Shown here: positions 1 through 64,000 of the stretch, one piece after another
Numbering within the stretch: the first letter of the stretch is position 1
How the letters are laid out: every line of letters begins with the position of its first letter
NCBI GenBank assembly: GCA_001786765.1
Contig: MFTH01000008.1
Coordinates: 2,939 to 66,938, forward strand
DNA from: Candidatus Nomurabacteria bacterium RIFCSPHIGHO2_01_FULL_37_25
GTDB taxonomy: Bacteria > Patescibacteriota > Minisyncoccia > Phycocordibacterales > UBA9973
Direction of reading: 5' to 3'
DNA length: 64,000 bases
The notes under the pieces: model-generated
Seen by the model: only the letters and a program-made list of their open reading frames with translations
The model's database searches: none
Told to the model about the DNA's origin: nothing
Made by a program: the position numbers and the translations under genes

Positions 1-10
1 TGTTGAAACC

Positions 11-544
11 GTGCACTATTTAAATATTTTCCTTGGGGCAGGGGCTATTATTCTGCAAGTTCTTTCAGTTGTTGCATTATTTCTTTTATTTTTTACTTCT
101 GGGGGAAATAGTAGAAATAAATTTCTAGATTATATTAATAAACATTTTTTGGTATTGAGTTTTTTAATTTCCGTATTTGCTTCAGTTTTTCCTTTAGTCT
201 ATTCTGAAATTGTTGGTTTTTTACCATGTTATTTGTGTTGGTGGCAGAGAGTTTTTATGTTTTCAACGTTCTTTCTTTTTGGTACGGCATTTTGGGATAA
301 AGATAGAAAAGTTGTGAGATATACCACACCTTTGCTTTCTGTCGGTTTTCTTATTTCCGTCTATCAAAATTTCTTCTATTATTTTGGAGAAAGTTCAAGT
401 TTGCCTTGCGACGCTTCGGGAGTTTCTTGTTATCAGCAGTTAGTATCTGAATTTGGCGGATATATATCAATCCCAATGTTGGCCCTCACTGCATTTTTTA
501 GCCTGCTGACTCTTTCAGCAGTAGTTCATTTTAATCCAAAGTGA
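11..544 (+). CDS. DsbB/BdbC-like disulfide bond formation membrane protein
   Basis: 177-aa polytopic membrane ORF with paired Cys motif (LPCYLCWWQR) typical of the DsbB family. Confidence 0.4.
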   Translation: MHYLNIFLGAGAIILQVLSVVALFLLFFTSGGNSRNKFLDYINKHFLVLSFLISVFASVFPLVYSEIVGFLPCYLCWWQRVFMFSTFFLFGTAFWDKDRKVVRYTTPLLSVGFLISVYQNFFYYFGESSSLPCDASGVSCYQQLVSEFGGYISIPMLALTAFFSLLTLSAVVHFNPK

Positions 545-556
545 TACAATATTTAT

Positions 557-1651
557 ATGTCTTTTGATTTGTTTAACAGATTTTTTAAGAGATTTTTTCC
601 GGTGCCTTATTTTCTTACAGTACCTTCTTTTGGTTTAGATATAGGAGACGAATCATTGAAATTTTTAGAACTTGTAAATACAAAGAACGGGTTACGAGTC
701 GGTCGGCACGGTGAATGCAATATTCCGCCGGGCGTTATTGAGTTGGGTGAGATTAAAAATCCAAAAAAGATAGAGGAAATTTTGATAAAGCTTCGGGAAG
801 AAGTCGGGTTGAAATCCGTGCGGGTCTCTTTATTAGAAGAGCAGGTGTATCTCTTTAAACTTAGATTAGAAAAAATAGGATTAGAAAGCATCAGAGAAAG
901 CATAGAGCTTTCTCTTGAAGAACATATACCACTCAAAGCTTCTGAGGCCATTTTTGATTATGAATTGCTTAGTCAGGATGAAAAGAGTCTGGAGCTTCAG
1001 GTTGCGGCTATTCCTAAAAATGTAATTGAAAGTTATCTCGCTGTGTTTAAGAACGCAAAAATTATAGTTAAGTCGTTTGAGCTTGAAGCGCAAGCTATTT
1101 CTAGGTCTACAGTTAAAAATGGAGATTTGGAAACTTATATGATTGTGGACTTTGGAGAAAAACGCACTGGGATTTTTATCGTATCTCGTGGCGCTGTAAT
1201 GTTTACTTCTACGCTAGATGTGGGTGGGACAATGCTTTCTAATATGATTGCCAAAAATTTCAAAGTAAGTTTTGAGGAAGCAGATAAAATGAAACGAAAA
1301 TATGGTCTTCAACGCAATACTGAAAATAAAGAAATATTTTCAGTAATTTTAAATAGCGTTTCTGTTTTGCGTGACGAAGTCGTAAAGCATTTTTTATACT
1401 GGCACACCCACAAAGACGAAGAGGATAGAGATAATCCACCGATTAAGAAAATAATTCTCTGTGGCGGGGATTCTAATTTAATAGGGCTTTCTGAATATTT
1501 TTCTGTTAGCATGAAAAACACAGTAGAGATGGCTAACGTTTGGGTTAATATATTAGATACGGAAAAACATGTTCCAGATATTAATTTTAAGCGAGCGCTC
1601 TCATTTGCCGCATCTTTAGGACTTGCCTTAAGAGATTATAAACATAATTGA
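557..1651 (+). CDS. pilM: type IV pilus assembly protein PilM (actin-like ATPase fold)
   Basis: 364 aa; N-terminal GLDIGDESLKF motif; followed by PilN/PilO-like single-TM genes. Confidence 0.7.
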   Translation: MSFDLFNRFFKRFFPVPYFLTVPSFGLDIGDESLKFLELVNTKNGLRVGRHGECNIPPGVIELGEIKNPKKIEEILIKLREEVGLKSVRVSLLEEQVYLFKLRLEKIGLESIRESIELSLEEHIPLKASEAIFDYELLSQDEKSLELQVAAIPKNVIESYLAVFKNAKIIVKSFELEAQAISRSTVKNGDLETYMIVDFGEKRTGIFIVSRGAVMFTSTLDVGGTMLSNMIAKNFKVSFEEADKMKRKYGLQRNTENKEIFSVILNSVSVLRDEVVKHFLYWHTHKDEEDRDNPPIKKIILCGGDSNLIGLSEYFSVSMKNTVEMANVWVNILDTEKHVPDINFKRALSFAASLGLALRDYKHN

Positions 1652-1654
1652 TTT

Positions 1655-2194
1655 ATGATTAATTTAATTCCAAACGCAGAGAAAAAAGAAATAATTAAGG
1701 GTTTTTACTGGCGACTCGTGGTTTTGTTTTTTGTAATGATGGGTGTTTCTTTTATTATTGCTTTTGTCGCGATCTTGCCACCTTATTTCCTTTCTTCTGT
1801 AAAAAATAGAATTGCAGACACAAATCTGGAAGCGCTAAAAAATGAACCAGCGCTTGAACCTAATTCTAAAACCCTTAAAACAGTTGAAGACCTAAAAACC
1901 AAACTAACGCTGATTGAAAAAACTCAAAATAATAAATTTAGTGTTTTAGAAAAAGTAATAAATATTGTTCTTCTAAAAAAAATGGATAATATTAAAATTA
2001 ATAGTATTTCCTACTATGATGACTCTTTGAAAGGTAAAAAAATAAAAATACAGGGGAGCGCTTCTTCTCGTGAAGTTTTGCTTTCATTTAGACAAAAACT
2101 TGAAGATGACATAACTTTTAAAAATGTTGACTTACCAATCTCTAATTTTATAAAGGGGTCTAATATACAATTTAATTTAAATTTAACTCTGTAA
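1655..2194 (+). CDS. pilN: PilN-like fimbrial assembly protein
   Basis: 179 aa, N-terminal TM helix then coiled coil; 4 nt after pilM. Confidence 0.5.
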   Translation: MINLIPNAEKKEIIKGFYWRLVVLFFVMMGVSFIIAFVAILPPYFLSSVKNRIADTNLEALKNEPALEPNSKTLKTVEDLKTKLTLIEKTQNNKFSVLEKVINIVLLKKMDNIKINSISYYDDSLKGKKIKIQGSASSREVLLSFRQKLEDDITFKNVDLPISNFIKGSNIQFNLNLTL

Positions 2195-2204
2195 CAATAA
2201 ATAT

Positions 2205-2747
2205 ATGCAAAGCAATTTTCCAAAAATACCCTTATTCTTTTCCATGATATTCTTTGCTTTTTCTTTGTTTGTTTTTTTGTTTTTCTTTGGAGAGATAAAT
2301 AACAATAATCGCAAAGCGGAGATAAAAGAAGGAGAGTGGTTGAATGAAAAAATTAAACGTAATGAAATGGAAACTCTTGATAATTCAATCAAAATTATAG
2401 ATAAAGAAATGATAGAGTTAGAAACTCATTTCGCAAAAAGTTCGGATATTGTGCCATTTTTAGACACAATTGAAGGATTGGCATCTAAGGTAAATATTAG
2501 CGCAGAGGTTGTATCTGTTAACATTTTAACAAACCATACTGGACTCACGGTCGGAGCGAAAACATCAGGAACTTTTAGCGAGATTTATAAATTCTTAGCG
2601 CTTTTAGAAAATTCTCCTTATGAAATCGAAGTTACCTCAATTGACATGCGTAGAGAGACAGAGTTAAATAGTGAAGAGAATAAAAATACCACAGTCCCAA
2701 AATGGAATATAACTTTTGAGATAAAACTTTTAAGTTTTATAGAGTAA
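2205..2747 (+). CDS. pilO: PilO-like pilus assembly protein
   Basis: 180 aa, single N-terminal TM, position in pilMNO cluster. Confidence 0.4.
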   Translation: MQSNFPKIPLFFSMIFFAFSLFVFLFFFGEINNNNRKAEIKEGEWLNEKIKRNEMETLDNSIKIIDKEMIELETHFAKSSDIVPFLDTIEGLASKVNISAEVVSVNILTNHTGLTVGAKTSGTFSEIYKFLALLENSPYEIEVTSIDMRRETELNSEENKNTTVPKWNITFEIKLLSFIE

Positions 2748-2757
2748 ATAAAAAAAT

Positions 2758-3081
2758 ATGTTTAAATTTTCCTTAAAAAAATTAAAAAAACAAAAGAATT
2801 TTACAAAAGACCAGGAAAGTTTCTGGCTGAATATAAATTTTTATTGGGAGGTGGCTGTTTTTGTTATGTTTGTAATAATTACGCTATCTTCTTTTTTTGG
2901 TTATTATCTTTTTGTAAAAACAAATCAAAAACTTGTTTTGGAAACAAATGATACTAATGCGCAGTTAAACACAATAAAAAAAGAAAGAATTGATAAGGTG
3001 TTAGAATATTTTTCTATAAAAAATAAAAAATCAGATCAAATATTAAATTCTCCTGCGCCCATAGTTGACCCCTCGCTCTAG
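2758..3081 (+). CDS. small single-TM protein (PilP-like or hypothetical)
   Basis: 107-aa ORF directly after pilO; no recognisable motif. Confidence 0.25.
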   Translation: MFKFSLKKLKKQKNFTKDQESFWLNINFYWEVAVFVMFVIITLSSFFGYYLFVKTNQKLVLETNDTNAQLNTIKKERIDKVLEYFSIKNKKSDQILNSPAPIVDPSL

Positions 3082-3085
3082 AAAG

Positions 3086-3114
3086 TTGAAAAGGTGTGAT
3101 TATATTGCTAGTAT
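3086..3114 (+). promoter_or_regulatory. sigma70-like promoter TTGAAA-N17-TAGTAT for tRNA-Val
   Basis: canonical -35/-10 spacing, ~30 nt upstream of tRNA 5' end. Confidence 0.4.
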
Positions 3115-3145
3115 ACTTAAGAGTGGTTTTAATAATATAAATTAT

Positions 3146-3221
3146 GCGCGGTTAGCTCAGTTGGTAGAGCGACTCATTTACACTGAGAAGGTCGGGGGTT
3201 CAAGTCCCTCACCGCGCACCA
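3146..3221 (+). tRNA. tRNA-Val(TAC)
   Basis: hand-folded cloverleaf: acceptor GCGCGGT/ACCGCGC, D-arm GCTC...GAGC, anticodon loop TTTACAC, T-arm GGGGG-TTCAAGT-CCCTC, encoded CCA. Confidence 0.85.
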
Positions 3222-3356
3222 ATATCAAACCTTCCGATTTTTGAAGCCAAAATGCGGGACGCGCGGAGCGCGTGGTGGAATAAAACTAATTTATACGCTT
3301 CTAAAACAATAAACAATAAATTAATATGGAGATATAGAAATTTATAAGCATTACCC

Positions 3357-3836
3357 ATGAAAAAAAATGCAACAATATTTCTTCAGGTAGTTATTATAAT
3401 CATCGGCATCACGGCGCTGGGTATCATGATTTGGTTTCCTTTGACCGAGGGTAGGGCCGTAAATCTAGACCTGTTTAGTATTTATGCTGACCCATTCATC
3501 ATATATGGATATGTGGTGTCTATTGCATTTTTTGTTGCTTTGCACCAGGCGTTTAAATTATTCGGATATATAAGGCAAAATAAATTATCCTCACCAAGCT
3601 CCGTGAAAGCTTTAAGGATTATAAAATATTGCGCGATTATATTAAGCGTTTCAATTGTAATGGCGGTGCTGTATATAACGATATTTCATAATAAAGATGA
3701 TGATCCAGCGGGTTTTGTTGCTATTGGTATTTTAGCTACTTTTATTTCTATCATAATCGTCACTATGGCTACGGTGTTTGAAAGAACTTTACAAAATCCC
3801 GTAGATATAAAGCCCGATAACGACTTAACCGTTTAG
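3357..3836 (+). CDS. hypothetical polytopic membrane protein
   Basis: 159 aa, 4 predicted TM helices, no motif. Confidence 0.3.
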   Translation: MKKNATIFLQVVIIIIGITALGIMIWFPLTEGRAVNLDLFSIYADPFIIYGYVVSIAFFVALHQAFKLFGYIRQNKLSSPSSVKALRIIKYCAIILSVSIVMAVLYITIFHNKDDDPAGFVAIGILATFISIIIVTMATVFERTLQNPVDIKPDNDLTV

Positions 3837-3928
3837 TACCATGGTAATTATTATAAACAAAGAAATAGACTTGAATAAATTGTTTCTGTAATGGGTGTTT
3901 CAAAAGAAGATTTGGTAAAATATAAGGT

Positions 3929-4291
3929 ATGAACACTTCCAACACACACAATCAGCGTATCGCAAAAATGATTTTCGCCTCGGTCTATCCGATGTACATA
4001 GAAAAGGTAGAGAAGAAAGGCAGAACGAAAAAAGAATTGCATCAGGTCATAGAGTGGTTAACAGGATTCGATACTAAAAAGCTACAGGAACTGATAAAAG
4101 AGAAAGTGACTTTTGAAACATTTTTTGAGCGAGCAAAACTCAACCCCAACGCACGTTTCATCACTGGAGTAATCTGCGGATATCGTATAGAGAAAATTGA
4201 GAATCCTTTGACGCAGAAGGCCAGGTATTTAGACAAGTTAGTGGATGAGTTGGCGAAAGGCCGGAAAATAGAGAAGATTTTAAGAAAATAA
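3929..4291 (+). CDS. hypothetical cytoplasmic protein (DUF-type)
   Basis: 120-aa ORF, good coding character, no motif recognised. Confidence 0.35.
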   Translation: MNTSNTHNQRIAKMIFASVYPMYIEKVEKKGRTKKELHQVIEWLTGFDTKKLQELIKEKVTFETFFERAKLNPNARFITGVICGYRIEKIENPLTQKARYLDKLVDELAKGRKIEKILRK

Positions 4292-4458
4292 TATTCATTA
4301 TCAAAATATAAACATGTTCAAACCAGTCAAAGCCCATCTAATTACCCTCGTTTTATTTATGGTATAGTATTTCTATATTAGATAAACAAATTTTTACTAT
4401 GAAATGCAAAAATATACATGGATGTTGTAGTGGAGCTTGTGATGTTGAGTCAACAGCA

Positions 4459-5028
4459 ATGTCATTTGCTAAGATTGGACACATGATTCCCGATGTGGAG
4501 GTGGAAGCATTTCACAACGAGGAAATAAAAAAGATTAAACTCTCTGATTATCGTGGCAAATGGCTCATACTTTTTTTCTATCCCGCAGATTTTACATTTG
4601 TTTGTCCAACAGAGCTCGAAGAAATGGCAGACAATTACGAAGTTATTCAAAAGCTCGGCGCGGAGGTCCTCTCTATTTCTACGGATACTGTATTCGTTCA
4701 CAAAGCGTGGCACGATACTTCGGAGGCTATCAAGAAGATTAAGTTTCCAATGCTCTCCGATTCGCGTCGAGAACTGTGTTCAATTTTTGGTACCCTTATT
4801 CAAGAAGAAGGGCTTTCTCTTCGCGGGACATTTGTAGTTGACCCAGATGGCGTCCTCCGTATCGTTGAAATAAATGATAACAGTGTGGGAAGAAACGCAA
4901 AAGAACTCATTCGCAAACTTCAAGCCGCTAAATTTGTTCGTGAACATGGTGATAAGGTTTGTCCCGCAGGCTGGGAGCCAGGCGATGATACGTTAACTCC
5001 CGGGCTAGACTTGGTGGGGAAGATATAG
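4459..5028 (+). CDS. 2-Cys peroxiredoxin (AhpC/TSA family)
   Basis: FYPADFTFVCPTE peroxidatic Cys motif; start taken at internal MSFAKIG (ORF opens at 4399). Confidence 0.8.
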   Translation: MSFAKIGHMIPDVEVEAFHNEEIKKIKLSDYRGKWLILFFYPADFTFVCPTELEEMADNYEVIQKLGAEVLSISTDTVFVHKAWHDTSEAIKKIKFPMLSDSRRELCSIFGTLIQEEGLSLRGTFVVDPDGVLRIVEINDNSVGRNAKELIRKLQAAKFVREHGDKVCPAGWEPGDDTLTPGLDLVGKI

Positions 5029-5156
5029 TTATTTTTTCTTAGTCTCGATTAATTGGTGTAAAAAAATTCTGTCGTTTTGTTAGAAAAATTCCTCCACATC
5101 AATAGAGAATTTGATAAAATTAAAAAACAAAAAATTTTGAAGACTATTCTCAAATT

Positions 5157-6323
5157 ATGAATGAAATAAAAAAATTAGATGAAAAATTACAACCTAAAAT
5201 TGACGCTGGTGAAGCTAGTAATTTTATCAAAGCTCAAGAACTAACTAAAGATGATTACTTCAGGGGTGTCGCAAGAAAATACGAGCAGACTAGACCTATA
5301 AAAGATAGTATCGTTCGTCTTGACCAAGAAGCTAAAATTGTAGAGACACTTCGCGCAGATAAACCTGTACTAATTCGAGGAAATTGGCGTATGGGAAAAA
5401 CTAGCATGATGGAATCTTTACAAACACATCAATTTGGTTTGAAAAATTCTATTGTTGCTGATGTAATGATGGAAAATCCATACAGCGCTAAATCTCTTAA
5501 AAATTTTCAAAAACAATTTGGATTGAATGCCGTTGTTGAATTTATAGCAAAAAGAGAATTTAAGAAAAAGGATGAACTTAGAAAGCAAATAACAAAAAGT
5601 CGAAAATTTCCCTTCGAATTTCTTAATGACTATCTTATTGAGCATGGAGAAAAAGTATTTTTGTCTCTAGATGAGGTTATATTTTTTGCGGAGGAACTGG
5701 AAAAACTGAAATACCTCGCTAATCTAAAAAGTTTAAGTAATATACAGATTACCCTTGTGTTGCATAGAGTTGCTTATTATGAAAGTTCATTTAAGGAGAT
5801 TTTTGAAGAATATGAGACACATTTTGTGCGGGCACTAACTTTAGAAGAAGTCGAAACATTAGTACGAAAACCTCTTGAGGGAACACGGATAACTTTTACC
5901 GATGACGCTATTCAGAGAATTTTTGAATTTACAGGTGGTAGACCAATGGAAATTAACAATGTCTGTTGGGCTTTAATGGGCTCATCTGAACATAAAAATT
6001 ATAAATTTACTTATTCCGCGGAAGATATAGACGCATTAACTAGAAAAGAAACTTGGGAACTAGGAGAACCATTTAGGATAGCTATTGTTAATTATAAAAA
6101 CATTTATACTTCCTCTATGAACAACGAGGAACAAGCGATAATTGATAAATTGATTGAAAAAGGTGAAGTTCCTGTTTCAGAAATTGAAGCGGTAAAAGTA
6201 CAACCATTGATTGATACGACTTTCGTTACTAGAGATTTCGCTAAGGGAGCTTATCGTATAAATGGCGAACTATTTAAGCGGGTGGTTTTGGATAAAAATC
6301 TTTGGCCGCGAATTACTTATTAG
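5157..6323 (+). CDS. stand-alone P-loop ATPase (archaeal-ATPase/AAA-like, GNWRMGKTS Walker A)
   Basis: 388 aa; Walker A GxxxxGKT/S; size and architecture like Arch_ATPase/DUF234 proteins. Confidence 0.45.
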   Translation: MNEIKKLDEKLQPKIDAGEASNFIKAQELTKDDYFRGVARKYEQTRPIKDSIVRLDQEAKIVETLRADKPVLIRGNWRMGKTSMMESLQTHQFGLKNSIVADVMMENPYSAKSLKNFQKQFGLNAVVEFIAKREFKKKDELRKQITKSRKFPFEFLNDYLIEHGEKVFLSLDEVIFFAEELEKLKYLANLKSLSNIQITLVLHRVAYYESSFKEIFEEYETHFVRALTLEEVETLVRKPLEGTRITFTDDAIQRIFEFTGGRPMEINNVCWALMGSSEHKNYKFTYSAEDIDALTRKETWELGEPFRIAIVNYKNIYTSSMNNEEQAIIDKLIEKGEVPVSEIEAVKVQPLIDTTFVTRDFAKGAYRINGELFKRVVLDKNLWPRITY

Positions 6324-6403
6324 TTAATAAATATATAGAACTATAATTAAATTTAGATACCAACTTGCCGGTTCGCATGGTGTTTGTTTTTTATAAATTT
6401 AGT

Positions 6404-9148
6404 TTATAACCATGTTTGAAATCTTCTTATATAGAAAACTTTAACGACTTGTGTTAAGACACAGTAAGAAAGTAGAATTCCAAAGAGCCACAAGAAATAT
6501 GTGAAAGGGAGGGAAACCATACCCACAGCATGTCCGAAGGAAGAAAATGGAATATATACTCCTATGATCATAACGAGGCCTGTTATCATAAGCACAGGAG
6601 TCGTTGCTATGCTTTGTATGAAAGGAATTTTTGGAGTTCGTATCATATGAACGATAAGTATTTGAGAAAGTAATCCCTCAATAAACCAACCAGATTGGAA
6701 GAACGCTTGACCTGCAAGTGTATTTGCCGCAAATATATACCACAATACAAAGAAGGTAATGATATCAAAAACAGAACTGATAGGACCAATAAAAAACATA
6801 AAGCGCGCGATACCACTCGGGTCCCATTTGCGTGGTTTTAACAAAAATTCTTTATTCATCTTGTCCCAAGGCATTGATAGCTGAGAGAAATCATAAAGAA
6901 GATTTTGTATGAGCAGGTGAATAGGCAACATCGGAAGAAAGGGCAGAAAAATACTAGCCGCTATTATACTAAAAACATTGCCGAAATTTGAACTAGCTGT
7001 CATCTTGATATACTTGATAATGTTTCCGTACACGGTGCGTCCATGAATAACACCTGTTTTAAGCACCAATAAACTTTTCTCAAGCAGAATAATGTCAGAA
7101 GATTCTTTGGCAATATCAGCCGCGGTGTCCACAGAAATACCTACGTCTGCTTGACGAAGAGCAGGGGCGTCATTTATTCCATCTCCCATAAATCCAACGA
7201 CGTGGCCTCTTTTTTGCAAGGCTTTTATAATGCGAGCTTTTTGGTCCGGAGAAACTTTTGCGAAAACTGTGGTTTTGTTTGCAAGCTCGGCGAGTTCTTC
7301 TTCAGACAATTTTTCCATTTCGCTTCCTAGAACAAGATGGTCAATATTCATGTTCACAGCTTTACATATGTGTCTTGCCACTAGATCGTTATCGCCGGTA
7401 AGGATTTTTACTCGGACGCCATCTTCTTTTAGTTCAGCAATTGCCGCCGCCGCCGTTTCTTTTGGCGGATCAAGAAAATCAATAAATCCAGCCAAGATTA
7501 GGTCTGTCTCATTGCTTATGTTATAAGGAGCATCTTCTGGCGATGTTTTTTTATAGGCTACCGCTATAATACGCAAACCACTTTCATTTAGATTTCTAGT
7601 AAGATTGATAACATTATTTCTGATTTCATCTGTGAGAGGAATAATTTTCCCTTTGTCTTCAACTTGTGTGCAGACTTTTAGAATTTCTTCAATTGCTCCT
7701 TTACATATTAAGAGCTGTTGACTGTCTTGGTCAATTACCACGGACATTCTGCGACGAATAAAATCAAAAGGAATTTCGTCAATCTTTTTTGTATTAGGGA
7801 GTTTTAGTTTTACTTCAAGTTCAGCGAATTCAAGAACAGCGCGATCTAAAAGATTTTTTAGTCCAGTTTGGTAATAACTATTCATATAGGCGTATTCAAG
7901 CACTGGTGTGTATTTTTCTCCATGAATGTCTAAATACTCAATCAGAACAATTTTGTCTTGGGTAATTGTTCCTGTTTTGTCAGTACACAATATATCCATA
8001 GCGCCCAAATTTTGAATTGAATTAATTTTTTTTACAACAACCTTCTCTTTCGCCATAGACACAGCGCCTTTTGCTAGATTAGCAGTGACAATGACCGGAA
8101 GCATTTCAGGAGTAAGTCCGACCGCTACAGCAATAGCAAAAATAAAAGATTCTTGCCAATCACCTTTACTAAATCCATTAATCACAAAAACAGCCGGAAC
8201 CATAACACTCATAAAACGAATAAGAAGCAGAGACACTTTTTTAATGCCTTTATCAAAACTTGTCTCGCTTCTATGTCCTAGAACGTTTTTTGCCAGCGAG
8301 CCAAAAAATGTTGCGTCGCCAGTAGTTACTACGACTGCTATTCCTGCGCCACTTATTACATCCGAACCAAGAAAGCAAATATTCTTGCGTTCTAAGGCGG
8401 AAGTTTTATTTTTTTCTTCATCTGTTGAATTAGGCAGAAATTTGCTTTCTTTTTCAACAGGGAGAGCTTCACCTGTCAGAGCTGATTGGCTAACGAAAAG
8501 GTCTTTTGATGAAATTAAACGAATATCTGCCGGTATCATATCACCAGCCGAAAGTTTGATAATATCTCCGGGGACTATTTCTTCAAGCGGTATTTCCACC
8601 CAGCGACTTACTAGGTTGATGGTTCCGTCAGGTTTTTCATCTTCAAACTGACGTTGCGCTGTAGCTGTTGTTTTCACCATAGCTTGCAGTTTTTCTGCGG
8701 CTTTTGAAGATCGAAATTCTTGAATGAAGCGTAGAACAATACTGATTGCGACCATTGTGCTCACTATTACAACAGCTCGAATATCTTCTGTAAGATATGA
8801 AATAATTCCAAGAAAAATGAGAACAAGAATAAATGGATCTTTGAAATTATGAAGTAACATGATATACCAAGGGTTTGGCTTTTCATGAACAATTTTATTT
8901 TTTCCATATTGCGAGAGTCTTCGCTTTGCTTCGTCTTCAGTAAGTCCACCGGTGATAGCAACTAGCCACGATAAAACATCTGCTTCCTCCATACTCGAAG
9001 CGGTGAAAATTTTATCAAATAGCGTTGTTTGTTTGACGCGGGCTGGCGTTGATGTGGTTTGTTGTGGCATAATTGGGATAGATAAATCAAGAAAAATTCT
9101 TTTGTATTTTATACATGCTAGTATAATATTGTATTTGAAATTATGCAA
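6404..9148 (-). CDS. mgtA: Mg2+-importing P-type ATPase (MgtA-like)
   Basis: 914 aa; DKTGTIT phosphorylation motif, GDGINDAPAL hinge, 10 TM pattern; true start may be the internal MPQQ (about 9070). Confidence 0.75.
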   Translation of the reverse strand: MHNFKYNIILACIKYKRIFLDLSIPIMPQQTTSTPARVKQTTLFDKIFTASSMEEADVLSWLVAITGGLTEDEAKRRLSQYGKNKIVHEKPNPWYIMLLHNFKDPFILVLIFLGIISYLTEDIRAVVIVSTMVAISIVLRFIQEFRSSKAAEKLQAMVKTTATAQRQFEDEKPDGTINLVSRWVEIPLEEIVPGDIIKLSAGDMIPADIRLISSKDLFVSQSALTGEALPVEKESKFLPNSTDEEKNKTSALERKNICFLGSDVISGAGIAVVVTTGDATFFGSLAKNVLGHRSETSFDKGIKKVSLLLIRFMSVMVPAVFVINGFSKGDWQESFIFAIAVAVGLTPEMLPVIVTANLAKGAVSMAKEKVVVKKINSIQNLGAMDILCTDKTGTITQDKIVLIEYLDIHGEKYTPVLEYAYMNSYYQTGLKNLLDRAVLEFAELEVKLKLPNTKKIDEIPFDFIRRRMSVVIDQDSQQLLICKGAIEEILKVCTQVEDKGKIIPLTDEIRNNVINLTRNLNESGLRIIAVAYKKTSPEDAPYNISNETDLILAGFIDFLDPPKETAAAAIAELKEDGVRVKILTGDNDLVARHICKAVNMNIDHLVLGSEMEKLSEEELAELANKTTVFAKVSPDQKARIIKALQKRGHVVGFMGDGINDAPALRQADVGISVDTAADIAKESSDIILLEKSLLVLKTGVIHGRTVYGNIIKYIKMTASSNFGNVFSIIAASIFLPFLPMLPIHLLIQNLLYDFSQLSMPWDKMNKEFLLKPRKWDPSGIARFMFFIGPISSVFDIITFFVLWYIFAANTLAGQAFFQSGWFIEGLLSQILIVHMIRTPKIPFIQSIATTPVLMITGLVMIIGVYIPFSSFGHAVGMVSLPFTYFLWLFGILLSYCVLTQVVKVFYIRRFQTWL

Positions 9149-9234
9149 AATTTTTCTGCCTGCTAAGTCGTGAGAAAATGATATAATGGCAATGATTGCA
9201 GGGATAGAGATATTTACAATAATTCAAAAGAATA

Positions 9235-9483
9235 ATGTTTGCAAAATTGCTTAAAACCATTAAAGAGCATATCCACGACAAACCGAAAGTTAAAAAAATA
9301 GTTGGTGTTGTTTTGGTTTTTATTGGTTTTATTGCTTTTATCACCCCTCTTACACCTGGCTCTTGGCTTGCAATTGTCGGTCTTGAATTATTAGGATTAA
9401 GGATTTTGTTTTTAGATAAATTCAACTTTTTTTTACTCTGGATAAAAAAAATATTGGATAAATTGAAATTTTGGGAAAAATAA
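9235..9483 (+). CDS. small PGPGW-like transmembrane protein
   Basis: 82 aa, TPLTPGSWL motif inside TM hairpin. Confidence 0.3.
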   Translation: MFAKLLKTIKEHIHDKPKVKKIVGVVLVFIGFIAFITPLTPGSWLAIVGLELLGLRILFLDKFNFFLLWIKKILDKLKFWEK

Positions 9484-9484
9484 C

Positions 9485-10543
9485 ATGAATCATAAAAAAT
9501 CAGAACTTTATTTTTTATTAGCTTTTCTCGCAGGAATTTCTGTCCTTATCTTTTTTATTTTTAAACCTTTTTTATATGCTCTTATTATGGCGATAATTTT
9601 TGCAACTGTTTTCGAACCGCTACATAAAAAAATCCTTACTATGACACAAGGAAGGAGTGTTCTGTCAGCGTTCCTCGCTACTATTTCTGTTCTTGCCATT
9701 GTTGTAGCGCCTCTTCTATTTTTAAGTGTGCAAATTTTTCAGGAAACAAAAGGGTTGTATTTTTATCTTACTCTCTATGATGGCGAAAATAATATATTTA
9801 GCCAAGTTTTCAACGGCGCAAGTTTTTTCCACAGTGTAGAAAATGCATTACAAAGCCTCGCAAGATTTTCTCCTGCGCCCATAGATTCCCCAGATATTAG
9901 TCAGTATCTAAAAGAAGGATTAAACTGGCTACTTCAACATTTTGGTTTATTTTTTACAAATGTTGCAAAAATAATGATGGGTATTTTTATATTTCTTGTC
10001 GCGTTGTTTTATTTATTCAAAGATGGATATAAGTTGAAAAAAGCTGTTGTCGCCCTAAGTCCTTTGCAAGAGATATATATTGAAGCAATTTTTAGCAAAC
10101 TTGCTTTATCAATTAATTCTATTATAAAAGGTAGTCTCGCGGTGGCGTTCATTCAGGGCGTATTAACTGCTGTGGGGTTCACTATTTTTGGAATTCAAAA
10201 TGCGACTCTCTGGGGGAGTGTCGCGGCAATCACTGCTTTAATTCCCGGTATCGGGACAGCTTTGGTGATTATTCCCGGGGTTCTTTTTCTTTTCTTTAGT
10301 GGAGAAACTTTTTTGGCGATCGGTCTTTTACTTTGGGGAATAGTGGCAGTGGGACTTGTCGATAATTTTCTAGGACCAAAATTTGTTGAAAGGGGGACGA
10401 ATCTTCATCCATTTTTAATTCTTCTTTCTATTTTAGGAGGTATTAGTTTTTTTGGCCCCCTTGGGTTTTTATTCGGGCCACTTGTTTTGAGCTTGCTTTT
10501 TATTTTTATTGAAATATATTATATAATCTCAAAAGAACAATGA
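9485..10543 (+). CDS. AI-2E family transporter (PerM/UPF0118)
   Basis: 352 aa, 8 TM, characteristic FYLLKDG region. Confidence 0.65.
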   Translation: MNHKKSELYFLLAFLAGISVLIFFIFKPFLYALIMAIIFATVFEPLHKKILTMTQGRSVLSAFLATISVLAIVVAPLLFLSVQIFQETKGLYFYLTLYDGENNIFSQVFNGASFFHSVENALQSLARFSPAPIDSPDISQYLKEGLNWLLQHFGLFFTNVAKIMMGIFIFLVALFYLFKDGYKLKKAVVALSPLQEIYIEAIFSKLALSINSIIKGSLAVAFIQGVLTAVGFTIFGIQNATLWGSVAAITALIPGIGTALVIIPGVLFLFFSGETFLAIGLLLWGIVAVGLVDNFLGPKFVERGTNLHPFLILLSILGGISFFGPLGFLFGPLVLSLLFIFIEIYYIISKEQ

Positions 10544-10986
10544 TATTTTCAAACAACATTTTAATACGACTTACAATTTTTATTTTAGGCTTTTGTGGTT
10601 TTATGGTGGCCAAGCATATATTTAAGAGAAAAAATGATACTGAAAAACCACTTGTTTGTCCACTAAAATTTGATTGTCACAAAGTAGTTCATAGCGATTA
10701 TTCTAAACTTTTTGGTGTGCCGGTGGATATTTTTGGAATGATTTATTATGGTTTTATATCGGTTTTTTACCTTTTTTTTATTTTTAGGCCTGAGCCCCTA
10801 CCATTTATTCTAGTCAATTTTTTAATAACTTTGTCTTTAATGGCGTTTCTCTTTTCTATTTATCTGATAATTGTGCAAATTTTTATATTAAAAAATGGAT
10901 GCTTTTGGTGTATCATTTCCACTTTTATTTCCACTTTTATTTTTATTTTAACTCTACTTCCTCATGTTTTTAGTTCTATGCCTTAA
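10540..10986 (+). CDS. vitamin K epoxide reductase (VKOR) family protein
   Basis: 148 aa membrane protein with loop Cys pair (CPLKFDC) and CFWC (CXXC) active-site motif. Confidence 0.55.
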   Translation: MIFSNNILIRLTIFILGFCGFMVAKHIFKRKNDTEKPLVCPLKFDCHKVVHSDYSKLFGVPVDIFGMIYYGFISVFYLFFIFRPEPLPFILVNFLITLSLMAFLFSIYLIIVQIFILKNGCFWCIISTFISTFIFILTLLPHVFSSMP

Positions 10987-11045
10987 GTTTTCAAAAAATT
11001 ATAACTAGCATTTATAGACTTTTTTTGTTATAAATAAAAACACAT

Positions 11046-11119
11046 GGTGCCTATGGTGTAATAGTAGCACTAGAGCTTGTGGAGCTCTAAGATTCGGAGC
11101 ATAACCGAATAGGCACCCA
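11046..11119 (+). tRNA. tRNA-His(GTG) with genome-encoded G-1
   Basis: hand fold: G-1 plus acceptor GTGCCTA/TAGGCAC, discriminator C, anticodon stem AGAGC/GCTCT, loop TTGTGGA; T-loop AGCATAA atypical. Confidence 0.7.
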
Positions 11120-11148
11120 ATTTTAGTATATAATTAAAGTATAATAGT

Positions 11149-11535
11149 TTATCTTTTTTCTATATCTTGGTCTATATGATCTAATTTCTTTTCCAGTCTA
11201 CTCAAAGTGCTTTGTAAATCCTGTAGCTCTGCTTCTTCTGTTTTTATTTCATTTACTTCTTTTTCCGCTAATTTTTTTTCACCAGAAAGTCCAGAAATAA
11301 TCAATCGATTTCCAATAAAAGCGGAGACAAATACTCCTGTCACAAGGAGAATAATACTGCCAATCAAAATTGAAACAATACTACTGATATTTATATCATC
11401 TGCGATATGCCATACTCCGCGCCAAAACAATACCACTCCTATGCCCCCAAATAATGCGTAAACAATAGGATAATGACTCAATTTTCCTCTTACTTTATCT
11501 TCTAATTTATCAAAAAATTTTAATATTTTTTTCAT
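11149..11535 (-). CDS. hypothetical membrane / coiled-coil protein
   Basis: 128 aa; TM segment followed by Glu/Lys-rich coiled coil. Confidence 0.3.
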   Translation of the reverse strand: MKKILKFFDKLEDKVRGKLSHYPIVYALFGGIGVVLFWRGVWHIADDINISSIVSILIGSIILLVTGVFVSAFIGNRLIISGLSGEKKLAEKEVNEIKTEEAELQDLQSTLSRLEKKLDHIDQDIEKR

Positions 11536-11601
11536 TGATGTATTATTTATTATACATGAATAGTAGGATTATTTCTATATATATCGTATAATATATGAAT
11601 T

Positions 11602-12132
11602 ATGTCGCAAAATCATATTTCATTCTTAAAGTCACTCTTTGGCGAGAACGAAGAGCCGGGAAGAAAAATACTTCGTAGTATAAAAGCAAAAGCTTACGCT
11701 AAAAGAACTCTCACAGAAAAAATAACTGACTGGATGACTTCTAGTTTTGGGAGCAATACTTTCTTATTATTTAACATTTTTTTATTTGTTGCCTGGATAC
11801 TTATCAATACCAATCAAATAAAAATAATACCCCCATTTGACCCTTTCCCTTTTAATCTCTTAACCACCTTTGTTTCCTTGGAAGCTATTTTTCTTGCAAT
11901 CTTTGTGCTTATTTCTCAGAATCGCAGTTCAAAAGTAGATGATTTACGAGAAGAAACTCATTTACAGCTTAACCTTATTTCCGAAAAGGAAATTACCAAA
12001 TTGATGAAAATGACGGCATTGCTTCTAGAAAAAGAAGGGATAGACTTATCACAAGATCCGGAATTAAAGAAAATGATTCGTCCAGTCTCCGAAGAAGAAA
12101 TAGAAAAAAGATTGGAGAAGGAAATTTTGTAA
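11602..12132 (+). CDS. DUF1003-like membrane protein
   Basis: 176 aa, two TM helices then coiled-coil tail. Confidence 0.35.
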   Translation: MSQNHISFLKSLFGENEEPGRKILRSIKAKAYAKRTLTEKITDWMTSSFGSNTFLLFNIFLFVAWILINTNQIKIIPPFDPFPFNLLTTFVSLEAIFLAIFVLISQNRSSKVDDLREETHLQLNLISEKEITKLMKMTALLLEKEGIDLSQDPELKKMIRPVSEEEIEKRLEKEIL

Positions 12133-12147
12133 TAAGGGAACAATATT

Positions 12148-13233
12148 ATGGAGATTCATAAAGACTACGATTTAACTAAATTAAACACTTTTGGCATTTC
12201 CGTGAGCGCCAAATTTTTTATTGAAATACATGATAAAACAGATTTAGAAAATCTTTTTGACACCCCAGAGTTTAAAAATAATAAAAAATTATTTTTAGGA
12301 GGCGGAAGCAATATTTTGTTTACGAAAAATTTTGATGGTTTGGTTGTTTTAAATAAATTAAAAGGAATAAAGATTTTAAGTGAAAGTTCCACGGATGTTG
12401 TAATCCATGCAATGAGTGGAGAGATTTGGCATGACCTTGTTATTTTTGCTGTGGAGCGTGGCTACTGGGGTATTGAGAATCTGTCGCTTATCCCTGGCAC
12501 AGTCGGCGCCGCGCCAATGCAAAATATTGGAGCCTATGGAGCGGAACTTAGAGATGTTCTCGAGAGTGTTGAAGCCTATGATCTAGAAAGTGGCAAAGAG
12601 AATAAGAAGAAAGTTTTTAGTAGAGAAGAGTGTTTATTTGGCTACCGAGACAGTATTTTCAAAAATGAGTTAAAAGACAAGTATTTTATTTTTGCCATAA
12701 CTTTAAAATTAAGCAAGGTAGAGAAAAAAAATATAAGTTATAAAATATTGCGAGAGTATTTAGAGAATCTGTATGCGCAGACAGGAAACAAAATTGTTCC
12801 GTATTCCTTGAAAGACATAAGCGATGCAGTCGGAGCTATACGCAAGAGTAAATTGCCAGATCCAGCCATTATCCCCAATGCAGGAAGTTTTTTTAAAAAT
12901 ATTTTTGTGGAGGAAGAAAAATTAAATGAGTTATTAAAAATTTATCCCAACATGCCGTATTTTGAAGAAAAAAACGGAAGAAAAAACGGAAGCAAGGCTT
13001 CCGTTTTTATTGCTTCCGTTTTTAAAAAAATTCCCGCCGCGTGGTTGATTGAACAGTGTGGATGGAAAGGCAAGAGAATAGGCAATGTCGGTGTTCATAA
13101 TATGCAGGCTTTGGTTCTAGTTAATTATGGTGGAGCAACTGAAGAAGAAGTAAAAAATTTAGCAGAGAGCATTATCGCTGATGTGAAAAACAAATTTGGT
13201 CTTGTTCTTATACCAGAAGTAAATTTGATTTAA
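12148..13233 (+). CDS. murB: UDP-N-acetylenolpyruvoylglucosamine reductase
   Basis: 361 aa; FAD-binding N-domain (LGGGSNILF) and MurB C-domain. Confidence 0.8.
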   Translation: MEIHKDYDLTKLNTFGISVSAKFFIEIHDKTDLENLFDTPEFKNNKKLFLGGGSNILFTKNFDGLVVLNKLKGIKILSESSTDVVIHAMSGEIWHDLVIFAVERGYWGIENLSLIPGTVGAAPMQNIGAYGAELRDVLESVEAYDLESGKENKKKVFSREECLFGYRDSIFKNELKDKYFIFAITLKLSKVEKKNISYKILREYLENLYAQTGNKIVPYSLKDISDAVGAIRKSKLPDPAIIPNAGSFFKNIFVEEEKLNELLKIYPNMPYFEEKNGRKNGSKASVFIASVFKKIPAAWLIEQCGWKGKRIGNVGVHNMQALVLVNYGGATEEEVKNLAESIIADVKNKFGLVLIPEVNLI

Positions 13234-13294
13234 TTTTTTTTGAGTATATAATTATTCAGACTTATTATTTTTAATTATTAATTAATATAAATAT

Positions 13295-13756
13295 ATGGAA
13301 AAGAAAAACGATATGAATATTACTGTATCAGTAATAATTTGTTTGGCTCTGGTTGGTTTTTTAATTTTTATCAGTATGAATAATAAAACAAATATGAATT
13401 CAAATGACAATGTAGATAATAATATGATTCCAGCTGAAGATGTGGCTAAAACAGGCCTGTCTGCGCAGGCGGGAGATACAGTTTCAATGAATTACACAGG
13501 CAGACTAGAAAATGGCACAGTTTTTGATTCAAATGTTGACCCAAAATTCAATCATGTTGAGCCTTTTGTTTTTAATTTAGGCGCTGGACAAGTTATTTCG
13601 GGCTGGGATAAAGGCATAGTCGGAATGAAAATCGGCGAGAAAAAGACGCTGACAATAACCCCCGAAGATGCTTACGGCGCAAGAGGTGTTCCTGGTGTTA
13701 TTCCTCCAAATTCTACACTGGTCTTTGATGTTGAACTTGTTTCTATTAATAAATAA
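13295..13756 (+). CDS. FKBP-type peptidyl-prolyl cis-trans isomerase
   Basis: [26 protein letters not shown]...[8 protein letters not shown] FKBP signature. Confidence 0.8.
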   Translation: [153 protein letters not shown]

Positions 13757-13787
13757 TCTGCTCTACCGTAGCGTGGATGTAAAAAAT

Positions 13788-14603
13788 ATGGACAGTATAA
13801 ATAATTTGCCAAATGAGTATGTGAAAAATTTATATAAAGCGTTATTAAGTTTTTTAGTCGTTCTTATTTTATTCTTTGCTGTAAAATCAGTAAGTGAATG
13901 GAGATCTATCGGTATGATGGTCAATAATACCGTCACTCTCTCCGGTCATGGGGAAGTTAATGCTGTGCCAGACATTGCAAATGTTTATTTTACTATTCGC
14001 AAAGAAGGAAAAACGGTAAAAGAAGCGCAAAATGCTGTGGCTGTCATAGAAAAATCATCACTGGATTTCTTAAAAAATAATAGTGTGGCAGAAAAAGATA
14101 TTAAAACTACCAATTCTTCTTTTAATCCTAAATATGAATACAGGTATGATACAAAAACATTAATGCCTTGCAATGAGTTTGGTTGTCCGCCTCGTCCGGG
14201 CAAGAATGTGATTTCAGGCTATGAAGCGTATGAGAATATAACGGTTAAAGTTAGAAATACGGATGATGTGGGGAAAATAATGCAAGGTTTGGGAGAACTT
14301 GGTGTTTCAGAGTTAAGTGGTCCTAATTTTACGATAGATAACGAAGATGACCTAAAAGCTCTTGCTCGAAAAAAAGCAATTGACGACGCCAAAGAAAAAG
14401 CAAAAATTCTGGCCAGAGATTTGGGGGTAAGGTTGGGTAAAGTAGTGAACTTCAGCGAAGGTGGCGAATACGGAGGGCCTATGTACTTTGCCGAATCTGC
14501 GATGATGAAGAACAATATGGGGGGAGACACTATTTCGGCGGAAATTCCTAAAGGCGAGAACACCATTAGTTCAGATGTGACTATAGTTTACGAGATAAGA
14601 TAA
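13788..14603 (+). CDS. SIMPL/DUF541 domain periplasmic protein
   Basis: signal/TM then SIMPL-like beta-rich domain (VTLSGHGEV...); start taken at internal MDSINN. Confidence 0.5.
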   Translation: MDSINNLPNEYVKNLYKALLSFLVVLILFFAVKSVSEWRSIGMMVNNTVTLSGHGEVNAVPDIANVYFTIRKEGKTVKEAQNAVAVIEKSSLDFLKNNSVAEKDIKTTNSSFNPKYEYRYDTKTLMPCNEFGCPPRPGKNVISGYEAYENITVKVRNTDDVGKIMQGLGELGVSELSGPNFTIDNEDDLKALARKKAIDDAKEKAKILARDLGVRLGKVVNFSEGGEYGGPMYFAESAMMKNNMGGDTISAEIPKGENTISSDVTIVYEIR

Positions 14604-14650
14604 GTCCGTATAAAAAATTTGACTATTTTACGCAAAAAGAGTAGTCTTTA

Positions 14651-14676
14651 AAAAGCCCTTGAAAGGGGGCTTTTTA
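14651..14676 (+). terminator. rho-independent terminator
   Basis: AAGCCCTTGAAAGGGGGCTTTTT hairpin plus U-tract. Confidence 0.6.
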
Positions 14677-14715
14677 ATAAATTGGGTTCTACTTTCTAGG
14701 TTATAGAAAAAAATA

Positions 14716-14750
14716 CTAGAAACTAGTCACTAGTCACTAGCAACTAGACG
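14716..14750. repeat. tandem heptad repeat ACTAGTC x3-4 upstream of secE
   Basis: actagtcactagtcactagcaactagacg read directly. Confidence 0.6.
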
Positions 14751-14758
14751 CTAATTTT

Positions 14759-14941
14759 ATGAAGATTGTTGAATACTTAAAAGAGACTAAAACAGAGTTA
14801 AAACATGTGATTTGGCCAGAGTGGAGTCAGACTTTTTACTATACTTTGGTTATTATAGTTTTGTCTGTGACAGTTGCGTATTATTTAGGTATTTTTGATT
14901 TTATTTTTTCAAAAGGATTAGAAAAGGTAATAACCCCCTAA
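14759..14941 (+). CDS. secE: preprotein translocase subunit SecE
   Basis: 60 aa single-TM; conserved secE-nusG-rplK order. Confidence 0.75.
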   Translation: MKIVEYLKETKTELKHVIWPEWSQTFYYTLVIIVLSVTVAYYLGIFDFIFSKGLEKVITP

Positions 14942-14948
14942 GGTTGTC

Positions 14949-15491
14949 ATGAAACAAGAAGAACAAGGAGCTAGAAATTGGTATGCTATCCATACTTACG
15001 CCGGGTATGAAAATGTTGTTCTGCGCAATTTAAAACAACGTATTGATTCTCTAGCAATGAATGACGAAATTTTTAATGTTATCGTTCCAGTTGAAAAGAA
15101 AATAAAAATAAAAGGAAGTAAAAGGGTGGAAGTGGAAGAAAAAATTTACCCCGGGTATGTCTTAGTGGACATGATTGTCACGGATGATTCTTGGTATGTT
15201 GTGCGCAATACTCCGCGAGTTACCGGTTTTGTCGGCGCTGGAGTAAACCCCGTGCCACTTAAAAAAGAAGAAGTGGAATATCTTTTCAAGAAAATGGATG
15301 TCAGTGTGGCAAAACATAATATTGATATGGTTGTTGGTGAAAGTATTTTGATTATTGATGGTCCGTTTAAGGATCTCGAGGGAAAAATTAATTCTATAGA
15401 CCAAGACCGTGGAAAAGTAAAAGTGCTTGTTTCAATGTTTGGTCGCGAGACTCCCGTAGAGCTAGATTTCTTGCAAGTCAAGAAAATTTAA
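14949..15491 (+). CDS. nusG: transcription termination/antitermination factor NusG
   Basis: NGN domain (NWYAIHTYAGYE) plus KOW. Confidence 0.85.
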   Translation: MKQEEQGARNWYAIHTYAGYENVVLRNLKQRIDSLAMNDEIFNVIVPVEKKIKIKGSKRVEVEEKIYPGYVLVDMIVTDDSWYVVRNTPRVTGFVGAGVNPVPLKKEEVEYLFKKMDVSVAKHNIDMVVGESILIIDGPFKDLEGKINSIDQDRGKVKVLVSMFGRETPVELDFLQVKKI

Positions 15492-15506
15492 GTTAATCTC
15501 AAATAT

Positions 15507-15929
15507 ATGGCAAAAAAAATAACCAAAAAAATAAAACTCCAAATAGAAGCCGCCAAGGCTACTCCTGCGCCTCCTTTGGGGCCGGCGCTTGGTCAAGCAG
15601 GCATTAACATAGGGGACTTTGTGACTAAATTCAACACTGCAACAGCCAAAATGGCAGGGGATAAAGTTGGAGTTTCTATTACAGTTTATGAAGATAGAAG
15701 TTATGATTTCTTTGTTAAAACTCCTCCAGCAACTGGTCTTATATTAAAAGCGGCTGGGGTAGAGAAAGGTTCAGGCAAGAATGTCGCGACTAAAGCGGGG
15801 AAAATAACTCGCGCTCAAGCTCTAGAAATAGCTAAAAAGAAAATGCCTGATTTAAATGCAAAAGATGATGACGGCGCTATAAATATCATTGTCGGCTCTG
15901 CTAGGAGTATGGGCATTGAGGTGAAATAA
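15507..15929 (+). CDS. rplK: 50S ribosomal protein L11
   Basis: [14 protein letters not shown] motif. Confidence 0.9.
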
Positions 15930-15948
15930 TGTTTATAAAAACAAAATA

Positions 15949-15985
15949 AAAAGCCAACAAGAAATTGTTGGCTTTTTATTTTGTT
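15949..15985 (+). terminator. rho-independent terminator after rplK
   Basis: AAGCCAACAA-GAAA-TTGTTGGCTT stem then TTTTATTTT. Confidence 0.6.
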
Positions 15986-16006
15986 TAGAGTATATTAAAG
16001 AGGAAT

Positions 16007-16333
16007 ATGATAGACTTAAAAAAATTACAAAAAAAAATAATAGCTAATAGAAAAGCAAAAGGTTTCAGTAATGATGTTGTTCGAGACCTTTGTCGCACAT
16101 ACGAAGAGCTCTCTGAAGCTTTCTCTAAATATGATAGGGGAGAAGACGGAGTTGCGGAAGAATTCGCGGATGTGATTATTTTTATTCTGGGGATATCTTA
16201 TAATCTTGGTTTCGATCTGGAAAAGGAATTGATAGCTAAAATAGAAAAAAATAGAAAACGTAAATATCAAAAAAAGAAATCTCTTGACGGAAAAGATATT
16301 TTTATTCGCATTAAAACTCCAGAAGATCCTTAA
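16007..16333 (+). CDS. MazG-like nucleotide pyrophosphohydrolase (small type)
   Basis: 108 aa; EELSEAF...EEFADVIIFILGI MazG/EEXXE helix motifs. Confidence 0.55.
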   Translation: MIDLKKLQKKIIANRKAKGFSNDVVRDLCRTYEELSEAFSKYDRGEDGVAEEFADVIIFILGISYNLGFDLEKELIAKIEKNRKRKYQKKKSLDGKDIFIRIKTPEDP

Positions 16334-16342
16334 AACTACTGC

Positions 16343-16876
16343 TTAGAATTTCTCGTACACAGAAAATGTATAATCAAAAAGATTTTTTTCATCCGCTTTG
16401 TGTTCTGTGTGTGAAATTTCATTCCAAACCATTGGAATAATTTCTGGGAAAAAACTGTCAGCTTCTTTATCTTCTGCGTCAATGTGTGTTATATAAAGTT
16501 TATCAGCTATTTCCATAGATTGTTTATACAATTCTCCTCCTCCGATTATAAAAATTTCCTCATTTTTATCAGGAAATAAATCAAACGCTTCAGAGAGGGA
16601 ATGAACAATTTCAACTCCTGCATGCGTAGTCAGGTTTTTTTGTTTATAATTTGCGTCTCGAGTGATTATTATATTTCTTCGATTTGGCAGTGGTTTCCCC
16701 ATAGGCTCGCCCGTAGGGCTACGCCCGAGGGATTCAAAAGTTTTTCTTCCCATAATAACTGCGTGCAGTTCTGTAATATTTCTAAAATGTTTCATATCAG
16801 CAGGCATATGCCAAAGCAAAGAGTTGTTTTTCCCCAGTTCGTTATTTTTACCGATAGCGGCGATGAGTGAAATCAT
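16343..16876 (-). CDS. folA: dihydrofolate reductase
   Basis: MISLIAAIGKNNELGKNNSLLWHMPADMKHF...IMGRKTFESLG DHFR signature. Confidence 0.85.
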   Translation of the reverse strand: MISLIAAIGKNNELGKNNSLLWHMPADMKHFRNITELHAVIMGRKTFESLGRSPTGEPMGKPLPNRRNIIITRDANYKQKNLTTHAGVEIVHSLSEAFDLFPDKNEEIFIIGGGELYKQSMEIADKLYITHIDAEDKEADSFFPEIIPMVWNEISHTEHKADEKNLFDYTFSVYEKF

Positions 16877-16879
16877 TAT

Positions 16880-17713
16880 TTATTTTACAATATTTAATCC
16901 AGTAATTGGTTCTCCGGGTTTATAGTATGGTTCAAATGCTTTATAGATTTCATCTACCAAATTTTCATCTTTTTTTTCTGCCCGATCAAATATATCATCA
17001 GGAAAGATTGGAAAGATATTTGCATGATTATTTGTTCTCGTTATCAATTCTTTTGCTCCCTCATAATGAATGTCATAAATATGCGCGTTGGAAATTGTAT
17101 GTGTGTATATTCCAGGCTTCACTTTTAATTTTTGAGCCAAGGTGCACAATAATAAAACAAAACCAAAAGTATCAAATGGACAACCCAGCATCATATCATT
17201 AGACCTTATAATATTGTGCAAGTTGAGACGCCCTCCGATAATATTTACAGTGAAAGCGAAAAGACAAGGCACATTTTTCTTTGGAGTTCCTCCATGTCCA
17301 TCGTCATTTGGGTCCCAGGTGATGATCACTCCATGCCTTGAGCTAGGATCTTTTTGTAATAATTCTACTAAACTAGTTAGTTGGTCTCTTTTAAAATGAT
17401 GTTTCCAGCGATACCCATAAGCTGAAGTTATAGTGCCATCAGGTTCAATGAATTCATCCCACATTTTAGTATATTTTCTCAAAAATTCTGTATTTTTTTC
17501 TCCAGAAATAAACCAAATTTGTTCGGCGATTGGGGATTTGATGGGATTCTTTCTCAGTGTTAATACTGGGAAACCATCTTTTTCTAAATCAATTTGAAAA
17601 GTAATTCCAGGCAAGGCCTTTGTTTTATGCCCTGTGCGCTCGTTTAATTCTTCAATGCCTTCCTCCATTATTTTTTTTAGAATGTTTTGGTAGATTGTGT
17701 CGAAGGTGGTCAT
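16880..17713 (-). CDS. thyA: thymidylate synthase (divergent ThyA)
   Basis: RSNDMMLGCPFDTFGF motif and catalytic Cys (VPCLFAF); sits directly upstream of folA. Confidence 0.75.
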   Translation of the reverse strand: MTTFDTIYQNILKKIMEEGIEELNERTGHKTKALPGITFQIDLEKDGFPVLTLRKNPIKSPIAEQIWFISGEKNTEFLRKYTKMWDEFIEPDGTITSAYGYRWKHHFKRDQLTSLVELLQKDPSSRHGVIITWDPNDDGHGGTPKKNVPCLFAFTVNIIGGRLNLHNIIRSNDMMLGCPFDTFGFVLLLCTLAQKLKVKPGIYTHTISNAHIYDIHYEGAKELITRTNNHANIFPIFPDDIFDRAEKKDENLVDEIYKAFEPYYKPGEPITGLNIVK

Positions 17714-17727
17714 ATAGTAGAGTATAT

Positions 17728-18237
17728 ATGAATAAAAGTATTATGGAAAGTGATCAAAATAAAATCAAATATCCATATTTACCAAAAGGCAGGACTATTT
17801 TATATGTGCCGGAGGATAATAAATATATGTTTTTTGCAAAAGAAATTACCCTTACGCAATCAACTGATAAAAAGATTTCCACGGGAGCTGTGATTGTAGA
17901 TGAAGATGGAAAAATTTTAGTTAGTGCGGCCAATCAATCTGCGCTCAAAAATCAATATCTTTTAGATACCCATAAAAATTGGTGCATCAGAAAACTTTTT
18001 AAAATTCCATCGGGTCAAAAATATTGGCTATGTCCCGGTTGCGCATCGCACAAGAATCACGGAGAATATCAAGCAGTAATGGCTTTGGAGAAAAAGTTCC
18101 CACAGAAAATTAATTCCACTTTAGATTTATATTTATGGGGACATTGGTGGTGTTGCAAGCCTTGTTGGGATAAAATGATAGAAGTTGGAATTAAGAATGT
18201 ATACCTTATGGAAGGTATTGATAAACTTTTTAAATAA
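17728..18237 (+). CDS. dCMP/CMP deaminase zinc-binding family protein
   Basis: H-G-E and PCxxC zinc-binding motifs; start moved to MNKSIM to avoid overlap with thyA. Confidence 0.55.
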   Translation: MNKSIMESDQNKIKYPYLPKGRTILYVPEDNKYMFFAKEITLTQSTDKKISTGAVIVDEDGKILVSAANQSALKNQYLLDTHKNWCIRKLFKIPSGQKYWLCPGCASHKNHGEYQAVMALEKKFPQKINSTLDLYLWGHWWCCKPCWDKMIEVGIKNVYLMEGIDKLFK

Positions 18238-18239
18238 AA

Positions 18240-19043
18240 ATGATGATAGAAAATAAAGATCTAAAAATTTTAGTCAAAGCTGCTCATGCTGGCGGGAAAG
18301 TTCTGAAAAAATATTTTGGACAGGTCTTAAATCTAAAAGAAAAATCAACTTTGGCGGACTTTCAAACTGAGGCTGATATTGAGTCAGAAGAAGCAATTTT
18401 AAAAATTATAAAAAAAGAATTATCCCCATACAATATTCAATCCGAGGAAGAAGGCAAAATTCACAACGGATCTTATTATACAGTTGTGATTGATCCCATG
18501 GATGGCACGAATAATTTTGTAACAGGTATTCCAAATTTTACTGTTTCAATTGGTTTATTGCATAAAGGTCAGGCTGTTTTGGGTGTTATTTACCAGCCAA
18601 TACTTGATCAAACTTTTACTGCAGAGAAAGACAAGGGCGCATATCTAAACGGAAAGAAAATAACAGTTAATGATGTAAAAGATTCTAAAAGAAGCACTGT
18701 TACTTATATTTGTGGGTACAAAACCGATAGAGTCTACCTCGGTAGTGTAATGAATTCGTTGCTGGTTGGAGGTCATAAAAGAATTCTCTATAATTGGTCG
18801 GGAGCTTATGATTATTGTTTGCTTGCTTTGGGTAAAGTGGAGTCAGTTATCACCGACGGCATAGAACTTCACGATTATGCAGCCGGCAAGCTTATAGCAG
18901 CTGAAGCAGGAGGTAAGATTATTGATTTTGGTGGAAAAAAAGAAATTGATTATACTAACGATAAATTTATTATCAGCAATACTGATCAAGTTAACCAATA
19001 TATTTTAAATATAATTAAACCCTTGCAAACATTGACAAAATAG
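18240..19043 (+). CDS. inositol monophosphatase family protein (SuhB-like)
   Basis: DPMDGTNNF metal-binding motif. Confidence 0.75.
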   Translation: MMIENKDLKILVKAAHAGGKVLKKYFGQVLNLKEKSTLADFQTEADIESEEAILKIIKKELSPYNIQSEEEGKIHNGSYYTVVIDPMDGTNNFVTGIPNFTVSIGLLHKGQAVLGVIYQPILDQTFTAEKDKGAYLNGKKITVNDVKDSKRSTVTYICGYKTDRVYLGSVMNSLLVGGHKRILYNWSGAYDYCLLALGKVESVITDGIELHDYAAGKLIAAEAGGKIIDFGGKKEIDYTNDKFIISNTDQVNQYILNIIKPLQTLTK

Positions 19044-19103
19044 ACGCTAAATGTTATTCTTTGAACATCATTCTCACTAATTACATTTTGGGAGTGGCCC
19101 ATT

Positions 19104-20354
19104 ATGTACACACGTCATTCGGGTAGCCTGCGGGCTAGCCATTCGGTTGCGCCGAGCAAATTCGCGCGTCCTAGAAAATTTAATAATTCTCGTCCACGTT
19201 TTGGTGGGAGGAAAATAACAAACAAAAGATCTCGCGGAGAGCGGATAGATTTTTCTCGTTTCATTAAGAAGAATATTTATGTGGAAGAAAAACCTTATGT
19301 GTCCAAACATACTTTTGCGGATTTTTCTTTTCATTCGCAACTGCGCAAAAATATAGCTCGAGCCGGGTTCATTCATCCGAGACCCATCCAGGATCAAGCG
19401 ATACCAATAGTGCTCACTGGCAAGGACGTTTTTGGTATGGCTAATACCGGCACAGGAAAAACGGCGGCATTTCTCTTACCCTTAATTGAAAAAATTTCAA
19501 AAACGAAAGGGCAAGCTAAGAGAGAGACGGTCTTAATAATGGCGCCAACTAGAGAGCTCGCGCTTCAAATAGAGACTGATTTCAAAAACCTAGCTTTTGG
19601 ATTCGGAATGTTTTCCGTAGCTTGTGTGGGGGGTTTGCCTATAATGAAACAAATCAGAGAAATAAAGCTCGGAGTGTCGTTCGTTATCGGCACGCCGGGA
19701 CGTTTGCGGGATTTGATTGATAAAAAGGTTTTAGATTTGTCTAAATGTTACAGTGTGGTTCTCGATGAAGCTGATCGAATGCTCGATATGGGATTTCGTG
19801 ATGACATGGTTTACATAATAGGTAAAACCGCGAAAGAAAGACAGACATTATTTTTCTCCGCGACTCTTTCTTCTGAAATTAAAAAATTAACAGAGCAATA
19901 TCTAAAAGACCCTGTTTTTATTTCTGTTATTTCTGGCGAGACAGCTAAGAACATTGACCAGGATGTAGTGCGATACAGAGGAGCCGATGAAAGATTGCAA
20001 AAGCTTCATGAAGTTCTAAAGCAAGACGGTTCGGATAAAGTTTTAATTTTCCGCGAGAGAAAACATCATGTAGACGAATTAGAAAAAGATCTTAAACGAG
20101 TGGGCTTAAAGGCAGGCGCAATTCATGGAGACAAAAGAAGTCGTGAACGAATTCGCATTCTTGATTCGTTTAAAAAAGACCATATAAATATATTGATTGC
20201 CACAGATGTAGCCGCGCGAGGACTGGACATTCCAGATGTTACTCACGTTATAAACTACGATGTACCGCAGACTTACGATACCTATGTGCATCGTATCGGC
20301 CGAACCGGTCGTAGCGGTAAAAAGGGAACGGCGTTGACCTTTGTGCCGGGGTAA
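19104..20354 (+). CDS. DEAD-box ATP-dependent RNA helicase
   Basis: Q-motif, GTGKTAAF, DEAD, SAT, HRIGRTGR; Arg-rich N-terminal tail. Confidence 0.85.
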   Translation: MYTRHSGSLRASHSVAPSKFARPRKFNNSRPRFGGRKITNKRSRGERIDFSRFIKKNIYVEEKPYVSKHTFADFSFHSQLRKNIARAGFIHPRPIQDQAIPIVLTGKDVFGMANTGTGKTAAFLLPLIEKISKTKGQAKRETVLIMAPTRELALQIETDFKNLAFGFGMFSVACVGGLPIMKQIREIKLGVSFVIGTPGRLRDLIDKKVLDLSKCYSVVLDEADRMLDMGFRDDMVYIIGKTAKERQTLFFSATLSSEIKKLTEQYLKDPVFISVISGETAKNIDQDVVRYRGADERLQKLHEVLKQDGSDKVLIFRERKHHVDELEKDLKRVGLKAGAIHGDKRSRERIRILDSFKKDHINILIATDVAARGLDIPDVTHVINYDVPQTYDTYVHRIGRTGRSGKKGTALTFVPG

Positions 20355-20379
20355 AATAAATTCAGAGTATAAAATAAAA

Positions 20380-20470
20380 AGAAAATTTTTGTCGGTACGG
20401 ATTTTTTGAAGCTTAAAAAATCCTGAAATTGGCTCGCCGTCGCTCGCCAAACCCCTTAAAAACTTTCTTT
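20380..20470. repeat. copy 1 of ~95-nt structured repeat (core GGTACGGATTTTTTGAAGCTTAAAAAATCCTGAA)
   Basis: near-identical to 55787-55886; contains palindrome GGATTTTTT...AAAAAATCC. Confidence 0.7.
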
Positions 20471-20478
20471 TTATTTTT

Positions 20479-20727
20479 CTAATTAGTTTTTATCAACCCA
20501 GCTTTGAGGAGAGTAGCATAGGTGCCTCGTTTTTTCATTGTGCGCATACCTTGAGTTGAGATTTTTATATTTATGAACTTATTTATTTCCGGAACAAAAA
20601 TCCTCTTCTTTTGAAGATTCAAATATTTTCGCACTTTGCCAGTCGGATTAAATTGAGTGGCTCGAGTTCTGTTGGAATACCCGCCTCCAATGATTGAACT
20701 CTTTTTTGTTATTGCGCATGTTTTCAT
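20479..20727 (-). CDS. rpmB: 50S ribosomal protein L28
   Basis: MKTCAITKK...GMRTMKKRG matches L28; start at internal Met of the listed ORF. Confidence 0.8.
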   Translation of the reverse strand: MKTCAITKKSSIIGGGYSNRTRATQFNPTGKVRKYLNLQKKRIFVPEINKFINIKISTQGMRTMKKRGTYATLLKAGLIKTN

Positions 20728-20759
20728 ATATAGTTTCCATATGCTATCATAAACTTTAC

Positions 20760-21392
20760 ATGGAAGCAACTGATAAACTTTTTTATATAGCTGTACTTAT
20801 TATGTCTGTGGTGATACATGAAGTCTCACATGGTTTTGTGGCGGAATGGTTCGGTGACAAGACGGCGCGTTTTGCCGGAAGATTAACATTAAATCCATTA
20901 CCACATGTTGATTTGTTTGGCTCAATAATTTTACCGGCAGTTTTGCTTTTATCAAATTCTCCTTTTTTATTTGGCTGGGCGAAGCCGGTGCCATATAATC
21001 CGGATAATCTAAGTAATAAAAAATGGGGGACGATAGCTGTTGCAGGGGCTGGAGTTTTAGCAAATTTTTCTATTGCAATTATATTCGGAGCTATTATCCG
21101 TCTTTCTACTAATTTTTCCTTACCGGAAGGTTTTTATTTTATAACTTCTATTATCGTTATAATAAATCTAGCTTTGGGTGTATTTAATCTAGTTCCTATT
21201 CCACCACTTGATGGTTCTAAAATACTTTTTTCTCTTTTACCTTATTCTTTCTCTAAAATAGTCTTATTTTTTGAACAATACTCTATATTTTTATTTATTA
21301 TTTTTATTTATTATTTTTTTGTTTATTTTTCTGATTATTTATATTCAATACTCGTTTTTCTTTTTACCTTAATCACCGGTCTTGCAATTTAG
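20760..21392 (+). CDS. site-2 protease family (M50) zinc metalloprotease
   Basis: HEVSHG HExxH in TM helix and LDGS motif; start at MEATDK. Confidence 0.6.
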
Positions 21393-21496
21393 TTTTTTTT
21401 ATAGTAAATTATTCTAGTGTCTTTTTGGAGTCTTCGGACTTTTTTATTTTCTATTTTTTTAGGAACTATAATCTGGAAATTAGAATCTGGTATGTT

Positions 21497-21925
21497 ATGC
21501 CAACAATTAATCAATTAATCAAAAGACCGAGAGTCAAAGCTCATCCGAAAGACAAGACGGTTGCTTTGACGCGTGGATTTAATGTTCTCAAAAACAGACC
21601 AATCTTTTTTTCGTCGCCTTTCAAGCGTGGCGTGTGTGTAAAAGTCTCCACAACGACCCCTAAAAAACCAAACTCAGCTCTTCGAAAGATCGCGAGAGTG
21701 CGACTTACCAACGGCATGGAAGTCACGGCTTACATCCCGGGCGAAGGACATAACTTGCAAGAACATTCTGTAGTTATGCTTCGCGGAGGACGCGTCAAGG
21801 ACTTGATCGGAGTAAGATATCATATTGTGCGTGGAGTATTAGACACACAGGGAGTTGAAAAAAGGAGACAAGGAAGGTCGCTTTACGGAAATAAAAAACC
21901 AAAAGAAAATGCGAAGAAAAATTAA
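21497..21925 (+). CDS. rpsL: 30S ribosomal protein S12
   Basis: [12 protein letters not shown]...; start at internal Met. Confidence 0.9.
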
Positions 21926-22379
21926 AAATAGAAATATAATTCAGCCCGACTTTATTTACAATTCTCAAAAATTGGAGAAGTTTATTAACTACATCATGTG
22001 GTCTGGAAAAAAAGAAACTGCGCGAAAAGTGATGTATGCGACTTTTGATGTAATTAAAGAAAAAACAGGCAATCCAAATCCGCTCGAGGTTTTTGATTTA
22101 GCAATGAAAAACGCCGGTCCTTTGACCGAAGTGCGTTCAAAGCGTATTGGTGGCGCAAACTATCAGATACCGATCGAAGTGCGATCTGAACGTCGCATAG
22201 CTTTAGCCATGCGATGGATTCGTGACGCCGCTCGCGGCGGGAAAGGCAAACCAATGCACTTGAAACTCGCCGATGAATTAATCGCCGCTTCCAAAGGAGA
22301 AGGTTCAGCTATTAAAAAGAGAGAAGATACGCACAAAATGGCCGAGGCAAATAAAGCTTTTGCCCACTTTGCTTGGTAG
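21909..22379 (+). CDS. rpsG: 30S ribosomal protein S7
   Basis: S7 signature; overlaps rpsL end. Confidence 0.9.
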
Positions 22380-22526
22380 TAATGTGATATACTTAACTGG
22401 TCGGGGTTCTAATCATTATTTATATAATCTTTTTGTTTAGCGGGAGTTTCTTTTGGTAGTTGTAAATTTTCAATATTTTTAGCTTAGTAAATTTATTTGC
22501 AAAAAACATTGATTTAGTCTAACATT

Positions 22527-22868
22527 ATGGGTATGAAAATAGAGCGACCTATAAATACTAAAAAAAAAGGAACTATAGAGTTTTTAGTTTACAAAGAAGG
22601 CAAAACTTTTGTTGGTGTTTGTCTGACTTTTGATATTATTGAAGAAGGTAATAATCCAGAGAAATTAATGGAAAGTATCCAAGAAGCAGCTCAAGGGCAC
22701 CTAAAAGTTGTTAGGGAAAAGAATATGCCAGATGATTTGCTTAATAGATATGCGCCAAAAGAATATTGGGATATATACTATAAAGCTATAGAAGATATAA
22801 AGAGCAAGAAATCAATAAAGTCACCTTATAGTTTTCTAATTTTTCCGTATGCCTCGAGGACTGTTTAA
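22527..22868 (+). CDS. hicB: HicB-family antitoxin
   Basis: 113 aa; HicB N-domain-like pattern (FVGVCLTFDIIEEGNNPEKLMESIQEAAQGHL); overlaps the next gene. Confidence 0.55.
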   Translation: MGMKIERPINTKKKGTIEFLVYKEGKTFVGVCLTFDIIEEGNNPEKLMESIQEAAQGHLKVVREKNMPDDLLNRYAPKEYWDIYYKAIEDIKSKKSIKSPYSFLIFPYASRTV

Positions 22869-23088
22869 TTGGTCATATCGAGATGTTATAGATTTCATCT
22901 CTAAAAATGGTTTTGTTTTTTATAAACAAAGAGAGGGTTCTCATGAATATTGGATAAATGAATCAACAAACGCGATTCTAGATATTAACTTTCATGGGCA
23001 AAAAAGTTTTCCACCAAGAACTCTCGAGACTATGATTCGTCAGTCAAAAATCAATAAAAAACTTTGGCGTGAATGGACTTCTCGTTAA
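22849..23088 (+). CDS. hicA: HicA-family mRNA interferase toxin
   Basis: 79 aa; REGSHEYWINESTNAILDINFHGQK matches HicA GSH core. Confidence 0.6.
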   Translation: MPRGLFNWSYRDVIDFISKNGFVFYKQREGSHEYWINESTNAILDINFHGQKSFPPRTLETMIRQSKINKKLWREWTSR

Positions 23089-23243
23089 TTTGCAAAAACT
23101 AGCTTTATAATATATAGTATCGGTAGCGCATGGGGCGCTTTTTATTATTTAATATTTGAATGTGAGCGTGTATTTTCCTTCGAGACAAAAGGTCTCTCAG
23201 GATGGTGATTTTCTAATCGCTTCGCTCAAGAAAAATCAACCAT

Positions 23244-25403
23244 ATGGAACGAGACTATCCTCTAGAAAAAGTTAGAAATTTTGGAATTATCGCGCACATT
23301 GATGCGGGCAAAACGACCACGACTGAGCGTGTTCTTTACTACACAGGCACGAAACACAAAATCGGTGAAGTTCACGAAGGAGAAACCACGACTGATTGGA
23401 TGGAGCAAGAGCGAGAACGCGGAATTACGATTACTTCTGCCGCGGTTACCTGTTTTTGGACACCCACATATGCTCCTAATGATAAAAACAAAAAACATCG
23501 TTTTAATATTATAGATACTCCCGGGCACATTGATTTTACGGTGGAGGTGAAAAGATCTCTGCGTGTTTTAGACGGAGCTGTCGTTGTTTTCGATGGAGTC
23601 GCTGGCGTAGAACCGCAATCAGAAACAAATTGGCGTTACGCTGATGAAGCCAAAGTTCCTCGTGTTTGTTTTATAAATAAATTGGACCGAATCGGCGCTT
23701 CTTTTGAACATTCGTACGCAACTATTTTAGATAGGCTTAGTAAAAAGGCTGTGCGTGTTCAGATCCCTATCGGTCTCGAAGACAAGTTTGAAGGTGTTAT
23801 TGATCTACTGCGAATGAAAGCTTTTTATTTTGAAGGAGAAATGGGCAATCAAGTTATTGAAAAAGACTTAGACACCTTGCCAGAAAATTTGAAAATGGAT
23901 GTGGTGAAATATCATTCTGAACTAGTAGAAAAAATAGTTGAGACGGACGATGCTATGATGACGGAATATTTAGAAGGCATGATTCCAGATCTTGATGTGC
24001 TAAAGAAAACTCTTCGCAAGGCGGTAATTGCGAATCAAATCTTTCCAGTTTTCGCCGGAAGCGCGTTAAAAAACAAAGGTGTTCAGCTAGTGCTCGATGC
24101 GGTGGTGGACTATCTGCCAGCGCCTACGGACATTGCTGCGGTTTCGGGCATTGATCCGAACAACGATGACGCTGTTATCACCAGAAATGCTTCAGATAAA
24201 GAACCTTTTTCCGCTCTCGCTTTCAAGGTGGCGACTGACCCATTTGTCGGTCAGCTTATTTTCTTCCGAGTTTATTCCGGCATACTTTCGGCTGGCAGTT
24301 ATATTTACAATCCCCGCACGCGCAACAAAGAACGCATCGGCCGAATTTTAAGAATGCATGCGAACGACAGAGAAGAAGTGAAACAAGTCTTTGCTGGAGA
24401 AATAGCCGCCGCTGTCGGGCTCAAAGACACTATCACTTCAGATACTATTTGTGATGAAAACAGTCCGATTATTTTAGATAGAATTGTTTTCCCAGAACCT
24501 GTTATCTCGCTTCGCATTGAACCAAAGACCAAAGCCGATCAAGAAAAAATGGGGATGGCTTTGAATAGACTTGCGCAAGAAGACCCTACTTTCAAAGTCA
24601 GCACTGACCAAGAAACAGGCGAGACTATCATTGCCGGCATGGGAGAATTGCATTTGGAAATTATTGTGGATCGAATGAAGCGTGAATTTACTGTGGAAGC
24701 GAATGTCGGCAAGCCTCAAGTAGCATATCGCGAAACGATTAACGGCACAGCTTCTGCTGAAGGGAAATATATTAAACAATCAGGCGGGCGTGGAAACTAT
24801 GGACATGTAAAGATAAAAGTGAAACCGATGGCAATGCTTTCAAAAGAAGAATTGGAAGATTTGCCAAAAAATACAAAGAGGTCTCCCGGTTTTGAATTTA
24901 TCAATACTATTAAAGGAGGAGTAATTCCGCAAGAATATATCGCGCCGTGTGAAAAAGGATTTAAAGAAGGGCTCGACCGTGGAGTTTTGGCTGGATTTAA
25001 GATGGTAAATGTCTCGGTGGAACTTTGGGATGGGAGTTATCATGAAGTTGATTCCAACGAACTCGCTTTCAAAATTGCTTCATCTATGGCAGTGCAGGAT
25101 GCATGCCGTCAGGCAAACCCGGTGATATTGGAACCAATGATGAAAGTGGAAGTTGTCACTCCAGATAAATTTATGGGAGATGTTACTGGAAATCTTTCTT
25201 CTAAACGAGCTCTTATTGAAGGCATGGAAGACAAAGGAATGAATAAAGTTATTCGCGCTATTGTGCCTCTTTCTGAAATGTTTGGCTACATGACTGGATT
25301 ACGTTCTATGACCGAAGGCCGGGCATCTTTTACTATGGAATTCTTTAGGTATGACATAGTTCCGCAAAATGTCGCGGAAGTAATAATATCTTCACGCAAG
25401 TGA
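23244..25403 (+). CDS. fusA: elongation factor G
   Basis: [10 protein letters not shown]-domain, full EF-G length. Confidence 0.95.
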
Positions 25404-25439
25404 TTTGGTATTTTTTTAATTTTTTGCTATATTATACTT

Positions 25440-25667
25440 ATGAAACAGTCGCGAAAATTTACTGCGGTCTATAAAAAGTCTGGCAAGTGGTATTCTGGTT
25501 GGATTGAGGAAATTCCTGGCGTAAATACCCAAGGTAGGACATTGACTGAAACTAAAGCTAATTTAAAAGAAGCGCTTTTGCTTATTTTGGAAACTAATCG
25601 TATGCTATCTAAAAAATCCGAAGGCCAATCTATTATCACCCGTGAAAGTCTAGCTGTATTTGCTTAA
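25440..25667 (+). CDS. hicB: HicB-family antitoxin (short)
   Basis: 75 aa; SGWIEEIPGVNTQGRTLTETKANLKEAL pattern. Confidence 0.55.
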   Translation: MKQSRKFTAVYKKSGKWYSGWIEEIPGVNTQGRTLTETKANLKEALLLILETNRMLSKKSEGQSIITRESLAVFA

Positions 25668-25673
25668 TTTCTC

Positions 25674-25868
25674 ATGAAACAGGTTGACCTTATAAAACAT
25701 CTCAGAAAATGTGGATGTATTTTTGTAAGGGAAGGCAATTCGCATAGTGTTTGGTATAATCCACTTACAGGAAGAACCTCTACTGTGCCAAGACATCATG
25801 AGATTAATAATTTTACAGGAAGAAATATTTGTAAAGATTTGGGTGTATCTATAATCAAAAAAAGATAA
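25674..25868 (+). CDS. hicA: HicA-family toxin
   Basis: 64 aa; LIKHLRKCGCIFVREGNSHSVWYNP...VPRHHEINNFTGRNICKDLGV is a near-textbook HicA. Confidence 0.75.
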   Translation: MKQVDLIKHLRKCGCIFVREGNSHSVWYNPLTGRTSTVPRHHEINNFTGRNICKDLGVSIIKKR

Positions 25869-25878
25869 TATAATAAAT

Positions 25879-26523
25879 ATGTTTGAATCTAATCAGGAAG
25901 TTATTGATATATTGGAAAAAACAGGCGCAGTAGTTGGTGACAGTCATTTTGTCTATGTTTCTGGAAAACATGCGCCCGTTTATGTTAATAAAGATTATGT
26001 CTATCCTCACACTGCGTATGTTTCTCGAATTGCGGAAATAATTGCCCAAAAATATAAAGACAGCCCGGTTGATGTTGTGGTTGGACCATCTATCGGGGGT
26101 ATTATACTTTCTCAATGGACAGCTCATCATCTTTCTCGTCTAAAAAGTAAAGATATATTGAGCATTTATACGGAAAAACAAATAGATAAAGATCAAATTT
26201 TTACTAGAGGTTACGATACATATGTCAGAGGGAGGAATGTTTTGATCGTTGAAGATGTGGTTACGACCGGTGGTTCGATAAAAAAGGTTATAAATAGTGT
26301 CCAAAAAAATGCTGGAAGAGTTCTAGCCGCTTGCGCGATAGTCAACAAAGACCCGATAAATATAAATCCAAGTTTTATCGGCGTGCCTTTTGATTATCTA
26401 GCCATTATCGGCATGGATGTTTATGATGCAAAAGACTGTCCATTGTGTGAGCAAAATATTCCCATCAACATCCAAATGGGCCATGGGAAAAAATATTTAG
26501 AATCCAAAAAAATAGCGCAATAA
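25879..26523 (+). CDS. pyrE: orotate phosphoribosyltransferase
   Basis: PRTase motif VLIVEDVVTTGGSI. Confidence 0.75.
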   Translation: MFESNQEVIDILEKTGAVVGDSHFVYVSGKHAPVYVNKDYVYPHTAYVSRIAEIIAQKYKDSPVDVVVGPSIGGIILSQWTAHHLSRLKSKDILSIYTEKQIDKDQIFTRGYDTYVRGRNVLIVEDVVTTGGSIKKVINSVQKNAGRVLAACAIVNKDPININPSFIGVPFDYLAIIGMDVYDAKDCPLCEQNIPINIQMGHGKKYLESKKIAQ

Positions 26524-27354
26524 ATGATTGTTAATAAATACAACAAAAGAGCGAAGAAAATAAATTCATTGCTTTGCGTTGGTTTGGATTCAGACTTTAC
26601 TAAAATTCCAAAGCGTTTTTTGAAATTAAAATTTCCACAATTTGAATTTAATAAGTGGATTATAGATGAAACACACGAATACGCAGTTGCTTATAAAATG
26701 AATAGCGCTTTTTATGAAATGCGCGGAGACAAAGGAATAGCAGAACTTAAGATGACGATAGATTATTTAAATAAAAATTATCCAGATATTTTTACAATTT
26801 TTGATGCCAAGCGAGCGGACATTGGAAATACAAACAATGGATACGTCATTTCTATTTTTGATTGGTTCTGTTTTGACGCGGTAACCTTACATCCATATTT
26901 AGGACAAGAAGCTCTCCAGCCTTTTTTAGACAGAAAAGATAAATGCTCTATTATTTTATGTCGCACTTCGAATCCGGGCGCGGGGGAGTTTCAAGATTTG
27001 GTATTAAAGAAACCCGCCTCCGCCAAAGGCTCCAGCGAGGCAAAGCCACTTTGGCAAATCGTGGCTGAAAAAGTTTCAAAAGATTGGAATAAAAATAAAA
27101 ATTGCATGCTAGTTGTCGGGGCGACTTATCTAAAAGAGATGAAAAAAATCCGTAGTATTATAGGTGGTATGACTTTTCTTGCGCCGGGTATCGGCGCGCA
27201 GGGAGGGGATTTGAAATCAGTGCTTAAATCCGGATTAAATAGTAAAGGTCTCGGTCTCATCATCAATTCTTCCCGCGGTATAATTTTTGCTGAAAATCCA
27301 AAAGAAGAAGCAAAAAAACTTTGCCAAGAAATAAGAAAATACAAAGATAATTAA
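26524..27354 (+). CDS. pyrF: orotidine-5'-phosphate decarboxylase (type 2)
   Basis: LCVGLDSD and DAKRADIGNT motifs. Confidence 0.75.
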   Translation: MIVNKYNKRAKKINSLLCVGLDSDFTKIPKRFLKLKFPQFEFNKWIIDETHEYAVAYKMNSAFYEMRGDKGIAELKMTIDYLNKNYPDIFTIFDAKRADIGNTNNGYVISIFDWFCFDAVTLHPYLGQEALQPFLDRKDKCSIILCRTSNPGAGEFQDLVLKKPASAKGSSEAKPLWQIVAEKVSKDWNKNKNCMLVVGATYLKEMKKIRSIIGGMTFLAPGIGAQGGDLKSVLKSGLNSKGLGLIINSSRGIIFAENPKEEAKKLCQEIRKYKDN

Positions 27355-27361
27355 TGAGTTT

Positions 27362-27392
27362 GACAACATTTTTTTATCTGCTATTATAGTCA
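27362..27392 (+). promoter_or_regulatory. candidate promoter TTGACA-N16-TATTAT upstream of tuf
   Basis: consensus -35 with good spacing; followed by ACTGCACTTTTGCAGT palindrome. Confidence 0.35.
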
Positions 27393-27522
27393 GAACTGCA
27401 CTTTTGCAGTTTTTATGTTGTTTTTTAAAAACAAAGATAAATTATTAGTTAATATATCGTTAGTAATCAAGCCTTAGCGACTGGTTCCTGTACGTTGAGT
27501 TTTGGTTAGTAATAAAAATTTT

Positions 27523-28716
27523 ATGGCAGAAGAATTTAAAAGAGACAGGCCACATATAAATGTCGGCACTATTGGTCACGTTGACCACGGCAAGACTACT
27601 TTGACCGCCGCAATTTTACATGTGCTAAACATGGCTGGAAAGTCAGTGCGACTTCGAGGTGTTGACCAGATCGACAATGCTCCCGAAGAAAAAGCTCGTG
27701 GAATTACTATTAATATTTCTCACAACGAATATTCAACGGATGCTCGTCATTATGCTCATATCGACGCTCCGGGACACGCTGATTATATTAAAAATATGAT
27801 TACAGGAGCGGCGCAAATGGATGGCGCTATTTTGGTGGTTGCGGCGACTGATGGCGCTATGCCTCAGACTCGTGAGCACGTTCTCCTTGCAAAGCAAGTT
27901 GGTGTGCCAAAAATAATCGTATTTTTAAACAAGTGCGATATGGTTGATGATAAAGAAATGATTGACTTGGTTGAAGAAGAAATTCGTGAACTTTTGACCA
28001 AGCAAGGATTTGATGGCGCAGGGGCTCCAGTTATTCGCGGTTCTGGACTCAAGGCTCTTGAATCAAAATCAGCTGATGACGAATGGGCGAAAAAAGTGCT
28101 TGAACTCGTAAACGCTCTTGATACTTATATTCCAATTCCGGTACGAGATATTGCAAAACCTTTTCTTATGCCTGTTGAAGACATATTTTCAATTGAAGGT
28201 CGTGGCACAGTTGTGACCGGAAAAATTGAAAGAGGTGTAATCAAGCTAGATGAGGATGTAGAGATTGTCGGTATTAAACCTACCCAAAAATCAACAGTTA
28301 CAGGTATTGAAATGTTTAATAAGAATCTAAAAGAGGGTATGGCTGGAGACAATGCCGGTATCCTTCTTCGTGGTCTAAAGAAAGAAGATATTACTCGCGG
28401 ACAAGTTCTCTGTAAGCCAGGCACAACTACCCCACATGATAATTTTACTGCTGAAATATATGTTTTGAAAAAAGAAGAAGGCGGACGTCACACCCCATTC
28501 TTTAAAGGCTATAAACCTCAATTTTATATTCGAACAACGGATGTTACGGGTGATGTGACTCTCGCAGAAGGCGCTGAAATGGTTATGCCTGGAGATACAG
28601 TAAAAATTACAGTTAAGTTAGTTACTCCAGTTGCGCTAGAAGAATCCCAAAGATTTGCTATTCGTGAAGGAGGCAAGACTGTAGGAGCTGGAGTAGTTAT
28701 AAAAATTTTAGGTTAG
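27523..28716 (+). CDS. tuf: elongation factor Tu
   Basis: [15 protein letters not shown]-equivalent, NKCD motifs; start at MAEEFKR. Confidence 0.95.
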
Positions 28717-28748
28717 AATATATTAATTTTGTTCATTAAAAATTAATC

Positions 28749-29213
28749 ATGGCAATAACAGAAAAAAAAGTTTCCGCCAAAGGCGGATCCGTCTCAGGCG
28801 GAAAAAATAAGAAAGAGCCTAAAGCAATTAAAGTTGCAAAAGCGCCTAAGGTTTCAAAAATTTCTCCGCAAAAGCAGAAATCTGTTCGCGCTGATACAAA
28901 AGATGCCAAAGTCATACTGCGTATTCGAGTCCGCGCTTACGAGAGTAAAATCTTGGATGCCTCAGTTAAACAAATCATAGATACGGCGGTTCGTTATGAT
29001 GCGGTGATAGTCGGACCTGTGCCTTTACCCACTGAAATAAAAAAATATACAGTCAATCGCTCTCCTTTTATTTATAAAAACACACGAGAGCAATTTGAAA
29101 TTCGTGTTCATAAAAGGTTGATTGATATCATAAACCCAAATACAAAGACTATTGAGGCTCTTACCAATTTGTCGCTTCCTTCCGGAGTAGATATTGACGT
29201 TAAAATGCTATGA
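28749..29213 (+). CDS. rpsJ: 30S ribosomal protein S10 with ~50-aa Lys/Ala-rich N-terminal extension
   Basis: C-terminal 100 aa match S10 (ILRIRVRAYESKILD...). Confidence 0.85.
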   Translation: MAITEKKVSAKGGSVSGGKNKKEPKAIKVAKAPKVSKISPQKQKSVRADTKDAKVILRIRVRAYESKILDASVKQIIDTAVRYDAVIVGPVPLPTEIKKYTVNRSPFIYKNTREQFEIRVHKRLIDIINPNTKTIEALTNLSLPSGVDIDVKML

Positions 29214-29333
29214 TCCCGTTAGAAGCCGCGATCGCAATTTAAAATATAAACAAAATATGAGATCAGATATTAGTAAAATTAATAACATAAAATGCGAGAT
29301 ATCCGAGTTGTTCGCGATCTGCTTCTAAACGGG
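29213..29333. mobile_element. palindromic MITE-like element E1 (type A), TIR TCCCGTTAGAAGC.../...GCTTCTAACGGGA, flanked by ATGA duplication
   Basis: ~22-bp terminal inverted repeat; ATGA at both flanks; downstream ATGA is the rplC start codon. Confidence 0.75.
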
Positions 29334-29942
29334 ATGAAATTCATTTTAGCAACAAAAGAAAATATGACGGAGTATTTTTCTGAAGAGGGTGTGGTTATCC
29401 CAGTAACGATACTTTCTGCCGGACCCGTGACGGTGACTAGAATTTTTGAAAAATCCAAAGATGGTTATAACTCTGTCCAAGTGGGTTTGGAAAAAAAGTC
29501 CCGACGCCCGAAGGGGTCGGGAGCCCGACCGCAAGCGTCGGGAAAAAATATCCTAAAAGAATTTAGATTAAAATCCGCCGACAAGATAGATGCAAAAAAG
29601 GGCGACAATATTGATGTTTCGGTTTTTGTTCCGGGTGATAAACTCCAAGTCTCCAGCGTATCTAAAGGCAAAGGCTTTCAGGGTGTCGTAAAGCGTCATG
29701 GTTTTAGTGGCGGTCCGCGCACTCATGGTCAAAAACATTCTGAAAGAGAGCCGGGAAGTATCGGAGGAGGACTCCGCACTCATGTTCCAAAGGGAATGAG
29801 AATGGCTGGCAGAATGGGCGGAGATCGCATTACCCAAAAGAATATCAAAGTTGTTTCTGTTGATAAAGAAAATAATATAATGCTGGTAAAAGGAGCAATC
29901 GCCGGCAAACGCGGGACTTTAGTTGAAATAATCAGCAGGTAA
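29333..29942 (+). CDS. rplC: 50S ribosomal protein L3
   Basis: L3 signature; the listed ORF start at 29292 lies inside element E1, so start set at MKFILATK. Confidence 0.9.
29503..29546. repeat. tandem GC-rich double hairpin (CCCGAC-N-GTCGGGA x2) inserted in frame in rplC
   Basis: gtcccgacgcccgaaggggtcgggagcccgaccgcaagcgtcggga; same element at 38072-38115. Confidence 0.7.
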
Positions 29943-29946
29943 TGAA

Positions 29947-30065
29947 CCCCGTTAGAAGTCGCGATCACGATTATGGCGATAATAAAGATATGAAAAAAGA
30001 TAACACAATACAAAAAAATAAAGAAAACTCTGAAAGTGTTGTATCGCGACCTACTTCTAACGGGG
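29947..30065. mobile_element. palindromic element E2 (diverged type A) between rplC and rplD
   Basis: ccccgttagaagtcgcgatcacg ... cgcgacctacttctaacgggg inverted repeat; 3' arm abuts a GTG start. Confidence 0.65.
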
Positions 30066-30727
30066 TGGAAGCAAAAATATACAATCAAAAAGGAGCTGAA
30101 ACCGGGACGATAAGTCTTCCAGAGAAAGTTTTTGCCGTCAAGTGGAAGAGTGACTTAGTGCATCAAGTTGTGCAAAGTATGAGAAGTAATAAAAGAGCAG
30201 GGACTGCCGACACCAAAGACCGTGGAGAAGTTCGTGGTGGAGGTAAAAAACCTTGGAAGCAAAAAGGTACAGGACGCGCAAGACATGGTTCAAGCCGAAG
30301 CCCTATCTGGGTTGGTGGAGGGGTAACGCACGGTCCGCTTGCTAAAAAAAATTATAAAAGAAAAATTTCAAAGAAAATGCGCGCGCAAGCTCTTTTCTCT
30401 GTTCTTTCAAAGAAGCTTAAGGATGAAGAAATTCTTTTTGTGGACACACTTTCTATGTCTTCTATCAAAACAAAAGATGCGGTAAAAGTAGTAGAGAATT
30501 TAGCGAAAGTTACTGATTGGAAAATGAAAGATTCTTCCCTGAAGCCTCGAGTGTTGACTGCGCTTTTTGGACGCAATGAAAAAACAGAAAAAAGTTTTAG
30601 AAATATTCCAGCATTAGAATTAGTATTTTTGAAGAATTTAAATCCATTTGATGTTTTAAATTATAAATATCTTTTAATAGAAAATCCGGTCGAAAGTATA
30701 AAATTTTTAGAATCTCGAGGTCAGTAA
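30065..30727 (+). CDS. rplD: 50S ribosomal protein L4 (GTG start)
   Basis: VEAKIYNQKG... matches L4 N-terminus; upstream part of the listed ORF is element E2. Confidence 0.8.
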   Translation: MEAKIYNQKGAETGTISLPEKVFAVKWKSDLVHQVVQSMRSNKRAGTADTKDRGEVRGGGKKPWKQKGTGRARHGSSRSPIWVGGGVTHGPLAKKNYKRKISKKMRAQALFSVLSKKLKDEEILFVDTLSMSSIKTKDAVKVVENLAKVTDWKMKDSSLKPRVLTALFGRNEKTEKSFRNIPALELVFLKNLNPFDVLNYKYLLIENPVESIKFLESRGQ

Positions 30728-30733
30728 AACAAC

Positions 30734-31012
30734 ATGACAATGATAATTAAAAATCCAAGAATTACCGAGAAAGCGTCTTTTGCGCAAGAGCAAAATGTTT
30801 ATACTTTTGATATTTCTTCCGGAGCTAGCAAAACCAACAAGACTGAGATAAAGAAAGCTATCTTTGCTCTTTACAAAGTAAAGCCTTTGAAAGTAAATGT
30901 TTTACCTGTGCCAAAGAAAAATATTATGTTTAAAGGGCGCGCTGGAGTAAAAGGCGGAGGCAGGAAAGCTTTAGTTTATTTAAAAGCGGGAGATAAAATT
31001 GAATTTATTTGA
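30734..31012 (+). CDS. rplW: 50S ribosomal protein L23
   Basis: L23 signature. Confidence 0.85.
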   Translation: MTMIIKNPRITEKASFAQEQNVYTFDISSGASKTNKTEIKKAIFALYKVKPLKVNVLPVPKKNIMFKGRAGVKGGGRKALVYLKAGDKIEFI

Positions 31013-31092
31013 CACTGAGGCATGACACTGAGGTACTTAGGTCTTGCCTCAGTGAAACAGTGAAAAGAAACACAATAAAACAATAAACAATT

Positions 31093-31932
31093 ATGAAAAC
31101 ATATAAACCAACAAGTAAATCACGAAGACAAATGACCCATGTGCTTTACAGGGAACTTTTGACGAAGTCACAACCGACCAAGTCTCTCACTTATGGTTTT
31201 AGACGTTCTGTCGGGAGGAATAGCAGAGGACGCATCACTGTGCGACATAAAGGTGGAGGACACAAACGTCTTTATCGCGAGGTTGATTTTTTATATAATA
31301 AAAAAGAAATTCCGGCTATAATAAAATCTATCGAATATGACCCAAATCGTTCAGCTTTTATTGGGCTAGCTATTTATAAAGACGGAGAAAAGAGATATGT
31401 TATATTGCCTAAATCTATAAAGCCCGGAGACTCTTTTATTGTTTCGGAAAAGGCGCCTCTCTCAGTCGCTAATAGACTTCCTCTTAAAAATATCCCAGTC
31501 GGGACTTTTGTTTATAATATTGAAATACAACCAAATGGTGGAGCGAAGATAGGTCGTTCCGCAGGAATTTTTGCGCAAGTAGTTGCTAATGCTGATGGAT
31601 ATACAAACATTAAAATGCCTTCAACTGAAGTCCGTAAAATAAATGAAAACTGCTTCGCGTGTATCGGTACTGTTTCAAACGAAGAACATCATCTTGAAAA
31701 TTATGGTAAAGCTGGACGAAGTCGCTGGAAGGGAATACGACCGACAGTGCGTGGAACTGCGATGAACCCTGTTGACCATCCGTACGGAGGTGGAGAAGGC
31801 AGACAAGGACGCGGAACAAAACGTCCAAAGACTATGTGGGGCAAAGTAACCGGCGGAAGAAAAACCCGCAGTCCAAAGAGATACTCAAATGTCTTTATTG
31901 TTTCTCGTCGTAAGACTGGGAAGAATAAATAA
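31093..31932 (+). CDS. rplB: 50S ribosomal protein L2
   Basis: L2 signature (GRNSRGRITVRHKGGGHK...). Confidence 0.95.
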   Translation: MKTYKPTSKSRRQMTHVLYRELLTKSQPTKSLTYGFRRSVGRNSRGRITVRHKGGGHKRLYREVDFLYNKKEIPAIIKSIEYDPNRSAFIGLAIYKDGEKRYVILPKSIKPGDSFIVSEKAPLSVANRLPLKNIPVGTFVYNIEIQPNGGAKIGRSAGIFAQVVANADGYTNIKMPSTEVRKINENCFACIGTVSNEEHHLENYGKAGRSRWKGIRPTVRGTAMNPVDHPYGGGEGRQGRGTKRPKTMWGKVTGGRKTRSPKRYSNVFIVSRRKTGKNK

Positions 31933-31970
31933 ATTTAAAATTTGTATCCTTTTTTGCGCTGTGGTATAAT

Positions 31971-32270
31971 TTGAATCTTATGAAAAAATTAACACTCAAA
32001 GAAATAAATTTACCAGTTACAATATTTAAAGAAGGCAAGAGTTATGTGGCGTATAGCCCTGCTCTTGATCTTTCTACTTGCGCTTCCACTTACAAAAAAG
32101 CGCAAACTAATTTTTCCGAGATTGTTGGAATTTTTATTGAAGAACTTGTAGAAATGGGCACACTGGATGTAGTGCTCCGAGAATTAGGCTGGCAGAAAAT
32201 AAAATCTAACTGGCAACCGCCAGTTGTTGTTTCAAATTATTTTCAACCGATGAATCTTTCGTATGCCTAA
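31971..32270 (+). CDS. hicB: HicB-family antitoxin
   Basis: 99 aa; PVTIFKEGKSYVAYSPALDLSTCAST HicB N-domain pattern; overlaps next ORF. Confidence 0.5.
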   Translation: MNLMKKLTLKEINLPVTIFKEGKSYVAYSPALDLSTCASTYKKAQTNFSEIVGIFIEELVEMGTLDVVLRELGWQKIKSNWQPPVVVSNYFQPMNLSYA

Positions 32271-32493
32271 GAAGCAAAATGTAACGAATAGGCAGTTTCA
32301 ACAATTTTTAATATATGTCGGTTGTTCTTTTAAAAGATCTAAAGGAGATCATTTTGTATATGCGCGTTCCGATTTAATACGCCCTATTATAGTTCCTAAA
32401 GATAATCCTCTACCTCAATTTATTATAAGAAATAATCTTAAATTGCTTGGAATGTCTTGGGAAGAATTTTTCAATATAATTGATAGAATATAA
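32263..32493 (+). CDS. hicA: HicA-family toxin
   Basis: 76 aa; GDHFVY...IIVPKDNPLPQFIIRNNLKLLGMSWEEF matches the HicA/YcfA core. Confidence 0.55.
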   Translation: MPKKQNVTNRQFQQFLIYVGCSFKRSKGDHFVYARSDLIRPIIVPKDNPLPQFIIRNNLKLLGMSWEEFFNIIDRI

Positions 32494-32498
32494 ATTAA

Positions 32499-32568
32499 AC
32501 CCGCAGTCCAAAGAGATACTCAAATGTCTTTATTGTTTCTCGTCGTAAGACTGGGAAGAATAAATAAG
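32499..32568 (+). repeat. 70-bp direct duplicate of the rplB 3' end (identical to 31863-31932)
   Basis: aacccgcagtccaaagagatactcaaatgtctttattgtttctcgtcgtaagactgggaagaataaataa present twice, bracketing the hicBA pair. Confidence 0.85.
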
Positions 32569-32609
32569 ACCTCACCTAAACCAAAAATTGTTTTTCCACA
32601 TTTTGCTGT

Positions 32610-32890
32610 TGCATTATTTCAAATATAATGTTAAAAAAACAAGCAGAAAGGGGGTGATGGTGTGGCAGTGATGCAAGTAAAAAGAACTCTTGCTAGAGCA
32701 AGGAAGAAAAAGGACCGCTTCTACTGGCATAAGAAGCGGCAGGCAACACGCTTAAGGAAAAGGAGGGTGAAAAGATGATACTGTTGTGGGGCTCTCTATT
32801 AAGGGGCCCCACTGTTGTTTTTACTCAAATATTTGACATTTTACTCTTATTTGCTACTATAAAACCAAGCTCGATTCGAGCTTTTTGTTT
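32610..32890 (+). ncRNA. candidate structured GC-rich RNA ending in a terminator hairpin
   Basis: no ORF; local GC well above genome average; several perfect hairpins (CCGCTTCT/AGAAGCGG, GGGGCCCC); AAGCTCGATTCGAGCTTTTT terminator at about 32866-32890. Confidence 0.2.
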
Positions 32891-32903
32891 ATATAAATTA
32901 TGA

Positions 32904-33024
32904 TCCCGTTAGAGATTATTCGGTTAAAATTTAACGGTTTATATAATGTATATACTAAAGTGAAATTATTAGTTTTAATAAGAAGACACAACGGAAATCT
33001 AAAGATTTCCTATCTCTAACGGGA
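32904..33024. mobile_element. palindromic element E3 (type B) upstream of rpsS
   Basis: TCCCGTTAGAGAT ... ACGGAAATCTAAAGATTTCCTATCTCTAACGGGA; ATGA on both flanks. Confidence 0.75.
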
Positions 33025-33377
33025 TGACAAGATCAATCAAAAAAGGCGTATATGTGGATGAAAGGCTTTTAAAAAAGATTGCCGGCAAAAATCCTCTTAA
33101 TACAGGAACCATAAAAACATGGAAGAGAGCTTGTGTTATATCTCCCGATATGCTCGGTTTTACTTTTGGTGTTTATAATGGCAAGGTTCATGTGGATGTC
33201 TTTGTTACTGAAGACATGGTGGGGCACAGATTGGGAGAATTTTCTCCAACAAAGAAATTTACAAAACACGGCGGAAAGATGCAGAAAGAACTCGAACAAA
33301 AGAAAATGGAAGCTGAAATAAATGCCGCCAAAGGGGCGACTGCGGCCGCGGCTGACGCCAAGGGCAGTAAAAAGTAG
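33024..33377 (+). CDS. rpsS: 30S ribosomal protein S19 (Lys/Ala-rich C-terminal extension)
   Basis: S19 core motif. Confidence 0.9.
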
Positions 33378-33383
33378 GAATGA

Positions 33384-33504
33384 ATCCCGTTAGAAGCCAC
33401 GATCGCAATTTGAAAAGAAACAAAAATATGAAATCAAGCATTATAAAAATTAATAATATAAAATATCAGACATGCGAGTTGATCGCGATCTGCTTCTAAC
33501 GGGA
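33384..33504. mobile_element. palindromic element E4 (type A) between rpsS and rplV
   Basis: ~85% identical to E1; flanked by ATGAA/ATGAA. Confidence 0.75.
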
Positions 33505-33896
33505 TGAAAGCATTTTTAAAAAATTACAGACAGGCTCCGAGGAAAGTTCGCTTGGTTGCGAGTCTCTTAAAGGGCAAGAGTGTTGTGGAAGCCCTAGCCG
33601 AGCTTGATTTTTTAGCCAAACGCGCAGGACTGCCTATAAAAAAGCTTTTAATTTCCGCAGTTTCCAATGCAAAATCTATGGGAATTCAAACAGATAATTT
33701 ATTTATAAAAGAATTGCGAGTAGATAAAGGCATAACAATGAAAAGAATGATGCCGGCGGCTATGGGCACAGGACACAGGATAAATAAACGCACGAGCCAT
33801 TTGAATTTGTTGCTCGCAGAAAAAGTTTTAGCAGTTAAAAATTCTCCAAAAAGGACAGTCCTTAAGAGAGTTTCCCCAAGGACCGTCCTTAAGTAA
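33504..33896 (+). CDS. rplV: 50S ribosomal protein L22
   Basis: L22 signature. Confidence 0.9.
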   Translation: MKAFLKNYRQAPRKVRLVASLLKGKSVVEALAELDFLAKRAGLPIKKLLISAVSNAKSMGIQTDNLFIKELRVDKGITMKRMMPAAMGTGHRINKRTSHLNLLLAEKVLAVKNSPKRTVLKRVSPRTVLK

Positions 33897-33900
33897 TAAC

Positions 33901-34614
33901 ATGTCAAAAATAGTTCATCCATACGCCCATAGATTAGTAATACTTCGAGACTGGAAAAGTCGCTGGTTTGCTGATTCGAAAAAATACGTTTCTTATTTAA
34001 AAGGGGACGTCCTTATACGTCAATATTTAGAAAAGAAATTGCGTGGCATGTATATTTCTTCAATTGAAATTGAAAGAAGCCGAAAAGCGACTAGGTTTAT
34101 AATCAAAACTTCTCGACCCGGTCTTATCATAGGCAGGAATGGCGAAGGAGCAACAAAATTAAAAGAAGATATTTTGAAAAAAATGGATAAATTGAAACTT
34201 CCAAAGCCGGAAGATTTCAAACTTGAAATTATTGAAGTAACAAATCCAGAAGCCGATGCCGCGATTGTGGCATATATGATTGCCGAAGGGTTAGAGAAAA
34301 GATTGCCATATCGTCGTGTTATTAAAACAATTATTGAAAAAGTTATGGCGGCGCGCGGAGTAGAAGGAGCGAGAGTGGTTCTCTCAGGCAGGTTGGGAGG
34401 AGCTGACATTGCTCGCACAGAAGAGCTCAAACGCGGGTCTATTCCGCTTCAGAGTTTCCGCGCTGATATTGATTTCAAGCGCGAGCGCGCCACTTTGTCT
34501 TATGGTGTTGTCGGCATAAAGGTTTGGATTTATCGCGGTAAAATTTTTGCCGACAAGAATATGAAAAATACAAAAAAGAACGAAATATTAGAAAATAAAA
34601 CAAAGTCTGATTAA
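33901..34614 (+). CDS. rpsC: 30S ribosomal protein S3
   Basis: KH plus S3-C domains. Confidence 0.9.
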   Translation: MSKIVHPYAHRLVILRDWKSRWFADSKKYVSYLKGDVLIRQYLEKKLRGMYISSIEIERSRKATRFIIKTSRPGLIIGRNGEGATKLKEDILKKMDKLKLPKPEDFKLEIIEVTNPEADAAIVAYMIAEGLEKRLPYRRVIKTIIEKVMAARGVEGARVVLSGRLGGADIARTEELKRGSIPLQSFRADIDFKRERATLSYGVVGIKVWIYRGKIFADKNMKNTKKNEILENKTKSD

Positions 34615-34618
34615 TTTT

Positions 34619-35047
34619 ATGTTAGTACCTAAAAAAGTAAAATTTAGAAAATGGCAGACTATGCGTAGTAATCCTAAAAAGACTTCGCCCGACACTCGCG
34701 GGACAAAACTTTCTTTTGGCTCTTATGGTCTAAAATCAGAAAGTCAAACACGCATCAAGTCGACCCAGATTGAAGCTGCCCGAAAGGTAATAGCCCGAAC
34801 ACTTACTAAAGCCGGTAAGTATTGGATTCGTATTTTCCCAGATCGTCCTTATACTTCTAAAGCCGCAGAGATGGGTATGGGAAAAGGTAAAGGGGATCCG
34901 CAAGGATATTGTTTTGATGTTTTTCCCGGACGCATCATTTTTGAAGTGGATGGAGTAAATGAAAAAATCGCCAAGGAGGCGCTTAGAAAGGCTGGTAGTA
35001 AATTGCCAATCTCTGTTAGAATTATGTCCAGAACGCATAAGCAGTAG
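34619..35047 (+). CDS. rplP: 50S ribosomal protein L16
   Basis: L16 signature. Confidence 0.9.
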   Translation: MLVPKKVKFRKWQTMRSNPKKTSPDTRGTKLSFGSYGLKSESQTRIKSTQIEAARKVIARTLTKAGKYWIRIFPDRPYTSKAAEMGMGKGKGDPQGYCFDVFPGRIIFEVDGVNEKIAKEALRKAGSKLPISVRIMSRTHKQ

Positions 35048-35062
35048 GTTGCGAAAAAATAT

Positions 35063-35263
35063 ATGAAAAATAAAAAAGAAAACTTGAAAGATATGAAAAA
35101 AGACGAACTCAACAAAAAGCTCGCTGTTTTACGAGAAAATGCAAGAGTTATAAGGTTTAAGTCTGAAGGTTCAAAATCAAAAAATGTGAAAGAACTTTCA
35201 GTTTTAAGGAAAAACATAGCTCGGATTTTAACGGAAATCAACCGTCAAAAAGTTATGAAGTAA
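35063..35263 (+). CDS. rpmC: 50S ribosomal protein L29
   Basis: size and position. Confidence 0.8.
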
Positions 35264-35277
35264 TTTTTATAAAAAAA

Positions 35278-35535
35278 ATGACAACAAAAATAGAAAGAAA
35301 AAATAAAAAAGGAAAAGGTAGCATCTTAAACGGGGTGGTGGTTTCAGACAAAATGGAAAAGACTGTTGTTGTAACTGTATCCAGATTTATCAAGCATCCC
35401 TTGTATGGTAAATATTATAAAGTGAGCAAAAAATACAAAGCGCATGACGAGGAAAATAAATATAAAGTGGGAGATAATATAGAGATAGTTGAGACAAAAC
35501 CAATTTCAAAAGACAAACATTTTGCCGTAATTTAA
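35278..35535 (+). CDS. rpsQ: 30S ribosomal protein S17
   Basis: S17 motif. Confidence 0.85.
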
Positions 35536-35665
35536 CGAACGAAGTGAGTATAAATTACGAGCATCCCGCCCCACTTTTAACATTAACATTTATTATCAAA
35601 TAAAAATTTTACAAACAATGAATTTTAAGTTAGTATCAAATTAATTATTAAAAGTGGAGCGGGAT
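35531..35665. mobile_element. palindromic element E5 (type C; arms CATCCCGCCCCACTTTTAA / TTAAAAGTGGAGCGGGATG)
   Basis: ~135-bp repeat, ~85% identical to E6, directly after the rpsQ stop. Confidence 0.7.
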
Positions 35666-35706
35666 GACGATTTTTATAGTCATTTCATTCCTTAAAAATC
35701 AGTCAT

Positions 35707-36078
35707 ATGATTCAAGCAGGCACATGGGTAAAAATAACAGATAACGCCGGAGGCACTGTAGGCAAAGTGTTCAAGATTTTAGGGTCTTCTAAAAAAAGAT
35801 ATGCTTCTTTGGGTGAACAAGTGATTATTGCCGTAAAGGTGGCAAGTCCCAGAAAGGGAGTTAAAAAGAAAGATGTGCATCAGGCGGTCATTGTGCGTAC
35901 CAGAGCTGCCTTTAGGAGAAAGGATGGATCTTATATTCGTTTTGATGATAATGCTGTGGTTCTTATAGAAAAAGGAAAGCTTGATCCAAAGGCTGGGCGT
36001 ATTTTCGGGCCAATTCCGAGAGAGCTCGCCGAGAAGGGATTTCAGAAAATTATTTCTTTAGCGCAGGAGGTCCTGTAA
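35707..36078 (+). CDS. rplN: 50S ribosomal protein L14
   Basis: MIQ...L14 signature. Confidence 0.9.
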   Translation: MIQAGTWVKITDNAGGTVGKVFKILGSSKKRYASLGEQVIIAVKVASPRKGVKKKDVHQAVIVRTRAAFRRKDGSYIRFDDNAVVLIEKGKLDPKAGRIFGPIPRELAEKGFQKIISLAQEVL

Positions 36079-36083
36079 ATTAA

Positions 36084-36215
36084 TGAACGGAGTGAATATA
36101 ATTTACAAGGATCCCGCCTCACTTTTAACACTAACATTCATAGATCAATTAAAATTTTACAAGCAATGAACTTTAAGTTATTATAAAAATTAAGTATTAA
36201 AAGTGGGGCGGGATG
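36084..36215. mobile_element. palindromic element E6 (type C) between rplN and rplX
   Basis: paralogue of E5. Confidence 0.7.
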
Positions 36216-36250
36216 CTCAAATTTGAAATTCGCTTCGCTCATAACAAATT

Positions 36251-36469
36251 ATGACAAAAATCAAAAAAGGAGACAATGTAACAATAATAACCGGCAAAGA
36301 TAAAGGTAAAAAAGGAAAAATCGTCCGTGTTTTGGTGAGTGAAAATAAAGTCATTATTGAAGGAGCGAATATGATGAAAAAACATCAGCGTCCGAGAAAG
36401 TCTGGTGAAAAAGGAAGTATAAAAAATATTGAGATGCCAATACATGCTTCCAATGTTAAGAAATTATAA
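36251..36469 (+). CDS. rplX: 50S ribosomal protein L24 (short KOW form)
   Basis: KKGDNVTIITGKDKGKKGKI KOW motif. Confidence 0.85.
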   Translation: MTKIKKGDNVTIITGKDKGKKGKIVRVLVSENKVIIEGANMMKKHQRPRKSGEKGSIKNIEMPIHASNVKKL

Positions 36470-36490
36470 ATAGAGTAAGAAGGGATGAAA

Positions 36491-36611
36491 TCCCGTTAGA
36501 GATCCTTCAGTTAAAATAATCAATAGAGTAAAAATATTATGATAAGTTTAAATAAATTATTAATAGTTATAAAAAGAACGGAAATCTAAAGATTTCCTAT
36601 CTCTAACGGGA
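36491..36611. mobile_element. palindromic element E7 (type B) between rplX and rplE
   Basis: same TIRs as E3/E8; flanked by ATGAAA/ATGAAA. Confidence 0.75.
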
Positions 36612-37186
36612 TGAAACATTTAATTATAAAAGAAAAAGAGAAAGAAGTGTTTGAAAAAATGAAAGAAATTTTTCGTTTCAAAAATACTTTTGCCTCTCCA
36701 AAAATGCAAAAGATTGTGTTAAATGTCGGCACGGGGACAGCTATAAAAAAAGATAAGAATAAAAATGACGAAATATCTCTTCGTCTAGCGAAAATTACTG
36801 GGCAAAAGCCGGTTACTAGGGGTGCTAAGCATTCAATCGCATCTTTCAAAACCAGAGCGGGTGACCCAATAGGAATTGTTGTAACACTGCGAGGAAAAAG
36901 GATGTATGCTTTTTTAGAAAAACTTATCAATGTCGCTTTGCCTCGCACGAAAGACTTTCGCGGTATCGCTCGTACGGGAGTAGATAATATAGGCAATCTC
37001 ACTATCGGTATAAAGGAGCACACTATTTTCCCAGAAACAGCTGATGAGGACATTCGGGATATCTTTGGTATGTCTATTACTTTGGTTTCTTCCGCAAAAA
37101 ATAAAAAAGAAGGCACAGCTTTCTTTGAGCTTTTAGGCGTGCCTTTGAAGAAAGAAGAGTCTGTTCGCAAGATTAAGCAAGGATAA
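36611..37186 (+). CDS. rplE: 50S ribosomal protein L5
   Basis: L5 signature. Confidence 0.9.
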   Translation: MKHLIIKEKEKEVFEKMKEIFRFKNTFASPKMQKIVLNVGTGTAIKKDKNKNDEISLRLAKITGQKPVTRGAKHSIASFKTRAGDPIGIVVTLRGKRMYAFLEKLINVALPRTKDFRGIARTGVDNIGNLTIGIKEHTIFPETADEDIRDIFGMSITLVSSAKNKKEGTAFFELLGVPLKKEESVRKIKQG

Positions 37187-37246
37187 GGGCAAGCAAGGAT
37201 AATCCTTGATATTTTAATTCTTGATATTTTTTACTGAAAAATTTAT

Positions 37247-37275
37247 TTGACTATTTTTGTTTCTTTTGATAGTAT
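37247..37275 (+). promoter_or_regulatory. internal promoter-like TTGACT-N17-TAGTAT between rplE and rpsZ
   Basis: consensus hexamers with 17-nt spacer inside a 267-nt AT-rich spacer; TAGCTA palindrome arrays follow. Confidence 0.35.
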
Positions 37276-37453
37276 GAAAGAGTCTAGGATATAGATTGAT
37301 CTGTGTTTCTCCTTAAGGTCTAACAGTTTTTTCTGGGATTTTAAGAAAAAATACACGATATCGTCTAGTATCTGGATAGCTAATTAGCTTATGCCTTATA
37401 GCTAATTAGGAAATTCAAAGCTAGAAAGCTAAGTAGCTAATAAGTTAATTCAT

Positions 37454-37639
37454 ATGACAAAAACATCAGTCAAAGCTAGAGCCTTAAAGACACAGAAGTT
37501 TAGCACTCGGCAAAAAAACCGATGTTTTCGTTGTGGTCGAGGTAACGCTTTCATGAGAGATTTCGGTCTATGTCGTATTTGTTTTAGAGAATTGGCAAAC
37601 GAAGGAATGTTGCCGGGTGTTCGTAAATCAAGTTGGTAG
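37454..37639 (+). CDS. rpsZ: 30S ribosomal protein S14 type Z (zinc-binding)
   Basis: 61 aa with CxxC...CxxC. Confidence 0.85.
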
Positions 37640-37653
37640 TTCATAAAATCATT

Positions 37654-38070
37654 ATGGATTCAATTTCAAATATGATAATAATGTTAAAAAACGCAAGCTT
37701 GGCAGGCAAAGAGTCTGTATTCTTGCCATATTCTAAAATGAGAAATGCGATTGCGGAATGTTTAAAGAAAGAAGGATATGTTTCCAACATTTCCAAAAAA
37801 GTTTCTACTCGAGGCGGGTCCGTTTCAAACACAAAAAACAAACAGTCAATTCTCGAAGTAGGGTTAATGTACATTGACAAGAAGCCAAAAATTGTGGAAG
37901 TTGAGAGAATTTCTAAACAATCGAGGCGTGTTTATTTTAGAATAAAAGATATTCATACGGTTAAGAATGGTTCAGGATTACTCGTGCTTTCAACACCTAA
38001 GGGAATTTTGTCAGGTAGAGAAGCTCGCAAAGAGCAAGTCGGCGGTGAAGCATTGTTTAAAATTTGGTAG
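37654..38070 (+). CDS. rpsH: 30S ribosomal protein S8
   Basis: S8 signature; start at MDSISNM. Confidence 0.85.
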   Translation: MDSISNMIIMLKNASLAGKESVFLPYSKMRNAIAECLKKEGYVSNISKKVSTRGGSVSNTKNKQSILEVGLMYIDKKPKIVEVERISKQSRRVYFRIKDIHTVKNGSGLLVLSTPKGILSGREARKEQVGGEALFKIW

Positions 38071-38071
38071 C

Positions 38072-38115
38072 CCCGACGTAAAGTCGGGGTCCCGACCGAA
38101 AGCGTCGGGATTAAC
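38072..38115. repeat. tandem GC-rich double hairpin (second copy) between rpsH and rplF
   Basis: ccccgacgtaaagtcggggtcccgaccgaaagcgtcggga; second half near-identical to the rplC copy. Confidence 0.7.
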
Positions 38116-38132
38116 AAAAAATAAAAATTATA

Positions 38133-38677
38133 TGAGTAGAATAGGAAAACAAGAAATACAAATACCAAAAGGAGTTGAAGTCACAAAAAATGGTGACATT
38201 TTGAAAGTTGCAGGACCTAAAGGAACACTCGTTAAAACTTTTCGTGATGATATTATTTTCAATATAGGAGATAAAACAATTACATTGAATACAAAAAGAA
38301 ACGATAAATTTTCCAAATCTCTTTGGGGTACTTATGTTTCGCATATAAAAAATATGATTATTGGCGTAGAGACGCCATATCAAAAGAAATTAATATTAGA
38401 AGGCGTCGGATTCAAATCTGAAGTCAAATCCGAAGGAAAGAATAATTTTTTTAACTTTGCGTTAGGATTTTCTCATCCGGTCATTGTAAAAATCCCAGAC
38501 ACGATCACTGCTACGGCTGAAAAAAATAATATTACAATTACTGGGATTGATAAAGAATTGGTCGGAAGTTTTGCCGCGGCTATTCGCGCGCTGAAGAAGC
38601 CGGAACCTTACAAAGGCAAAGGAATGCGTTATGAAGGTGAAGTTATTAGACGTAAGCAGGGGAAAAAGACGGTGTAG
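38133..38677 (+). CDS. rplF: 50S ribosomal protein L6
   Basis: MSRIGKQEIQIPKGVEV L6 N-terminus; the listed ORF start at 37967 is a spurious upstream extension. Confidence 0.85.
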
Positions 38678-38714
38678 AATAGCTTATAGCTAACTAGCTA
38701 AAAAGCTTAAAATT

Positions 38715-39080
38715 ATGAAAAAGAAGCAAGACAAAAGAATAAGATTGAAGAAAAAAATTAGAGCAAAAATCAAAGGCACTTCGGCGCGTCCAAGGCTTTC
38801 TGTTTTTCGTTCTAATAAATTTATTTATGCGCAAGTCATCGATGATATCTTGGGTAAGACTTTGGCGGAAGCGAATGACTTGCCTCGCCGAGCCGAGCCG
38901 GGTGTAAAAATAACAAAAGGCACGAAATCAGAAAGAGCTAGAGAAGTAGGTCGGATGATTGGTCAAGCTTGTTTGCAAATAAAAATTAACAAAGTTGTTT
39001 TTGACCGAAATGGATTTAAGTATACTGGACGAATAAAATTAGTGGCAGATGAAGCGAGAACTGCTGGACTTAAATTCTAA
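38715..39080 (+). CDS. rplR: 50S ribosomal protein L18
   Basis: L18 signature. Confidence 0.85.
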   Translation: MKKKQDKRIRLKKKIRAKIKGTSARPRLSVFRSNKFIYAQVIDDILGKTLAEANDLPRRAEPGVKITKGTKSERAREVGRMIGQACLQIKINKVVFDRNGFKYTGRIKLVADEARTAGLKF

Positions 39081-39104
39081 ATATTTATAAATAAATTAAA
39101 AAAA

Positions 39105-39695
39105 ATGGAAAAAGTAGAAAAAAAGAAGAATAGTAATCGCAGAGGGTCTTTTTTTGGGAGACCAAAACCAGAATTTGATCAAAAGATTTTAAATATTCGT
39201 CGTGTGACTAGAGTTGTCGCTGGGGGACGCAGGTTTTCTTTTAGTATAGCATTAGTAGTTGGAGACAAAAAAGGCTCTGTTGGTTTTGGTTTAGGAAAAG
39301 CTGGAGATACAGCGCTGGCAATTAATAAAGCTGTAAGAAATGCCAAAAAAAATATGGTTAAACTCAATTTGACGAAAACTATGTCTATCCCTCATGAACT
39401 TTCTGCCAAGTTTTCCAGCTCAAAAATTATACTTATGCCCAACAAGGGTCGTGGACTTGTCGCGGGTTCGGTTATTCGTGATGTAATAAAATTATCTGGC
39501 ATGAAAGATGTTACGGGAAAGATTTTATCTAATAGTAAAAATAAATTAAACAATGCCAAAGCAGTTATGAAAGCGCTTTCAGTTATTTCTTCAAAATATG
39601 CAAAAACTATACCAGAGAATTCTTTAATGGTTGCTGAAAAAGACATCGTTTTGCCTTTATCTATAAAAGAAGATGAAAAAAAAATTCAAAAATAA
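39105..39695 (+). CDS. rpsE: 30S ribosomal protein S5
   Basis: S5 dsRBD plus C-domain. Confidence 0.9.
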   Translation: MEKVEKKKNSNRRGSFFGRPKPEFDQKILNIRRVTRVVAGGRRFSFSIALVVGDKKGSVGFGLGKAGDTALAINKAVRNAKKNMVKLNLTKTMSIPHELSAKFSSSKIILMPNKGRGLVAGSVIRDVIKLSGMKDVTGKILSNSKNKLNNAKAVMKALSVISSKYAKTIPENSLMVAEKDIVLPLSIKEDEKKIQK

Positions 39696-39718
39696 TATAA
39701 CTCTAAAAAATTAAACAA

Positions 39719-40021
39719 ATGCAGATACATAACTTAAAAAGAACTCATAAAAACAAAAAGGACAGATTAGTGGGGCGTGGTGGCAAACATGCTAAAACGT
39801 CTGGTCGTGGAGGCAAGGGGCAAACGGCTCGCGCCGGCAATAAGCGTCGTCCAGAACTTCGTGACATCATTAAAAAATTGCCTAAGAATCGTGGATATCA
39901 ATTCAAGTCTATCCAGAAGATTTTTTTGCTAGGCAAGAATAAGATGATTTCTAAAGAAGAAAAACTTTCAGAGATCCGCAAGCGTCTTATGATAAAAGGT
40001 AAAAAGATAAAACTCAGATAG
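39719..40021 (+). CDS. rplO: 50S ribosomal protein L15 (short)
   Basis: GRGGKHAKTSGRGGKGQ motif; no rpmD between rpsE and rplO. Confidence 0.75.
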   Translation: MQIHNLKRTHKNKKDRLVGRGGKHAKTSGRGGKGQTARAGNKRRPELRDIIKKLPKNRGYQFKSIQKIFLLGKNKMISKEEKLSEIRKRLMIKGKKIKLR

Positions 40022-40031
40022 TCATAGTAAT

Positions 40032-41303
40032 ATGCAAAATTTTTTAAATAAAATGAAATTGGTTTGGACAGATACTACGCTACGAAAACGTGTTTTATTT
40101 GTATTTTTTGCGTTAATAGTATTTAGATTATTTTCTGCTATACCTATTCCAGGAATTGACACAATTCAACTCAATCGTTTTCTTTCCAATAATCAATTTT
40201 TTGGTATCTTAAATATATTTTCTGGAGGCGGATTGACAAATCTTTCAATAATAATGCTTGGAGTTGGTCCATACATCACTAGTTCAATTATTATGCAACT
40301 TCTCACTATCATGGTGCCTGCCTTAAAGAAGATTTACCACGAAGAGGGTGAAGCTGGTAGGAAAAAGTTTAGTCAGTATTCTAGATTGCTTACTGTTCCA
40401 CTCGCTGCCATCCAAGGTTTTGCTCTTTTAGCTATTCTTGAAAGTCAAAATATTTTAGTGAACTTAACAGTTTTTGATAGAGTCACAAATTTAATCATTG
40501 TTATTGCCGGGTCGATGTTATTAATGTGGATTGGGGAACTTGTGTCTGAATTTGGTATTGGCAATGGAGTATCACTTATAATTTTTGCGGGTATTGTGGC
40601 TCAACTTCCATCCACAATTAGCCAGTTTCTTTTTACTTTTGATGTTTCTCAGATTCCACTTTATCTTGTATTTGCCGTGGTTGGGTTGCTTGTTATTGCG
40701 GGCATTGTTCTTGTTACCGAGGCTGAACGTCCGATTCCGGTTACTTATGCCAAGCGTGTTCGTGGCATGAAGATGTATGGCGGAGGCTCAACTTATTTGC
40801 CTCTTCGCGTCAATCAAGCTGGAGTCATTCCTATAATTTTTGCTCTTTCAATTCTTCTTTTCCCTCAAATGATTGGTACTTTTTTATCCCGTTTTGATAA
40901 TGCAATTATTGCAAAAATTTCTAGTGTGCTTATTTCCTTTACACAGACTTCTATACTTTACGCAGTATTGTATTTTATTTTAGTGTTTCTTTTTACTTAT
41001 TTTTACACAGCAGTCACTTTTGACCCTGAAGCGCTTTCTACTAATTTACAAAAAAATGGCGCATTCATTCCGGGTATTCGTCCGGGCGCATCAACATCTG
41101 AATATATTTCAAAAGTTTTAACTCGTATTACTTTACTTGGCGCAGTCTTTTTAGGATTTGTTGCAGTTCTGCCTCTTATTATGCAATATCTAACAGGCAT
41201 TACCACCCTTGCCCTAGGTGGCACATCAATACTTATCGTTGTTTCTGTTGTCCTTGATCTAATAAAAAAAATAAACGCGCAGATCTCTATGCGAGAGTAT
41301 TAG
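40032..41303 (+). CDS. secY: preprotein translocase SecY
   Basis: 10-TM SecY signature. Confidence 0.9.
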   Translation: MQNFLNKMKLVWTDTTLRKRVLFVFFALIVFRLFSAIPIPGIDTIQLNRFLSNNQFFGILNIFSGGGLTNLSIIMLGVGPYITSSIIMQLLTIMVPALKKIYHEEGEAGRKKFSQYSRLLTVPLAAIQGFALLAILESQNILVNLTVFDRVTNLIIVIAGSMLLMWIGELVSEFGIGNGVSLIIFAGIVAQLPSTISQFLFTFDVSQIPLYLVFAVVGLLVIAGIVLVTEAERPIPVTYAKRVRGMKMYGGGSTYLPLRVNQAGVIPIIFALSILLFPQMIGTFLSRFDNAIIAKISSVLISFTQTSILYAVLYFILVFLFTYFYTAVTFDPEALSTNLQKNGAFIPGIRPGASTSEYISKVLTRITLLGAVFLGFVAVLPLIMQYLTGITTLALGGTSILIVVSVVLDLIKKINAQISMREY

Positions 41304-41874
41304 ATTTCTCTATCCATTTTTTATATTCTGTTAAAATGATTTTAACAACTTGCTTGAGGTTGTTTTTATTTGTATCTATGACCAGGTCAAAGTTTTTATG
41401 GTCGGCATGATTTTCTATTCCATATAATTCTTTATACCTATTTTTTTCACTTTCCCGACGCGAGATTATTTTCTCATAAATTTCTTCTAGATTTTTTACC
41501 CCTTCACTTTTTCTGCGTAAATCATTCTCTTTTAAATTATTAAAGATTCTTTCTTTTGCAATTTCTGGTTTGAGATCCAGGTAAACTTTAAATGACTCTG
41601 GAATCCAATGAAAAGCTAGGCGAGAATCAATTATAATTTTTTCCATTTTTCCGGCTTTACGAACTTCATTATCTATTTTTTTATCTACGCTTGAATCTTT
41701 TTCTGCCACAATACTAAGCTCGTTTAGAGAAACGCCAAGTAGAGTAGCTATTTTTCGCATAAAATCTCCAGAAGAAAATCTTTTCCACCCAAGTTCTTCT
41801 GCTATAGCGTCTGCCGTGCTGGATTTTCCACTTCCAAGCGTCCCCGTGATTGTTATAATTTCTTTTTTCTTCAT
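41287..41874 (-). CDS. cmk: cytidylate kinase, archaeal-type (COG1102-like)
   Basis: ITITGTLGSGKSS P-loop; about 190 aa; FSSGDFMRKIA NMP-binding region. Confidence 0.5.
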   Translation of the reverse strand: MKKKEIITITGTLGSGKSSTADAIAEELGWKRFSSGDFMRKIATLLGVSLNELSIVAEKDSSVDKKIDNEVRKAGKMEKIIIDSRLAFHWIPESFKVYLDLKPEIAKERIFNNLKENDLRRKSEGVKNLEEIYEKIISRRESEKNRYKELYGIENHADHKNFDLVIDTNKNNLKQVVKIILTEYKKWIEKSNTLA

Positions 41875-41964
41875 ATTACTTGTTGGTTACTTTGTAATTA
41901 AAACATATTTTTAGGCAAAAAGATAACATTGATTTTTAAGGCTAAATTTTGTATTGTTAACTAT

Positions 41965-42558
41965 ATGCAACCACAGACTTTTGTATTTTATGGAATAGTT
42001 GGCTCGGGCAAGGGAACACAGGTCAAGTTATTGACAGATTATATAAAAAATAAATACGGGAAGGATTGTGTTTATATTGGCACGGGGGAAATTTTTAGAA
42101 AAATCATTGAATCTAGAGATAATAATTTCGATACAAACACTGTAAAAGAGTTCCTAAATTCTGGAAGACTGGTCCCGGACGAAATGACAAACAAGTTTGT
42201 GGCTGAAGCTGTCAGATTAAATTCATCTAGAGAAGAGCATCTGATTTTTGATGGATATCCGAGAACTGTAAATCAATCAGAAAAATTTATGGACTTGCTG
42301 AAATCAGTCAAAAGATATAATGTGAAAATTATTTATATTGAAGTTGGTAAAGAGGAGGCTATGAAAAGGAATCTTTTGCGGGGTAGGCATGATGACACAA
42401 GAGAGGGGTTAGCAAAAAGATTTGATGAATATGTGAACAATGTGATTCCATCAATGAATTATTTTAAGGATAAAGAGGATTATATGATTTATAAAATAAA
42501 TGGAGAACAAATAGTCGAAAATGTGCACAAAGATATTATCAAATCATTGGGGATTTAG
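41965..42558 (+). CDS. adk: adenylate kinase
   Basis: GIVGSGKGTQ P-loop, NMP-bind and LID regions; start at MQPQTF. Confidence 0.8.
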   Translation: MQPQTFVFYGIVGSGKGTQVKLLTDYIKNKYGKDCVYIGTGEIFRKIIESRDNNFDTNTVKEFLNSGRLVPDEMTNKFVAEAVRLNSSREEHLIFDGYPRTVNQSEKFMDLLKSVKRYNVKIIYIEVGKEEAMKRNLLRGRHDDTREGLAKRFDEYVNNVIPSMNYFKDKEDYMIYKINGEQIVENVHKDIIKSLGI

Positions 42559-42559
42559 T

Positions 42560-43240
42560 ATGCAAGAAACAATAATAATTTCACTTGGCGGGTCATTAAT
42601 TGTGCCGGATAGTATAGATATTGATTTTCTTAAATCTTTCAAGGATTTAATTCTCTCGCATGTTTCTAAGGGGAAAAAATTTGTAATTATTACCGGTGGA
42701 GGGAAAGTTTGTCGAAGATATCAAGAAGCAGCCAAAGAACTTGCTAGCCCTTCTGATGAAGATTTAGATTGGATAGGTATTGCATCCTTGAAAGTAAACG
42801 CCGAATTAATGCGAATTATTTTTGGTGAATATGCTCAAAATGAAGTAATTTCTAACCTTTCAGTTCCTTTTTCTTTTGAAAAACCAATAATTATTGGATC
42901 AGCTTATGCTCCTAAGCGGAGCACAGACTATGATGCGGTTTTGGCTTCCAAATCAATTAATGCAAAAAAAATTATTAATCTCTCAAATATTGATTATGTC
43001 TATGATTCTGACCCAAAAGTTAACCTAAATGCCAAGAAAATTGAAAAGATATCTTGGGCAGACTACCGAGCCATTATTCCCAAAAAATGGACTTCTGGAC
43101 TTAATTCTCCCTTTGATCCTGTAGCTTCTGAAATGGCTCAAAAAGAAGGTATGCAGGTGATAATTATGAACGGCAAGCCAATTGATAACTTGTCAAAGTG
43201 TTTGAGTGGAGATAAGTTTTTAGGGACAATAATTTCTTAA
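42560..43240 (+). CDS. pyrH: UMP kinase, archaeal-type (amino acid kinase family)
   Basis: ISLGGSLI...IITGGGKVCRRY...YVYDSDP motifs. Confidence 0.55.
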   Translation: MQETIIISLGGSLIVPDSIDIDFLKSFKDLILSHVSKGKKFVIITGGGKVCRRYQEAAKELASPSDEDLDWIGIASLKVNAELMRIIFGEYAQNEVISNLSVPFSFEKPIIIGSAYAPKRSTDYDAVLASKSINAKKIINLSNIDYVYDSDPKVNLNAKKIEKISWADYRAIIPKKWTSGLNSPFDPVASEMAQKEGMQVIIMNGKPIDNLSKCLSGDKFLGTIIS

Positions 43241-43242
43241 TT

Positions 43243-44028
43243 ATGATAATTATCAAAACATCAGAGGAAATAAAAATACTGCGAGAGGGCGGCAAACGTT
43301 TAGCGACTGTTCTTTATAAAGTGAAAGACATGGTCAAGCCCGGTGTTTCTACAAAAGATTTAGATATATATGCGGAGGACTTAATCAGAAATATGGGTGA
43401 CGAGCCAGCTTTTTTAAATTATCGTCCAGAGGGAGCAGAGTATCCTTTTCCCGCATCTTTGTGTGTATCGGTCAATGACGAGGTTGTGCACGGGATTCCA
43501 AACAAGAAAAGAATATTAAAAGAAGGCGACATTGTTTCGCTTGATCTAGGTGTTAAACACAAGGGTCTTTTTACAGATATGGCGATTACCATACCTGTCG
43601 GCGCTGTCAGTTCTATTAATCAAAAACTTATGGATACAACCGAGCAAGCTCTAAAGGCGGGTGTTGACGCGGCGCGCTCTGGAGGCACTGTAGGAGATAT
43701 TGGTTTTGCTGTGGAAAGTTTTATACGTTCAAAAGACAAGAAAAACAATATGCAATATGGCATTGTGGAAGTTCTCTCGGGACATGGAGTGGGTCGCGCG
43801 ATTCACGAAGATCCGTATATTCCAAATTTTGGAAAGAAAGGTAAAGGAGCAAAGCTGATTCCCGGTATGGTTATAGCCATAGAGCCAATGATTAATTTAG
43901 GCGCTAAGAATGTAACACTAGAAACTGATGGCTATACTTTTCGTACAGCTGACAGAAAAAACAGCGCTCATTTTGAGAATACGATTTTAATCACTGACGG
44001 TGAACCTGAGATTTTAACTAAGATTTAG
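43243..44028 (+). CDS. map: methionine aminopeptidase type I
   Basis: pita-bread metal ligands; usual position after adk. Confidence 0.85.
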   Translation: MIIIKTSEEIKILREGGKRLATVLYKVKDMVKPGVSTKDLDIYAEDLIRNMGDEPAFLNYRPEGAEYPFPASLCVSVNDEVVHGIPNKKRILKEGDIVSLDLGVKHKGLFTDMAITIPVGAVSSINQKLMDTTEQALKAGVDAARSGGTVGDIGFAVESFIRSKDKKNNMQYGIVEVLSGHGVGRAIHEDPYIPNFGKKGKGAKLIPGMVIAIEPMINLGAKNVTLETDGYTFRTADRKNSAHFENTILITDGEPEILTKI

Positions 44029-44046
44029 TTTTTTTGATATAATAAA

Positions 44047-46818
44047 TTGATGGACTCATCATTTTTTCAGGAAATGCCAAAGTTTAAGAATCCCGAAGAG
44101 GAGCTTGAATATTTGCGCGCTCATGTTGCCAAACGCGAAGAGGAACTTGTAAAAACAGGACACTTTGAAAATGCGAAAGAAAATGCCGCGCGCGAAGTTG
44201 TGGGAGCCTATAAAGAGCTTCCAGCAAAACAAGTAGTGCATAGCAGTCATATTATAAGTGAAAAAGAAGCGCAAGGCATAGTTTTAGCTCTTCGGCCTGA
44301 ATCGCATGATAATGTGATGGAGGAACTTTTAGGTATTGTCATTACAAAAGGAATCCGTAATGCTCTCTCGGTAGTGGAAGCAATGGGCAATCCTCACGTT
44401 GACGATGATTTTCACAGATTGCTGGTTCAATATTTAAAAACTGGACAAATAATCCCAGATATTAAAGAAGGCACGCCTTTGCATAAGTCTCTCAATATGA
44501 CGCTTTTTGAAATCACCCTTCCGCCTCCTGCGGAGGAAGCTGACAAGTCAAAAAACTTCAAAGAGTTCATCGGTGCGATGGAGCAATTTTATGCAGGCAT
44601 GCAGTCTATTTCGGTAGATAAAAAAAATGAAAAGGAAATTTATTTTACACTTGAAGTGGCGCTTAGCAATCAAAATGACGAAGTAATCATTTATGCGGGC
44701 ATTCCAAACAAGCATCTCTCGCTTTTTGAAAAACAGATTTTGGCGTTTTATCATAATGCAAAAATTCACGAAATCGCGGATGATTATAATATTTTTAATG
44801 CTTCTGGCGGTTCAGTCGGAGCTTATGCGAGTTTTTCTGAACGAGGGGTGATGCCTATTAAAACTTATGACAATATAGAACATGATCCGATGAATATGAT
44901 ATTGAATGTTTTTTCTAAGTTAAAGACGGAAGGCGAAGGCGCGGCGATTCAGCTCGTGGTCGCTCCTGCTGGTGATAAATTTATAAATGAATTTCATATG
45001 ATTTTAGATGATGTGAAAGATGGCATGTCTGTAAAAAACGCGGCAGATGATTTATATAAGTTCAATCGGGCTTTGATTAAGGTGGGTAAAGAACTTTTTT
45101 TTGGACATAAAGAAAAACAACCAGAGGGAAAAAACCAAGATAAATATATGAAAGGCAGACGCGCAGTAGATGAGGGAGCTGTCGAGAAGATAGGCAATAA
45201 GATAAAAAGTACCATTATGAAAGCTAACATTCGTATTATCGCCTCTGCAGAAAATAAAGAGAGAGCAGAAGCCATACTGCAAGAAATAAAGTCTTCCTTT
45301 AATCAATTTTCTGAAGCGGCTAGCAATTCATTTATTTTTGAAGAAGCTCACGGCAGTGATTTGAAAAAACTTTTTCATGATTTCTCATATCGTTCTTTTT
45401 CTTCAGATAAAATTCTTCCGCTTAATTTGAAAGAGCTTGCTTCGGTGTTTCATTTTCCAGTTGGTAGTAGCCAGCCACAACTGAAAGAAGCTAAGGCAGG
45501 CATCGCGCCTGCGCCACTTGAGTTAAAAAACGAGGGAATAATTTTAGGAGTAAATAGTTATAGAGGAAAAGAGACTGAAGTTCATTTGGCTCGCGAAGAC
45601 CGAATGAGGCATTTTTATGTGATTGGTCAGACCGGAACAGGTAAAACTAACATAATGCTTAATATGATAACTCAAGACATCAGAAATGGCGATGGATGCT
45701 GTTATATTGACCCGCATGGCACGGACATTCAGACTATTTTGTCGCGTATTCCAAAAGAACGCATTGATGATGTTATTTATTTTGATCCGGCTTACACTCC
45801 TCGTCCAATGGGATTAAATATGCTTGAATACGATACTAAATATCCGGAGCAGAAGACTTTCGTAGTGAACGAACTGATGGGGATTTTTAATAAACTTTTT
45901 GATATGAAAGTGGGGGGTGGAGCGATGTTTGAGCAATATTTTAGAAATAGCGCGTTTCTTGTGATGGAAGATCCAGAATCTGGTTCAACACTTCTTGAAA
46001 TCACTCGTGTTCTTGCTGACAAAGAATTCAGAGATATGAAACTAGAAAGATGTAAAAATCCTATCATTAAACAATTTTGGATTTCCGCTGAGCAGACAAC
46101 CGGGGACCAATCTTTAGCAAACTTTGTGCCGTACATTTCTTCAAAATTTGATAACTTTATCAGCAATGACATAATGCGTCCTGTCGTGCTTCAACAAAAT
46201 TCAGTTTTCAATTTCCGCAAAATTATGGACGAGAAAAAGATTCTTTTAGTGAATCTCTCTAAAGGTAGGTTGGGAGATATAAATGCGAATTTGATAGGTT
46301 TAGTGCTCGTGGGGAAAATTCAAATGGCTGCGTTGTCGCGGGTGGATATGTTTGGCAAACCAATGAATGATTTTTATCTTTATATTGATGAATTTCAAAA
46401 TGTGACGACTGACTCTATCGCGTCCATTTTGTCCGAAGCTCGTAAGTATAGACTTTCACTCAATATCGCGCATCAATATATTACGCAACTTGAAGAGAAT
46501 ATTAAAAATGCGGTTTTTGGCAATGTCGGAGGAATGGCAGTTTTTCGTGTTGGCACCGAAGATGCCACCTTTCTGGAATCAAAATTTAAACCTCAATTTA
46601 CAGCTCAAGATATCACCAAACTCGATAATTACAATGCCTATATCAGCATGTTGGTAAATGGTCAACCGGTAAAACCTTTCAACTTGAGAACCCTAGCGCC
46701 AGAGAAAGGCAATCCTGATATTGTGGATAGTCTGAAAGAACTCTCTTATGTAAAATACGGCAGAGACAGAGAAGAAGTGGAAAACGAAATTATGGGGAGA
46801 TATAAATCAATGGAATAA
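44047..46818 (+). CDS. large P-loop NTPase, TraD/VirD4/HerA-FtsK-like C-terminal ATPase with unknown ~480-aa N-domain
   Basis: 923 aa; Walker A GQTGTGKT, Walker B LYIDEFQNV, C-terminal EARKYRLSL...HQY like T4SS coupling proteins; no TM anchor. Confidence 0.5.
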   Translation: MMDSSFFQEMPKFKNPEEELEYLRAHVAKREEELVKTGHFENAKENAAREVVGAYKELPAKQVVHSSHIISEKEAQGIVLALRPESHDNVMEELLGIVITKGIRNALSVVEAMGNPHVDDDFHRLLVQYLKTGQIIPDIKEGTPLHKSLNMTLFEITLPPPAEEADKSKNFKEFIGAMEQFYAGMQSISVDKKNEKEIYFTLEVALSNQNDEVIIYAGIPNKHLSLFEKQILAFYHNAKIHEIADDYNIFNASGGSVGAYASFSERGVMPIKTYDNIEHDPMNMILNVFSKLKTEGEGAAIQLVVAPAGDKFINEFHMILDDVKDGMSVKNAADDLYKFNRALIKVGKELFFGHKEKQPEGKNQDKYMKGRRAVDEGAVEKIGNKIKSTIMKANIRIIASAENKERAEAILQEIKSSFNQFSEAASNSFIFEEAHGSDLKKLFHDFSYRSFSSDKILPLNLKELASVFHFPVGSSQPQLKEAKAGIAPAPLELKNEGIILGVNSYRGKETEVHLAREDRMRHFYVIGQTGTGKTNIMLNMITQDIRNGDGCCYIDPHGTDIQTILSRIPKERIDDVIYFDPAYTPRPMGLNMLEYDTKYPEQKTFVVNELMGIFNKLFDMKVGGGAMFEQYFRNSAFLVMEDPESGSTLLEITRVLADKEFRDMKLERCKNPIIKQFWISAEQTTGDQSLANFVPYISSKFDNFISNDIMRPVVLQQNSVFNFRKIMDEKKILLVNLSKGRLGDINANLIGLVLVGKIQMAALSRVDMFGKPMNDFYLYIDEFQNVTTDSIASILSEARKYRLSLNIAHQYITQLEENIKNAVFGNVGGMAVFRVGTEDATFLESKFKPQFTAQDITKLDNYNAYISMLVNGQPVKPFNLRTLAPEKGNPDIVDSLKELSYVKYGRDREEVENEIMGRYKSME

Positions 46819-46819
46819 A

Positions 46820-47401
46820 ATGGATATGGAAGAGTTTGAAATAAAATTCTTAGAAGTTGATGTGCCGGAATTAGAGAAGAAACTCTTGTCTATTGGCGCA
46901 AAGAAAGTGGGGGAGTATGATTATAGTCGGACTATTTTTTATTCTGCTGATACGAATATGGAAAAGAAAAAAGGCTGGATTAGAGTGCGAACTGATGGCA
47001 GAGAAACGACGTTGGCTTACAAAGAAAATATTAAAGAAAAACAAGAAGATGGAAGTATGAAAAATGTTGGGATGAAAGAGATAGAAGTAATGGTAGATGA
47101 TTATGAAAAAACTTGCCAGCTTGTTAAGGCAACAGGGTTTTTAGAAAATCAAAAAGAAAAAAACAGAAGAATACGTTATGTAAAAGGGGAAGTAGTTTTC
47201 GATATTGATTTTTGGCCACAAATTCCTACATATTTAGAAATTGAATCAAGTTCCTTCGAGAAAGCTAAAAATGCCGCGCGAGAACTTGGTTTTGATCCAG
47301 AAATTGGTATTATAGGTACAGCTGGGACTGTTTATAAAAAATACGGCTATAATATAAACGATTATTCTTCCATAACTTTTGAAGGAATGATTAAAAAATA
47401 A
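46820..47401 (+). CDS. CYTH-domain protein (triphosphate tunnel metalloenzyme)
   Basis: N-terminal EFEIKFLEVD EXEXK motif; starts 2 nt after the ATPase stop. Confidence 0.6.
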   Translation: MDMEEFEIKFLEVDVPELEKKLLSIGAKKVGEYDYSRTIFYSADTNMEKKKGWIRVRTDGRETTLAYKENIKEKQEDGSMKNVGMKEIEVMVDDYEKTCQLVKATGFLENQKEKNRRIRYVKGEVVFDIDFWPQIPTYLEIESSSFEKAKNAARELGFDPEIGIIGTAGTVYKKYGYNINDYSSITFEGMIKK

Positions 47402-47438
47402 TTTTGCAAAATTATTTTTTTCTGCTAGAATAGATTTT

Positions 47439-48023
47439 ATGAAACATCCAAAAGAAGAGAGGACATATGTGATGCTAAAGCCTGATGGAGTACGAAAGGG
47501 CTTAACGGGGGAGATTATTCGTCGCTTTGAACAACGCGATCTAAAGATCATAGCGCTGGAAATGTTCCAGCCTTCGCATGACCAAATAGATAATCATTAT
47601 CCAAAGAACGAAGAATGGATTACTCGACTTGGGCATAAAACTCTCACGACTTATGAGAAATATGGTTACGACGCTATGCTTGATTTTGGAACTCTAGAAC
47701 CTGAAAAAATTGGTCCGGAAATTCGCAAATGGTTGATTGATTACATGAAATCAGCGCCATTGGTAAAAATGGTTGTGCAAGGGGTGCATGCAGTTGATGT
47801 TGTTCGTAAAATAGCTGGCGATACGATGCCATACAAAGCAGATATGGGCACAATTCGGGGAGATTTTTCTATAGATAGTCCGGCATTGGCTAATAAAGAA
47901 AAACGCGCAGTGATGAATATTATTCATTGCTCCGAAACTCCAGAAGAAGCGGAGCACGAAATAAAACACTGGTTCGGCGAAGGAAAAACCTACGACTATA
48001 AACGTTTTGGTGTGGATGAATAA
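47439..48023 (+). CDS. ndk: nucleoside diphosphate kinase (long form)
   Basis: RTYVMLKPDGV, active-site His region. Confidence 0.7.
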   Translation: MKHPKEERTYVMLKPDGVRKGLTGEIIRRFEQRDLKIIALEMFQPSHDQIDNHYPKNEEWITRLGHKTLTTYEKYGYDAMLDFGTLEPEKIGPEIRKWLIDYMKSAPLVKMVVQGVHAVDVVRKIAGDTMPYKADMGTIRGDFSIDSPALANKEKRAVMNIIHCSETPEEAEHEIKHWFGEGKTYDYKRFGVDE

Positions 48024-48028
48024 AAAAA

Positions 48029-48052
48029 ACGGAAGCCTTGCTTCCGTTTTTT
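48029..48052. terminator. bidirectional rho-independent terminator
   Basis: AAAAAAAACGGAAGCCTTGCTTCCGTTTTTT. Confidence 0.65.
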
Positions 48053-48062
48053 ACATTAATTT

Positions 48063-48530
48063 ATGTATAATCACGAACCAGAAAATTATATTTGTCCTTT
48101 GTGCCAAATTTCACAAGGAGAAGTTACAGAGAAAGGTGATCAAGAAGGATCGATAATCTTTAGAGATACATTTATCACTGTTTTCATTGCTGGTAAATGG
48201 TGGAAATCAAATTTAGGACATGTAATAATTATTCCTAACGAACACATAGAAAATATCTATGATATGTCGGAAGAAATAGGTCATAAAATTTTTGATTTTT
48301 CTAAGAAAATAGCTGTGGCCTTAAAAGAAGCTTATAAATGTGATGGTATTTCCACAAGGCAACACAATGAGCCTGATGGTAATCAAGATGTTTATCATTA
48401 TCATCTACATATTTTTCCTCGATATAAAGGAGATAATTTATATTTAAACCATGAAGATACTTACTGGCCAACTCAAGAAGAAAAACAACCGTATGTTGAT
48501 AAGCTAAAAGCTTTTTTATCTAAAAGTTAA
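48063..48530 (+). CDS. HIT family hydrolase
   Basis: YHYHLHIFPR histidine triad. Confidence 0.75.
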   Translation: MYNHEPENYICPLCQISQGEVTEKGDQEGSIIFRDTFITVFIAGKWWKSNLGHVIIIPNEHIENIYDMSEEIGHKIFDFSKKIAVALKEAYKCDGISTRQHNEPDGNQDVYHYHLHIFPRYKGDNLYLNHEDTYWPTQEEKQPYVDKLKAFLSKS

Positions 48531-48559
48531 TTCAGAAACAAAAAATTGTCTTTGTCTAG

Positions 48560-48790
48560 TTGCTTATATTAATGACCTTGCTATAATTTCAGTAGGGTTA
48601 TTTCCGATCATTACCTAGAACACTAAATTATGGGAGTTTCGATCGAGTGTAACTTTGGTTGCGCGCGTCTAACACCCACGTAGCTATAAGCTATGGTAAT
48701 ACATCAGAAATAGTCCTAAGAAGAACTCCGCTACCGATTATTTTGGGCGGATTTTTTCTTGTAAAATAGGTATATGGATTACCATATAGC
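48560..48790 (+). ncRNA. candidate small RNA or leader (promoter TTGCTT-N16-TATAAT followed by ~200 nt non-coding)
   Basis: no ORF; promoter-like hexamers at about 48572-48600; ends in weak hairpin plus T-tract (gggcggatttttt). Confidence 0.15.
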
Positions 48791-48819
48791 AATGGCGTTC
48801 GGACATTAAACAAATAAAT

Positions 48820-49251
48820 TTGTTTCTGCTTCTCTCTTATTGCTATAATACTGGAATGGACAGAAGAAAGCTCATAAAAACTTTAATATACCTTATTTTT
48901 TTAATTTTTTTAGTAAATTTTTTCGCAAATAAATTCTACTGGTATTCTTCTATTTGGTATTTTGATATGATTATGCATTTTTTGGGCGGATTTTGGGTTG
49001 GGCTTGCCTATTTCTATATTTTTCTACTCCAAAATATGTCTAGTAGATTAATTTTCAAAATATTATTTTCAGTATTAATTATTGGTGTCGGCTGGGAAGT
49101 ATATGAAATCTTAGTGAACGATATTCTTGCGCAAAATCCTTTTAATTATATAGACACTGTGTCTGATTTATTTTTTGACTTATTCGGCGGTTTATGTGCT
49201 ATTCTTTATTTATGGATCCCGTTAGAGATTAAAAAGTTTAATATAAAATAA
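48820..49251 (+). CDS. hypothetical membrane protein
   Basis: 143 aa, 4 TM; its last codons overlap the 5' arm of element E8. Confidence 0.3.
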   Translation: MFLLLSYCYNTGMDRRKLIKTLIYLIFLIFLVNFFANKFYWYSSIWYFDMIMHFLGGFWVGLAYFYIFLLQNMSSRLIFKILFSVLIIGVGWEVYEILVNDILAQNPFNYIDTVSDLFFDLFGGLCAILYLWIPLEIKKFNIK

Positions 49252-49335
49252 AAAATATATTTATGATCAAATTGATTAAAATATTAATAGTAATTAAGGG
49301 TACGGAAATCTAAAGATTTCCTATCTCTAACGGGA
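49216..49335. mobile_element. palindromic element E8 (type B) upstream of the beta-CASP gene
   Basis: TIRs identical to E3/E7; ATGGA/ATGGA flanks. Confidence 0.75.
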
Positions 49336-50699
49336 TGGAAAAAATTGCCAAAATAACATTTTGTGGAGGAACTGGCTCTGTGACTGGAGCTAATTTTCTT
49401 TTGGAGGTAGATGGAAAGAAAATTTTGGTTGATTGCGGACTTATTCAGGGAACAAAATTAGCGGACGATATAAATTGGGATCCTTTTCCTTATGATTCAA
49501 GGGAAATAGATATTCTTTTTGTTACTCATGCGCATGTTGACCATTTGGGCCGTATTCCGAAACTTATTAATGAAGGATTTCATGGGAAAATATATTCCAC
49601 AGAACCTACTCGCGCATTGGCTTTTCCAATGCTTGAGGATACTGCAGGTATTTTATCTAAAAATGCAGAACTTCATTTGGATAAAATTTATACACCAGAA
49701 AGTATAAAATTAGCGCTCTCATTTTGGCAAGGATTTAAATATCACGATACAATAAAAATTACTCCAAATTTAGAAGTATCTTTTTTAGATGCTGGGCATA
49801 TATTAGGTTCAGCCATGATTAGATTCGTGTTCAATGGCAAGGTCATTCTTTTCACTGGAGACTTAGGCAATTCACCTTCACCGCTTCTTCCTGATACTGA
49901 AAGAGTTATTGATGCTGATTATTTAATTATGGAGTCCGTCTATGGTGATAGAAATCATGAGTCCAGAGATGATCGCAGGAAATTTCTGGAAGAAACAATA
50001 GAGGATAATTATAAAAGAAAAGGAACACTTATCATACCGACTTTTTCGCTAGAACGTTCCCAAGAGCTCCTCTTTGAGCTCAATGCTTTAGTAGAAAACA
50101 ATCGTATTCCCGTAATGCCTATTTTCCTCGACTCTCCTTTGGCTATTCGTTTAACTGAAGTTTTCAAACAATTTAGAAATTATTTTAATGAAACAGCTCA
50201 AAAAGCGATGTCGCATGATAAATATTTGTTTGATTTTCCTGGATTGCATAATACTTTAAAGTCTGAAGAGTCCCGAATGATAGGTAATGTGCCAAATCCT
50301 AAAATAGTTATCGCTGGAAGCGGAATGTCTACGGGCGGGCGTGTAGTGCACCATGAAAGGCATTATTTGCCAGACCCAAACAACACTCTACTTCTTACTG
50401 GATATCAAACTGCAGGCAGTCTCGGGCGCTTGATTCAAGAAGGAGTTAAGACAGTGCGTATAACGAATGAAGACGTGGTAGTTCGAGCGCATATTGTTAC
50501 AATTACAGGATACTCAGGGCATAAAGATTGTTACGGGCTGCTCGCTTTTGTGGAAGATATGAGAGATACAATTAAAAAAGTTTTTGTAGTTATGGGTGAA
50601 CCAAAGTCAGCAATGTTTCTAACACAGAAACTTAGGGATAATTTAGGCATTGACGCATCGGCTCCGGAGCGGGGGGATAGTGTAACACTAGTTTGCTAA
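49335..50699 (+). CDS. MBL-fold beta-CASP ribonuclease (RNase J/CPSF-like)
   Basis: HAHVDHLG motif, beta-CASP region. Confidence 0.65.
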   Translation: MEKIAKITFCGGTGSVTGANFLLEVDGKKILVDCGLIQGTKLADDINWDPFPYDSREIDILFVTHAHVDHLGRIPKLINEGFHGKIYSTEPTRALAFPMLEDTAGILSKNAELHLDKIYTPESIKLALSFWQGFKYHDTIKITPNLEVSFLDAGHILGSAMIRFVFNGKVILFTGDLGNSPSPLLPDTERVIDADYLIMESVYGDRNHESRDDRRKFLEETIEDNYKRKGTLIIPTFSLERSQELLFELNALVENNRIPVMPIFLDSPLAIRLTEVFKQFRNYFNETAQKAMSHDKYLFDFPGLHNTLKSEESRMIGNVPNPKIVIAGSGMSTGGRVVHHERHYLPDPNNTLLLTGYQTAGSLGRLIQEGVKTVRITNEDVVVRAHIVTITGYSGHKDCYGLLAFVEDMRDTIKKVFVVMGEPKSAMFLTQKLRDNLGIDASAPERGDSVTLVC

Positions 50700-50716
50700 T
50701 ATGTTATACTAATATT

Positions 50717-51340
50717 ATGGATTCTTCATTAAATTTTCCAAACAAACATGGACACAGCCAGATAAAGATTTGCGTTTCAGGCGCGGCTGAGACTGGTCAT
50801 TGCGGGATAGATGCATTAGAAAAAGCAAAAGAACTAGGACGTGAAATTGCTCGGCAAGGAACAGTGCTCGTCACAGGAGCAACCACTGGATTCCCACTTT
50901 GGGTGGCGATGGGATTCAAAGAAATAGGTGGAATGTCCATCGGCTTTTCTCCAGCGGCGTCTGAGAAGGAACATGTTGAAGTTTATAAACTTCCGCTTGA
51001 TTATATGGATTTGATGATTTACACTGGTTTCGGTTATCCTGGACGCGATCTGCTACTGACTCGTTCTGCTGATGCTGTGATATGCGGTTGTGGGCGTATC
51101 GGCACTATCCACGAATTCACTGTTGCATTTGAAGATGGGAAGCCAATCGGTATTTTTGAAGGACCATGGGAAATGGGAGATCAAATTAAAGAGATTGTGC
51201 AAAAAAGTCATCGTCTCAATGCGAAAATTGTTACGAGCGATGACCCTAAGAAACTTGTGGAAGATATTATTGTTTTAGTTAAGAAAGATAAAATAAAAGA
51301 ATACAAAATTACAAAAGATTCTGTTTCGGATCCAAATTAA
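50717..51340 (+). CDS. TIGR00725/SLOG (LOG-like Rossmann) family protein
   Basis: ICVSGAAETGH...LVTGATTG pattern. Confidence 0.45.
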   Translation: MDSSLNFPNKHGHSQIKICVSGAAETGHCGIDALEKAKELGREIARQGTVLVTGATTGFPLWVAMGFKEIGGMSIGFSPAASEKEHVEVYKLPLDYMDLMIYTGFGYPGRDLLLTRSADAVICGCGRIGTIHEFTVAFEDGKPIGIFEGPWEMGDQIKEIVQKSHRLNAKIVTSDDPKKLVEDIIVLVKKDKIKEYKITKDSVSDPN

Positions 51341-51355
51341 GAAACAATTTGAATT

Positions 51356-51700
51356 TTATTTAACACTTTCTAAAATTCTAGCAAAAGTGGCAGGATGATG
51401 TTCGGCGAAGTCGGCGAGAATTTTACGGTCAAGTAAGATTTTTTTCTTTGTTAATTTGTCAATCAATTTCGAATAAGTCATTCCGAGCTCGCGGGCGCCG
51501 GCGTTTATCTTAATATTCCAAAGTTTTCTATTGTGCGACTTCTTGTCTTTCCTATGCGCGAAAGCATAATTTCCAGCATGTAAAAGAGCTTCTTTTGCTT
51601 GGCGTTCTTTGGTGCTTCGTCCATGACGAAAGCCTTTAGTTTGTTTTAAGATACTTCTGCGTCTTTTTAATGCGTGTACTCCTTTTTTTACTCTGGTCAT
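51356..51700 (-). CDS. rplT: 50S ribosomal protein L20
   Basis: L20 signature. Confidence 0.9.
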   Translation of the reverse strand: MTRVKKGVHALKRRRSILKQTKGFRHGRSTKERQAKEALLHAGNYAFAHRKDKKSHNRKLWNIKINAGARELGMTYSKLIDKLTKKKILLDRKILADFAEHHPATFARILESVK

Positions 51701-51732
51701 ATTAGTAGTTAAGTTATAAAGTTTATAAAGTC

Positions 51733-51927
51733 TTAAGAAAAGGGAAGCAAGTGGCTTTTTGGTTTGTTTTTAATAACAAAACTTTGACTATTTTTGCCGG
51801 CGAGTTGTTTAGCGCGCGACTGTTTTGCATTAAAATGATTAAATCCCGGCTTGCGAGAAATTATTTTTCCGTTTTTCGTGACTTTCAGTCTCTTGGAATA
51901 CGATTTATTTGTTTTCATTCCTTTCAT
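51733..51927 (-). CDS. rpmI: 50S ribosomal protein L35
   Basis: 64 aa, basic, conserved position. Confidence 0.8.
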   Translation of the reverse strand: MKGMKTNKSYSKRLKVTKNGKIISRKPGFNHFNAKQSRAKQLAGKNSQSFVIKNKPKSHLLPFS

Positions 51928-52430
51928 TTTGCTTTTTCTATTGTTGTTGTTAAACCTTTTGGGCCTTTTTTATAAGCATCGGATATTTTGTAATTTTCTG
52001 TAATCAAGTGCAATACTCTGTCTAAACGTTCTCTTAAAAATTTTTCATCCATATACTTCGCGCGTCCGGCAAGGAAAAGTTCAACTTTGACTCTGTGTCC
52101 TTCTTTTATCCACTTTGAAGCAGTTTTCGCTTTTAATTCCAAATCATGATCTCCGGTTCCTATCTTTATTTGAATTCCTTTCGTTTCTGTTTTGTTTGCG
52201 CCAGCTTTAGATTTTTTCAATTTTTTGTTGGCTTCGTATTGATATTTGCCAAAATCCATTATTTTCGCTAATGGGGGATTAGAATTTGGAGATATTTCAA
52301 TTAAGTCCAAGCCTTTACTTTGCGCTAATTCCAATGCGTTTTTTATGCTCAAAACACCTAGATTTTTGTTTTCACTGTCTAGAACCCGAAGTTCTGTCGC
52401 TCGTATTTGATTGTTTATTCTTTCTCGCAA
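51924..52430 (-). CDS. infC: translation initiation factor IF-3
   Basis: IF3 N and C domains; true start may be a non-ATG codon. Confidence 0.85.
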   Translation of the reverse strand: MRERINNQIRATELRVLDSENKNLGVLSIKNALELAQSKGLDLIEISPNSNPPLAKIMDFGKYQYEANKKLKKSKAGANKTETKGIQIKIGTGDHDLELKAKTASKWIKEGHRVKVELFLAGRAKYMDEKFLRERLDRVLHLITENYKISDAYKKGPKGLTTTIEKAK

Positions 52431-52523
52431 GTATTAATGTAAAGTAAATTTTAACTACTTAAATATAGCTTACTTAGAACTTAAAGTCAATGTGTGGTGG
52501 GGAACACTGTTATTTGTATTTTT

Positions 52524-54248
52524 CTAATATACTTCTTGCTGATAACATCGCTCGCAGTAAATTATCGGAGCATAGTTTTCATCATAGACTGTTTCTACTT
52601 CTGTTTTACATTTAGAACAAAAGCGTTTGATAGCGCGAAGCGGTGGGCGTTTTTCGAGTCGTCGCTTGTGTCTGATGTTAAAGCAAACTCTCGGAAGAGG
52701 TAAATCCATTCGGCGATAAAAAGTGAGTTCATTTTGAGTTATTCGATAGGCTCCCGTTGAATACTGGCTATCTTTCTCCGCGCATTCAATAATTTCACCT
52801 AAAATAGAATCATCGACTTCTTGGATAGTCTCGGGCAATTCTCCGCTTCGTTTGGTTGTCTTATAATTTCTTTTTTCTTTATCTTTCCATCTGTACCCTT
52901 TTGCGAGCGCTTCCTCTTTAGAAATTGGATATAAATATATGACGGAAGTTTCATTATAGGCAAAAGCTGAGAGCTCATCAGGGAAATGTTCTCCGAATCT
53001 GTATTCTATTCCTCTATTATCTACGAAAGGCATATCGTTCATGTGTTTTATAATTTTTGGCACTAACTCCTCGTATTCTTCTTTGCTGTATTTTTTATTC
53101 AAAATTGAGTACTGACCTTTCTTTAACCCAATACACCCAAAACAATAGCTTGAACTAGGACATGAATCACAATATAAAAGATCGTGCGCGCTCATCCAAC
53201 ATTGTGTAGAAAAAGATATTCGAGAAGAATTAATACCGACATTTAATGAATCATATATTAACTCTGAATTATTTCCCCATTGATAATAATCCATACAATC
53301 TTGCGCATCAAAAACTCCCAAAAGATATTTTCCATCTTTTACATTTCGACATTCAAAAGATTGAGTCACATTTTTACAATTCAAAAACCAATCACCAGAA
53401 ACATTTTCAGATTTTATAGACATTATTGCCCGTTTCGGGAATTTTTTTCTGAATTTGGTAAATTCTATTTCCATCGCTTTTATTCCAGTAAAAGTATTTA
53501 ATTTTAATTCTTTTAATTTCTCAAGATATTCTTCTTTTGTGTATTTTTTATTGAAAATAAAATATTCTTTGTTAACTAAATTCACACAACCAACGCAGTT
53601 AGAACAATTACGGCAAGCGTACAAAAACATGCTATCTCTACACTCTATGCTGTCTTTTGAGAATTTTGTTTTATAACATTTATTACAATCTATGCATTCA
53701 TAACATAAATCGCATTGAGATATATTATAACAATCTACACAGTCCGTTAAGTTAGTCGCATTGTAAATATACATAGAATCAAGACTATTACTGGCTCGAA
53801 AAACCATGTAAGAATTCTTCATATTATGAACACGATGCGTGTATTCGCTGTTTATTGAAAATCCTTGTCTGACCAAAGCCATTTTAGGAACTTTGTTTCT
53901 TAACTCTAAGAATTGTTGGAAAAATGGTTTAGAAAAATCATAATCCATGCCGTATTGATACGGGTCCCATTCATCGGAATACCATTTAGAAGTTTCATAT
54001 ACCGGGAAAGGCGCATCTTTGTCATACATGCTAAAAATCTGTTCCCCGGTAAAATCACATTTACGTTTATAAAGCGCTAACTCATTCGCGCTAACTAATC
54101 GTCTAATAAGTCTGCATTCCGGGCACCACGTCGGTGGTGGAACTTTTATTTTTTCGTAAAACAAAAAATCGTCAGGTTCAATCGAAAAATCCTTTTTACA
54201 ATTTTGACAGGTTCGCGTTGTGTTTGTTAAATGTGTTTTCTGTTTCAC
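52524..54248 (-). CDS. Cys-rich protein with internal tandem duplication (multiple CxxC clusters, zinc-ribbon ends)
   Basis: 574 aa; two ~200-aa repeats each ending ...C.GC.....YxIxNKKYxKEEY; terminal CxxC...CxxC. Confidence 0.4.
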   Translation of the reverse strand: MKQKTHLTNTTRTCQNCKKDFSIEPDDFLFYEKIKVPPPTWCPECRLIRRLVSANELALYKRKCDFTGEQIFSMYDKDAPFPVYETSKWYSDEWDPYQYGMDYDFSKPFFQQFLELRNKVPKMALVRQGFSINSEYTHRVHNMKNSYMVFRASNSLDSMYIYNATNLTDCVDCYNISQCDLCYECIDCNKCYKTKFSKDSIECRDSMFLYACRNCSNCVGCVNLVNKEYFIFNKKYTKEEYLEKLKELKLNTFTGIKAMEIEFTKFRKKFPKRAIMSIKSENVSGDWFLNCKNVTQSFECRNVKDGKYLLGVFDAQDCMDYYQWGNNSELIYDSLNVGINSSRISFSTQCWMSAHDLLYCDSCPSSSYCFGCIGLKKGQYSILNKKYSKEEYEELVPKIIKHMNDMPFVDNRGIEYRFGEHFPDELSAFAYNETSVIYLYPISKEEALAKGYRWKDKEKRNYKTTKRSGELPETIQEVDDSILGEIIECAEKDSQYSTGAYRITQNELTFYRRMDLPLPRVCFNIRHKRRLEKRPPLRAIKRFCSKCKTEVETVYDENYAPIIYCERCYQQEVY

Positions 54249-54401
54249 AGAATTATTCTAAGTAAAAATTTATAATGAATCAAAATTAAAGTCTTTTAAT
54301 AAGCTTACCTATTATTTTTCATAAAGAAAAAATTCTATATACTCTAGTCCGTGTAAAGTTTCAGTTCTAATAGGCCAATCTGATCCGGGATCAACTAGAG
54401 G

Positions 54402-55202
54402 TTAATTAATATGTTTTTGATTTTTTTCATTTACTCCTAAATTTATTACTCCAACAATATTTGGTCCCAATTTTATTCTTGGAGTTTCTCCTATCTCAAA
54501 GTTTGCGTTTACTCCTTTTGGTATTGGTTGTAACAAACCCAATAAATTTTCTCTAGTGCTTTTTGTGTTGTCTTTTTTGATTGGTTCTGATGTGTGAGGA
54601 ATATAAAGTTTTTCAGGTTTGAGACGGACAACAATACACAGACCTTTATCCGAACCCTTTCCTGTTGTAGTAAATTTATCTTCTTCATTATAGCCACCTA
54701 AAAACCAATCTTCACCTTCCACTCCATCAACAACAAATTCACCAGATTTAACTTTATTTAGAAGTTCTGCACCTCTTAATCTTTTGCTGTCATTAGCCCA
54801 GAAAAATCTCATAACATTCCCGCTAACTTCCACTGGCCTCTGTCCATAATTTTTTAGATCTACAGGTATCAATGTATTTTTACTACTATTTATATCCTTC
54901 AACATATCATCAGAAACATTGCTGTTGTGAAAACTTATTTCTACCCCAGTTTGCGCAAAAAAACTTCTTACAGACCAGCTCAAAGAGCCTAAACCTCCTT
55001 TAGTGATATCTATTGCGGGAAAATCTTTTTTATTTACAATAATATTAACACCTTGAGTTAATTGGTTCGGATTTATAATCACAGGTTTTTCTATTGCTAT
55101 ATCAGGACCAATCCAAATATTACCGAGCTTTTCTAATTGCTCAACTGATTTTTCACGTTCAGATAGTTGTTTTAAGTTTTCTGGGGTAAATGAGCCTAGC
55201 AT
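54402..55202 (-). CDS. hypothetical; weak resemblance to dCTP deaminase/dUTPase beta-barrel superfamily
   Basis: 266 aa; C-terminal third loosely alignable to Dcd (LGLL...IKLGPNIVGVINL); low confidence. Confidence 0.25.
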   Translation of the reverse strand: MLGSFTPENLKQLSEREKSVEQLEKLGNIWIGPDIAIEKPVIINPNQLTQGVNIIVNKKDFPAIDITKGGLGSLSWSVRSFFAQTGVEISFHNSNVSDDMLKDINSSKNTLIPVDLKNYGQRPVEVSGNVMRFFWANDSKRLRGAELLNKVKSGEFVVDGVEGEDWFLGGYNEEDKFTTTGKGSDKGLCIVVRLKPEKLYIPHTSEPIKKDNTKSTRENLLGLLQPIPKGVNANFEIGETPRIKLGPNIVGVINLGVNEKNQKHIN

Positions 55203-55309
55203 TTTTATTTTTTAATATATAAACGTAATACATTTGAATTATAACAGTCTTGCGTCGCTAAGGCTATGCAGGACTTACTGCTTATTTTTGTACCAAAAAT
55301 CAAAAAGCT

Positions 55310-55342
55310 CTCTTTTGAAAAGAGAGCTTTTTACGCTAAATT
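55310..55342. terminator. bidirectional terminator downstream of ssrA
   Basis: AAAAAGCTCTCTTTTGAAAAGAGAGCTTTTT. Confidence 0.6.
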
Positions 55343-55377
55343 TCTTGTGCTAGCACTGCGAAGCTTTAGCGAAGCAG

Positions 55378-55771
55378 TGGAGATGGGGGGAAATGAGCCC
55401 CCGTGCAGAAGGTTTTTGTCAAGAAGTCTACATACATAGCGCGTTTTTTGTTTTAAATTAAAAAATTCAGAAACGCGCGAAATATTTTTTAATCGAGCTT
55501 CTGTGTTTCGCCCCGACGGCGAAGCTGTGTCGGGACTATCCCGATAATATTATGCCTCTACTCATATATCGGAAGTCTATGAGAGAGACACGAGTTACGC
55601 GTAAGCGGAAACTCGAGCGAAAGCGAAGTCATTCATACTGAAGTATGGAGAGACTGCTTTCACCTTAGAAGCTAATTTTGCAATTAACATTTGAACGAAG
55701 TTTTACGAGATTACGTTCATGCTCGGTATGCGTCAATAACAAATGGCCTACTGTCTATGCCTTGCATCCCC
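55378..55771 (-). ncRNA. ssrA: tmRNA (ssrA), CCA not encoded
   Basis: minus strand: 5' GGGGATGCAAGGCATAGACAG pairs with 3' ...GGGGG-CTCATTT-CCCCCC-ATCTCCA, same acceptor pattern as B. subtilis tmRNA (GGGGACG/CGTCTCC); ~394 nt; next to smpB. Confidence 0.6.
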
Positions 55772-55786
55772 ATTTTATAAAAAATG

Positions 55787-55886
55787 TTGGAACATAACTT
55801 TTTCCGGTACGGATTTTTTGAAGCTTAAAAAATCCTGAAGTTCTCGGCTCGTCAGCCTCGAAACCCCTGCAAAAGTTATGTTCCAA
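55787..55886. repeat. copy 2 of ~95-nt structured repeat, closed by 16-bp inverted repeat TTGGAACATAACTTTT/AAAAGTTATGTTCCAA
   Basis: core identical to 20394-20430; lies between the smpB 3' end and the ssrA 5' end. Confidence 0.7.
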
Positions 55887-55897
55887 TATTTTTTTTG

Positions 55898-56344
55898 TCA
55901 ACGTTCTTTGTATTCTCTTCTTATTTCACGAAGAGTATCACGCTTTTTTAAAGTTTCACGTTTATCGTATTTTTTCTTACCCTTAACTAAAGCTATCTCT
56001 ATTTTGATTTTTCTGTTTTTATTATACACTGAAATCGGCACAATTGTCAAACTCTTGTTTTTCTCACTGCCGGCGAGTTCAAAGATTTCTTTTTTAGTTA
56101 GTAAAAGTTTTCTGTTGCGCAGTGGATCATAATCTTTTGGCGTATTTTTGACTTGATATGGCGGTATGTTGGAGTTTATCAAATATGTTTCTCCTCCCCG
56201 AACAGTAACAAAAGCTCCTTCGAGAGACATTTTTCCCCCTCTTATAGATTTTACCTCCACGCCCAAAAGCTCAATACCTGCTTCGTACTTCTCCAAGATT
56301 TCATAATTAAAATACACTTTTCTATTTTCCGCATAATGGGGCAT
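55898..56344 (-). CDS. smpB: SsrA-binding protein
   Basis: SmpB signature. Confidence 0.9.
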   Translation of the reverse strand: MPHYAENRKVYFNYEILEKYEAGIELLGVEVKSIRGGKMSLEGAFVTVRGGETYLINSNIPPYQVKNTPKDYDPLRNRKLLLTKKEIFELAGSEKNKSLTIVPISVYNKNRKIKIEIALVKGKKKYDKRETLKKRDTLREIRREYKER

Positions 56345-56418
56345 AATTTAATCTTAGCATAAATTTCCTCAGTTTTTTCTTGTTGTTTTGTGTTTTTTAT
56401 GGTACTCTCTAAAGATGG

Positions 56419-56697
56419 ATCCCGTTAGAGATTACTTATGTTTTATTACACATACATATTAAAAAGCAAGAAGGACGGTAAAATTTACACGGGACATACG
56501 CAAGATCTACGGAAGCGCCTAAATCAACACAATAAGGGTTTATCGACATATACGAAAGGCAGAGGCCCATTTGTTTTGATATATTACGAAGCGTGTTTAT
56601 TAGAAAGTAAAGCGAGGTCGAGGGAATTATACTTAAAATCGGGAATGGGTAAGCGTTATCTTAAAAGTAGATTGGGCGCTTCCTATCTCTAACGGGA
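56419..56697 (+). mobile_element. full-length palindromic element E9 carrying a GIY-YIG gene (putative autonomous parent of the type B MITEs)
   Basis: 5' arm ATCCCGTTAGAGAT and 3' arm CCTATCTCTAACGGGATG identical to E3/E7/E8; the loop is filled exactly by an 84-aa ORF. Confidence 0.75.
56438..56692 (+). CDS. GIY-YIG nuclease family protein (COG2827-like)
   Basis: YTYILKSKKDGKIYTGHTQDLRKRLNQHN GIY-YIG core; stop codon TAA lies inside the 3' TIR. Confidence 0.7.
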   Translation: MFYYTYILKSKKDGKIYTGHTQDLRKRLNQHNKGLSTYTKGRGPFVLIYYEACLLESKARSRELYLKSGMGKRYLKSRLGASYL

Positions 56698-58616
56698 TGA
56701 ATTTTAATTTTTTGAAGAAAAACAGCTTGCAAAATAAAGACAAAAAGCCAAAAGTGGAAAATACTTTTGGAAGTAGTGTTGCTGGAGCAATATTTATTTT
56801 TATGCTTATCACGGCAGTGTATTTAGTAGTGTCTGACAATGCAGAAATTATCCCAGAGATTCCGATTTCTGATTTAGCAAAAAGTGTTTCCGCTGGAGAA
56901 ATAAAAAAGATTCTTGTTGAAGGTGACAAACTCACTATCACTTTTCAAAATGATAAAATTAAAATTTCTAAAAAAGAAGTTGACGCGTCTTTATCACAGA
57001 CACTTTTTAATTATGGTGTAAGTAGCGAAGCATTAACAAAAACCGAGATAGAAATAAAAAAAGAAAGTGGTTTTGTATTTTTACTTTTAAACATTCTTCC
57101 GTTTTTATTGCCGATAATTTTTATTTTAATTTTCTTTTGGTATCTATCAAGGCAAGTTAAAGGAGCGGGTATGCAAGCGCTTTCTTTTGGTCAGTCCAAA
57201 GCGCGCATCACTGATCCAAATGACAAGAACAATAAAGTCACTTTTAAAGATGTGGCTGGATGTCGCGAGGCAAAAGAAGAATTAAAAGAAATTGTAGATT
57301 TTTTAAAAAGCCCCAAGAAATTTTTAGATATTGGCGCGCGGATTCCCAAAGGCGTTATTTTAACTGGCGCGCCGGGCACAGGAAAAACTTTACTTGCTAG
57401 AGCTGTGGCGGGGGAAGCCAGTGTGCCGTTTTTTCATTTATCTGGAAGTGAGTTTGTGGAGATGTTTGTGGGTGTAGGAGCTTCGCGCGTGCGGGACCTT
57501 TTTAAAATGGCGAAAAAAGCCGCTCCAGCGATAATATTTGTGGATGAAATAGATGCCATCGGGCGGACTCGTGGGGGTGGTTTTGGCGGAGGCAATGATG
57601 AGCGTGAACAAACATTAAATCAAATATTGGTGGAAATGGACGGTTTTGAACCGAATGATAAAGTAATAGTGATGGCGGCGACCAATAGACCGGACGTGCT
57701 TGACCCAGCTCTTATTCGCCCCGGCCGTTTTGATAGAAAAGTATTGCTTGATTTGCCTGATCGCGCTGACCGTGAAGAAATATTAAAAATTCATGCGGTC
57801 AAAAAACCATTAGCGGAAGATATTAATTTGAAGTTAATTGCCGAACGCACTCCCGGATTTTCTGGAGCTGATCTGCATTCCTTAATGAACGAAGGCGCGA
57901 TACTGGCCGCTCGCGAAAATCGCAAGAAAGTTTTCCAATTTGATTTGATTCGCTCTATTGAGAAAGTTATGTTAGGGCCAGAAAGAAAAAGCCATTTGCT
58001 TTCCAAAAAAGAAAAAGAAATTACAGCGTATCATGAAGCAGGGCACGCTTTAGTAGCTTCAGTTTTACCACACGCTGACCCAGTTCATAAAGTTTCTATT
58101 ATCTCTAGAGGAAATGCCGGAGGGTACACTTTGAAATTGCCCCTAGAAGAGAGGCGACTTCAATCTAAAAAAGAATTCATAGATGACATTGCCATGTCTC
58201 TCGGCGGTTATGTGGCAGAACAGATGATATTTGGAGATATCACCACCGGTCCTTCGAGCGACCTTTCAGCAGCGACTAATTTAGCCCGGGCAATGGTTAC
58301 ACGTTTCGGGATGTCAGACATTATTGGGCCTATTGCTTTAGTTGGAGGTGGGGGAAGACCTCAATATGGCGAGCTGATTGAAAAAGAATATTCTGAAGCG
58401 GTCTCTACAAAGGTGGATGCGGAAGTCTCAAGAATGATAGCTGATGGGTTAAAGTCCGCTAGAGATGTTCTGACTGAACATAAAAAAGCGTTCACTGCTA
58501 TTGCCAATAAACTTATTGAAGTGGAAACATTAGAGCAAGAAGAATATGAAAAAATATTAACTGCGCATGGGATAACGCTCAAGAAGAAGGAGATAATAGT
58601 ATCAACCGTTGCTTAA
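56697..58616 (+). CDS. ftsH: ATP-dependent zinc metalloprotease FtsH
   Basis: AAA Walker A/B, SRH, HEAGH zinc motif. Confidence 0.95.
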
Positions 58617-58657
58617 TCTATTTGTTTTTAGCTCAATAATGAGTTAATATTTTATAA

Positions 58658-58731
58658 CCGCCTGTAGCTCAGTTGGTTAGAGCATCTAGCTTATACCTAG
58701 AGGGTCCTACGTTCGAATCGTAGCAGGCGGA
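58658..58731 (+). tRNA. tRNA-Ile(TAT)
   Basis: hand fold: acceptor CCGCCTG/CAGGCGG, D-arm GCTC-AGTTGGTTA-GAGC, anticodon stem TCTAG/CTAGA, loop CTTATAC, T-arm CTACG-TTCGAAT-CGTAG; CCA not encoded. Confidence 0.75.
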
Positions 58732-58736
58732 CAACA

Positions 58737-61079
58737 TTACTCAAAATGAAATTCACCGGCTTTTTGGTGAACTTTTTGTTTAAGGAGGGGATAGTTTGAA
58801 AGTTCAGGATTTTCTTCTATCAAACGAATAGCTTCCGCGCGAGCGGCTTCCACCATTTTAATATTTTTAATCGCTTCCATGCCGAGATCAGTGATGCCCC
58901 ATTGTTTTACGCCTCCTAGTTCTCCGGCGCCACGAAGCGACAAATCTAATTCTGCCAATTCAAAACCATTCTTGGCGGTTTTCAATGCTTTCAGGCGAGC
59001 TATCGTTTTTTCACTTTTTGCTTCAGCAAAGATATAGCAATACGCTTGATGTGAGCTTCTGATTACACGTCCGCGCAATTGATGCAGTTGAGCCAGTCCA
59101 AAACGTTCCGCGCCTTCTATTATTATGACTGTGGCATTGGGGACATTTACTCCCACCTCCACCACAGAGGTGGCGCAAAGAATATTTAAATTGCCTTTTA
59201 CAAATTCCTGCATAACTTTTTCTTTTTTTTCCTTGCTCATTTTACTGTGGAGTACACCTATTTCATATTCGTAAAAAATTTCTTTTTTGAGACGTTTAGC
59301 TTCTGAAGTTACCGCTTTCATTTCTAGCGCTCCGAGCCGAGTGTTGCCGGACTCACCACGAAAATTTTCTGCTGAAAATTTTCTCTCTTCGTCGCCGTCG
59401 CTTCTCCGAAGGGTTCGCTCGACAACACTCGGCTCTTCGCCAGCTTCAAAAATTCTCGGACAAATTACATAGAGCTGTCTGCCAGACTTTAATTCTTTTC
59501 GTATTTGTTCATAAGTTTCCTCGCGCTTATCAGGTGTAATAATTTCTGTAATTATTTGTTTTCTGCCGGCCGGCATTTCATCTAGAAGCGACAGGTCCAA
59601 GTCGCCATAAATAGTAAGCGCGAGCGTGCGGGGGATGGGAGTAGCTGTCATAGAAAGCAAATGTGGCGCATTTGTAATTCCTTTTGCGTCTTTTCTCACT
59701 AGTTTTCTTCTTTGGGTTGTGCCAAATCTATGCTGTTCATCAATAACGGCTAATGCTAAATTTTTAAATTTTACAGTTTTTTGAATAAGAGCGTGTGTGC
59801 CTACAAGGATAGATATTTCTCCGTTCATTACCCATTTTAAAAGTTGCGCGCGAGAAATTGTAGTCCAGTTTACTTTACCATCGGGGCTGATTGTTTTTGC
59901 CGGAAATTTTCGACAACCGCTTCCCGTGATGAGTCCTATATTAATCGGCAAATACTGAAAATAATTTATAAAAGATTCAAAATGTTGAGTCGCTAATATT
60001 TCTGTCGGCGCCATATAAGCCACCTGCAGACCTGCTCGCAGTGTAACACTGCTCGTTGCGGGAGGGTTATAATTATTTTTTGCCTGATTTACTACAGCAT
60101 ATGCGGCCGTCGCTGCCACGGCAGTTTTTCCGCTTCCGACATCACCCTCCAATAGTCTAGACATAGGGAAGTTTTTTGCTATATCGTTTAATATTGTTTC
60201 AATTGATTTCGTCTGTGAGTTAGTGGGCTTAAAAGGAAAACGTTTCAAGAATTCTGCCGTATCTTTTCCACTTTGTTTTATTTGGAAAGATTTATTCTTT
60301 CTGTATTCAAATTTATCATGCTGGCGTTCAAGCTGAATGCAAAAAACTTCTTCAAAAGCGAATCTTTTGCGCGCAGACTCCGCATCTTTGGCATTTTTTG
60401 GTTTATGTATCCAGATGAGCGCAGTTTTTAGCGTTGGCAGATGATACTTATCTAGTATTTCTTTTGGTATGTAATCTTCTATCGTATCTAAAAACCGAGC
60501 TTCTTTCCCGCCAGAGGCGGGTCCGCCTTTGGCGGATATAATTTTTAAGATAGTGTGATAAAACCATTTTGAAGTTATTCCTCTGGTTTCAATATAAACA
60601 GGAAAACCAAATACCTCACTCTGTTTTTTCTTGTCAAAATTAAATAAAGAATCATGTATATCAATCGGCATTGAATCAACTTTTTTAAATTCTGGGTTTG
60701 CCAGATATTTGCCTCTTTTACTTTCCATTACTTTACCTGTGAATTCTACAAATTGTCCGGAATGTATCATTTTTGCCATATAAGCCTGATTAAACCAAAA
60801 TACTTTTATTTTTCCGGTTTCGTCTATTACTTCTCCTTCAGCTCTCAAGATTTTACTTTTATATCCTCGCTTTATATCTGGACTCCAAAATTTTCCATAT
60901 ACTGTGGCATATTCTCCTGCCACCAATTGATTTATGGGTTTTATTTCACTGATATGTGAATAGCGGACAGGGAAGTGAAAAAGCAGATCTGCCACAGAGA
61001 AAAGTTTGAGTTTATGTAAAGCTTTTTTCTGATTTTTATCCAAGCGGAATTTTTCTTCGAGTTTGTCGTGAAGTTGCAT
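58737..61079 (-). CDS. recG: ATP-dependent DNA helicase RecG
   Basis: SF2 motifs (GSGKT, DEQHRFG, MTATPIPRTL), N-terminal wedge/OB region. Confidence 0.8.
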   Translation of the reverse strand: MQLHDKLEEKFRLDKNQKKALHKLKLFSVADLLFHFPVRYSHISEIKPINQLVAGEYATVYGKFWSPDIKRGYKSKILRAEGEVIDETGKIKVFWFNQAYMAKMIHSGQFVEFTGKVMESKRGKYLANPEFKKVDSMPIDIHDSLFNFDKKKQSEVFGFPVYIETRGITSKWFYHTILKIISAKGGPASGGKEARFLDTIEDYIPKEILDKYHLPTLKTALIWIHKPKNAKDAESARKRFAFEEVFCIQLERQHDKFEYRKNKSFQIKQSGKDTAEFLKRFPFKPTNSQTKSIETILNDIAKNFPMSRLLEGDVGSGKTAVAATAAYAVVNQAKNNYNPPATSSVTLRAGLQVAYMAPTEILATQHFESFINYFQYLPINIGLITGSGCRKFPAKTISPDGKVNWTTISRAQLLKWVMNGEISILVGTHALIQKTVKFKNLALAVIDEQHRFGTTQRRKLVRKDAKGITNAPHLLSMTATPIPRTLALTIYGDLDLSLLDEMPAGRKQIITEIITPDKREETYEQIRKELKSGRQLYVICPRIFEAGEEPSVVERTLRRSDGDEERKFSAENFRGESGNTRLGALEMKAVTSEAKRLKKEIFYEYEIGVLHSKMSKEKKEKVMQEFVKGNLNILCATSVVEVGVNVPNATVIIIEGAERFGLAQLHQLRGRVIRSSHQAYCYIFAEAKSEKTIARLKALKTAKNGFELAELDLSLRGAGELGGVKQWGITDLGMEAIKNIKMVEAARAEAIRLIEENPELSNYPLLKQKVHQKAGEFHFE

Positions 61080-63426
61080 GTATGAATTATATAACTATTA
61101 TGATATATTACGAATAATGAATATTTCTAAAACTTACAAAGTAAAAGGAATGCACTGCGCTTCGTGCGCAAGTATTATTGAAAGAGCGGTCAAGAAAATC
61201 GATGGAGTAGAAGACATTTCAGTAAACAATGGCACCGAGAACGCAAGAATATCTTTTGATGAAAGTAAGACAAGCCCAGAAGATTTTAATAAGAAGTTAG
61301 AACCATTAGGGTATTCTTTGGTTCATGATGTGACTGAAAATATGACAGCTAGCGAAATGGGTATGTCTGCTAGCGAACATGCGGCGCATCTTGGGCTTAA
61401 TCAATCAAAAAAAGAAAAACTGAAAGAAATAGACGATATGAGAAAAGGAATGTTTGGCGCGCTTCCTGTCGCAGGTACCAGTATTTTTATAATGGGTTGG
61501 GAAATATTTGGACAATACAATCTAGTCGCTCCAATGTCTCATACAATGTATGAATTTTTCCACCACCTTCTGCCAATCTTTGCCACATACATTTTTGTAA
61601 CTATCGGCAAGCCATACTTGCTCGGAGTGTATAGATTTTTTCGTTATGGGAAAGCGAATATGGATACGCTTATCGGACTTGGAACATCAGTCGCCTTTTT
61701 ATACAGTTTTATTGTTACGGCATTTGAAGAAGTTTTGAAACCATATCTGAGCGCGCAATACAATTTTTACGATGTTTCTATTGTGGTGATTACTTTCATT
61801 GCTTTAGGAAAATATTTAGAGGCAAAATCAAAACTAAAAACTGGAGATGCAATTGAAAAACTCTTAGGACTTCAAGTAAAAAATGCTCTTGTCATAAGAG
61901 GTGGAAGAGAAATTGAAATAAAAATTGAAGAAGTAAAGCATGGGGAAATTATCATTGTAAAACCCGGACAAAAAATTCCTGTTGACGGGGTTGTTGTAGA
62001 AGGCTCCTCATATGTTGATGAAGCAATGATCAGTGGCGAACCAATTCCTGTAGAAAAAAGTATCGGTATGCAAGTTGTCGCTGGAACTATCAACACGACA
62101 GGAACTTTTAATTTTAGAGCGACAAAAGTTGGCTCTGAAACTTTGTTATCTCATATTATAAAAATGGTTGAGGACGCGCAAGGTAGCCGTGCCCCGATAC
62201 AAGCCCTTGCGGATAAAATCTCTGCTGTATTTGTGCCGATTGTATTAGTTGTCGCGATCATTTCATTTGGATTGTGGATGTATTTTGGTTTGCCAGTGTT
62301 TGGGTTTTCAAAAGCGCTCTCATTTGCGCTCACTGCGTTTGTAGGAATACTTGTCATTGCTTGTCCTTGCGCTCTCGGTCTCGCTACTCCTACGGCTATT
62401 ATTGTCGGAGTCGGCAAAGGAGCAAGAGAAGGAATATTAGTGAAGGATGCGGCAACGCTTGAGAAATTACACAAGGTGGATGTGGTGGTAGTTGATAAAA
62501 CAGGCACTATAACTCTAGGCAAGCCTACTCTTGTTAATATAGAAAACTTTTCAGAACAAAAAAATGATGAGTTGATATCAATCCTTGCGACGCTTGAGAA
62601 AAAGTCCGAACATCCTATTGCCCATGCAATAGTGAGTTACGCGCAAGGGAAAAATATTAATATAAAAGACATTTCAAACTTTGAAAGTATTAAGGGGAAA
62701 GGATTAAAAGGGTTAATCAATACTACAGAATATTTTGCTGGGAACATAAAGCTTGCGCAGGATCTCGGACTCACATTTGATCATTCAAAATTGGAACAAT
62801 ATACAGTAGAAGGCAAAACTCCCGTTATACTCGCGACAAAAGAAAAAGTGCTGGGTTTTATAATGGTTGCGGACGAAATAAAAACAGAATCAAAAGAAGC
62901 TGTAGAGAATCTACATAGACTTGGAATAAGAGTGGTGATGTTGACCGGAGACAATAAAAACACTGCAGAATATATTGCAAAACTTGCGGGTATAGATGAA
63001 GTTATAGCTCAAGTTTTGCCGGAAGATAAGTTGAAAAAAATAAGTGAATTGCAGAAGGCCGGGCATATAGTGGCAATGACCGGAGACGGGGTGAATGATG
63101 CTCCAGCGCTCGCTCAGGCTGATGTGGGTATTGCTATGGGCACAGGCACGGATGTGGCTATTGAGTCTGCTGGGATCACGCTTCTCCACGGGGATATTTC
63201 AAAACTCGTCAAAGCGATCAAGCTTTCAAAAGTGACTATGCGTGGAATAAAGCAAAATCTCTTCTGGGCATTCTTTTATAATATTGTTGGAATTCCGCTG
63301 GCGGCAGGAGTCTTTTATCCGATTTTTGGCTGGTTGCTCTCGCCTGTTTTTGCCGGTTTTGCAATGGCGATGTCTTCCGTTTCTGTAGTCGGAAATTCAT
63401 TAAGAATTAAAAGTAAGAAATTGTAA
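61078..63426 (+). CDS. copA: copper/heavy-metal translocating P1B-type ATPase
   Basis: N-terminal HMA (GMHCASCAS), CPC in TM6, DKTGTIT, GDGVNDAPAL; start may be the internal Met at 61117. Confidence 0.85.
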   Translation: MYELYNYYDILRIMNISKTYKVKGMHCASCASIIERAVKKIDGVEDISVNNGTENARISFDESKTSPEDFNKKLEPLGYSLVHDVTENMTASEMGMSASEHAAHLGLNQSKKEKLKEIDDMRKGMFGALPVAGTSIFIMGWEIFGQYNLVAPMSHTMYEFFHHLLPIFATYIFVTIGKPYLLGVYRFFRYGKANMDTLIGLGTSVAFLYSFIVTAFEEVLKPYLSAQYNFYDVSIVVITFIALGKYLEAKSKLKTGDAIEKLLGLQVKNALVIRGGREIEIKIEEVKHGEIIIVKPGQKIPVDGVVVEGSSYVDEAMISGEPIPVEKSIGMQVVAGTINTTGTFNFRATKVGSETLLSHIIKMVEDAQGSRAPIQALADKISAVFVPIVLVVAIISFGLWMYFGLPVFGFSKALSFALTAFVGILVIACPCALGLATPTAIIVGVGKGAREGILVKDAATLEKLHKVDVVVVDKTGTITLGKPTLVNIENFSEQKNDELISILATLEKKSEHPIAHAIVSYAQGKNINIKDISNFESIKGKGLKGLINTTEYFAGNIKLAQDLGLTFDHSKLEQYTVEGKTPVILATKEKVLGFIMVADEIKTESKEAVENLHRLGIRVVMLTGDNKNTAEYIAKLAGIDEVIAQVLPEDKLKKISELQKAGHIVAMTGDGVNDAPALAQADVGIAMGTGTDVAIESAGITLLHGDISKLVKAIKLSKVTMRGIKQNLFWAFFYNIVGIPLAAGVFYPIFGWLLSPVFAGFAMAMSSVSVVGNSLRIKSKKL

Positions 63427-63471
63427 AAGGTCGATAGTAAAAATGATTATAATAAGACTAACTCTTAATTT

Positions 63472-64000
63472 ATGTGTTTTTCAGCAACAGCAAGTTTTGT
63501 AGCCGGAGGAGCGCTCACTGCAGTTGGAGTGGCTACAATAAAAAAGACTAAACGAAAAGCGGAGCTACCTTTTGCTACTATTCCACTCTTGTTCGGAATT
63601 CAGCAAATCATTGAAGGAATTGTCTGGATTTCTTTCAGCAATCCCACTCTGAATGTTATCTCGACTTATGCATACTCTATGTTTTCGCACGTATTGTGGC
63701 CGATATTTATTCCTGTAGCTATCTTGCTTTTGGAAAAAGATCCTGCAAGGAAGAAAATTTTGCATGTACTTGCTGGTATTGGTTTGGCGGTGGGAATATT
63801 TCTCTTTTATTTCATTCTAGCGAATGGAGTTACCGCGCGGACTGTGAATAATAGTATTGCATATATTTCCTCGCATTTATATTTACCTTTAATACTGACT
63901 CTCTACGTGCTCGCAACATGTGTAAGTTTTTTTATCTCAAGTAGCAAAACGTTAAATGTTATTGGAATAGTGATGTCTTCATCTTTTTTTATCGCAGGTT
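63472..64000 (+). CDS. hypothetical polytopic membrane protein (3' partial, runs off the window)
   Basis: ATG at 63472 with open frame to window end, several hydrophobic helices. Confidence 0.35.
   Translation, partial: MCFSATASFVAGGALTAVGVATIKKTKRKAELPFATIPLLFGIQQIIEGIVWISFSNPTLNVISTYAYSMFSHVLWPIFIPVAILLLEKDPARKKILHVLAGIGLAVGIFLFYFILANGVTARTVNNSIAYISSHLYLPLILTLYVLATCVSFFISSSKTLNVIGIVMSSSFFIAG

Follow-up and report, generated by a model that had tools for sequence, protein, structure and literature searches.

Why do GC-rich double hairpins lie in the ribosomal protein operon of an uncultured bacterium, and how can one of them be carried inside the gene of ribosomal protein L3? Genomes of the Candidate Phyla Radiation (CPR) are usually described as streamlined and repeat-poor, and the GC content of the window studied here, meaning the whole 64,000-nucleotide stretch of Candidatus Nomurabacteria DNA, is 0.32-0.41. 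The original prediction reported double hairpins with CCCGAC/GTCGGG stems in rplC and in the rpsH-rplF spacer, and both are present as quoted; the sites were right, with limits up to 5 nt off. The first element, copy A (29499-29543, plus strand, 45 nt), consists of two abutting hairpins and keeps the reading frame of rplC (29334-29942, plus strand; 202 amino acids from the annotated start, with the ORF also opening at 29292). Its sequence is T-CCCGAC-GCCCGAAGGG-GTCGGG-A G-CCCGAC-CGCAAGC-GTCGGG-A. On the same strand, hairpin 1 (29499-29522) is made up of T-CCCGAC, a bulged G, the inner stem CCC-GAA-GGG and GTCGGG-A, and hairpin 2 (29523-29543), the inverted unit, of G-CCCGAC, C-GCAA-G, a bulged C and GTCGGG-A. 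Copy B (38071-38110, plus strand, 40 nt; C-CCCGAC-GTAAA-GTCGGG-G T-CCCGAC-CGAAAGC-GTCGGG-A) is located directly 3' of the stop codon TAG (38068-38070) of the S8 ORF rpsH (37633-38070, plus strand), which forms its left flank, and 21 nt before the ATG (38132) of the L6 gene rplF (38132-38677, plus strand). As had been noticed, the second hairpins of the two copies are nearly identical (2 of 21 positions differ).

The suggested counting of CCCGAC-N-GTCGGG, made here within the 64-kb window with spacings of 2-14 nt, gave 5 occurrences vs 0.00 in 100 dinucleotide-preserving shuffles. Predicted RNA folds of copies A and B reach -29.9 and -27.5 kcal/mol (z vs shuffles -4.4 and -5.0) and the predicted DNA folds -17.6 and -15.7 kcal/mol, respectively. 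An intrinsic terminator was rejected, as the sequence downstream of the element is A-rich with no T run, and 0 terminator-like sites (GC-rich hairpin followed by a T run) were detected in 37500-38700. In the Rfam scan of the window only tmRNA and tRNAs reached the gathering score; a permissive scan of 28700-38700 gave, as the best overlap with copy A, anti-hemB at 20 bits vs a gathering score of 49.5. The tmRNA gene ssrA (55375-55771, minus strand) contains a single CCCGAC...GTCGGG hairpin (55512-55534, minus strand), the third of the hairpins originally pointed out. Its location stands, but it occupies a canonical tmRNA helix, aligning to RF00023 at model positions of about 203-236. At that place the tmRNA of another member of the Parcubacteria (L098) forms an equally large helix with a different sequence, and the ssrA hairpin is therefore no insertion.

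Copies A and B belong to a family of GC-rich palindromic elements of 34-47 nt, here named E1, which is apparently undescribed and is dispersed over ultra-small genomes of Parcubacteria. The double-hairpin pattern was found at at least 120 loci in 90 assemblies, nearly all of Parcubacteria/Paceibacteria among the matches listed, with at least 7 loci in one metagenome-assembled genome (MAG) and almost no copies in 853 kb around L3 in relatives. Similar elements reside, likewise in frame, in many other housekeeping genes of relatives, which bears out the earlier idea of a dispersed repeat family with one copy translated in frame in L3. Chance likeness, evolution of GC-rich hairpins in situ or an assembly artefact might be suspected from the mere two copies in the window. 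This explanation, of negligible probability, is refuted by the shuffles, in which none are expected, by the identical L3 protein (P0002) on 16 independent contigs and by the architecture common to the loci of the family. A second family, E2 (30 nt), was also seen in the window.

Each E1 copy is composed of one imperfect hairpin unit, a 2-nt joint and then the same unit inverted. The unit of 17-24 nt has the form N-CCCGAC, bulged G, variable inner stem and loop, GTCGGG-N'. When hairpin 2 is reverse-complemented, G directly follows CCCGAC in 221 of 246 units, and at least two inner pairs, of varied types, are formed in 54 of 64 long loops vs approximately 5 in shuffles. Two folds are possible, tandem hairpins or one long nested hairpin, the latter being the predicted minimum-energy structure of copy A. 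Degenerate copies keep the pairing by double changes (e.g., TCCGAC/GTCGGA and CCCGAT/ATCGGG), and the loops are often GNRA-like or UUCG-like. The conservation of the stem over very divergent lineages, the compensatory variants and the frequent GNRA-like or UUCG-like loops all speak for a host-selected structural signal. It might, for example, act in mRNA processing or stability, be bound by a protein specific to Parcubacteria or function as a DNA site; the host would keep it at certain positions, the S8-L6 spacer among them, and tolerate or use its presence in coding sequences. We consider such a signal unlikely.

Among 67 oriented copies the flank reads C at -1 (63/67), G or A at -2 (62/67), A at -3 (54/67) and T at -4 (39/67), the base at -1 being a pairing base that separates the T-A-G/A tag from the stem; G at -5 is found in 17/67. 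Only about 6 of 69 flanking TAG/TAA triplets are real stop codons, which indicates a sequence preference with no stop-codon function. When filled and empty sites of the tRNA-associated copies were compared, the insertion was found exactly after TAG without target duplication. The same holds for the S8-L6 spacer, where relative to the empty sites of L003, L126 and L144 a block has been added exactly after TAG; in the absence of target-site duplication a MITE was rejected for E1. The TAG might belong to the element instead of being its target; in the tRNA and S8 cases, however, it is native host sequence. Occupancy of the S8-L6 site is patchy across the S8 relatives, being filled in the window, L033, L091 and L147 and empty in L003, L124-L128 and L144, and relatives with 72-87% identity lack the element at both window sites. 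The filling of the spacer in four lineages and the different perfect 20-bp palindrome that L124 has at the spot of copy B would suit a structural signal. Patchiness even in close relatives would not, and block-wise presence or absence exactly after TAG is the pattern expected from mobile DNA. Sites in L3, the S8-L6 spacer, aldolase, an exonuclease and a helicase are nevertheless filled in distant genomes, and these shared sites, together with stem changes that are solely compensating, fit structural selection equally well. An element that arrived by mobility may, however, also have acquired a secondary function.

In rplC copy A is translated in frame as SRRPKGSGARPQASG. Alignment with orthologues did not uphold the view that L3 has been lengthened: where the window has 15 element codons, the orthologues have 16 canonical codons (ERISKGSAGAMKGAFY), and there is thus no net insertion. 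ERISKGSAGAMKGAFY is the counterpart of a conserved segment present in all solved bacterial L3 structures. The alignment shows no simple insertion in rplC but a replacement, or else an insertion accompanied by a deletion. The same segment in orthologues, but encoded by DNA of unrelated sequence, had been named as contrary evidence, and half of this was found: the segment has the same length and its DNA is unrelated, but so is its protein sequence, and a non-sister lineage (P0010) has the element itself in L3, with 39 of 45 bases identical to copy A. The divided outcome follows from replacement instead of lengthening. Between the L3 genes of the window and L001, third-codon positions match at 14/15 in the element vs 102/188 elsewhere, and the two proteins are not sisters once the element is left out. 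Conservation of the element far above that of synonymous sites again favors a structural signal.

Strong hairpins within a coding sequence, standing for an L3 segment that otherwise seems necessary, also bring to mind removal or skipping at the RNA level, by intron-like excision or by bypass as in T4 gene 60 and the mitochondrial 'byps', yielding L3 without the 15 residues. This is highly improbable: even after removal of the element L3 would be without the canonical segment, lengths divisible by three occur in 29 of 36 (81%) coding-like copies vs 32 of 63 non-coding-like ones, and no in-frame stops were present in the coding copies listed, though one frame of the common GTAAA loop reads TAA. 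Coding copies occur in every one of the three frames and in either orientation, in genes as unrelated as those of SMC, EF-G, UvrA, PepA, class II aldolase, Pol III delta', an exonuclease, RNase HII, RpoA and MnmA, which is hard to reconcile with a host-selected signal.

Many of these hosts (UvrA, SMC, Pol III delta', RNase HII, exonuclease, helicase) function in genome maintenance, and the DNA uptake sequences (DUS) of Neisseria likewise occur as inverted pairs, with a preference for genome-maintenance genes. The invariant hexamer CCCGAC/GTCGGG, found four times per element on each strand, could serve naturally competent Parcubacteria as a DNA uptake or recombination signal and be disseminated through transformation and homologous recombination. 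Conservation of the sequence across lineages beyond structure alone and the L3 patch common to non-sister lineages would agree with this. It is very unlikely all the same, as the density is low (2 double copies per 64-kb window), the hexamer by itself, away from the hairpins, shows no enrichment, copies with altered stems retain pairing and lose the sequence, and uptake signals originate via point changes, unlike 40-nt blocks after TAG.

About a dozen E1 copies are situated within a partial 5' tRNA copy directly upstream of an intact tRNA gene, and E1 is also located in decaying tRNA fragments, which speaks against a structural signal. E1 is probably, on balance, a non-autonomous mobile palindrome similar to REP/REPIN and to Rickettsia palindromic elements, i.e., selfish DNA. 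We infer that E1 is mobile, that single-stranded DNA is involved and that a mobilising enzyme exists. A copy would be set down directly 3' of a TAG or TAA trinucleotide, with no duplication of the target, most likely as single-stranded DNA folded into hairpins and processed by a trans-acting enzyme. Surviving copies would be those in harmless places only, such as spacers, positions after stop codons or upstream of tRNA genes, and in-frame protein sites, where they would be translated in variable loops or linkers. In rplC, 15 codons of an E1 copy, read through, would now stand where 16 codons of the conserved L3 segment were. In 1.8 Mb of sequence, 0.9 Mb of it around copies (approximately 8 kb per copy), tblastn with approximate queries of IS200 TnpA and Escherichia coli RAYT detected no transposase of the IS200/RAYT type, the best E value being about 0.5.

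A bolder proposal, which we regard as distinctly unlikely, unites E1 and E2 into an active, Parcubacteria-specific superfamily of hairpin transposons homing to TAG^YTCA-like sites. Since tRNA genes carry U8-A9-G10^C11-U12-C13-A14, every tRNA gene would then be a natural target. A hit on a single-copy tRNA gene would be survived by rebuilding its 5' end, possibly templated by the mature tRNA, given that the rebuilt copy begins exactly at tRNA nucleotide 1. The scar upstream of the restored gene would consist of tRNA positions 1-10, the element, positions 11-20 and filler.

In this CPR genome the most conserved operon holds miniature palindromic elements of more than one kind, and a copy inside L3 is read through and replaces a segment of all solved bacterial L3 structures. 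If mobile, E1 would provide a natural record of the loops of essential proteins in which 12-15 residues can be added or replaced, a marker for tracing populations and lineages of uncultured bacteria, and a pointer to a candidate enzyme recognising a 6-bp hairpin stem conserved throughout a very deep radiation. From the tRNA-linked copies, tRNA genes seem to be rescued in an unexplained way. For annotation, E1 accounts for odd 'insertions' and fused ORFs in MAGs of Parcubacteria.

Several known systems resemble E1 to different degrees. TIGR-Tas arrays, which have alternating 8-12-nt repeats, 9-nt spacers, box C/D and a Nop-domain gene, were rejected, as E1 is solitary and has no such repeats. 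The double-hairpin elements and GC clusters of fungal mitochondria also consist of two adjacent GC-rich hairpins, dispersed in an AT-rich compact genome, and occur in coding and structural RNA genes as well; they are organellar, eukaryotic and unrelated in sequence. IS200/IS605 ends are defined by hairpins, and insertion takes place 3' of a short specific target without target duplication. E1 is similar to their miniatures (PATEs) in its hairpin ends, TAG^/TAA^ flank and lack of duplication, but has no internal sequence between the hairpins, and neither TnpA nor TnpB was detected with it.

GTAG-tagged REPs can provide genes with TAG stops and occur as inverted dimers; most lie downstream of genes, and those found inside ORFs are often in replication/repair genes (PMC3733652). 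Like REPs, E1 is a short, dispersed, GC-rich imperfect palindrome with a polarity given by its asymmetry, and its copies have a similar location, for the most part downstream of genes and in some cases within ORFs, often of replication/repair genes; a T-A-G tag is also favored at one end and in some cases doubles as the stop of the gene before it. REPINs or BIMEs are inverted REP dimers whose presumed mobilisers are RAYT tyrosine (HUH/Y1) transposases, and the units of E1 are similarly in opposite orientation, with a larger hairpin possible. Unlike in REPINs, however, these units abut at the 2-nt joint, the whole element measures just 34-47 nt and CTAC is missing from the far end. E1 further differs from REPs in its TAG/TAA tag followed by a pairing base, with G at -5 in so few copies, in the partial 5' tRNA copies flanking some of its copies and in its hexamer, which is not species-specific but common to an entire class-level radiation. 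Rickettsia palindromic elements (RPE), inserted in coding regions, are 100-150 bp long (PMC1779305). They are confined to Rickettsiales, whereas E1 is much shorter and unrelated in sequence, with two small hairpins and a defined TAG^ insertion point. As in RPE, a palindrome in a reduced AT-rich genome is found both in intergenic regions and in frame in conserved genes, where it is translated and tolerated.

E1 is a family of GC-rich double-hairpin palindromic elements of 34-47 nt with the stems CCCGAC/GTCGGG. Both double-hairpin sequences quoted in the original prediction are present in the window, with coordinates that had been shifted by up to 5 nt: copy A, in rplC, occupies exactly 29499-29543 (45 nt) and copy B, in the rpsH-rplF spacer, 38071-38110 (40 nt). 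The pattern CCCGAC-N(2-14)-GTCGGG occurs five times in the window (two, two and one) and not at all in 100 shuffles, and the stem hexamers are otherwise rare across the window, the GC content of which is 32-41%. As RNA, copy A folds at -29.9 kcal/mol (z -4.4 against shuffles) and copy B at -27.5 kcal/mol (z -5.0), and their DNA folds are likewise far better than those of shuffles. At minimum energy copy A forms a single long nested hairpin instead of two hairpins in tandem; since each of its four arms consists of the same palindromic word, the one fold is an alternative to the other. A known RNA family and a terminator are readings that are unlikely or excluded; the Rfam scan of the window returned no known family that fits the E1 elements, and a search of 37500-38700, around copy B, gave no terminator signature.

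Copy A lies in frame within rplC and encodes the peptide SRRPKGSGARPQASG. The idea that a tiny repeat element is tolerated inside ribosomal protein L3 holds, copy A being in frame and a member of a dispersed family. Its description as an insertion has to be given up, as alignment with orthologues shows no net insertion, 45 nt standing for 48 nt. In the alignment of 17 relatives the L3 proteins devoid of E1 have QKKERISKGSAGAMKGAFYKT at the place where the window protein has EKKSRRPKGSGARPQASGKN, and at the DNA level the replaced segment has an A-run on each side. The element-encoded residues align opposite a conserved segment of solved L3 structures, where the window protein is shorter by five residues; the AlphaFold model of L3 (18-sequence alignment) was unusable, with a mean pLDDT of 40.8. 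A second lineage, represented by L3 variant P0010 (loci L001 and L002 in other genomes), has an E1 copy at the identical position with 39 of the 45 bases identical; only its loops and joint have changed (GAA to TTC, GCAAG to GGAAA). Third-codon positions of these two genes match at 14/15 sites inside the element vs 102/188 outside. In a weak tree of ~160 residues from the rest of the protein, none of the compared L3 proteins is further from that of the window than P0010, which groups with a protein devoid of E1. In another database variant, P0008, seven codons corresponding to the two inner arms are missing, which leaves a single hairpin.

A third CCCGAC hairpin, within the minus-strand tmRNA gene, had been proposed as a further element inside ssrA. 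It aligns to a helix of the Rfam tmRNA model, and the tmRNA of another genome (L098) has at that position a same-sized helix of other sequence; the hairpin thus occupies a tmRNA helix position and is not an insertion. The identity of its stem with those of E1 may be due to chance or to a replacement like that seen in L3.

Copy B begins at the first base 3' of the S8 stop codon TAG. The same S8-L6 site is also filled in three other genomes (L033, L091 and L147), in L147 after TAA instead of TAG and with one stem base changed. It is empty in L003, a close relative, and in L124-L128, the S8 tails of which are as close to that of the window or closer. Comparison of the filled site, TGGTAG|element|TTCA, with the empty one, TGGTAG|TTCA, shows that they differ by the element exactly, with no duplicated bases. 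In L124 an unrelated perfect 20-bp inverted repeat (GCAGATAGAGCCTTAGACTC TATC TAGAGTCTAAGGCTCTATCTGC) is found directly 3' of the S8 stop codon, at the spot of copy B.

Several other repeats and insertions were observed in the window. E2 is a family of tandem double hairpins of 30 nt, [T/C]CCGCC-NNN-GGCGG[A/G] twice, the pattern of which has three matches in the window vs none in shuffles. One E2 copy (28773-28802) is in frame in an N-terminal extension of rpsJ, encoding SAKGGSVSGG, and another (60507-60536) is in frame in the RecG linker (ORF 58737-61079, minus strand), encoding SAKGGPASGG; eight further copies are found at loci of other genomes (L018, L032, L081, L102 twice, L106 twice and L145). 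The last 71 bp of rplB (31862-31932) are exactly repeated 564 bp downstream at 32497-32567. The insert in between (31933-32496) contains two small ORFs, one of 99 aa (31971-32270) with no Pfam match and one of 76 aa (32263-32493) resembling HicA toxin (E = 3e-5; 24.5 bits, under the Pfam cut-off of 27). The insert resembles a toxin-antitoxin cassette that integrated into the rplB end and duplicated the gene end; the repeat is absent from L003. MITE-like elements with terminal inverted repeats are located in ribosomal protein operon spacers, namely S17-L14 (35562-35666) and L24-L5 (36490-36612, terminal repeat ATCCCGTTAGAGAT), with a related copy before rpsS (about 32900-33023), and similar DNA is present in loci L047, L052 and L115. 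Also a long hairpin in the L14-L24 spacer (36087-36238) gave weak miRNA-precursor-like Rfam matches. Outside the window, the ribosomal protein operon of L003 has four extra genes between rplE and rpsN (16765-18477 of that locus), two of them with N-terminal methylation (pilin-like) domains.

When species-representative genomes were scanned for the double hairpin with exact stems, at least 120 loci were found. Among the matches listed, E1 loci come from at least 90 assemblies, nearly all of them Parcubacteria/Paceibacteria (Nomura-, Kaiser-, Adler-, Zambryski-, Lipton-, Yanofsky-, Wolfe- and Doudnabacteria, Minisyncoccia and others, and one Gottesmanbacteria), on contigs of 32 to 60% GC. The few matches in other phyla arose by chance in GC-rich sequence or belong to different repeats (L005, L025 and L092). 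One metagenome-assembled genome (MAG) has at least seven E1 loci, and the 853 kb surrounding the L3 genes of 80 relatives contain only one degenerate double copy and two single hairpins. Viral contigs gave a single match, GC-rich and by chance, and a phage origin was rejected.

Once hairpin 2 is reverse-complemented, 221 of the 246 units among the matches listed begin with CCCGAC-G, and E1 is therefore a unit followed by its inverted copy, the two joining bases extending the stems. Long loops have an inner stem of varied sequence (CCC/GGG, CGC/GCG, CAC/GTG, CTC/GAG, ACC/GGT and others), with at least two inner pairs in 54 of the 64 long loops listed vs ~5 in shuffles. Altered outer stems still pair through double changes, as in TCCGAC/GTCGGA, present in all four arms of one copy, or CCCGAT/ATCGGG. 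Since the inner stems vary and yet pair, and the changes in the outer stems compensate each other, the structure is maintained, which could be due to selection or to the mode in which the element is copied. A structure selected by the host is a serious rival to mobility, or a layer added to it; stems that are conserved or change in compensating pairs speak for it, as does the filling of the same sites in distant genomes.

The flanks are also constrained. Among the matches listed, 67 copies were oriented by their GT joint; C precedes the stem in 63 of them, with G/A one base further out in 62, then A in 54 and finally T in 39, so that the flank reads TAG/TAA, and the base 3' of the element is A in 66. 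A stop-codon function was ruled out, because the triplet is the end of a real ORF in only ~6/69 cases; it is thus a sequence preference, and in the S8 and tRNA cases TAG is native to the host sequence. Many copies are inside long ORFs, where each of the three frames and either orientation is represented, with peptides of the types SRRPxGSGxRPxxSG, APTxxVGVPTxxVG and PDAxxxSGPRPKRRG. Ten coding hosts were checked with Pfam: SMC, EF-G, UvrA, leucyl aminopeptidase, class II aldolase, Pol III delta', exonuclease, RNase HII, RpoA and MnmA. Element length is divisible by three in 29/36 coding-like copies (with 60 or more open codons to each side) vs 32/63 clearly non-coding ones, and no in-frame stops were found among the coding copies listed. 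Removal of the element at the RNA level is unlikely or excluded. The EF-G copy adds ~ten residues in a variable loop, the RpoA copy is in the linker between two domains, and aldolase, exonuclease and helicase genes have same-position copies in two genomes each. At L060 an E1 copy (1692-1728) puts a glycosyltransferase-like ORF and a prepilin-like one (GFTLIELLVV...) into a single open frame; read-through of E1 may yield apparent gene fusions in MAG annotations.

At least 12 loci, representing eight tRNA specificities, share one arrangement: on the left of E1, tRNA nucleotides 1-10 are copied exactly, ending in TAG, and on its right the copy goes on from nucleotide 11 to about 14-22; then come an AT-rich spacer of 8-51 nt and the intact tRNA gene. 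The start of the partial copy coincides with tRNA nucleotide 1 to within one to three bases, and such copies are lacking at element-free tRNA genes, with one exception among 63 checked. At some loci (L066, L046) the tRNA-copy flanks are decayed. An intron or D-loop insertion was rejected, as no tRNA was predicted by ARAGORN across the junction after excision of the element at nine boundary offsets, the intact tRNA being located 8-64 nt downstream instead. Tandem duplication of a promoter with the tRNA 5' end was ruled out by the similarity between the upstream sequence and the spacer, which is no greater than in shuffles; by eye, -10-like hexamers are better placed upstream of the partial copy than in the spacer. 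The 10+10-nt tRNA-matching flanks prompted consideration of a TIGR-Tas guide RNA, which was rejected, TIGR-Tas guide RNAs coming from arrays that are built of two short repeats and have box C/D motifs. At L102 (553-689) an E2 copy is placed in a partial tRNA-Arg copy (nucleotides 1-12, E2, nucleotides 13-21, a 12-nt spacer, intact tRNA at 617-689). The architecture is that of E1 and the copy still starts at nucleotide 1; since the junction follows nucleotide 12 and not 10, a fixed 10-nt cleavage distance from the hairpin is excluded as the cause of the boundary. Two partial 5' copies are found upstream of tRNA-Thr in L097 (about 5969-6198), a contiguous, element-free one 95 nt upstream and an E1-bearing one 115 nt upstream. 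With U8-A9-G10 followed by C-U-C-A, every tRNA gene would be a target, and the arrangement would be the scar of a hit survived through rebuilding of the 5' part of the gene. We speculate that the rebuilding was templated by the mature tRNA, which would explain the boundary at nucleotide 1.

Taken together, E1 is best fitted by non-autonomous mobile DNA of the REP/REPIN kind that would resemble Rickettsia RPEs in coding regions. Mobility is argued for by several features: whole blocks are present or absent exactly after TAG, with nothing duplicated; a genome can have multiple copies; occurrence among relatives is patchy; unrelated genes serve as hosts, in every frame; and some of the tRNA-linked copies are decaying. 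A non-duplicating insertion 3' of a short word is the outcome of single-strand HUH/Y1 transposition. No transposase match was obtained by tblastn with approximate query sequences in 1.8 Mb (~8 kb per copy). A role as a DNA-uptake signal is unlikely or excluded.

Full-text literature searches, the coverage of which was incomplete, gave no account of the E1 motif in the Candidate Phyla Radiation, nor of elements of the REP/RAYT type there. E1 would be similar to REP/REPIN (PMC3733652) in its probable behavior as a non-autonomous mobile palindrome, and palindromic elements within coding regions are known from the Rickettsia RPEs (PMC1779305). E1 differs from known palindromic repeats in its very small size, the direct abutment of forward and inverted units, the use of one stem word across a deep radiation, and its TAG^ placement together with the tRNA-linked scars.

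Follow-up and report, generated by a model that had tools for sequence, protein, structure and literature searches.

A hicBA toxin–antitoxin cassette bracketed by copies of the rplB 3′ end in Nomurabacteria: a candidate for spread by host homologous recombination

In the 64,000-nt stretch of Nomurabacteria DNA analyzed here (the window), a small hicBA cassette of about 564 bp, comprising its own predicted promoter, a hicB antitoxin gene and a hicA toxin gene, lies downstream of the rplB stop codon and upstream of the paired terminator and promoter that divide rplB from rpsS (Table 1). The cassette is enclosed by two directly repeated copies of the end of rplB, which a window-wide repeat search found to be 100% identical over 71 nt, with a start-to-start spacing of 635 nt; the chance expectation for such a repeat pair in 64 kb is about 4e-31. 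The perfect duplication around hicBA reported in a preliminary description of this DNA is thereby confirmed, with small corrections to its coordinates: copy 1 had been given as 1 nt too short (70 instead of 71 nt) and copy 2 (32499–32568) had been placed 1–2 nt off. Copy 2 was also said to follow directly on hicA, and it does, beginning 3 nt past the hicA stop codon (32491–32493). The other hicBA pair in the window, which adjoins fusA, has no flanking repeat.

Table 1. Features between the start of rplB and the end of rpsS, in window coordinates
Feature	Position	Strand	Evidence or remark
rplB (ribosomal protein L2), 279 aa, target gene	31093–31932	+	Pfam Ribosomal_L2_N, E 2e-32; Ribosomal_L2_C, E 8e-51
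Direct repeat copy 1, final 71 nt of rplB including the TAA stop	31862–31932	+	100% identical to 32497–32567
Cassette left end with its own predicted promoter	31933–31979	+	Read from the sequence
Extended −10 element, TGTGGTATAAT	31960–31970	+	9 nt upstream of the hicB ATG
hicB-like antitoxin gene, 96 aa	31980–32270	+	Fold match to HicB-like proteins
hicA toxin gene, 76 aa	32263–32493	+	Pfam HicA_toxin, E 3e-5
Direct repeat copy 2, non-functional copy of the rplB tail	32497–32567	+	Identity to copy 1; same junction in L094 and L113
Species-specific segment from copy 2 to the rpsS promoter	32568–32812	+	No nucleotide similarity in 80 relatives; RNA fold z-score −3.0
38-codon basic (Arg/Lys-rich) ORF	32662–32778	+	Shine-Dalgarno GGGGGTGA upstream
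Intrinsic terminator	32786–32812 plus T run	+	Within the species-specific segment
Conserved rpsS promoter (TTGACA-16/17-TAnTATAAA) and leader hairpin (32867–32883)	32833–32883	+	Promoter scan 10/12
Element E3, inverted-repeat element of ~124 nt, exactly at the rpsS start codon	32900–33023	+	Repeat searches; outside the cassette
rpsS (ribosomal protein S19)	33024–33377	+	Pfam Ribosomal_S19, E 2e-30

The two cassette genes are small, adjacent and co-oriented, overlap by 8 nt (a geometry retained in all homologous loci) and form one operon, as is characteristic of HicAB modules. The Pfam HicA_toxin match of the downstream protein, at 24.5 bits, falls below the gathering score of 27. We nevertheless place it in the HicA family: PF07927 is precomputed on most of its 34 homologues and G28-D29-H30 is invariant in an alignment of 15 sequences. 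A PDB sequence search with HicA returned no match. For the upstream protein the assignment as HicB is based on the fold, because the sequence families are silent, neither Pfam nor NCBIfam giving a match to the window protein. Its AF2 model (pLDDT 90.4) has a beta-beta-beta-alpha core that is consistent with the N-terminal fold of HicB (partial RNase H-like, UPF0150), and the best Foldseek matches in the PDB are the HicB-like structures 2yzt and 3k6q (probability 0.98, E 0.1–0.35), the former also being found by profile search at E 0.025. Among the homologues, Pfam HicB_lk_antitox appears weakly in 2 of 27, and one (P0050) is named a HicB family antitoxin by NCBI. At the C-terminus, Pfam gave no RHH or HTH match that would indicate a DNA-binding domain, and the model shows two short strands followed by coil. 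Taken together, the family profiles and the structure model show the pair to be a HicA-family toxin with a HicB-fold antitoxin, for which toxicity and its neutralization are predicted. A TGTGRTAYAAT-like motif resembling the proposed extended −10 element recurs ~6–10 nt upstream of hicB in homologous cassettes from eight other contexts; a consensus promoter scan did not list the cassette promoter owing to its weak −35 element.

Downstream of copy 2, the 332 nt before element E3 (32568–32899) had been described as about 330 nt of GC-rich non-coding DNA. The stretch is present, but its GC content only slightly exceeds that of the window (0.38 vs 0.36), and it is not featureless, containing an ORF, a terminator and the rpsS promoter. 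This promoter sits directly upstream of rpsS in most relatives; its −35 and −10 elements and the leader hairpin are invariant or nearly so in a 14-sequence alignment, the hairpin with compensatory changes. Across 80 related species the gap between rplB and rpsS ranges from 87–111 nt up to ~3 kb, and the spacer content is species-specific, with essentially no family in common among 268 spacer ORFs compared all-against-all by BLASTP. The gap is both a transcription-unit boundary, with its terminator and promoter, and a general insertion hotspot in Nomurabacteria, which bears on annotation, synteny-based binning and assembly breaks in a region that is widely used for phylogeny.

The reality of the repeat was examined in a comparison set of 12–13 loci from independent assemblies (JGI 3300025317 and 3300025311, NCBI GCA_001785715.1, and several ENA MEGAHIT and scaffolded assemblies). 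With the rplB start as anchor, 11 of the 13 could be aligned to the window, each with 0 mismatches over 1331–2300 nt, and 10 of these 11 contain both repeat copies; a single copy is present in only two of the 13, both cut inside the cassette region. A collapsed or mis-joined repeat, or a strain chimera, could be suspected from the way in which contigs break within the cassette region (L012 begins 16 nt into copy 1, L006 stops within hicA and L020 stops in the cassette promoter), but breaks at repeats are the expected product of a real repeat. Moreover, the identical structure recurs across different samples and different assemblers, and a k-mer artefact could not account for the homologous repeat that another species has at 90% identity. 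Because independent assemblies reproduce the repeat exactly, we consider an assembly artefact to be excluded for all practical purposes. An apparent third copy at one locus (L095) is not biological but stems from overlapping ends at a scaffolding gap filled with N. Every contig that has the exact RplB also has the cassette. The pattern expected of an empty site (unique rplB sequence, repeat and right flank) gave 0 matches in metagenome contigs, as did a control 30-mer from the window, the collection being without this organism.

The preliminary description regarded the repeat as the mark of an arriving cassette, and comparison with other genomes strengthens this view, since the same cassette occupies the same site in two further species. 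In the second species (L094, the same species as L020) the flanking repeat is 92 nt long at 90% identity; it begins in the rplB tail, continues past the stop codon and reaches into the −35 region of the rpsS promoter, leaving the promoter intact downstream of the cassette. The junction there (hicA stop, ATT(A), then the rplB residues K-T-R) is that of the window, and copy 2, which is not clearly closer to any identified donor, still translates as a plausible L2 tail (KTRKLKRYSNVFIVSRRKTGKNK, followed by a stop codon). The third species (L113, from the Hainich aquifer) has the same junction between hicA and the rplB tail, with copy 2 reduced to a 16-nt remnant that matches the window rplB at 15 of 16 positions and the rplB of its own host at 13 of 16. 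Third-codon identity among the three species is 78–79% for hicBA, compared with 52–60% for rplB and 60% for rpsS (Fisher p 2e-5 to 5e-8). As the identity of the cassette exceeds that of its neighbors, it is younger than the host species, which indicates horizontal transfer between them. With a junction common to three species whose cassettes are far more alike than their rplB and rpsS genes, the suggestion that the mobile unit includes the second rplB tail is likewise upheld.

Shared position and junctions in three species, along with the divergence of the two copies in L094, could also result from vertical inheritance, in which the duplication and hicBA were ancestral to these Nomurabacteria and were lost in most lineages, the copies being homogenized in the window by gene conversion. 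This history is disfavored, and we judge it very unlikely, because the third-codon identity of hicBA stands so far above that of both flanking genes and because the window's other close relatives (L014, L016 and L025, about as distant as L020) have no cassette. An ancestral duplication without hicBA, which the preliminary description had named as evidence against its proposal, was not encountered either: a long duplicate of the species' own rplB tail is present in none of the 80 related species. Short, diverged second rplB tails without hicBA do occur at three loci (L024, L037 and L064), where a foreign-type rplB tail is in place and the old tail has been displaced ~60 nt downstream, and they represent an event distinct from the duplication in the window. 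At L024, an unrelated cassette, which encodes an RHH protein and another small protein without a Pfam match and adjoins a second hicBA, is flanked by a perfect 28-nt repeat of the rplB tail.

Members of the same cassette family are present at other loci, some of them also between duplications. L102 has an 85-nt flanking duplication (96.5% identity) of an intergenic, terminator-containing target, and L110 has a 47-nt duplication of the pheT tail (79% identity, a score equaled in 0 of 1000 shuffles), the second copy of which translates as a PheT tail (DKITDKIRENSAWQVR vs IKITNKIKENKDWQVR, each followed by a stop codon). Four of the nine genomic contexts (L100/L116, L104, L107 and L114) have no flanking repeat. 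The boundaries of the repeats vary, with left ends at −71, −29 and −24 and right ends at 0, +4 and +34. The cassette starts at the right end of copy 1, and in each case examined (the window; L094, +34 nt; L110; L102) this point lies at the stop codon or beyond it, so that the gene was never interrupted and had no need of being restored. Furthermore, the duplicated sequences at the other loci (pheT tail and intergenic terminator) are local and unrelated, so there is no conserved att core.

No integrase-like ORF is listed between the repeats, just as the preliminary description had stated, and ORF listings with selected Pfam scans found no integrase in the rplB–rpsS spacers of 80 related species. 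The same was true of four loci, each in a different species, at which the operon is broken after rplB. In IMG/VR, relatives of HicA were found at only 28–31% identity and the rplB-tail motif was absent; neither INPHARED nor PLSDB gave a match to the cassette or to this motif. Two other classes of element were considered and rejected. An integron cassette does not fit, as the repeat duplicates coding sequence in direct orientation, no inverted repeat (attC) brackets the cassette, which has its own promoter, and the flanking ribosomal genes contain no integrase-like ORF. Measured against the terminal inverted repeats and short (2–14 bp) target-site duplications of an IS, transposon or MITE, the cassette lacks inverted-repeat arms at its ends (31933 and 32496), the duplicated length is 71 nt in the window and 47–92 nt elsewhere, and there is no transposase gene.

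How the duplication arose, and how the cassette moves, can be considered in light of three further explanations. The likeness to integrase-type elements that restore the end of their target gene, noted in the preliminary description, corresponds to a decayed integrase-dependent (CIME-like) element: an integrase element whose attP contained a copy of the gene end would have entered the rplB 3′ end and then lost its integrase, leaving attL and attR as the two tails and a TA module mobilizable in trans. Such elements are classically recognized by direct repeats of which one includes a housekeeping-gene 3′ end, and the perfect 71-nt repeat with the rplB stop codon has this form. IMEs target the 3′ ends of the ribosomal-protein genes rplL, rpmE, rpmG and rpsI (IMESag-rpsI and IME_SagNEM316_rplL are named examples), often have TA modules as cargo and, on decay, give rise to CIMEs in which attL and attR are retained, although rplB was not found among the target genes in the review's listing (Guedon et al. 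2017, PMC5704250). In the window and L024, no more than 4 nt separate the repeat end from the stop codon, and the different cassette in the L024 repeat, beside a second hicBA, looks like accretion at one att site. Against this stand the searches above, which revealed neither a cognate integrase (in the interval, the 80 spacers or the four broken loci) nor a phage or plasmid copy, the shifting repeat boundaries, the unrelated repeats of L102 and L110, which share no att core with the window, and the start of the cassette past the stop codon, which leaves no gene end to replace. The likeness is thus not sustained, and we regard descent from such an element as unlikely.

The explanation that we prefer, with a probability of roughly 0.5, is that the cassette is recombinase-free, carries a piece of its target, and integrates and excises by host homologous (Campbell-type) recombination. 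RecA-type recombination between the tail copies would release a circle containing one tail copy and hicBA, and restore an intact rplB–rpsS junction. On reaching a cassette-free genome, the circle, or equivalent DNA taken up from a relative, would integrate by one crossover in the conserved rplB tail and regenerate the tail–cassette–tail arrangement. The empty site would then read as unique rplB sequence, one tail and GACCTCACC, and the circle (or tandem) junction as the hicA end, ATT, the tail and ATTTAAAATTTG. The conserved end of an essential gene would thus serve as a portable homology arm, allowing the cassette to land at the same site in different species, and TA addiction, which would select against cells that lose the cassette, may account for the persistence of the repeat. 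Perfect identity of the copies in the window would reflect either recent integration from a same-species donor or gene conversion between copies 564 bp apart. If one copy came from the functional gene of another host, a divergence of copy 2 that preserves coding, as in L094 and L110, would be expected; this coding-like divergence is read from few sites in the sequences. We infer the circular intermediate, the RecA dependence, the addiction and the origin of the first duplication at each new locus.

Against this model, neither an excised circle nor an empty site was seen, and four of the nine contexts have no flanking repeat. Homologous recombination through only 71 nt, at 82–90% identity between species, would be inefficient, and the Campbell-type model, which covers spread at a locus already colonized, does not explain the first duplication at new loci, of which three independent ones have one. 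These three may indicate that the insertion step itself duplicates 50–110 nt of the target. In such a duplicative insertion, widely staggered breaks or a replication or repair intermediate would be filled in to give a true long target-site duplication, and the shared junctions would stem from later transfer of the whole locus by homologous recombination. One cassette family has indeed entered three unrelated targets (the rplB tail with the rpsS promoter, the pheT tail and the L102 intergenic terminator), each with a long local duplication, and the preservation of the rpsS promoter 3′ of the cassette in L094 agrees with this scheme. As a single step it is also more parsimonious than insertion, imprecise circle formation and re-integration. 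However, the cassettes have no terminal inverted repeats, no conserved ends beyond the promoter and no enzyme gene; the repeat lengths are inconstant, and the contexts without repeats number four of nine. Furthermore, we know of no prokaryotic transposase or integrase that produces duplications of 50–110 bp. Duplicative insertion is therefore a doubtful alternative to Campbell-type recombination, and one whose insertion step, if it does make the duplication, would be a new DNA-insertion mechanism. More speculatively, the minimal TA cassettes of CPR bacteria might constitute a new class of recombinase-free mobile element that inserts with, or by, a long (~50–110 bp) target duplication, uses the conserved 3′ end of an essential gene as a homing arm and is stabilized by TA addiction.

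Chromosomal TA modules move horizontally, by a route that is largely unknown for those outside plasmids, phages and transposons. The rplB locus, with the same site and shared junctions in three species, offers a concrete, testable case of such movement. Should host homologous recombination acting on a carried target fragment suffice, any small selfish cassette could spread among related genomes. CPR bacteria would be a natural setting for such spread, because they are thought to depend on DNA uptake.

We found no earlier description of such an arrangement in the literature. The locus resembles CIMEs and IMEs in the direct repeats that flank the element, one of them holding a ribosomal-protein gene end while the gene remains intact, and in its TA cargo, which is common in these elements; CIMEs likewise have no integrase of their own. 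It differs from them in that the cassette is only ~0.6 kb, has no integrase-bearing relative at the site, is inserted past the stop codon and belongs to a family flanked elsewhere by unrelated duplications with no common att core. HicAB type II modules were reportedly described by Makarova and colleagues in 2009 as horizontally mobile two-gene cassettes. The pair is like these modules in its two small, overlapping and co-transcribed genes, encoding a HicA-family toxin with the G-D-H motif and a HicB-fold partner, and in its patchy distribution among close relatives and varied genomic contexts, and unlike them in that the antitoxin gene comes first and its product has no recognizable C-terminal DNA-binding domain. 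To our knowledge, neither long duplications of the local target nor a cross-species junction between cassette and rplB tail has previously been described for HicAB modules. Integron cassettes, such as the TA cassettes of chromosomal superintegrons, are also small units, often TA, that pile up at one hotspot, and in L024 two TA cassettes follow one another at the same site, much like an array; here there is no IntI or attC-type imperfect palindrome, the cassette comes with a promoter of its own, and the repeats at its boundaries duplicate the target gene end. Compared with Campbell-type integration of circular DNA, as of suicide plasmids or in the lambda style, and with RecA-mediated excision between direct repeats, the homology is very short here (47–107 nt) and only 80–90% identical between species, and neither a replicon nor a circle has been seen. 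The locus nonetheless has the same homology–insert–homology topology, would be reversible in the same way, and has a repeat whose length equals the shared homology and varies with each event.

The end of rplB is present twice in the window, as a direct repeat of 71 nt whose two copies are 100% identical (by chance, ~4e-31 pairs of this kind are expected). The gene's own 3' end, with the TAA stop, forms copy 1, and copy 2 starts 3 nt past the stop codon of the downstream hicBA gene pair. The preliminary description had reported a perfect 70-bp duplication here; a repeat search of the window confirmed it as real and identical, correcting its length by 1 nt and its coordinates by 1-2 nt. Independent contigs from JGI, NCBI (GCA_001785715.1) and several ENA assemblies, gathered by exact-protein lookup and representing different samples and assemblers, match the window without a single mismatch, over as much as 2300 nt, wherever rplB allowed an alignment, and each of the 11 loci spanning the entire cassette region has both repeat copies. 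The identical structure across samples and assemblers rules out an assembly artefact.

Features of the rplB-rpsS region and copies of the inverted-repeat family (window positions)
Feature	Position	Details
rplB	31093-31932	Pfam L2 domains
Direct repeat, copy 1	31862-31932	
Cassette leader		47 nt; extended -10 box TGTGGTATAAT at 31960-31970
hicB-like antitoxin gene (predicted)	31980-32270	96 codons
hicA toxin gene (predicted)	32263-32493	76 codons; 8-nt overlap with hicB
Direct repeat, copy 2	32497-32567	
Putative terminator	32786-32812	
rpsS promoter and leader hairpin	32833-32883	
Inverted-repeat family copies	29212-29328, 29942-30067, 32900-33026 (E3), 33383-33506, 36489-36613, 49215-49337, 56418-56699	

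The 564 bp between the repeats comprise the leader, the two genes and a 3-nt spacer. The Pfam match of the window HicA (E 3e-5, 24.5 bits) lies slightly under the cutoff; PF07927 is present on most of its homologues, a G-D-H motif is invariant in their alignment, and homology identifies the second cassette gene as encoding a HicA toxin. Family searches with the HicB-like protein gave no match. AlphaFold models it with confidence (pLDDT 90.4), the best PDB fold matches being the HicB-like proteins 2yzt and 3k6q (probability 0.98, at weak E-values), and a profile search also matches 2yzt (E 0.025). Unlike many HicB proteins, it carries no C-terminal DNA-binding domain. We regard the two genes as a module of the hicBA type with the antitoxin first, as judged from sequence and model, and with a predicted toxin activity.

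Among Nomurabacteria/Paceibacterota, homologues of the two proteins are common, at 52-95% identity, and a second species (loci L094-L099; its GTDB representative is L020) holds the cassette at the same rplB site. In L094, it is flanked by a 92-nt repeat of 90% identity (~107 nt if a more diverged stretch at the left end is counted), which begins in the rplB tail, takes in the stop codon and continues for another 34 nt into the -35 region of the rpsS promoter; its junction between the hicA stop and rplB K-T-R equals that of the window, save for a 2-nt indel. A third species, from a German aquifer (L113), has the same junction of hicA and rplB tail, with copy 2 shortened to 16 nt; this remnant shares 15/16 positions with the window rplB and 13/16 with the rplB of its own host, a comparison with few informative sites. 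L094 and L113 also agree at the left junction, and both retain a hairpin 5' of the cassette promoter, lost from the window. Across the three species, third-codon identity is 78-79% for hicBA, whereas it is 52-60% for rplB and 60% for rpsS (Fisher p 2e-5 to 5e-8); the cassette is therefore of more recent origin than these species and has moved between them. Alignment places the cassette at the same site, with the same junctions, in different species, and the second rplB tail evidently travels with a mobile cassette. The earlier proposal that the cassette arrived carrying, or generated, a second rplB end is borne out by the shared junctions and by the cassette being younger than its hosts.

Further members of the family (HicA 74-86% identical) lie in unrelated contexts. 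A DUF2283 gene accompanies the cassette in L102, and an 85-nt stretch of local intergenic/terminator sequence is repeated on the two sides of this cassette (96.5% identity); in L110, where the cassette lies between pheT and gyrB, a 47-nt copy of the pheT tail (79% identical; 0/1000 shuffles score equally high) follows hicA and still reads DKITDKIRENSAWQVR*, against IKITNKIKENKDWQVR* for the real tail. No flanking repeat was found in four other contexts examined (L100/L116, L104, L107 and L114). At the rplB site of L024 (3930-5540), an unrelated two-gene cassette, its first gene matching Pfam RHH_1 and its second without a Pfam match and RelE-like only by eye, lies between two identical 28-nt copies of an rplB-tail relic; a terminator hairpin, itself duplicated, and another hicBA come after it, making this locus an array-like pile-up of cassettes. 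L024, L037 (3143-3215) and L064 (4840-4900) have in common a foreign-type ('type 2') functional rplB tail, with a relic of the old, common tail ~60 nt downstream and a conserved GC hairpin before the relic.

By its RplB relatives, the organism is a Candidatus Nomurabacteria (Patescibacteria/CPR). Among the rplB-rpsS loci of 80 related species (L014-L093), the distance from the rplB stop to the rpsS start ranges from ~90-110 nt to ~3 kb, with nearly all of the content species-specific. The cluster is broken after rplB in four species (L036, L041, L069 and L093), where unrelated genes come next and no rpsS occurs within 4 kb; downstream of position 4840, these loci hold proline-biosynthesis-like, or RodA- and FolD-like, genes. 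Most of the 80 keep, directly upstream of rpsS, a promoter of strongly conserved sequence (TTGACA-17-TAnTATAAA) and a leader hairpin (GCTCGnnnnGAGC) that shows compensatory substitutions, and several aligned sequences have, just 5' of the promoter, a GC-rich hairpin and T run that read as a terminator. The separate rpsS promoter and the putative terminator mark the gap as a transcription-unit boundary, splitting the S10 cluster into two units in this clade, which explains why insertions are tolerated there. The window gap holds two further species-specific insertions, a 245-nt segment after copy 2 and the inverted-repeat element E3 at the rpsS start codon. The former contains a 38-codon, extremely Arg/Lys-rich ORF (32662-32778) with a strong Shine-Dalgarno sequence (GGGGGTGA) 5' and the terminator 3'; the 263 nt at 32568-32830 fold better than their own shuffles (z = -3.0), and the rplB-rpsS spacers of other species contain small basic ORFs of unrelated sequence (e.g. 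L027, L053, L037, L055 and L086). The segment could encode a fast-evolving small protein or an RNA. In the same spacer of L033 (4972-6422), an IS200-like Y1 transposase gene (Pfam Y1_Tnp) lies between two hairpin copies, TGTACTAGGC...GCCTAGTACA, and looks like a REP/RAYT-type unit.

E3 belongs to a family of ~115-125-nt elements (one ~280 nt) whose terminal inverted repeats are ATCCCGTTAGA...TCTAACGGGAT; 13 matches to these were found against 0.22 expected. The copies read, at rplD, rpsS and rplV, end precisely on an ATG or GTG start codon; the rplD copy is in frame and open, so that the longest ORF starts within it (MNPVRSRD...). Another copy lies upstream of rpsB in a different species (L100, ~2545-2575). 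Elsewhere in the window, a second, unrelated hicBA pair (UPF0150-like, 75 aa, and HicA, 64 aa; ~25440-25868) lies between fusA and pyrE, with no flanking direct repeat found. The pyrE-like phosphoribosyltransferase and pyrF-like OMP decarboxylase genes inserted between fusA and tuf (~25879-27354) interrupt the usual str-operon order. An 87-nt direct repeat (77% identity; 20379-20465 and 55791-55877) contains the hairpin GGATTTTTTGAAGCTTAAAAAATCC, its second copy adjoining the tmRNA gene (55375-55771, minus strand), and a tRNA-His (GTG) at 11047-11118 was called by ARAGORN, with no Rfam tRNA model match at the gathering threshold.

The simplest model that fits all observations, to which we assign a probability of about 0.5, is homology-driven mobility without a recombinase. 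A circular copy of the cassette would carry a stretch of the adjacent target, and a single crossover with the homologous stretch in a cassette-free genome would yield target-cassette-target, reversible by recombination between the two repeats. An essential gene would then lend its conserved end as a portable homing arm, and toxin-antitoxin (TA) addiction would counter-select cassette loss. The model predicts one illegitimate junction, between the hicA end and the target, common to all descendants, as seen in three species, as well as variable repeat lengths without a conserved core, both of which are seen. It also predicts that one repeat copy derives from a different functional gene. The L094 and L110 copies, whose divergence looks coding-like (few informative sites), and the L113 remnant, which resembles the window, are consistent with this. 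That the window copies are 100% identical would then reflect a recent event from a same-species donor, or gene conversion. What the model accounts for least well is how the first duplication arose at a new locus, and three independent loci carry such a duplication. The long target duplications at these loci may instead point to an insertion process that makes the 50-110-nt duplication of its target, an unlikely explanation that, if true, would be mechanistically new.

As the preliminary description had stated, no integrase lies between the repeats, nor does a transposase or other enzyme gene, and no integrase-bearing element occupies the rplB site in the 80 relatives (species representatives); an integrase-dependent element was rejected on these grounds. 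The suggested likeness to integrative elements that restore the 3' end of their target did not hold: the cassette starts at or after the upstream gene's stop codon in every case, so no gene end needed restoring, and flanking repeats from different loci have unrelated sequences, which leaves no conserved att core. The decayed remnant of an element once dependent on an integrase (a CIME; PMC5704250) is possible but quite improbable, and is entertained because the material examined comprised 64 kb of genome and species representatives only. No inverted repeats bracket the cassette, which excludes a transposon or MITE, and phage or plasmid cargo was rejected since neither a close cassette copy nor the rplB-tail motif was found in 2.9 million viral contigs, INPHARED phages or PLSDB plasmids.

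Homology-driven mobility would make this locus a testable route for TA movement in CPR bacteria. Mobile TA cassettes and repeat-bounded elements without an integrase are both known kinds, and the window cassette is a variant of these.

Follow-up and report, generated by a model that had tools for sequence, protein, structure and literature searches.

A putative transposon-like family of Patescibacteria hairpin elements at host start codons, one form of which encodes a minimal GIY-YIG nuclease

A family of hairpins located at the start codons of host genes, one form of which carries a nuclease gene in its loop, is probably a selfish, transposon-like family of the ultra-small Patescibacteria that is mobilised by that nuclease and includes miniature derivatives. 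The family displays the features by which transposable elements are broadly recognised: terminal inverted repeats, target-site duplication, filled/empty polymorphism, and coding and non-coding copies with the same ends. A bolder proposal is that it represents a class of prokaryotic transposable element not recognised before, with a loop-encoded 84-aa Slx1/Ssn-like GIY-YIG nuclease as its only protein, which combines orientation-specific insertion at start-codon ATG-R-A with a 5-bp duplication, a borrowed start and reinitiation; here we consider the balance to be even.

In the window, by which we mean the whole 64,000-nt stretch of DNA that was analysed, the gene-bearing copy occupies the ftsH locus (56419-56698). 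An exact inverted pair of 14-nt arms (56419/56698) encloses one 84-aa GIY-YIG ORF, in the following arrangement:

56415..56419, + strand: ATGGA, the duplication copy on the upstream side, where ftsH formerly started (from comparison of orthologous elements)
56419..56432, + strand: 5' arm ATCCCGTTAGAGAT, an exact match that pairs with 56685-56698 in the DNA fold
56438..56692, + strand: ORF of the predicted 84-aa single-domain, Slx1/UPF0213-like GIY-YIG nuclease, filling the element loop (PF01541, structure, conserved residues)
56685..56698, + strand: 3' arm ATCTCTAACGGGAT, holding the nuclease TAA and, as its last two bases, the AT of the ftsH ATG
56697..58616, + strand: host gene ftsH, whose start ATGAA (56697-56701) is the downstream duplication copy

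The first base of the element proper is T56420. The nuclease ATG is the sixth base past the end of the 5' arm at 56432, leaving 5 nt between them, and the TAA (56690-56692) lies within the 3' arm; the ftsH ATG begins 4 nt past this stop. Orthologous elements in loci L001 and L004 have ATGGA on both sides. The preliminary description of this DNA had proposed arms of type B on this copy, a single GIY-YIG ORF as its interior, a start just past the 5' arm and a stop inside the 3' arm, and these proposals were all borne out. Matches to ATCCCGTTAGAGAT number eight in the window and form four exact inverted pairs (32903/33025, 36490/36612, 49216/49336 and 56419/56698), compared with 0.38 matches expected by shuffling; eight were reached in 0 of 100 shuffles. 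Three copies of 121-123 bp thus have identical arms, and three more have only the outer 10 nt in common; 3' similarity among copies runs to 22 nt (TTCCTATCTCTAACGGGATGAA, repeat family D11). When folded as ssDNA, the terminal arms pair in all six short copies and in the long copy, with Z-scores between -3.7 and -5.5 in the short copies; the 289-nt long copy scores -1.8. A scan for sigma-70 promoters and terminators around the element returned no match, and Rfam, applied to the whole window at the gathering threshold, detected tmRNA and tRNAs alone, with no family matching at the elements. The short copies and related hairpins of the window are as follows:

32900..33027, + strand: type B short copy (element 32904-33023), ATGA duplications, at the rpsS start (33024)
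36485..36616, + strand: type B short copy (element 36491-36610), ATGAAA duplications, at the rplE start (36611)
49212..49339, + strand: type B short copy (element 49217-49334), ATGGA duplications, at a beta-CASP RNase gene start (49335)
29210..29337, + strand: type A short copy, arms TCCCGTTAGAAGCCGCGATCGC / GCGATCTGCTTCTAAACGGG, in the rpsJ/rplC ATGA stop/start overlap
29942..30069, + strand: type A short copy between rplC and rplD, with ATGAA upstream and GTGGA, the rplD GTG start, downstream
33380..33508, + strand: type A short copy between rpsS and rplV, ATGAA duplication
35563..35665, + strand: type C hairpin repeat ATCCCGCCCCACTTTTAA...TTAAAAGTGGAGCGGGAT between rpsQ and rplN
36111..36214, + strand: second type C hairpin repeat, between rplN and rplX

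In the rpsJ/rplC copy, the upstream ATGA provides the rpsJ TGA and the downstream ATGA provides the rplC ATG. At the rpsS site, an ORF from the upstream ATG crosses the element to a TAA 4 nt before the rpsS ATG, and the upstream ORF at the rpsS/rplV copy likewise reads through, stopping 4 nt before the rplV ATG. Membership of both type C repeats in the family is uncertain; the one between rpsQ and rplN has only the ATCCCG/CGGGAT termini in common with it and lacks a clear duplication.

By sequence and modelled fold, the predicted nuclease is a minimal Slx1/UPF0213-like GIY-YIG protein rather than an I-TevI-type homing enzyme. The ORF matches the Pfam GIY-YIG profile PF01541 with E=2.9e-18 (66.4 bits against a cutoff of 22.6), and Y4, Y6, Y17, R25/R27, H31, N32 and E51, residues of catalytic type that include the Tyr-Tyr, Arg and Glu conserved in this superfamily, are invariant among 20 homologues. 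phmmer retrieved 1zg2 (E=5e-9) and 1ywl (E=7e-5). A Foldseek search with the structure model (pLDDT 88) retrieved 1zg2 at E=7.7e-6 and Slx1 at about 1e-3 (TM 0.6-0.72), with I-TevI and UvrC at E>0.3. As in stand-alone Slx1-like/UPF0213 proteins, there is a single domain of fewer than 120 aa, closest to BH0048/EF2693 and Slx1; the family tail, LKSGxGKRYLKxRL, is distinctive relative to UPF0213. The match to TIGR01453 reached 22.4 bits against a cutoff of 56.05, and the 84 aa leave out the linker and C-terminal DNA-binding domain of homing endonucleases. The preliminary description was thus right that the protein is not a classical transposase, but the fold that it assigned to homing endonucleases is better placed with Slx1/UPF0213. 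Single-nucleotide codon differences in the ORF comprise 19684 synonymous and 4329 non-synonymous changes, a pattern from which the ORF is judged to evolve under purifying selection. The right arm encodes ...SYL* in one subfamily and, in another frame, ...FLSLTG* elsewhere; since identical nucleotides are read in two frames between subfamilies, this arm is constrained at the DNA level.

Mobility with target duplication follows from the existence of orthologous sites both filled and empty. Locus L018 contains a 118-nt element with ATGGA, and L025 has the empty site with identical flanks; filled and empty orthologues were found at at least five further genes, with some sites occupied by different subfamilies. 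The beta-CASP RNase start, which has the type B copy in the window, is occupied in L001 by a type A element and unoccupied in L004. From site to site, the two flanking copies change together (ATGCAA/ATGCAA, ACTAA/ACTAA, ATAA/ATAA), and a single copy is present at the empty site. This co-variation rules out an IS608-like model that would assign the ATGRA on the right to the element itself. Four tandem elements have one duplication copy in common. A search for excision footprints (tandem ATGNN-ATGNN at gene starts) gave 24 candidates, which are uninterpretable because most are internal to ORFs.

The target is ATG-R-A, nearly always the host start codon, and the duplication is 4-6 bp long with a mode of 5; this variation in length counts against the element reading. 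In the window, the duplications are ATGA, ATGAA, ATGGA and ATGAAA, that is, the host start codon plus 1-3 nt. The target-site duplication of the preliminary description is therefore real, and the ATGA to which it gave the role of a hairpin substrate motif is the host start codon region ATG-R-A. Persisting copies occupy host start codons, the upstream duplication copy being the old start and the downstream copy the new one; because insertion duplicates the start codon, the host gene keeps an ATG. Orientation is fixed as well: of 62 full-length copies, 57 point the same way as an ORF that begins at their right end, with no antisense case, and the CT-arm of short copies is proximal to the host ATG in 19 and distal in 1. 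The nuclease stop lies 4 nt ahead of the regenerated host ATG (TAA-CGGG-ATG) or is a TGA overlapping ATGA. Since the window contains 395 ATGRA sites, purifying selection, rather than targeting, could contribute much to the start-codon location. Stop codons as a second target class are not claimed, there being two clear cases only.

The gene-in-loop arrangement is widespread. Across 80 other Patescibacteria loci, 67 of 81 homologous genes, some with as little as about 60% identity, lie between such arms, so that the gene, whose bracketing the preliminary description had proposed to check in other genomes, is a coding member of the family and not a chance juxtaposition; the roughly 14 of 81 homologues that lack clean arms count against the element reading. 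The protein falls into more than 1183 clusters at 83-95% identity, from Patescibacteria wherever the source is named. Some genomes hold 2-3 gene copies, and the loci differ between genomes. No larger composite element or DDE transposase bounded by these arms was found (up to 6 kb; 1.2 Mb), the unpaired arm matches in that search being mostly chance matches with one mismatch. The ftsH insertion is common to the window, L001 and L004 and may reflect simple vertical inheritance, which counts against the element reading. At this site, FtsH is 86-89% and the nuclease 93-95% identical between relatives, and horizontal transfer is not supported by this conservation.

For the short copies, the evidence for descent from the gene-bearing form is limited to one case. 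The type B copies of the window are alike only over 16 and 22 terminal nt, and blastn-short comparison of short-element interiors with full-length elements gave no match at E<=0.01. One short element, at 7460-7577 of L051, retains the ATGTTTTAT ORF start. Because all other interiors lack similarity to full-length elements, the internal deletion that the preliminary description had proposed for the short copies in general is demonstrable for this element only. That short-element interiors, L051 apart, are unrelated to the gene counts against the element reading. The suggested autonomous parent stands as a coding family member that is multicopy in some genomes, under purifying selection and without another candidate transposase in 1.2 Mb, and nuclease-driven movement would be its inferred property.

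Expression may draw on the occupied gene. Of 38 full copies, 9 have the upstream ATG and the nuclease in one reading frame; of 22 short copies, 8 have an ORF that opens at the upstream ATG and reaches the arm TAA (2.8 expected; the copies are related and hence non-independent). By a looser TANNNT pattern devised for the present analysis, a -10-like box lies 5-9 nt upstream at 36 of 61 insertion sites, whereas ordinary starts have one in 34% of cases and random positions in 10.5%; at the ftsH site, TGGTACTCT, a TGnTANNNT-like box, ends 6 nt 5' of the upstream ATGGA. Shine-Dalgarno-like motifs were not enriched at insertion sites. The nuclease may thus be expressed from the hijacked host start, often as the 5' AUG of a leaderless mRNA, and termination-reinitiation would hand ribosomes back to the host gene; on this proposal, insertions could be tolerated even between genes for ribosomal proteins.

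Under the proposed mechanism, each element would act as a DNA hairpin with outer arms TCCCGTTAGAG...CTCTAACGGG around a loop. The putative autonomous form, of about 277 bp, has one loop gene for an 84-86-aa single-domain, Slx1/UPF0213/Ssn-like GIY-YIG nuclease; the miniature forms, of 46-177 bp, consist of arms alone and are presumably mobilised in trans. The nuclease would recognise the folded arms, in analogy to Ssn enzymes, which bind an ssDNA hairpin and cut a few nucleotides 5' of it, on one strand only, and would nick about 5 nt outside CCCG on each strand, positions that coincide exactly with the outer limits of the duplication. Copy-in would then be finished by the replication or repair machinery of the host. 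We infer that the nuclease itself catalyses movement. GIY-YIG nucleases hydrolyse DNA, and we know of none that performs strand transfer.

In architecture, the closest described system is Ssn/NTS, in which a single-domain GIY-YIG ssDNA nuclease cuts beside gene-flanking hairpin repeats, and whose authors remarked on an IS-like architecture and an analogy to REP/RAYT (Chenal et al., Nat Commun 2025, PMC11893778). Like Ssn (cd10448, about 85-95 aa), the present protein is a single GIY-YIG domain that, at 84 aa, is within 150 aa; its gene is bracketed by inverted, hairpin-forming repeats that are dispersed elsewhere, with a core that begins TCCCG and ends CGGGA. Unlike the Ssn gene, which lies between two separate small hairpins, the gene here is inside one hairpin whose arms pair across it, and the SRM consensus HGTCWYN(0-2)YYVSBRHN(0-5)WNVSBRGN(0-2)RNCYNB, with its HGTCWY tag, has 0 matches on both strands of the window. 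The 4-6 bp duplication, ATGRA/start-codon targeting, fixed orientation, filled/empty alleles and stop/start juxtaposition go unreported for Ssn in that work, which does not cover Patescibacteria, the host phylum here (PMC11893778). Of the unusual mobility system envisaged by the preliminary description, mobility and target duplication stand, and its novelty is reduced by Ssn/NTS (PMC11893778). A tblastn search of plasmids yielded distant GIY-YIG genes only (36-48%), one of which, from S. meliloti, has separate CTCATCCCTGTG...CACAGGGATGAG hairpins on its flanks.

Resemblances to other systems are partial. REPIN/REP sequences with RAYT (IS200/IS605-related HUH Y1) likewise combine short non-autonomous hairpin repeats with a small gene flanked by them, and single-strand hairpin recognition and strand or orientation specificity would be expected in both. 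In contrast to the HUH tyrosine transposase of RAYTs, which are usually single-copy and vertically inherited, the gene here encodes a GIY-YIG hydrolase and is multicopy within a mobile unit; insertion of IS200/IS605 type occurs 3' of a fixed tetra- or pentanucleotide without a duplication, whereas these elements duplicate their target. MITEs of DDE elements (Correia, IS630/IS5-derived) are similar in size (50-180 bp), terminal inverted repeats, short duplication, sequence-specific target and larger coding relatives with identical ends, but here a DDE transposase is absent, the 84-aa nuclease domain is the sole ORF within the ends, and the target is a start codon. The closest solved relatives by sequence and fold are the Slx1-like/UPF0213 proteins (COG2827; BH0048 1zg2, EF2693 1ywl, YhbQ, YazA), also minimal stand-alone GIY-YIG domains that lack the C-terminal Asn module; Slx1 itself is a nuclease with specificity for DNA structure (branch/flap/hairpin-junction). 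UPF0213 genes are usually regarded as single-copy host genes of unknown role, and we know of no description of terminal repeats or mobility for them. Neither is mentioned in PMC1564403. In rRNA genes of the same phylum (CPR), GIY-YIG ORFs occur in insertions classed outside group I and group II introns, for which homing was judged not to be the route of spread (PMC11270868); insertions of the present element in rRNA genes were found at 0 of 12 loci checked. Our literature search found no earlier description in Patescibacteria/CPR, nor one of start-codon-targeting GIY-YIG elements.

Three other accounts of the data were weighed. The nuclease might be a domesticated host factor of the Neisseria Ssn/NTS type that cuts hairpin-tagged ssDNA, for example in natural transformation, a process on which Patescibacteria depend; the hairpins would then be recognition tags, not cargo, and their spread a by-product or the work of another mechanism. 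Such a system is suggested by Ssn itself (a single-domain GIY-YIG protein with flanking cognate hairpins that modulates transformation; PMC11893778), by the high conservation and strong purifying selection of the protein, and by the ftsH-site copy common to three related genomes. We nonetheless find it unlikely as the explanation, given a gene that is multicopy per genome at loci that differ between genomes, that sits inside the repeat and is bounded by the target duplication, together with presence/absence polymorphism and tandem insertions; nor would a host gene need to occupy the start codons of others. The host-system and mobile-element readings are compatible and not exclusive.

A free-standing homing endonuclease would cut empty ATGRA starts in dsDNA and be copied from the filled allele by homologous repair, in the manner of intron-less homing by T4 Seg/Mob, and the short hairpins would be unrelated MITEs whose loop it had invaded. 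The elements do resemble I-TevI, SegA-G and I-BmoI in their GIY-YIG catalytic fold, a known homing-endonuclease fold, and in being selfish and inserting between or beside genes without destroying them; identical gene starts are occupied in diverged genomes, and TIGR01453 gives its weak match. However, homing enzymes have about 200-270 aa with a linker and DNA-binding domain, the TIGR01453 score is far below its cutoff, and the fold is nearer to Slx1/UPF0213 than to I-TevI. Homing addresses one allelic site by recombination, without duplications, terminal inverted repeats or copies at many unrelated loci per genome, and here there are many loci, a 4-6 bp duplication and 14-nt arms. The arms and ORF are interlocked, the stop codon and C-terminus lying within the arm, and short copies match full copies in target, duplication and orientation, which makes homing rather improbable. 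Hardly plausible at all is that the hairpins are host cis-regulatory structures (RNA processing sites, translational couplers or attenuators between cistrons), kept for their function, with the GIY-YIG gene an incidental passenger. The elements are located in sense orientation exactly at cistron junctions of the S10/spc operon, fold stably and in some cases maintain an ORF that runs through the element and stops 4 nt short of the following start, but they have no Rfam family, differ in presence between close relatives and in subfamily at one site, generate target duplications and tandem copies, and have unconserved interiors. The gene is not incidental, because the gene-in-loop layout recurs at 67 of 81 loci.

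If the mobile-element class proposed above is real, its movers would be a hydrolytic nuclease and host replication or repair, with no transposase. It would provide the missing evidence of a genuine mobile-element nature, or ancestry, for Ssn-type nuclease-hairpin pairs, and 'orphan' CGTC-tagged REPs might likewise be of mobile-element origin. Should the nuclease drive movement, the autonomous form, at about 277 bp and with one 84-residue protein, would to our knowledge be among the smallest autonomous mobile elements reported, and would represent a transposition mechanism without transposase chemistry. It would also offer an evolutionary origin and natural function for Ssn ssDNA nucleases and, for hairpin repeats said to 'lack a dedicated transposase' (PMC3733652), a candidate mobiliser. 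The arms and nuclease form a candidate new pair for sequence- and structure-specific cutting of ssDNA. In Patescibacteria, the elements confound gene calling through N-terminally extended or fused ORFs, and their nucleases are mis-annotated as 'excinuclease ABC subunit C'. More generally, the start-codon target and the stop/start juxtaposition suggest how a parasite may colonise extremely compact genomes, the ribosomal-protein operon included, without silencing essential genes.

The nuclease-coding copy in the window, 4 nt upstream of ftsH (nuclease TAA to ATG at 56697), matches the GIY-YIG profile PF01541 in a profile search of its single ORF (E = 2.9e-18; 66 bits, cutoff 22.6). When folded as ssDNA, the terminal arms of all window copies (coding, type B and type A) pair. 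The exact arms, the position of the ORF, the profile match and the folding of the arms therefore bear out, in every detail, the anatomy proposed in the preliminary description, an 84-aa GIY-YIG ORF between exact arms with its stop codon inside the 3′ arm. The copies concerned are as follows.

56419–56698, + strand: coding element, with exact 14-nt arms ATCCCGTTAGAGAT (5′) and ATCTCTAACGGGAT (3′) around a single ORF
56438–56692, + strand: nuclease ORF, 84 aa; ATG 5 nt past the 5′ arm, TAA within the 3′ arm
32904–33023, 36491–36610 and 49217–49334: type B, short gene-less copies with the 14-nt arms of the coding copy
29210–29337, 29942–30069 and 33380–33508: type A, short copies with only the outer arm in common
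35563–35665 and 36111–36214: type C, doubtful hairpin repeats

The arms of the coding copy form three further inverted pairs in the window, spaced 121–123 bp. The 14-nt arm has 8 exact matches versus 0.38 expected, a count reached by 0 of 100 shuffles. The window is low in GC (36%), and by the names given to its closest homologues and loci it belongs to a Patescibacteria genome of the Nomurabacteria/Paceibacteria type. Similarity between type B and the coding copy stretches to 22 nt at the 3′ end and 16 nt at the 5′ end. The three type A copies share the outer TCCCGTTAGA/TCTAACGGGA with the coding copy, followed by a longer GC-rich stem. Type C repeats have only ATCCCG/CGGGAT in common with these elements and show no duplication, and are therefore left as uncertain relatives. 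Their hairpins are contained in a repeat of about 190 nt (D3/I1; copies 82% identical) at 35527–35720 (rpsQ/rplN) and 36075–36250 (rplN/rplX), with arms ATCCCGCC(C/T)CACTTTTAA...TTAAAAGTGG(A/G)GCGGGAT that do not adjoin a start codon.

Every coding, type B and type A copy in the window is laid out as ATG(N1–3) / TCCCG...CGGG / ATG(N1–3), in which the second ATG is the genuine start of a gene (rplC, rplD, rpsS, rplV, rplE, a beta-CASP RNase or ftsH); five copies occupy cistron junctions of the S10/spc ribosomal-protein operon. Between rpsJ and rplC, an ATGA stop/start overlap is split by the element, so that the upstream ATGA provides the rpsJ stop and the downstream ATGA the rplC start. The ORF at 48820–49251 precedes the type B copy at 49217 and terminates within it (...LYLW-IPLEIKKFNIK*), and the C-terminal tail of its protein has thus been replaced by the insertion; the orthologue in locus L001 carries a 77-nt element at its own start codon (L001 4635–4711).

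Other repeats and insertions occur in the same window. A perfect 71-bp direct repeat (31862–31932 and 32497–32567), a duplication of the rplB 3′ end, brackets a 565-bp insert between rplB and rpsS in the S10 operon. The insert holds two small overlapping ORFs (31971–32270 and 32263–32493), the second HicA-toxin-like (PF07927, 24.5 bits, slightly under the cutoff of 27), and resembles a toxin–antitoxin cassette inserted along with a long target duplication. A repeat of about 45 nt (GCCAAAGGCGGATCCGTCTCAGGCGG-like; D6/I2) lies at 28764–28810, inside the part of rpsJ that encodes the N-terminus (peptide KGGSVSGGK), at 37795–37841, inside ORF 37633–38070 (a probable ribosomal protein S8 gene; peptide RGGSVSNTK), and, inverted, at 60498–60544; perhaps it is a further small in-frame insertion that is tolerated. 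An 87-nt direct repeat (D5; GGTACGGATTTTTTGAAGCTTAAAAAATCC..., 77% identical) is found at 20379–20465 and 55791–55877, the second copy directly past the 5′ end of the tmRNA gene (55375–55771, minus strand) and before smpB (55898–56344).

Relatives of the 84-aa nuclease are abundant: more than 1183 at E ≤ 1e-5, the best 120 of which are 83–95% identical and 83–92 aa long (mostly 84), and 7438 clusters at 50% identity match at E ≤ 1e-3. For comparison, 80 Patescibacteria loci (L001–L080; 1.2 Mb in total, 61–95% nuclease identity, many Parcubacteria lineages) were collected, in which several genomes have 2–3 nuclease copies at separate loci. On whether such genes are generally bracketed by inverted repeats, a question raised in the preliminary description, the 80 loci are clear: a bracket of like kind and at least 11 nt surrounds 67 of 81 nuclease genes, and in several others the arms are gapped or decayed. 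Arm variants change together on both sides (AGAGAT/ATCTCT, AGAAAT/ATTTCT, AGAGAC/GTCTCT, GTACGAAAT/ATTTCGTAC), and the right arm is kept as DNA despite two reading frames, ending ...GASYL* (TAA) or ...KRFLSLTG* (TGA overlapping the host ATGA). Judged by codons differing at a single nucleotide (19684 synonymous versus 4329 non-synonymous), the nuclease ORF is under purifying selection, and catalytic-type residues do not vary among the homologues. Gene calls are systematically disturbed by the hairpin elements; some 84-aa nucleases are publicly annotated as "excinuclease ABC subunit C" (among protein clusters P0002, P0031, P0059 and P0078), and some gene models reach at least 92 aa because gene callers take the duplicated host ATG as the start or join adjacent ORFs.

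Scanning for CCCG...CGGG inverted pairs gave 62 elements of full length (about 276 nt) and 45 short ones (46–177 nt), and orthologous sites were found both filled and empty. The cleanest pair is L018, which reads ...TATAGTCAT ATGGA [118-nt element] ATGGA AAACATCC, and L025, with the empty site ...TATAGTCAT ATGGA AAACATCC. At the start of the RNase gene the window has a type B element, L001 has a type A element and L004 has none; at that of an rpiB-like gene, L005 carries a nuclease copy, L056 and L061 each have a 46-nt hairpin, and the site in L027 is empty. Comparable patterns are seen at a leuS-like gene, dnaA and ruvX. On the evidence of these sites, the elements are mobile and duplicate their target on insertion. 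The target-site duplication suggested earlier thus holds: its length ranges from 4 to 6 bp and is most often 5 (ATGAA, ATGGA). When the upstream and downstream copies are unequal, it is usually the upstream, now functionless one that has decayed (for example, ATTAA versus ATGAA). Reconstruction gives a target that opens with ATG, continues with R (A 67%, G 24%, T 0%) and closes with A (87%); upstream of it there is no strong motif. The duplications of a few copies are not ATG-based (ACTAA, ATAA, TAA, TTGA), which shows that the target, rather than the element, is the source of the duplication. In four tandem arrangements neighbors share one duplication copy, as expected if every insertion regenerates the target.

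Insertion is also oriented. In 57 of the 62 full-length elements, an ORF of 60 aa or more begins exactly at the right end, in the same direction as the nuclease, and the antisense arrangement occurs in 0 of 62. Short elements are slightly asymmetric, and their CT-starting arm adjoins the host ATG in 19 and is distal in 1. Because short copies carry nothing to express, this bias points to an insertion mechanism with strand specificity towards the asymmetric target; selection may also account for it.

The preliminary description had derived the short copies from the coding copy by internal deletion. This origin is plausible from the sequences and is documented in one element, L051 7460–7577, which retains the beginning of the nuclease ORF (ATGTTTTAT...); the other short elements share termini alone, with AT-rich interiors that lack similarity. 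Type A and the perfect 46–48-nt hairpins may have another origin. No other ORF or larger element was found to have these arms.

Among solved structures, the UPF0213 proteins BH0048 (E = 5e-9) and EF2693 are closest in sequence. A fold search with the AlphaFold model (pLDDT 88) returned BH0048 first and then the Slx1 nuclease domain (TM 0.6–0.72), with marginal matches to I-TevI and UvrC (E > 0.3); the group I intron endonuclease model TIGR01453 gave 22 bits against a cutoff of 56. Together, sequence and predicted fold show it to be a minimal "prokaryotic Slx1-like" GIY-YIG protein, a class described by Dunin-Horkawicz et al. (PMC1564403), here with a family-specific tail, LKSGxGKRYLKxRL. The GIY-YIG assignment made earlier stands, and its homing-endonuclease character gives way to an Slx1/UPF0213-like one. 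Nor is it a homing endonuclease equipped with a DNA-binding domain.

To the observed anatomy, target, duplication, orientation, polymorphism and ORF selection, the proposed model would add that the nuclease performs the mobilization. The analogy is with the Ssn nucleases, single-domain GIY-YIG enzymes that bind a hairpin in ssDNA only and cut one strand a few nucleotides 5′ of it (PMC11893778). The folded arms would likewise be recognized by the nuclease. Either element strand displays 5′-(ATGRA)T-CCCGTTAGAG or 5′-(TYCAT)-CCCGTTAGAG, so that a cut about 5 nt 5′ of CCCG would fall, on both strands, at the outer borders of the duplication. Copying-in would have to use host replication or repair, because a GIY-YIG hydrolase is unable to join DNA, and an annealing- or fill-in-based stage would suit the variable 4–6-bp duplication.

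In the window and the 80 loci, Shine–Dalgarno-like motifs precede 9–15% of starts versus 12.5% of random positions, which is no enrichment. Random positions have a TANNNT box (often TGnTANNNT) ending 5–9 nt before them in 10.5% of cases; the share rises to 34% for ordinary starts and to 59% for insertion sites (Fisher p = 2e-4). These frequencies indicate that many targets are probably 5′-terminal AUGs of leaderless mRNAs, and suggest that, in these Patescibacteria, a large fraction of mRNAs is leaderless. After insertion, the old AUG would head the nuclease or a short ORF, and the host gene would then be reachable by reinitiation alone. The old ATG is in frame with the nuclease in 9 of 38 full copies, and an ORF reads through to the arm TAA in 8 of 22 short elements versus 2.8 expected, the copies being non-independent. 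This excess fits reinitiation, as does the junction, which is rigidly TAA-CGGG-ATG or ATGA.

Of the systems described so far, Ssn/NTS comes closest; in it, ssnA is flanked by small hairpin repeats with the core ATTCCCGCG...CGCGGGAAT, present in hundreds of copies; its authors likened NTS-ssnA-NTS to IS and to REP/RAYT, and reported it without target duplication, insertion polymorphism, start-codon association or Patescibacteria (PMC11893778). In contrast to ssnA, which lies between small hairpin repeats, the Patescibacteria gene lies within one hairpin, and the published SRM repeat consensus is absent from the window. A proteobacterial homologue (Sinorhizobium meliloti, comparison locus L082) has a separate CTCATCCCTGTG...CACAGGGATGAG hairpin on each side, an Ssn/SRM-like arrangement. 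This distant GIY-YIG protein (L082 1300–1900, pSymB; 40% identity) has composite-repeat copies on both sides that open with the hairpin CTCATCCCTGTGCTCGTCACAGGGATGAG, whose CATCCC...GGGATG termini recur in the Patescibacteria arms. Of CGTC-tagged REPs, Di Nocera et al. had remarked that they "lack a dedicated transposase" (PMC3733652). GIY-YIG ORFs in non-intron insertions, with homing not apparent, were noted in a survey of CPR rRNA genes (PMC11270868); these insertions may belong to the same family.

The literature search found no paper describing the hairpin/GIY-YIG elements. The pairing of a hairpin repeat with a single-domain GIY-YIG nuclease is already known and is a functional analogue of REPIN/RAYT and MITE/transposase pairs. 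The finding holds up as real, is general and makes biological sense; what is new is the gene-in-loop architecture, the demonstrable target duplication and mobility, the orientation-specific targeting of ATG-R-A start codons, and a layout that appears to preserve host translation.
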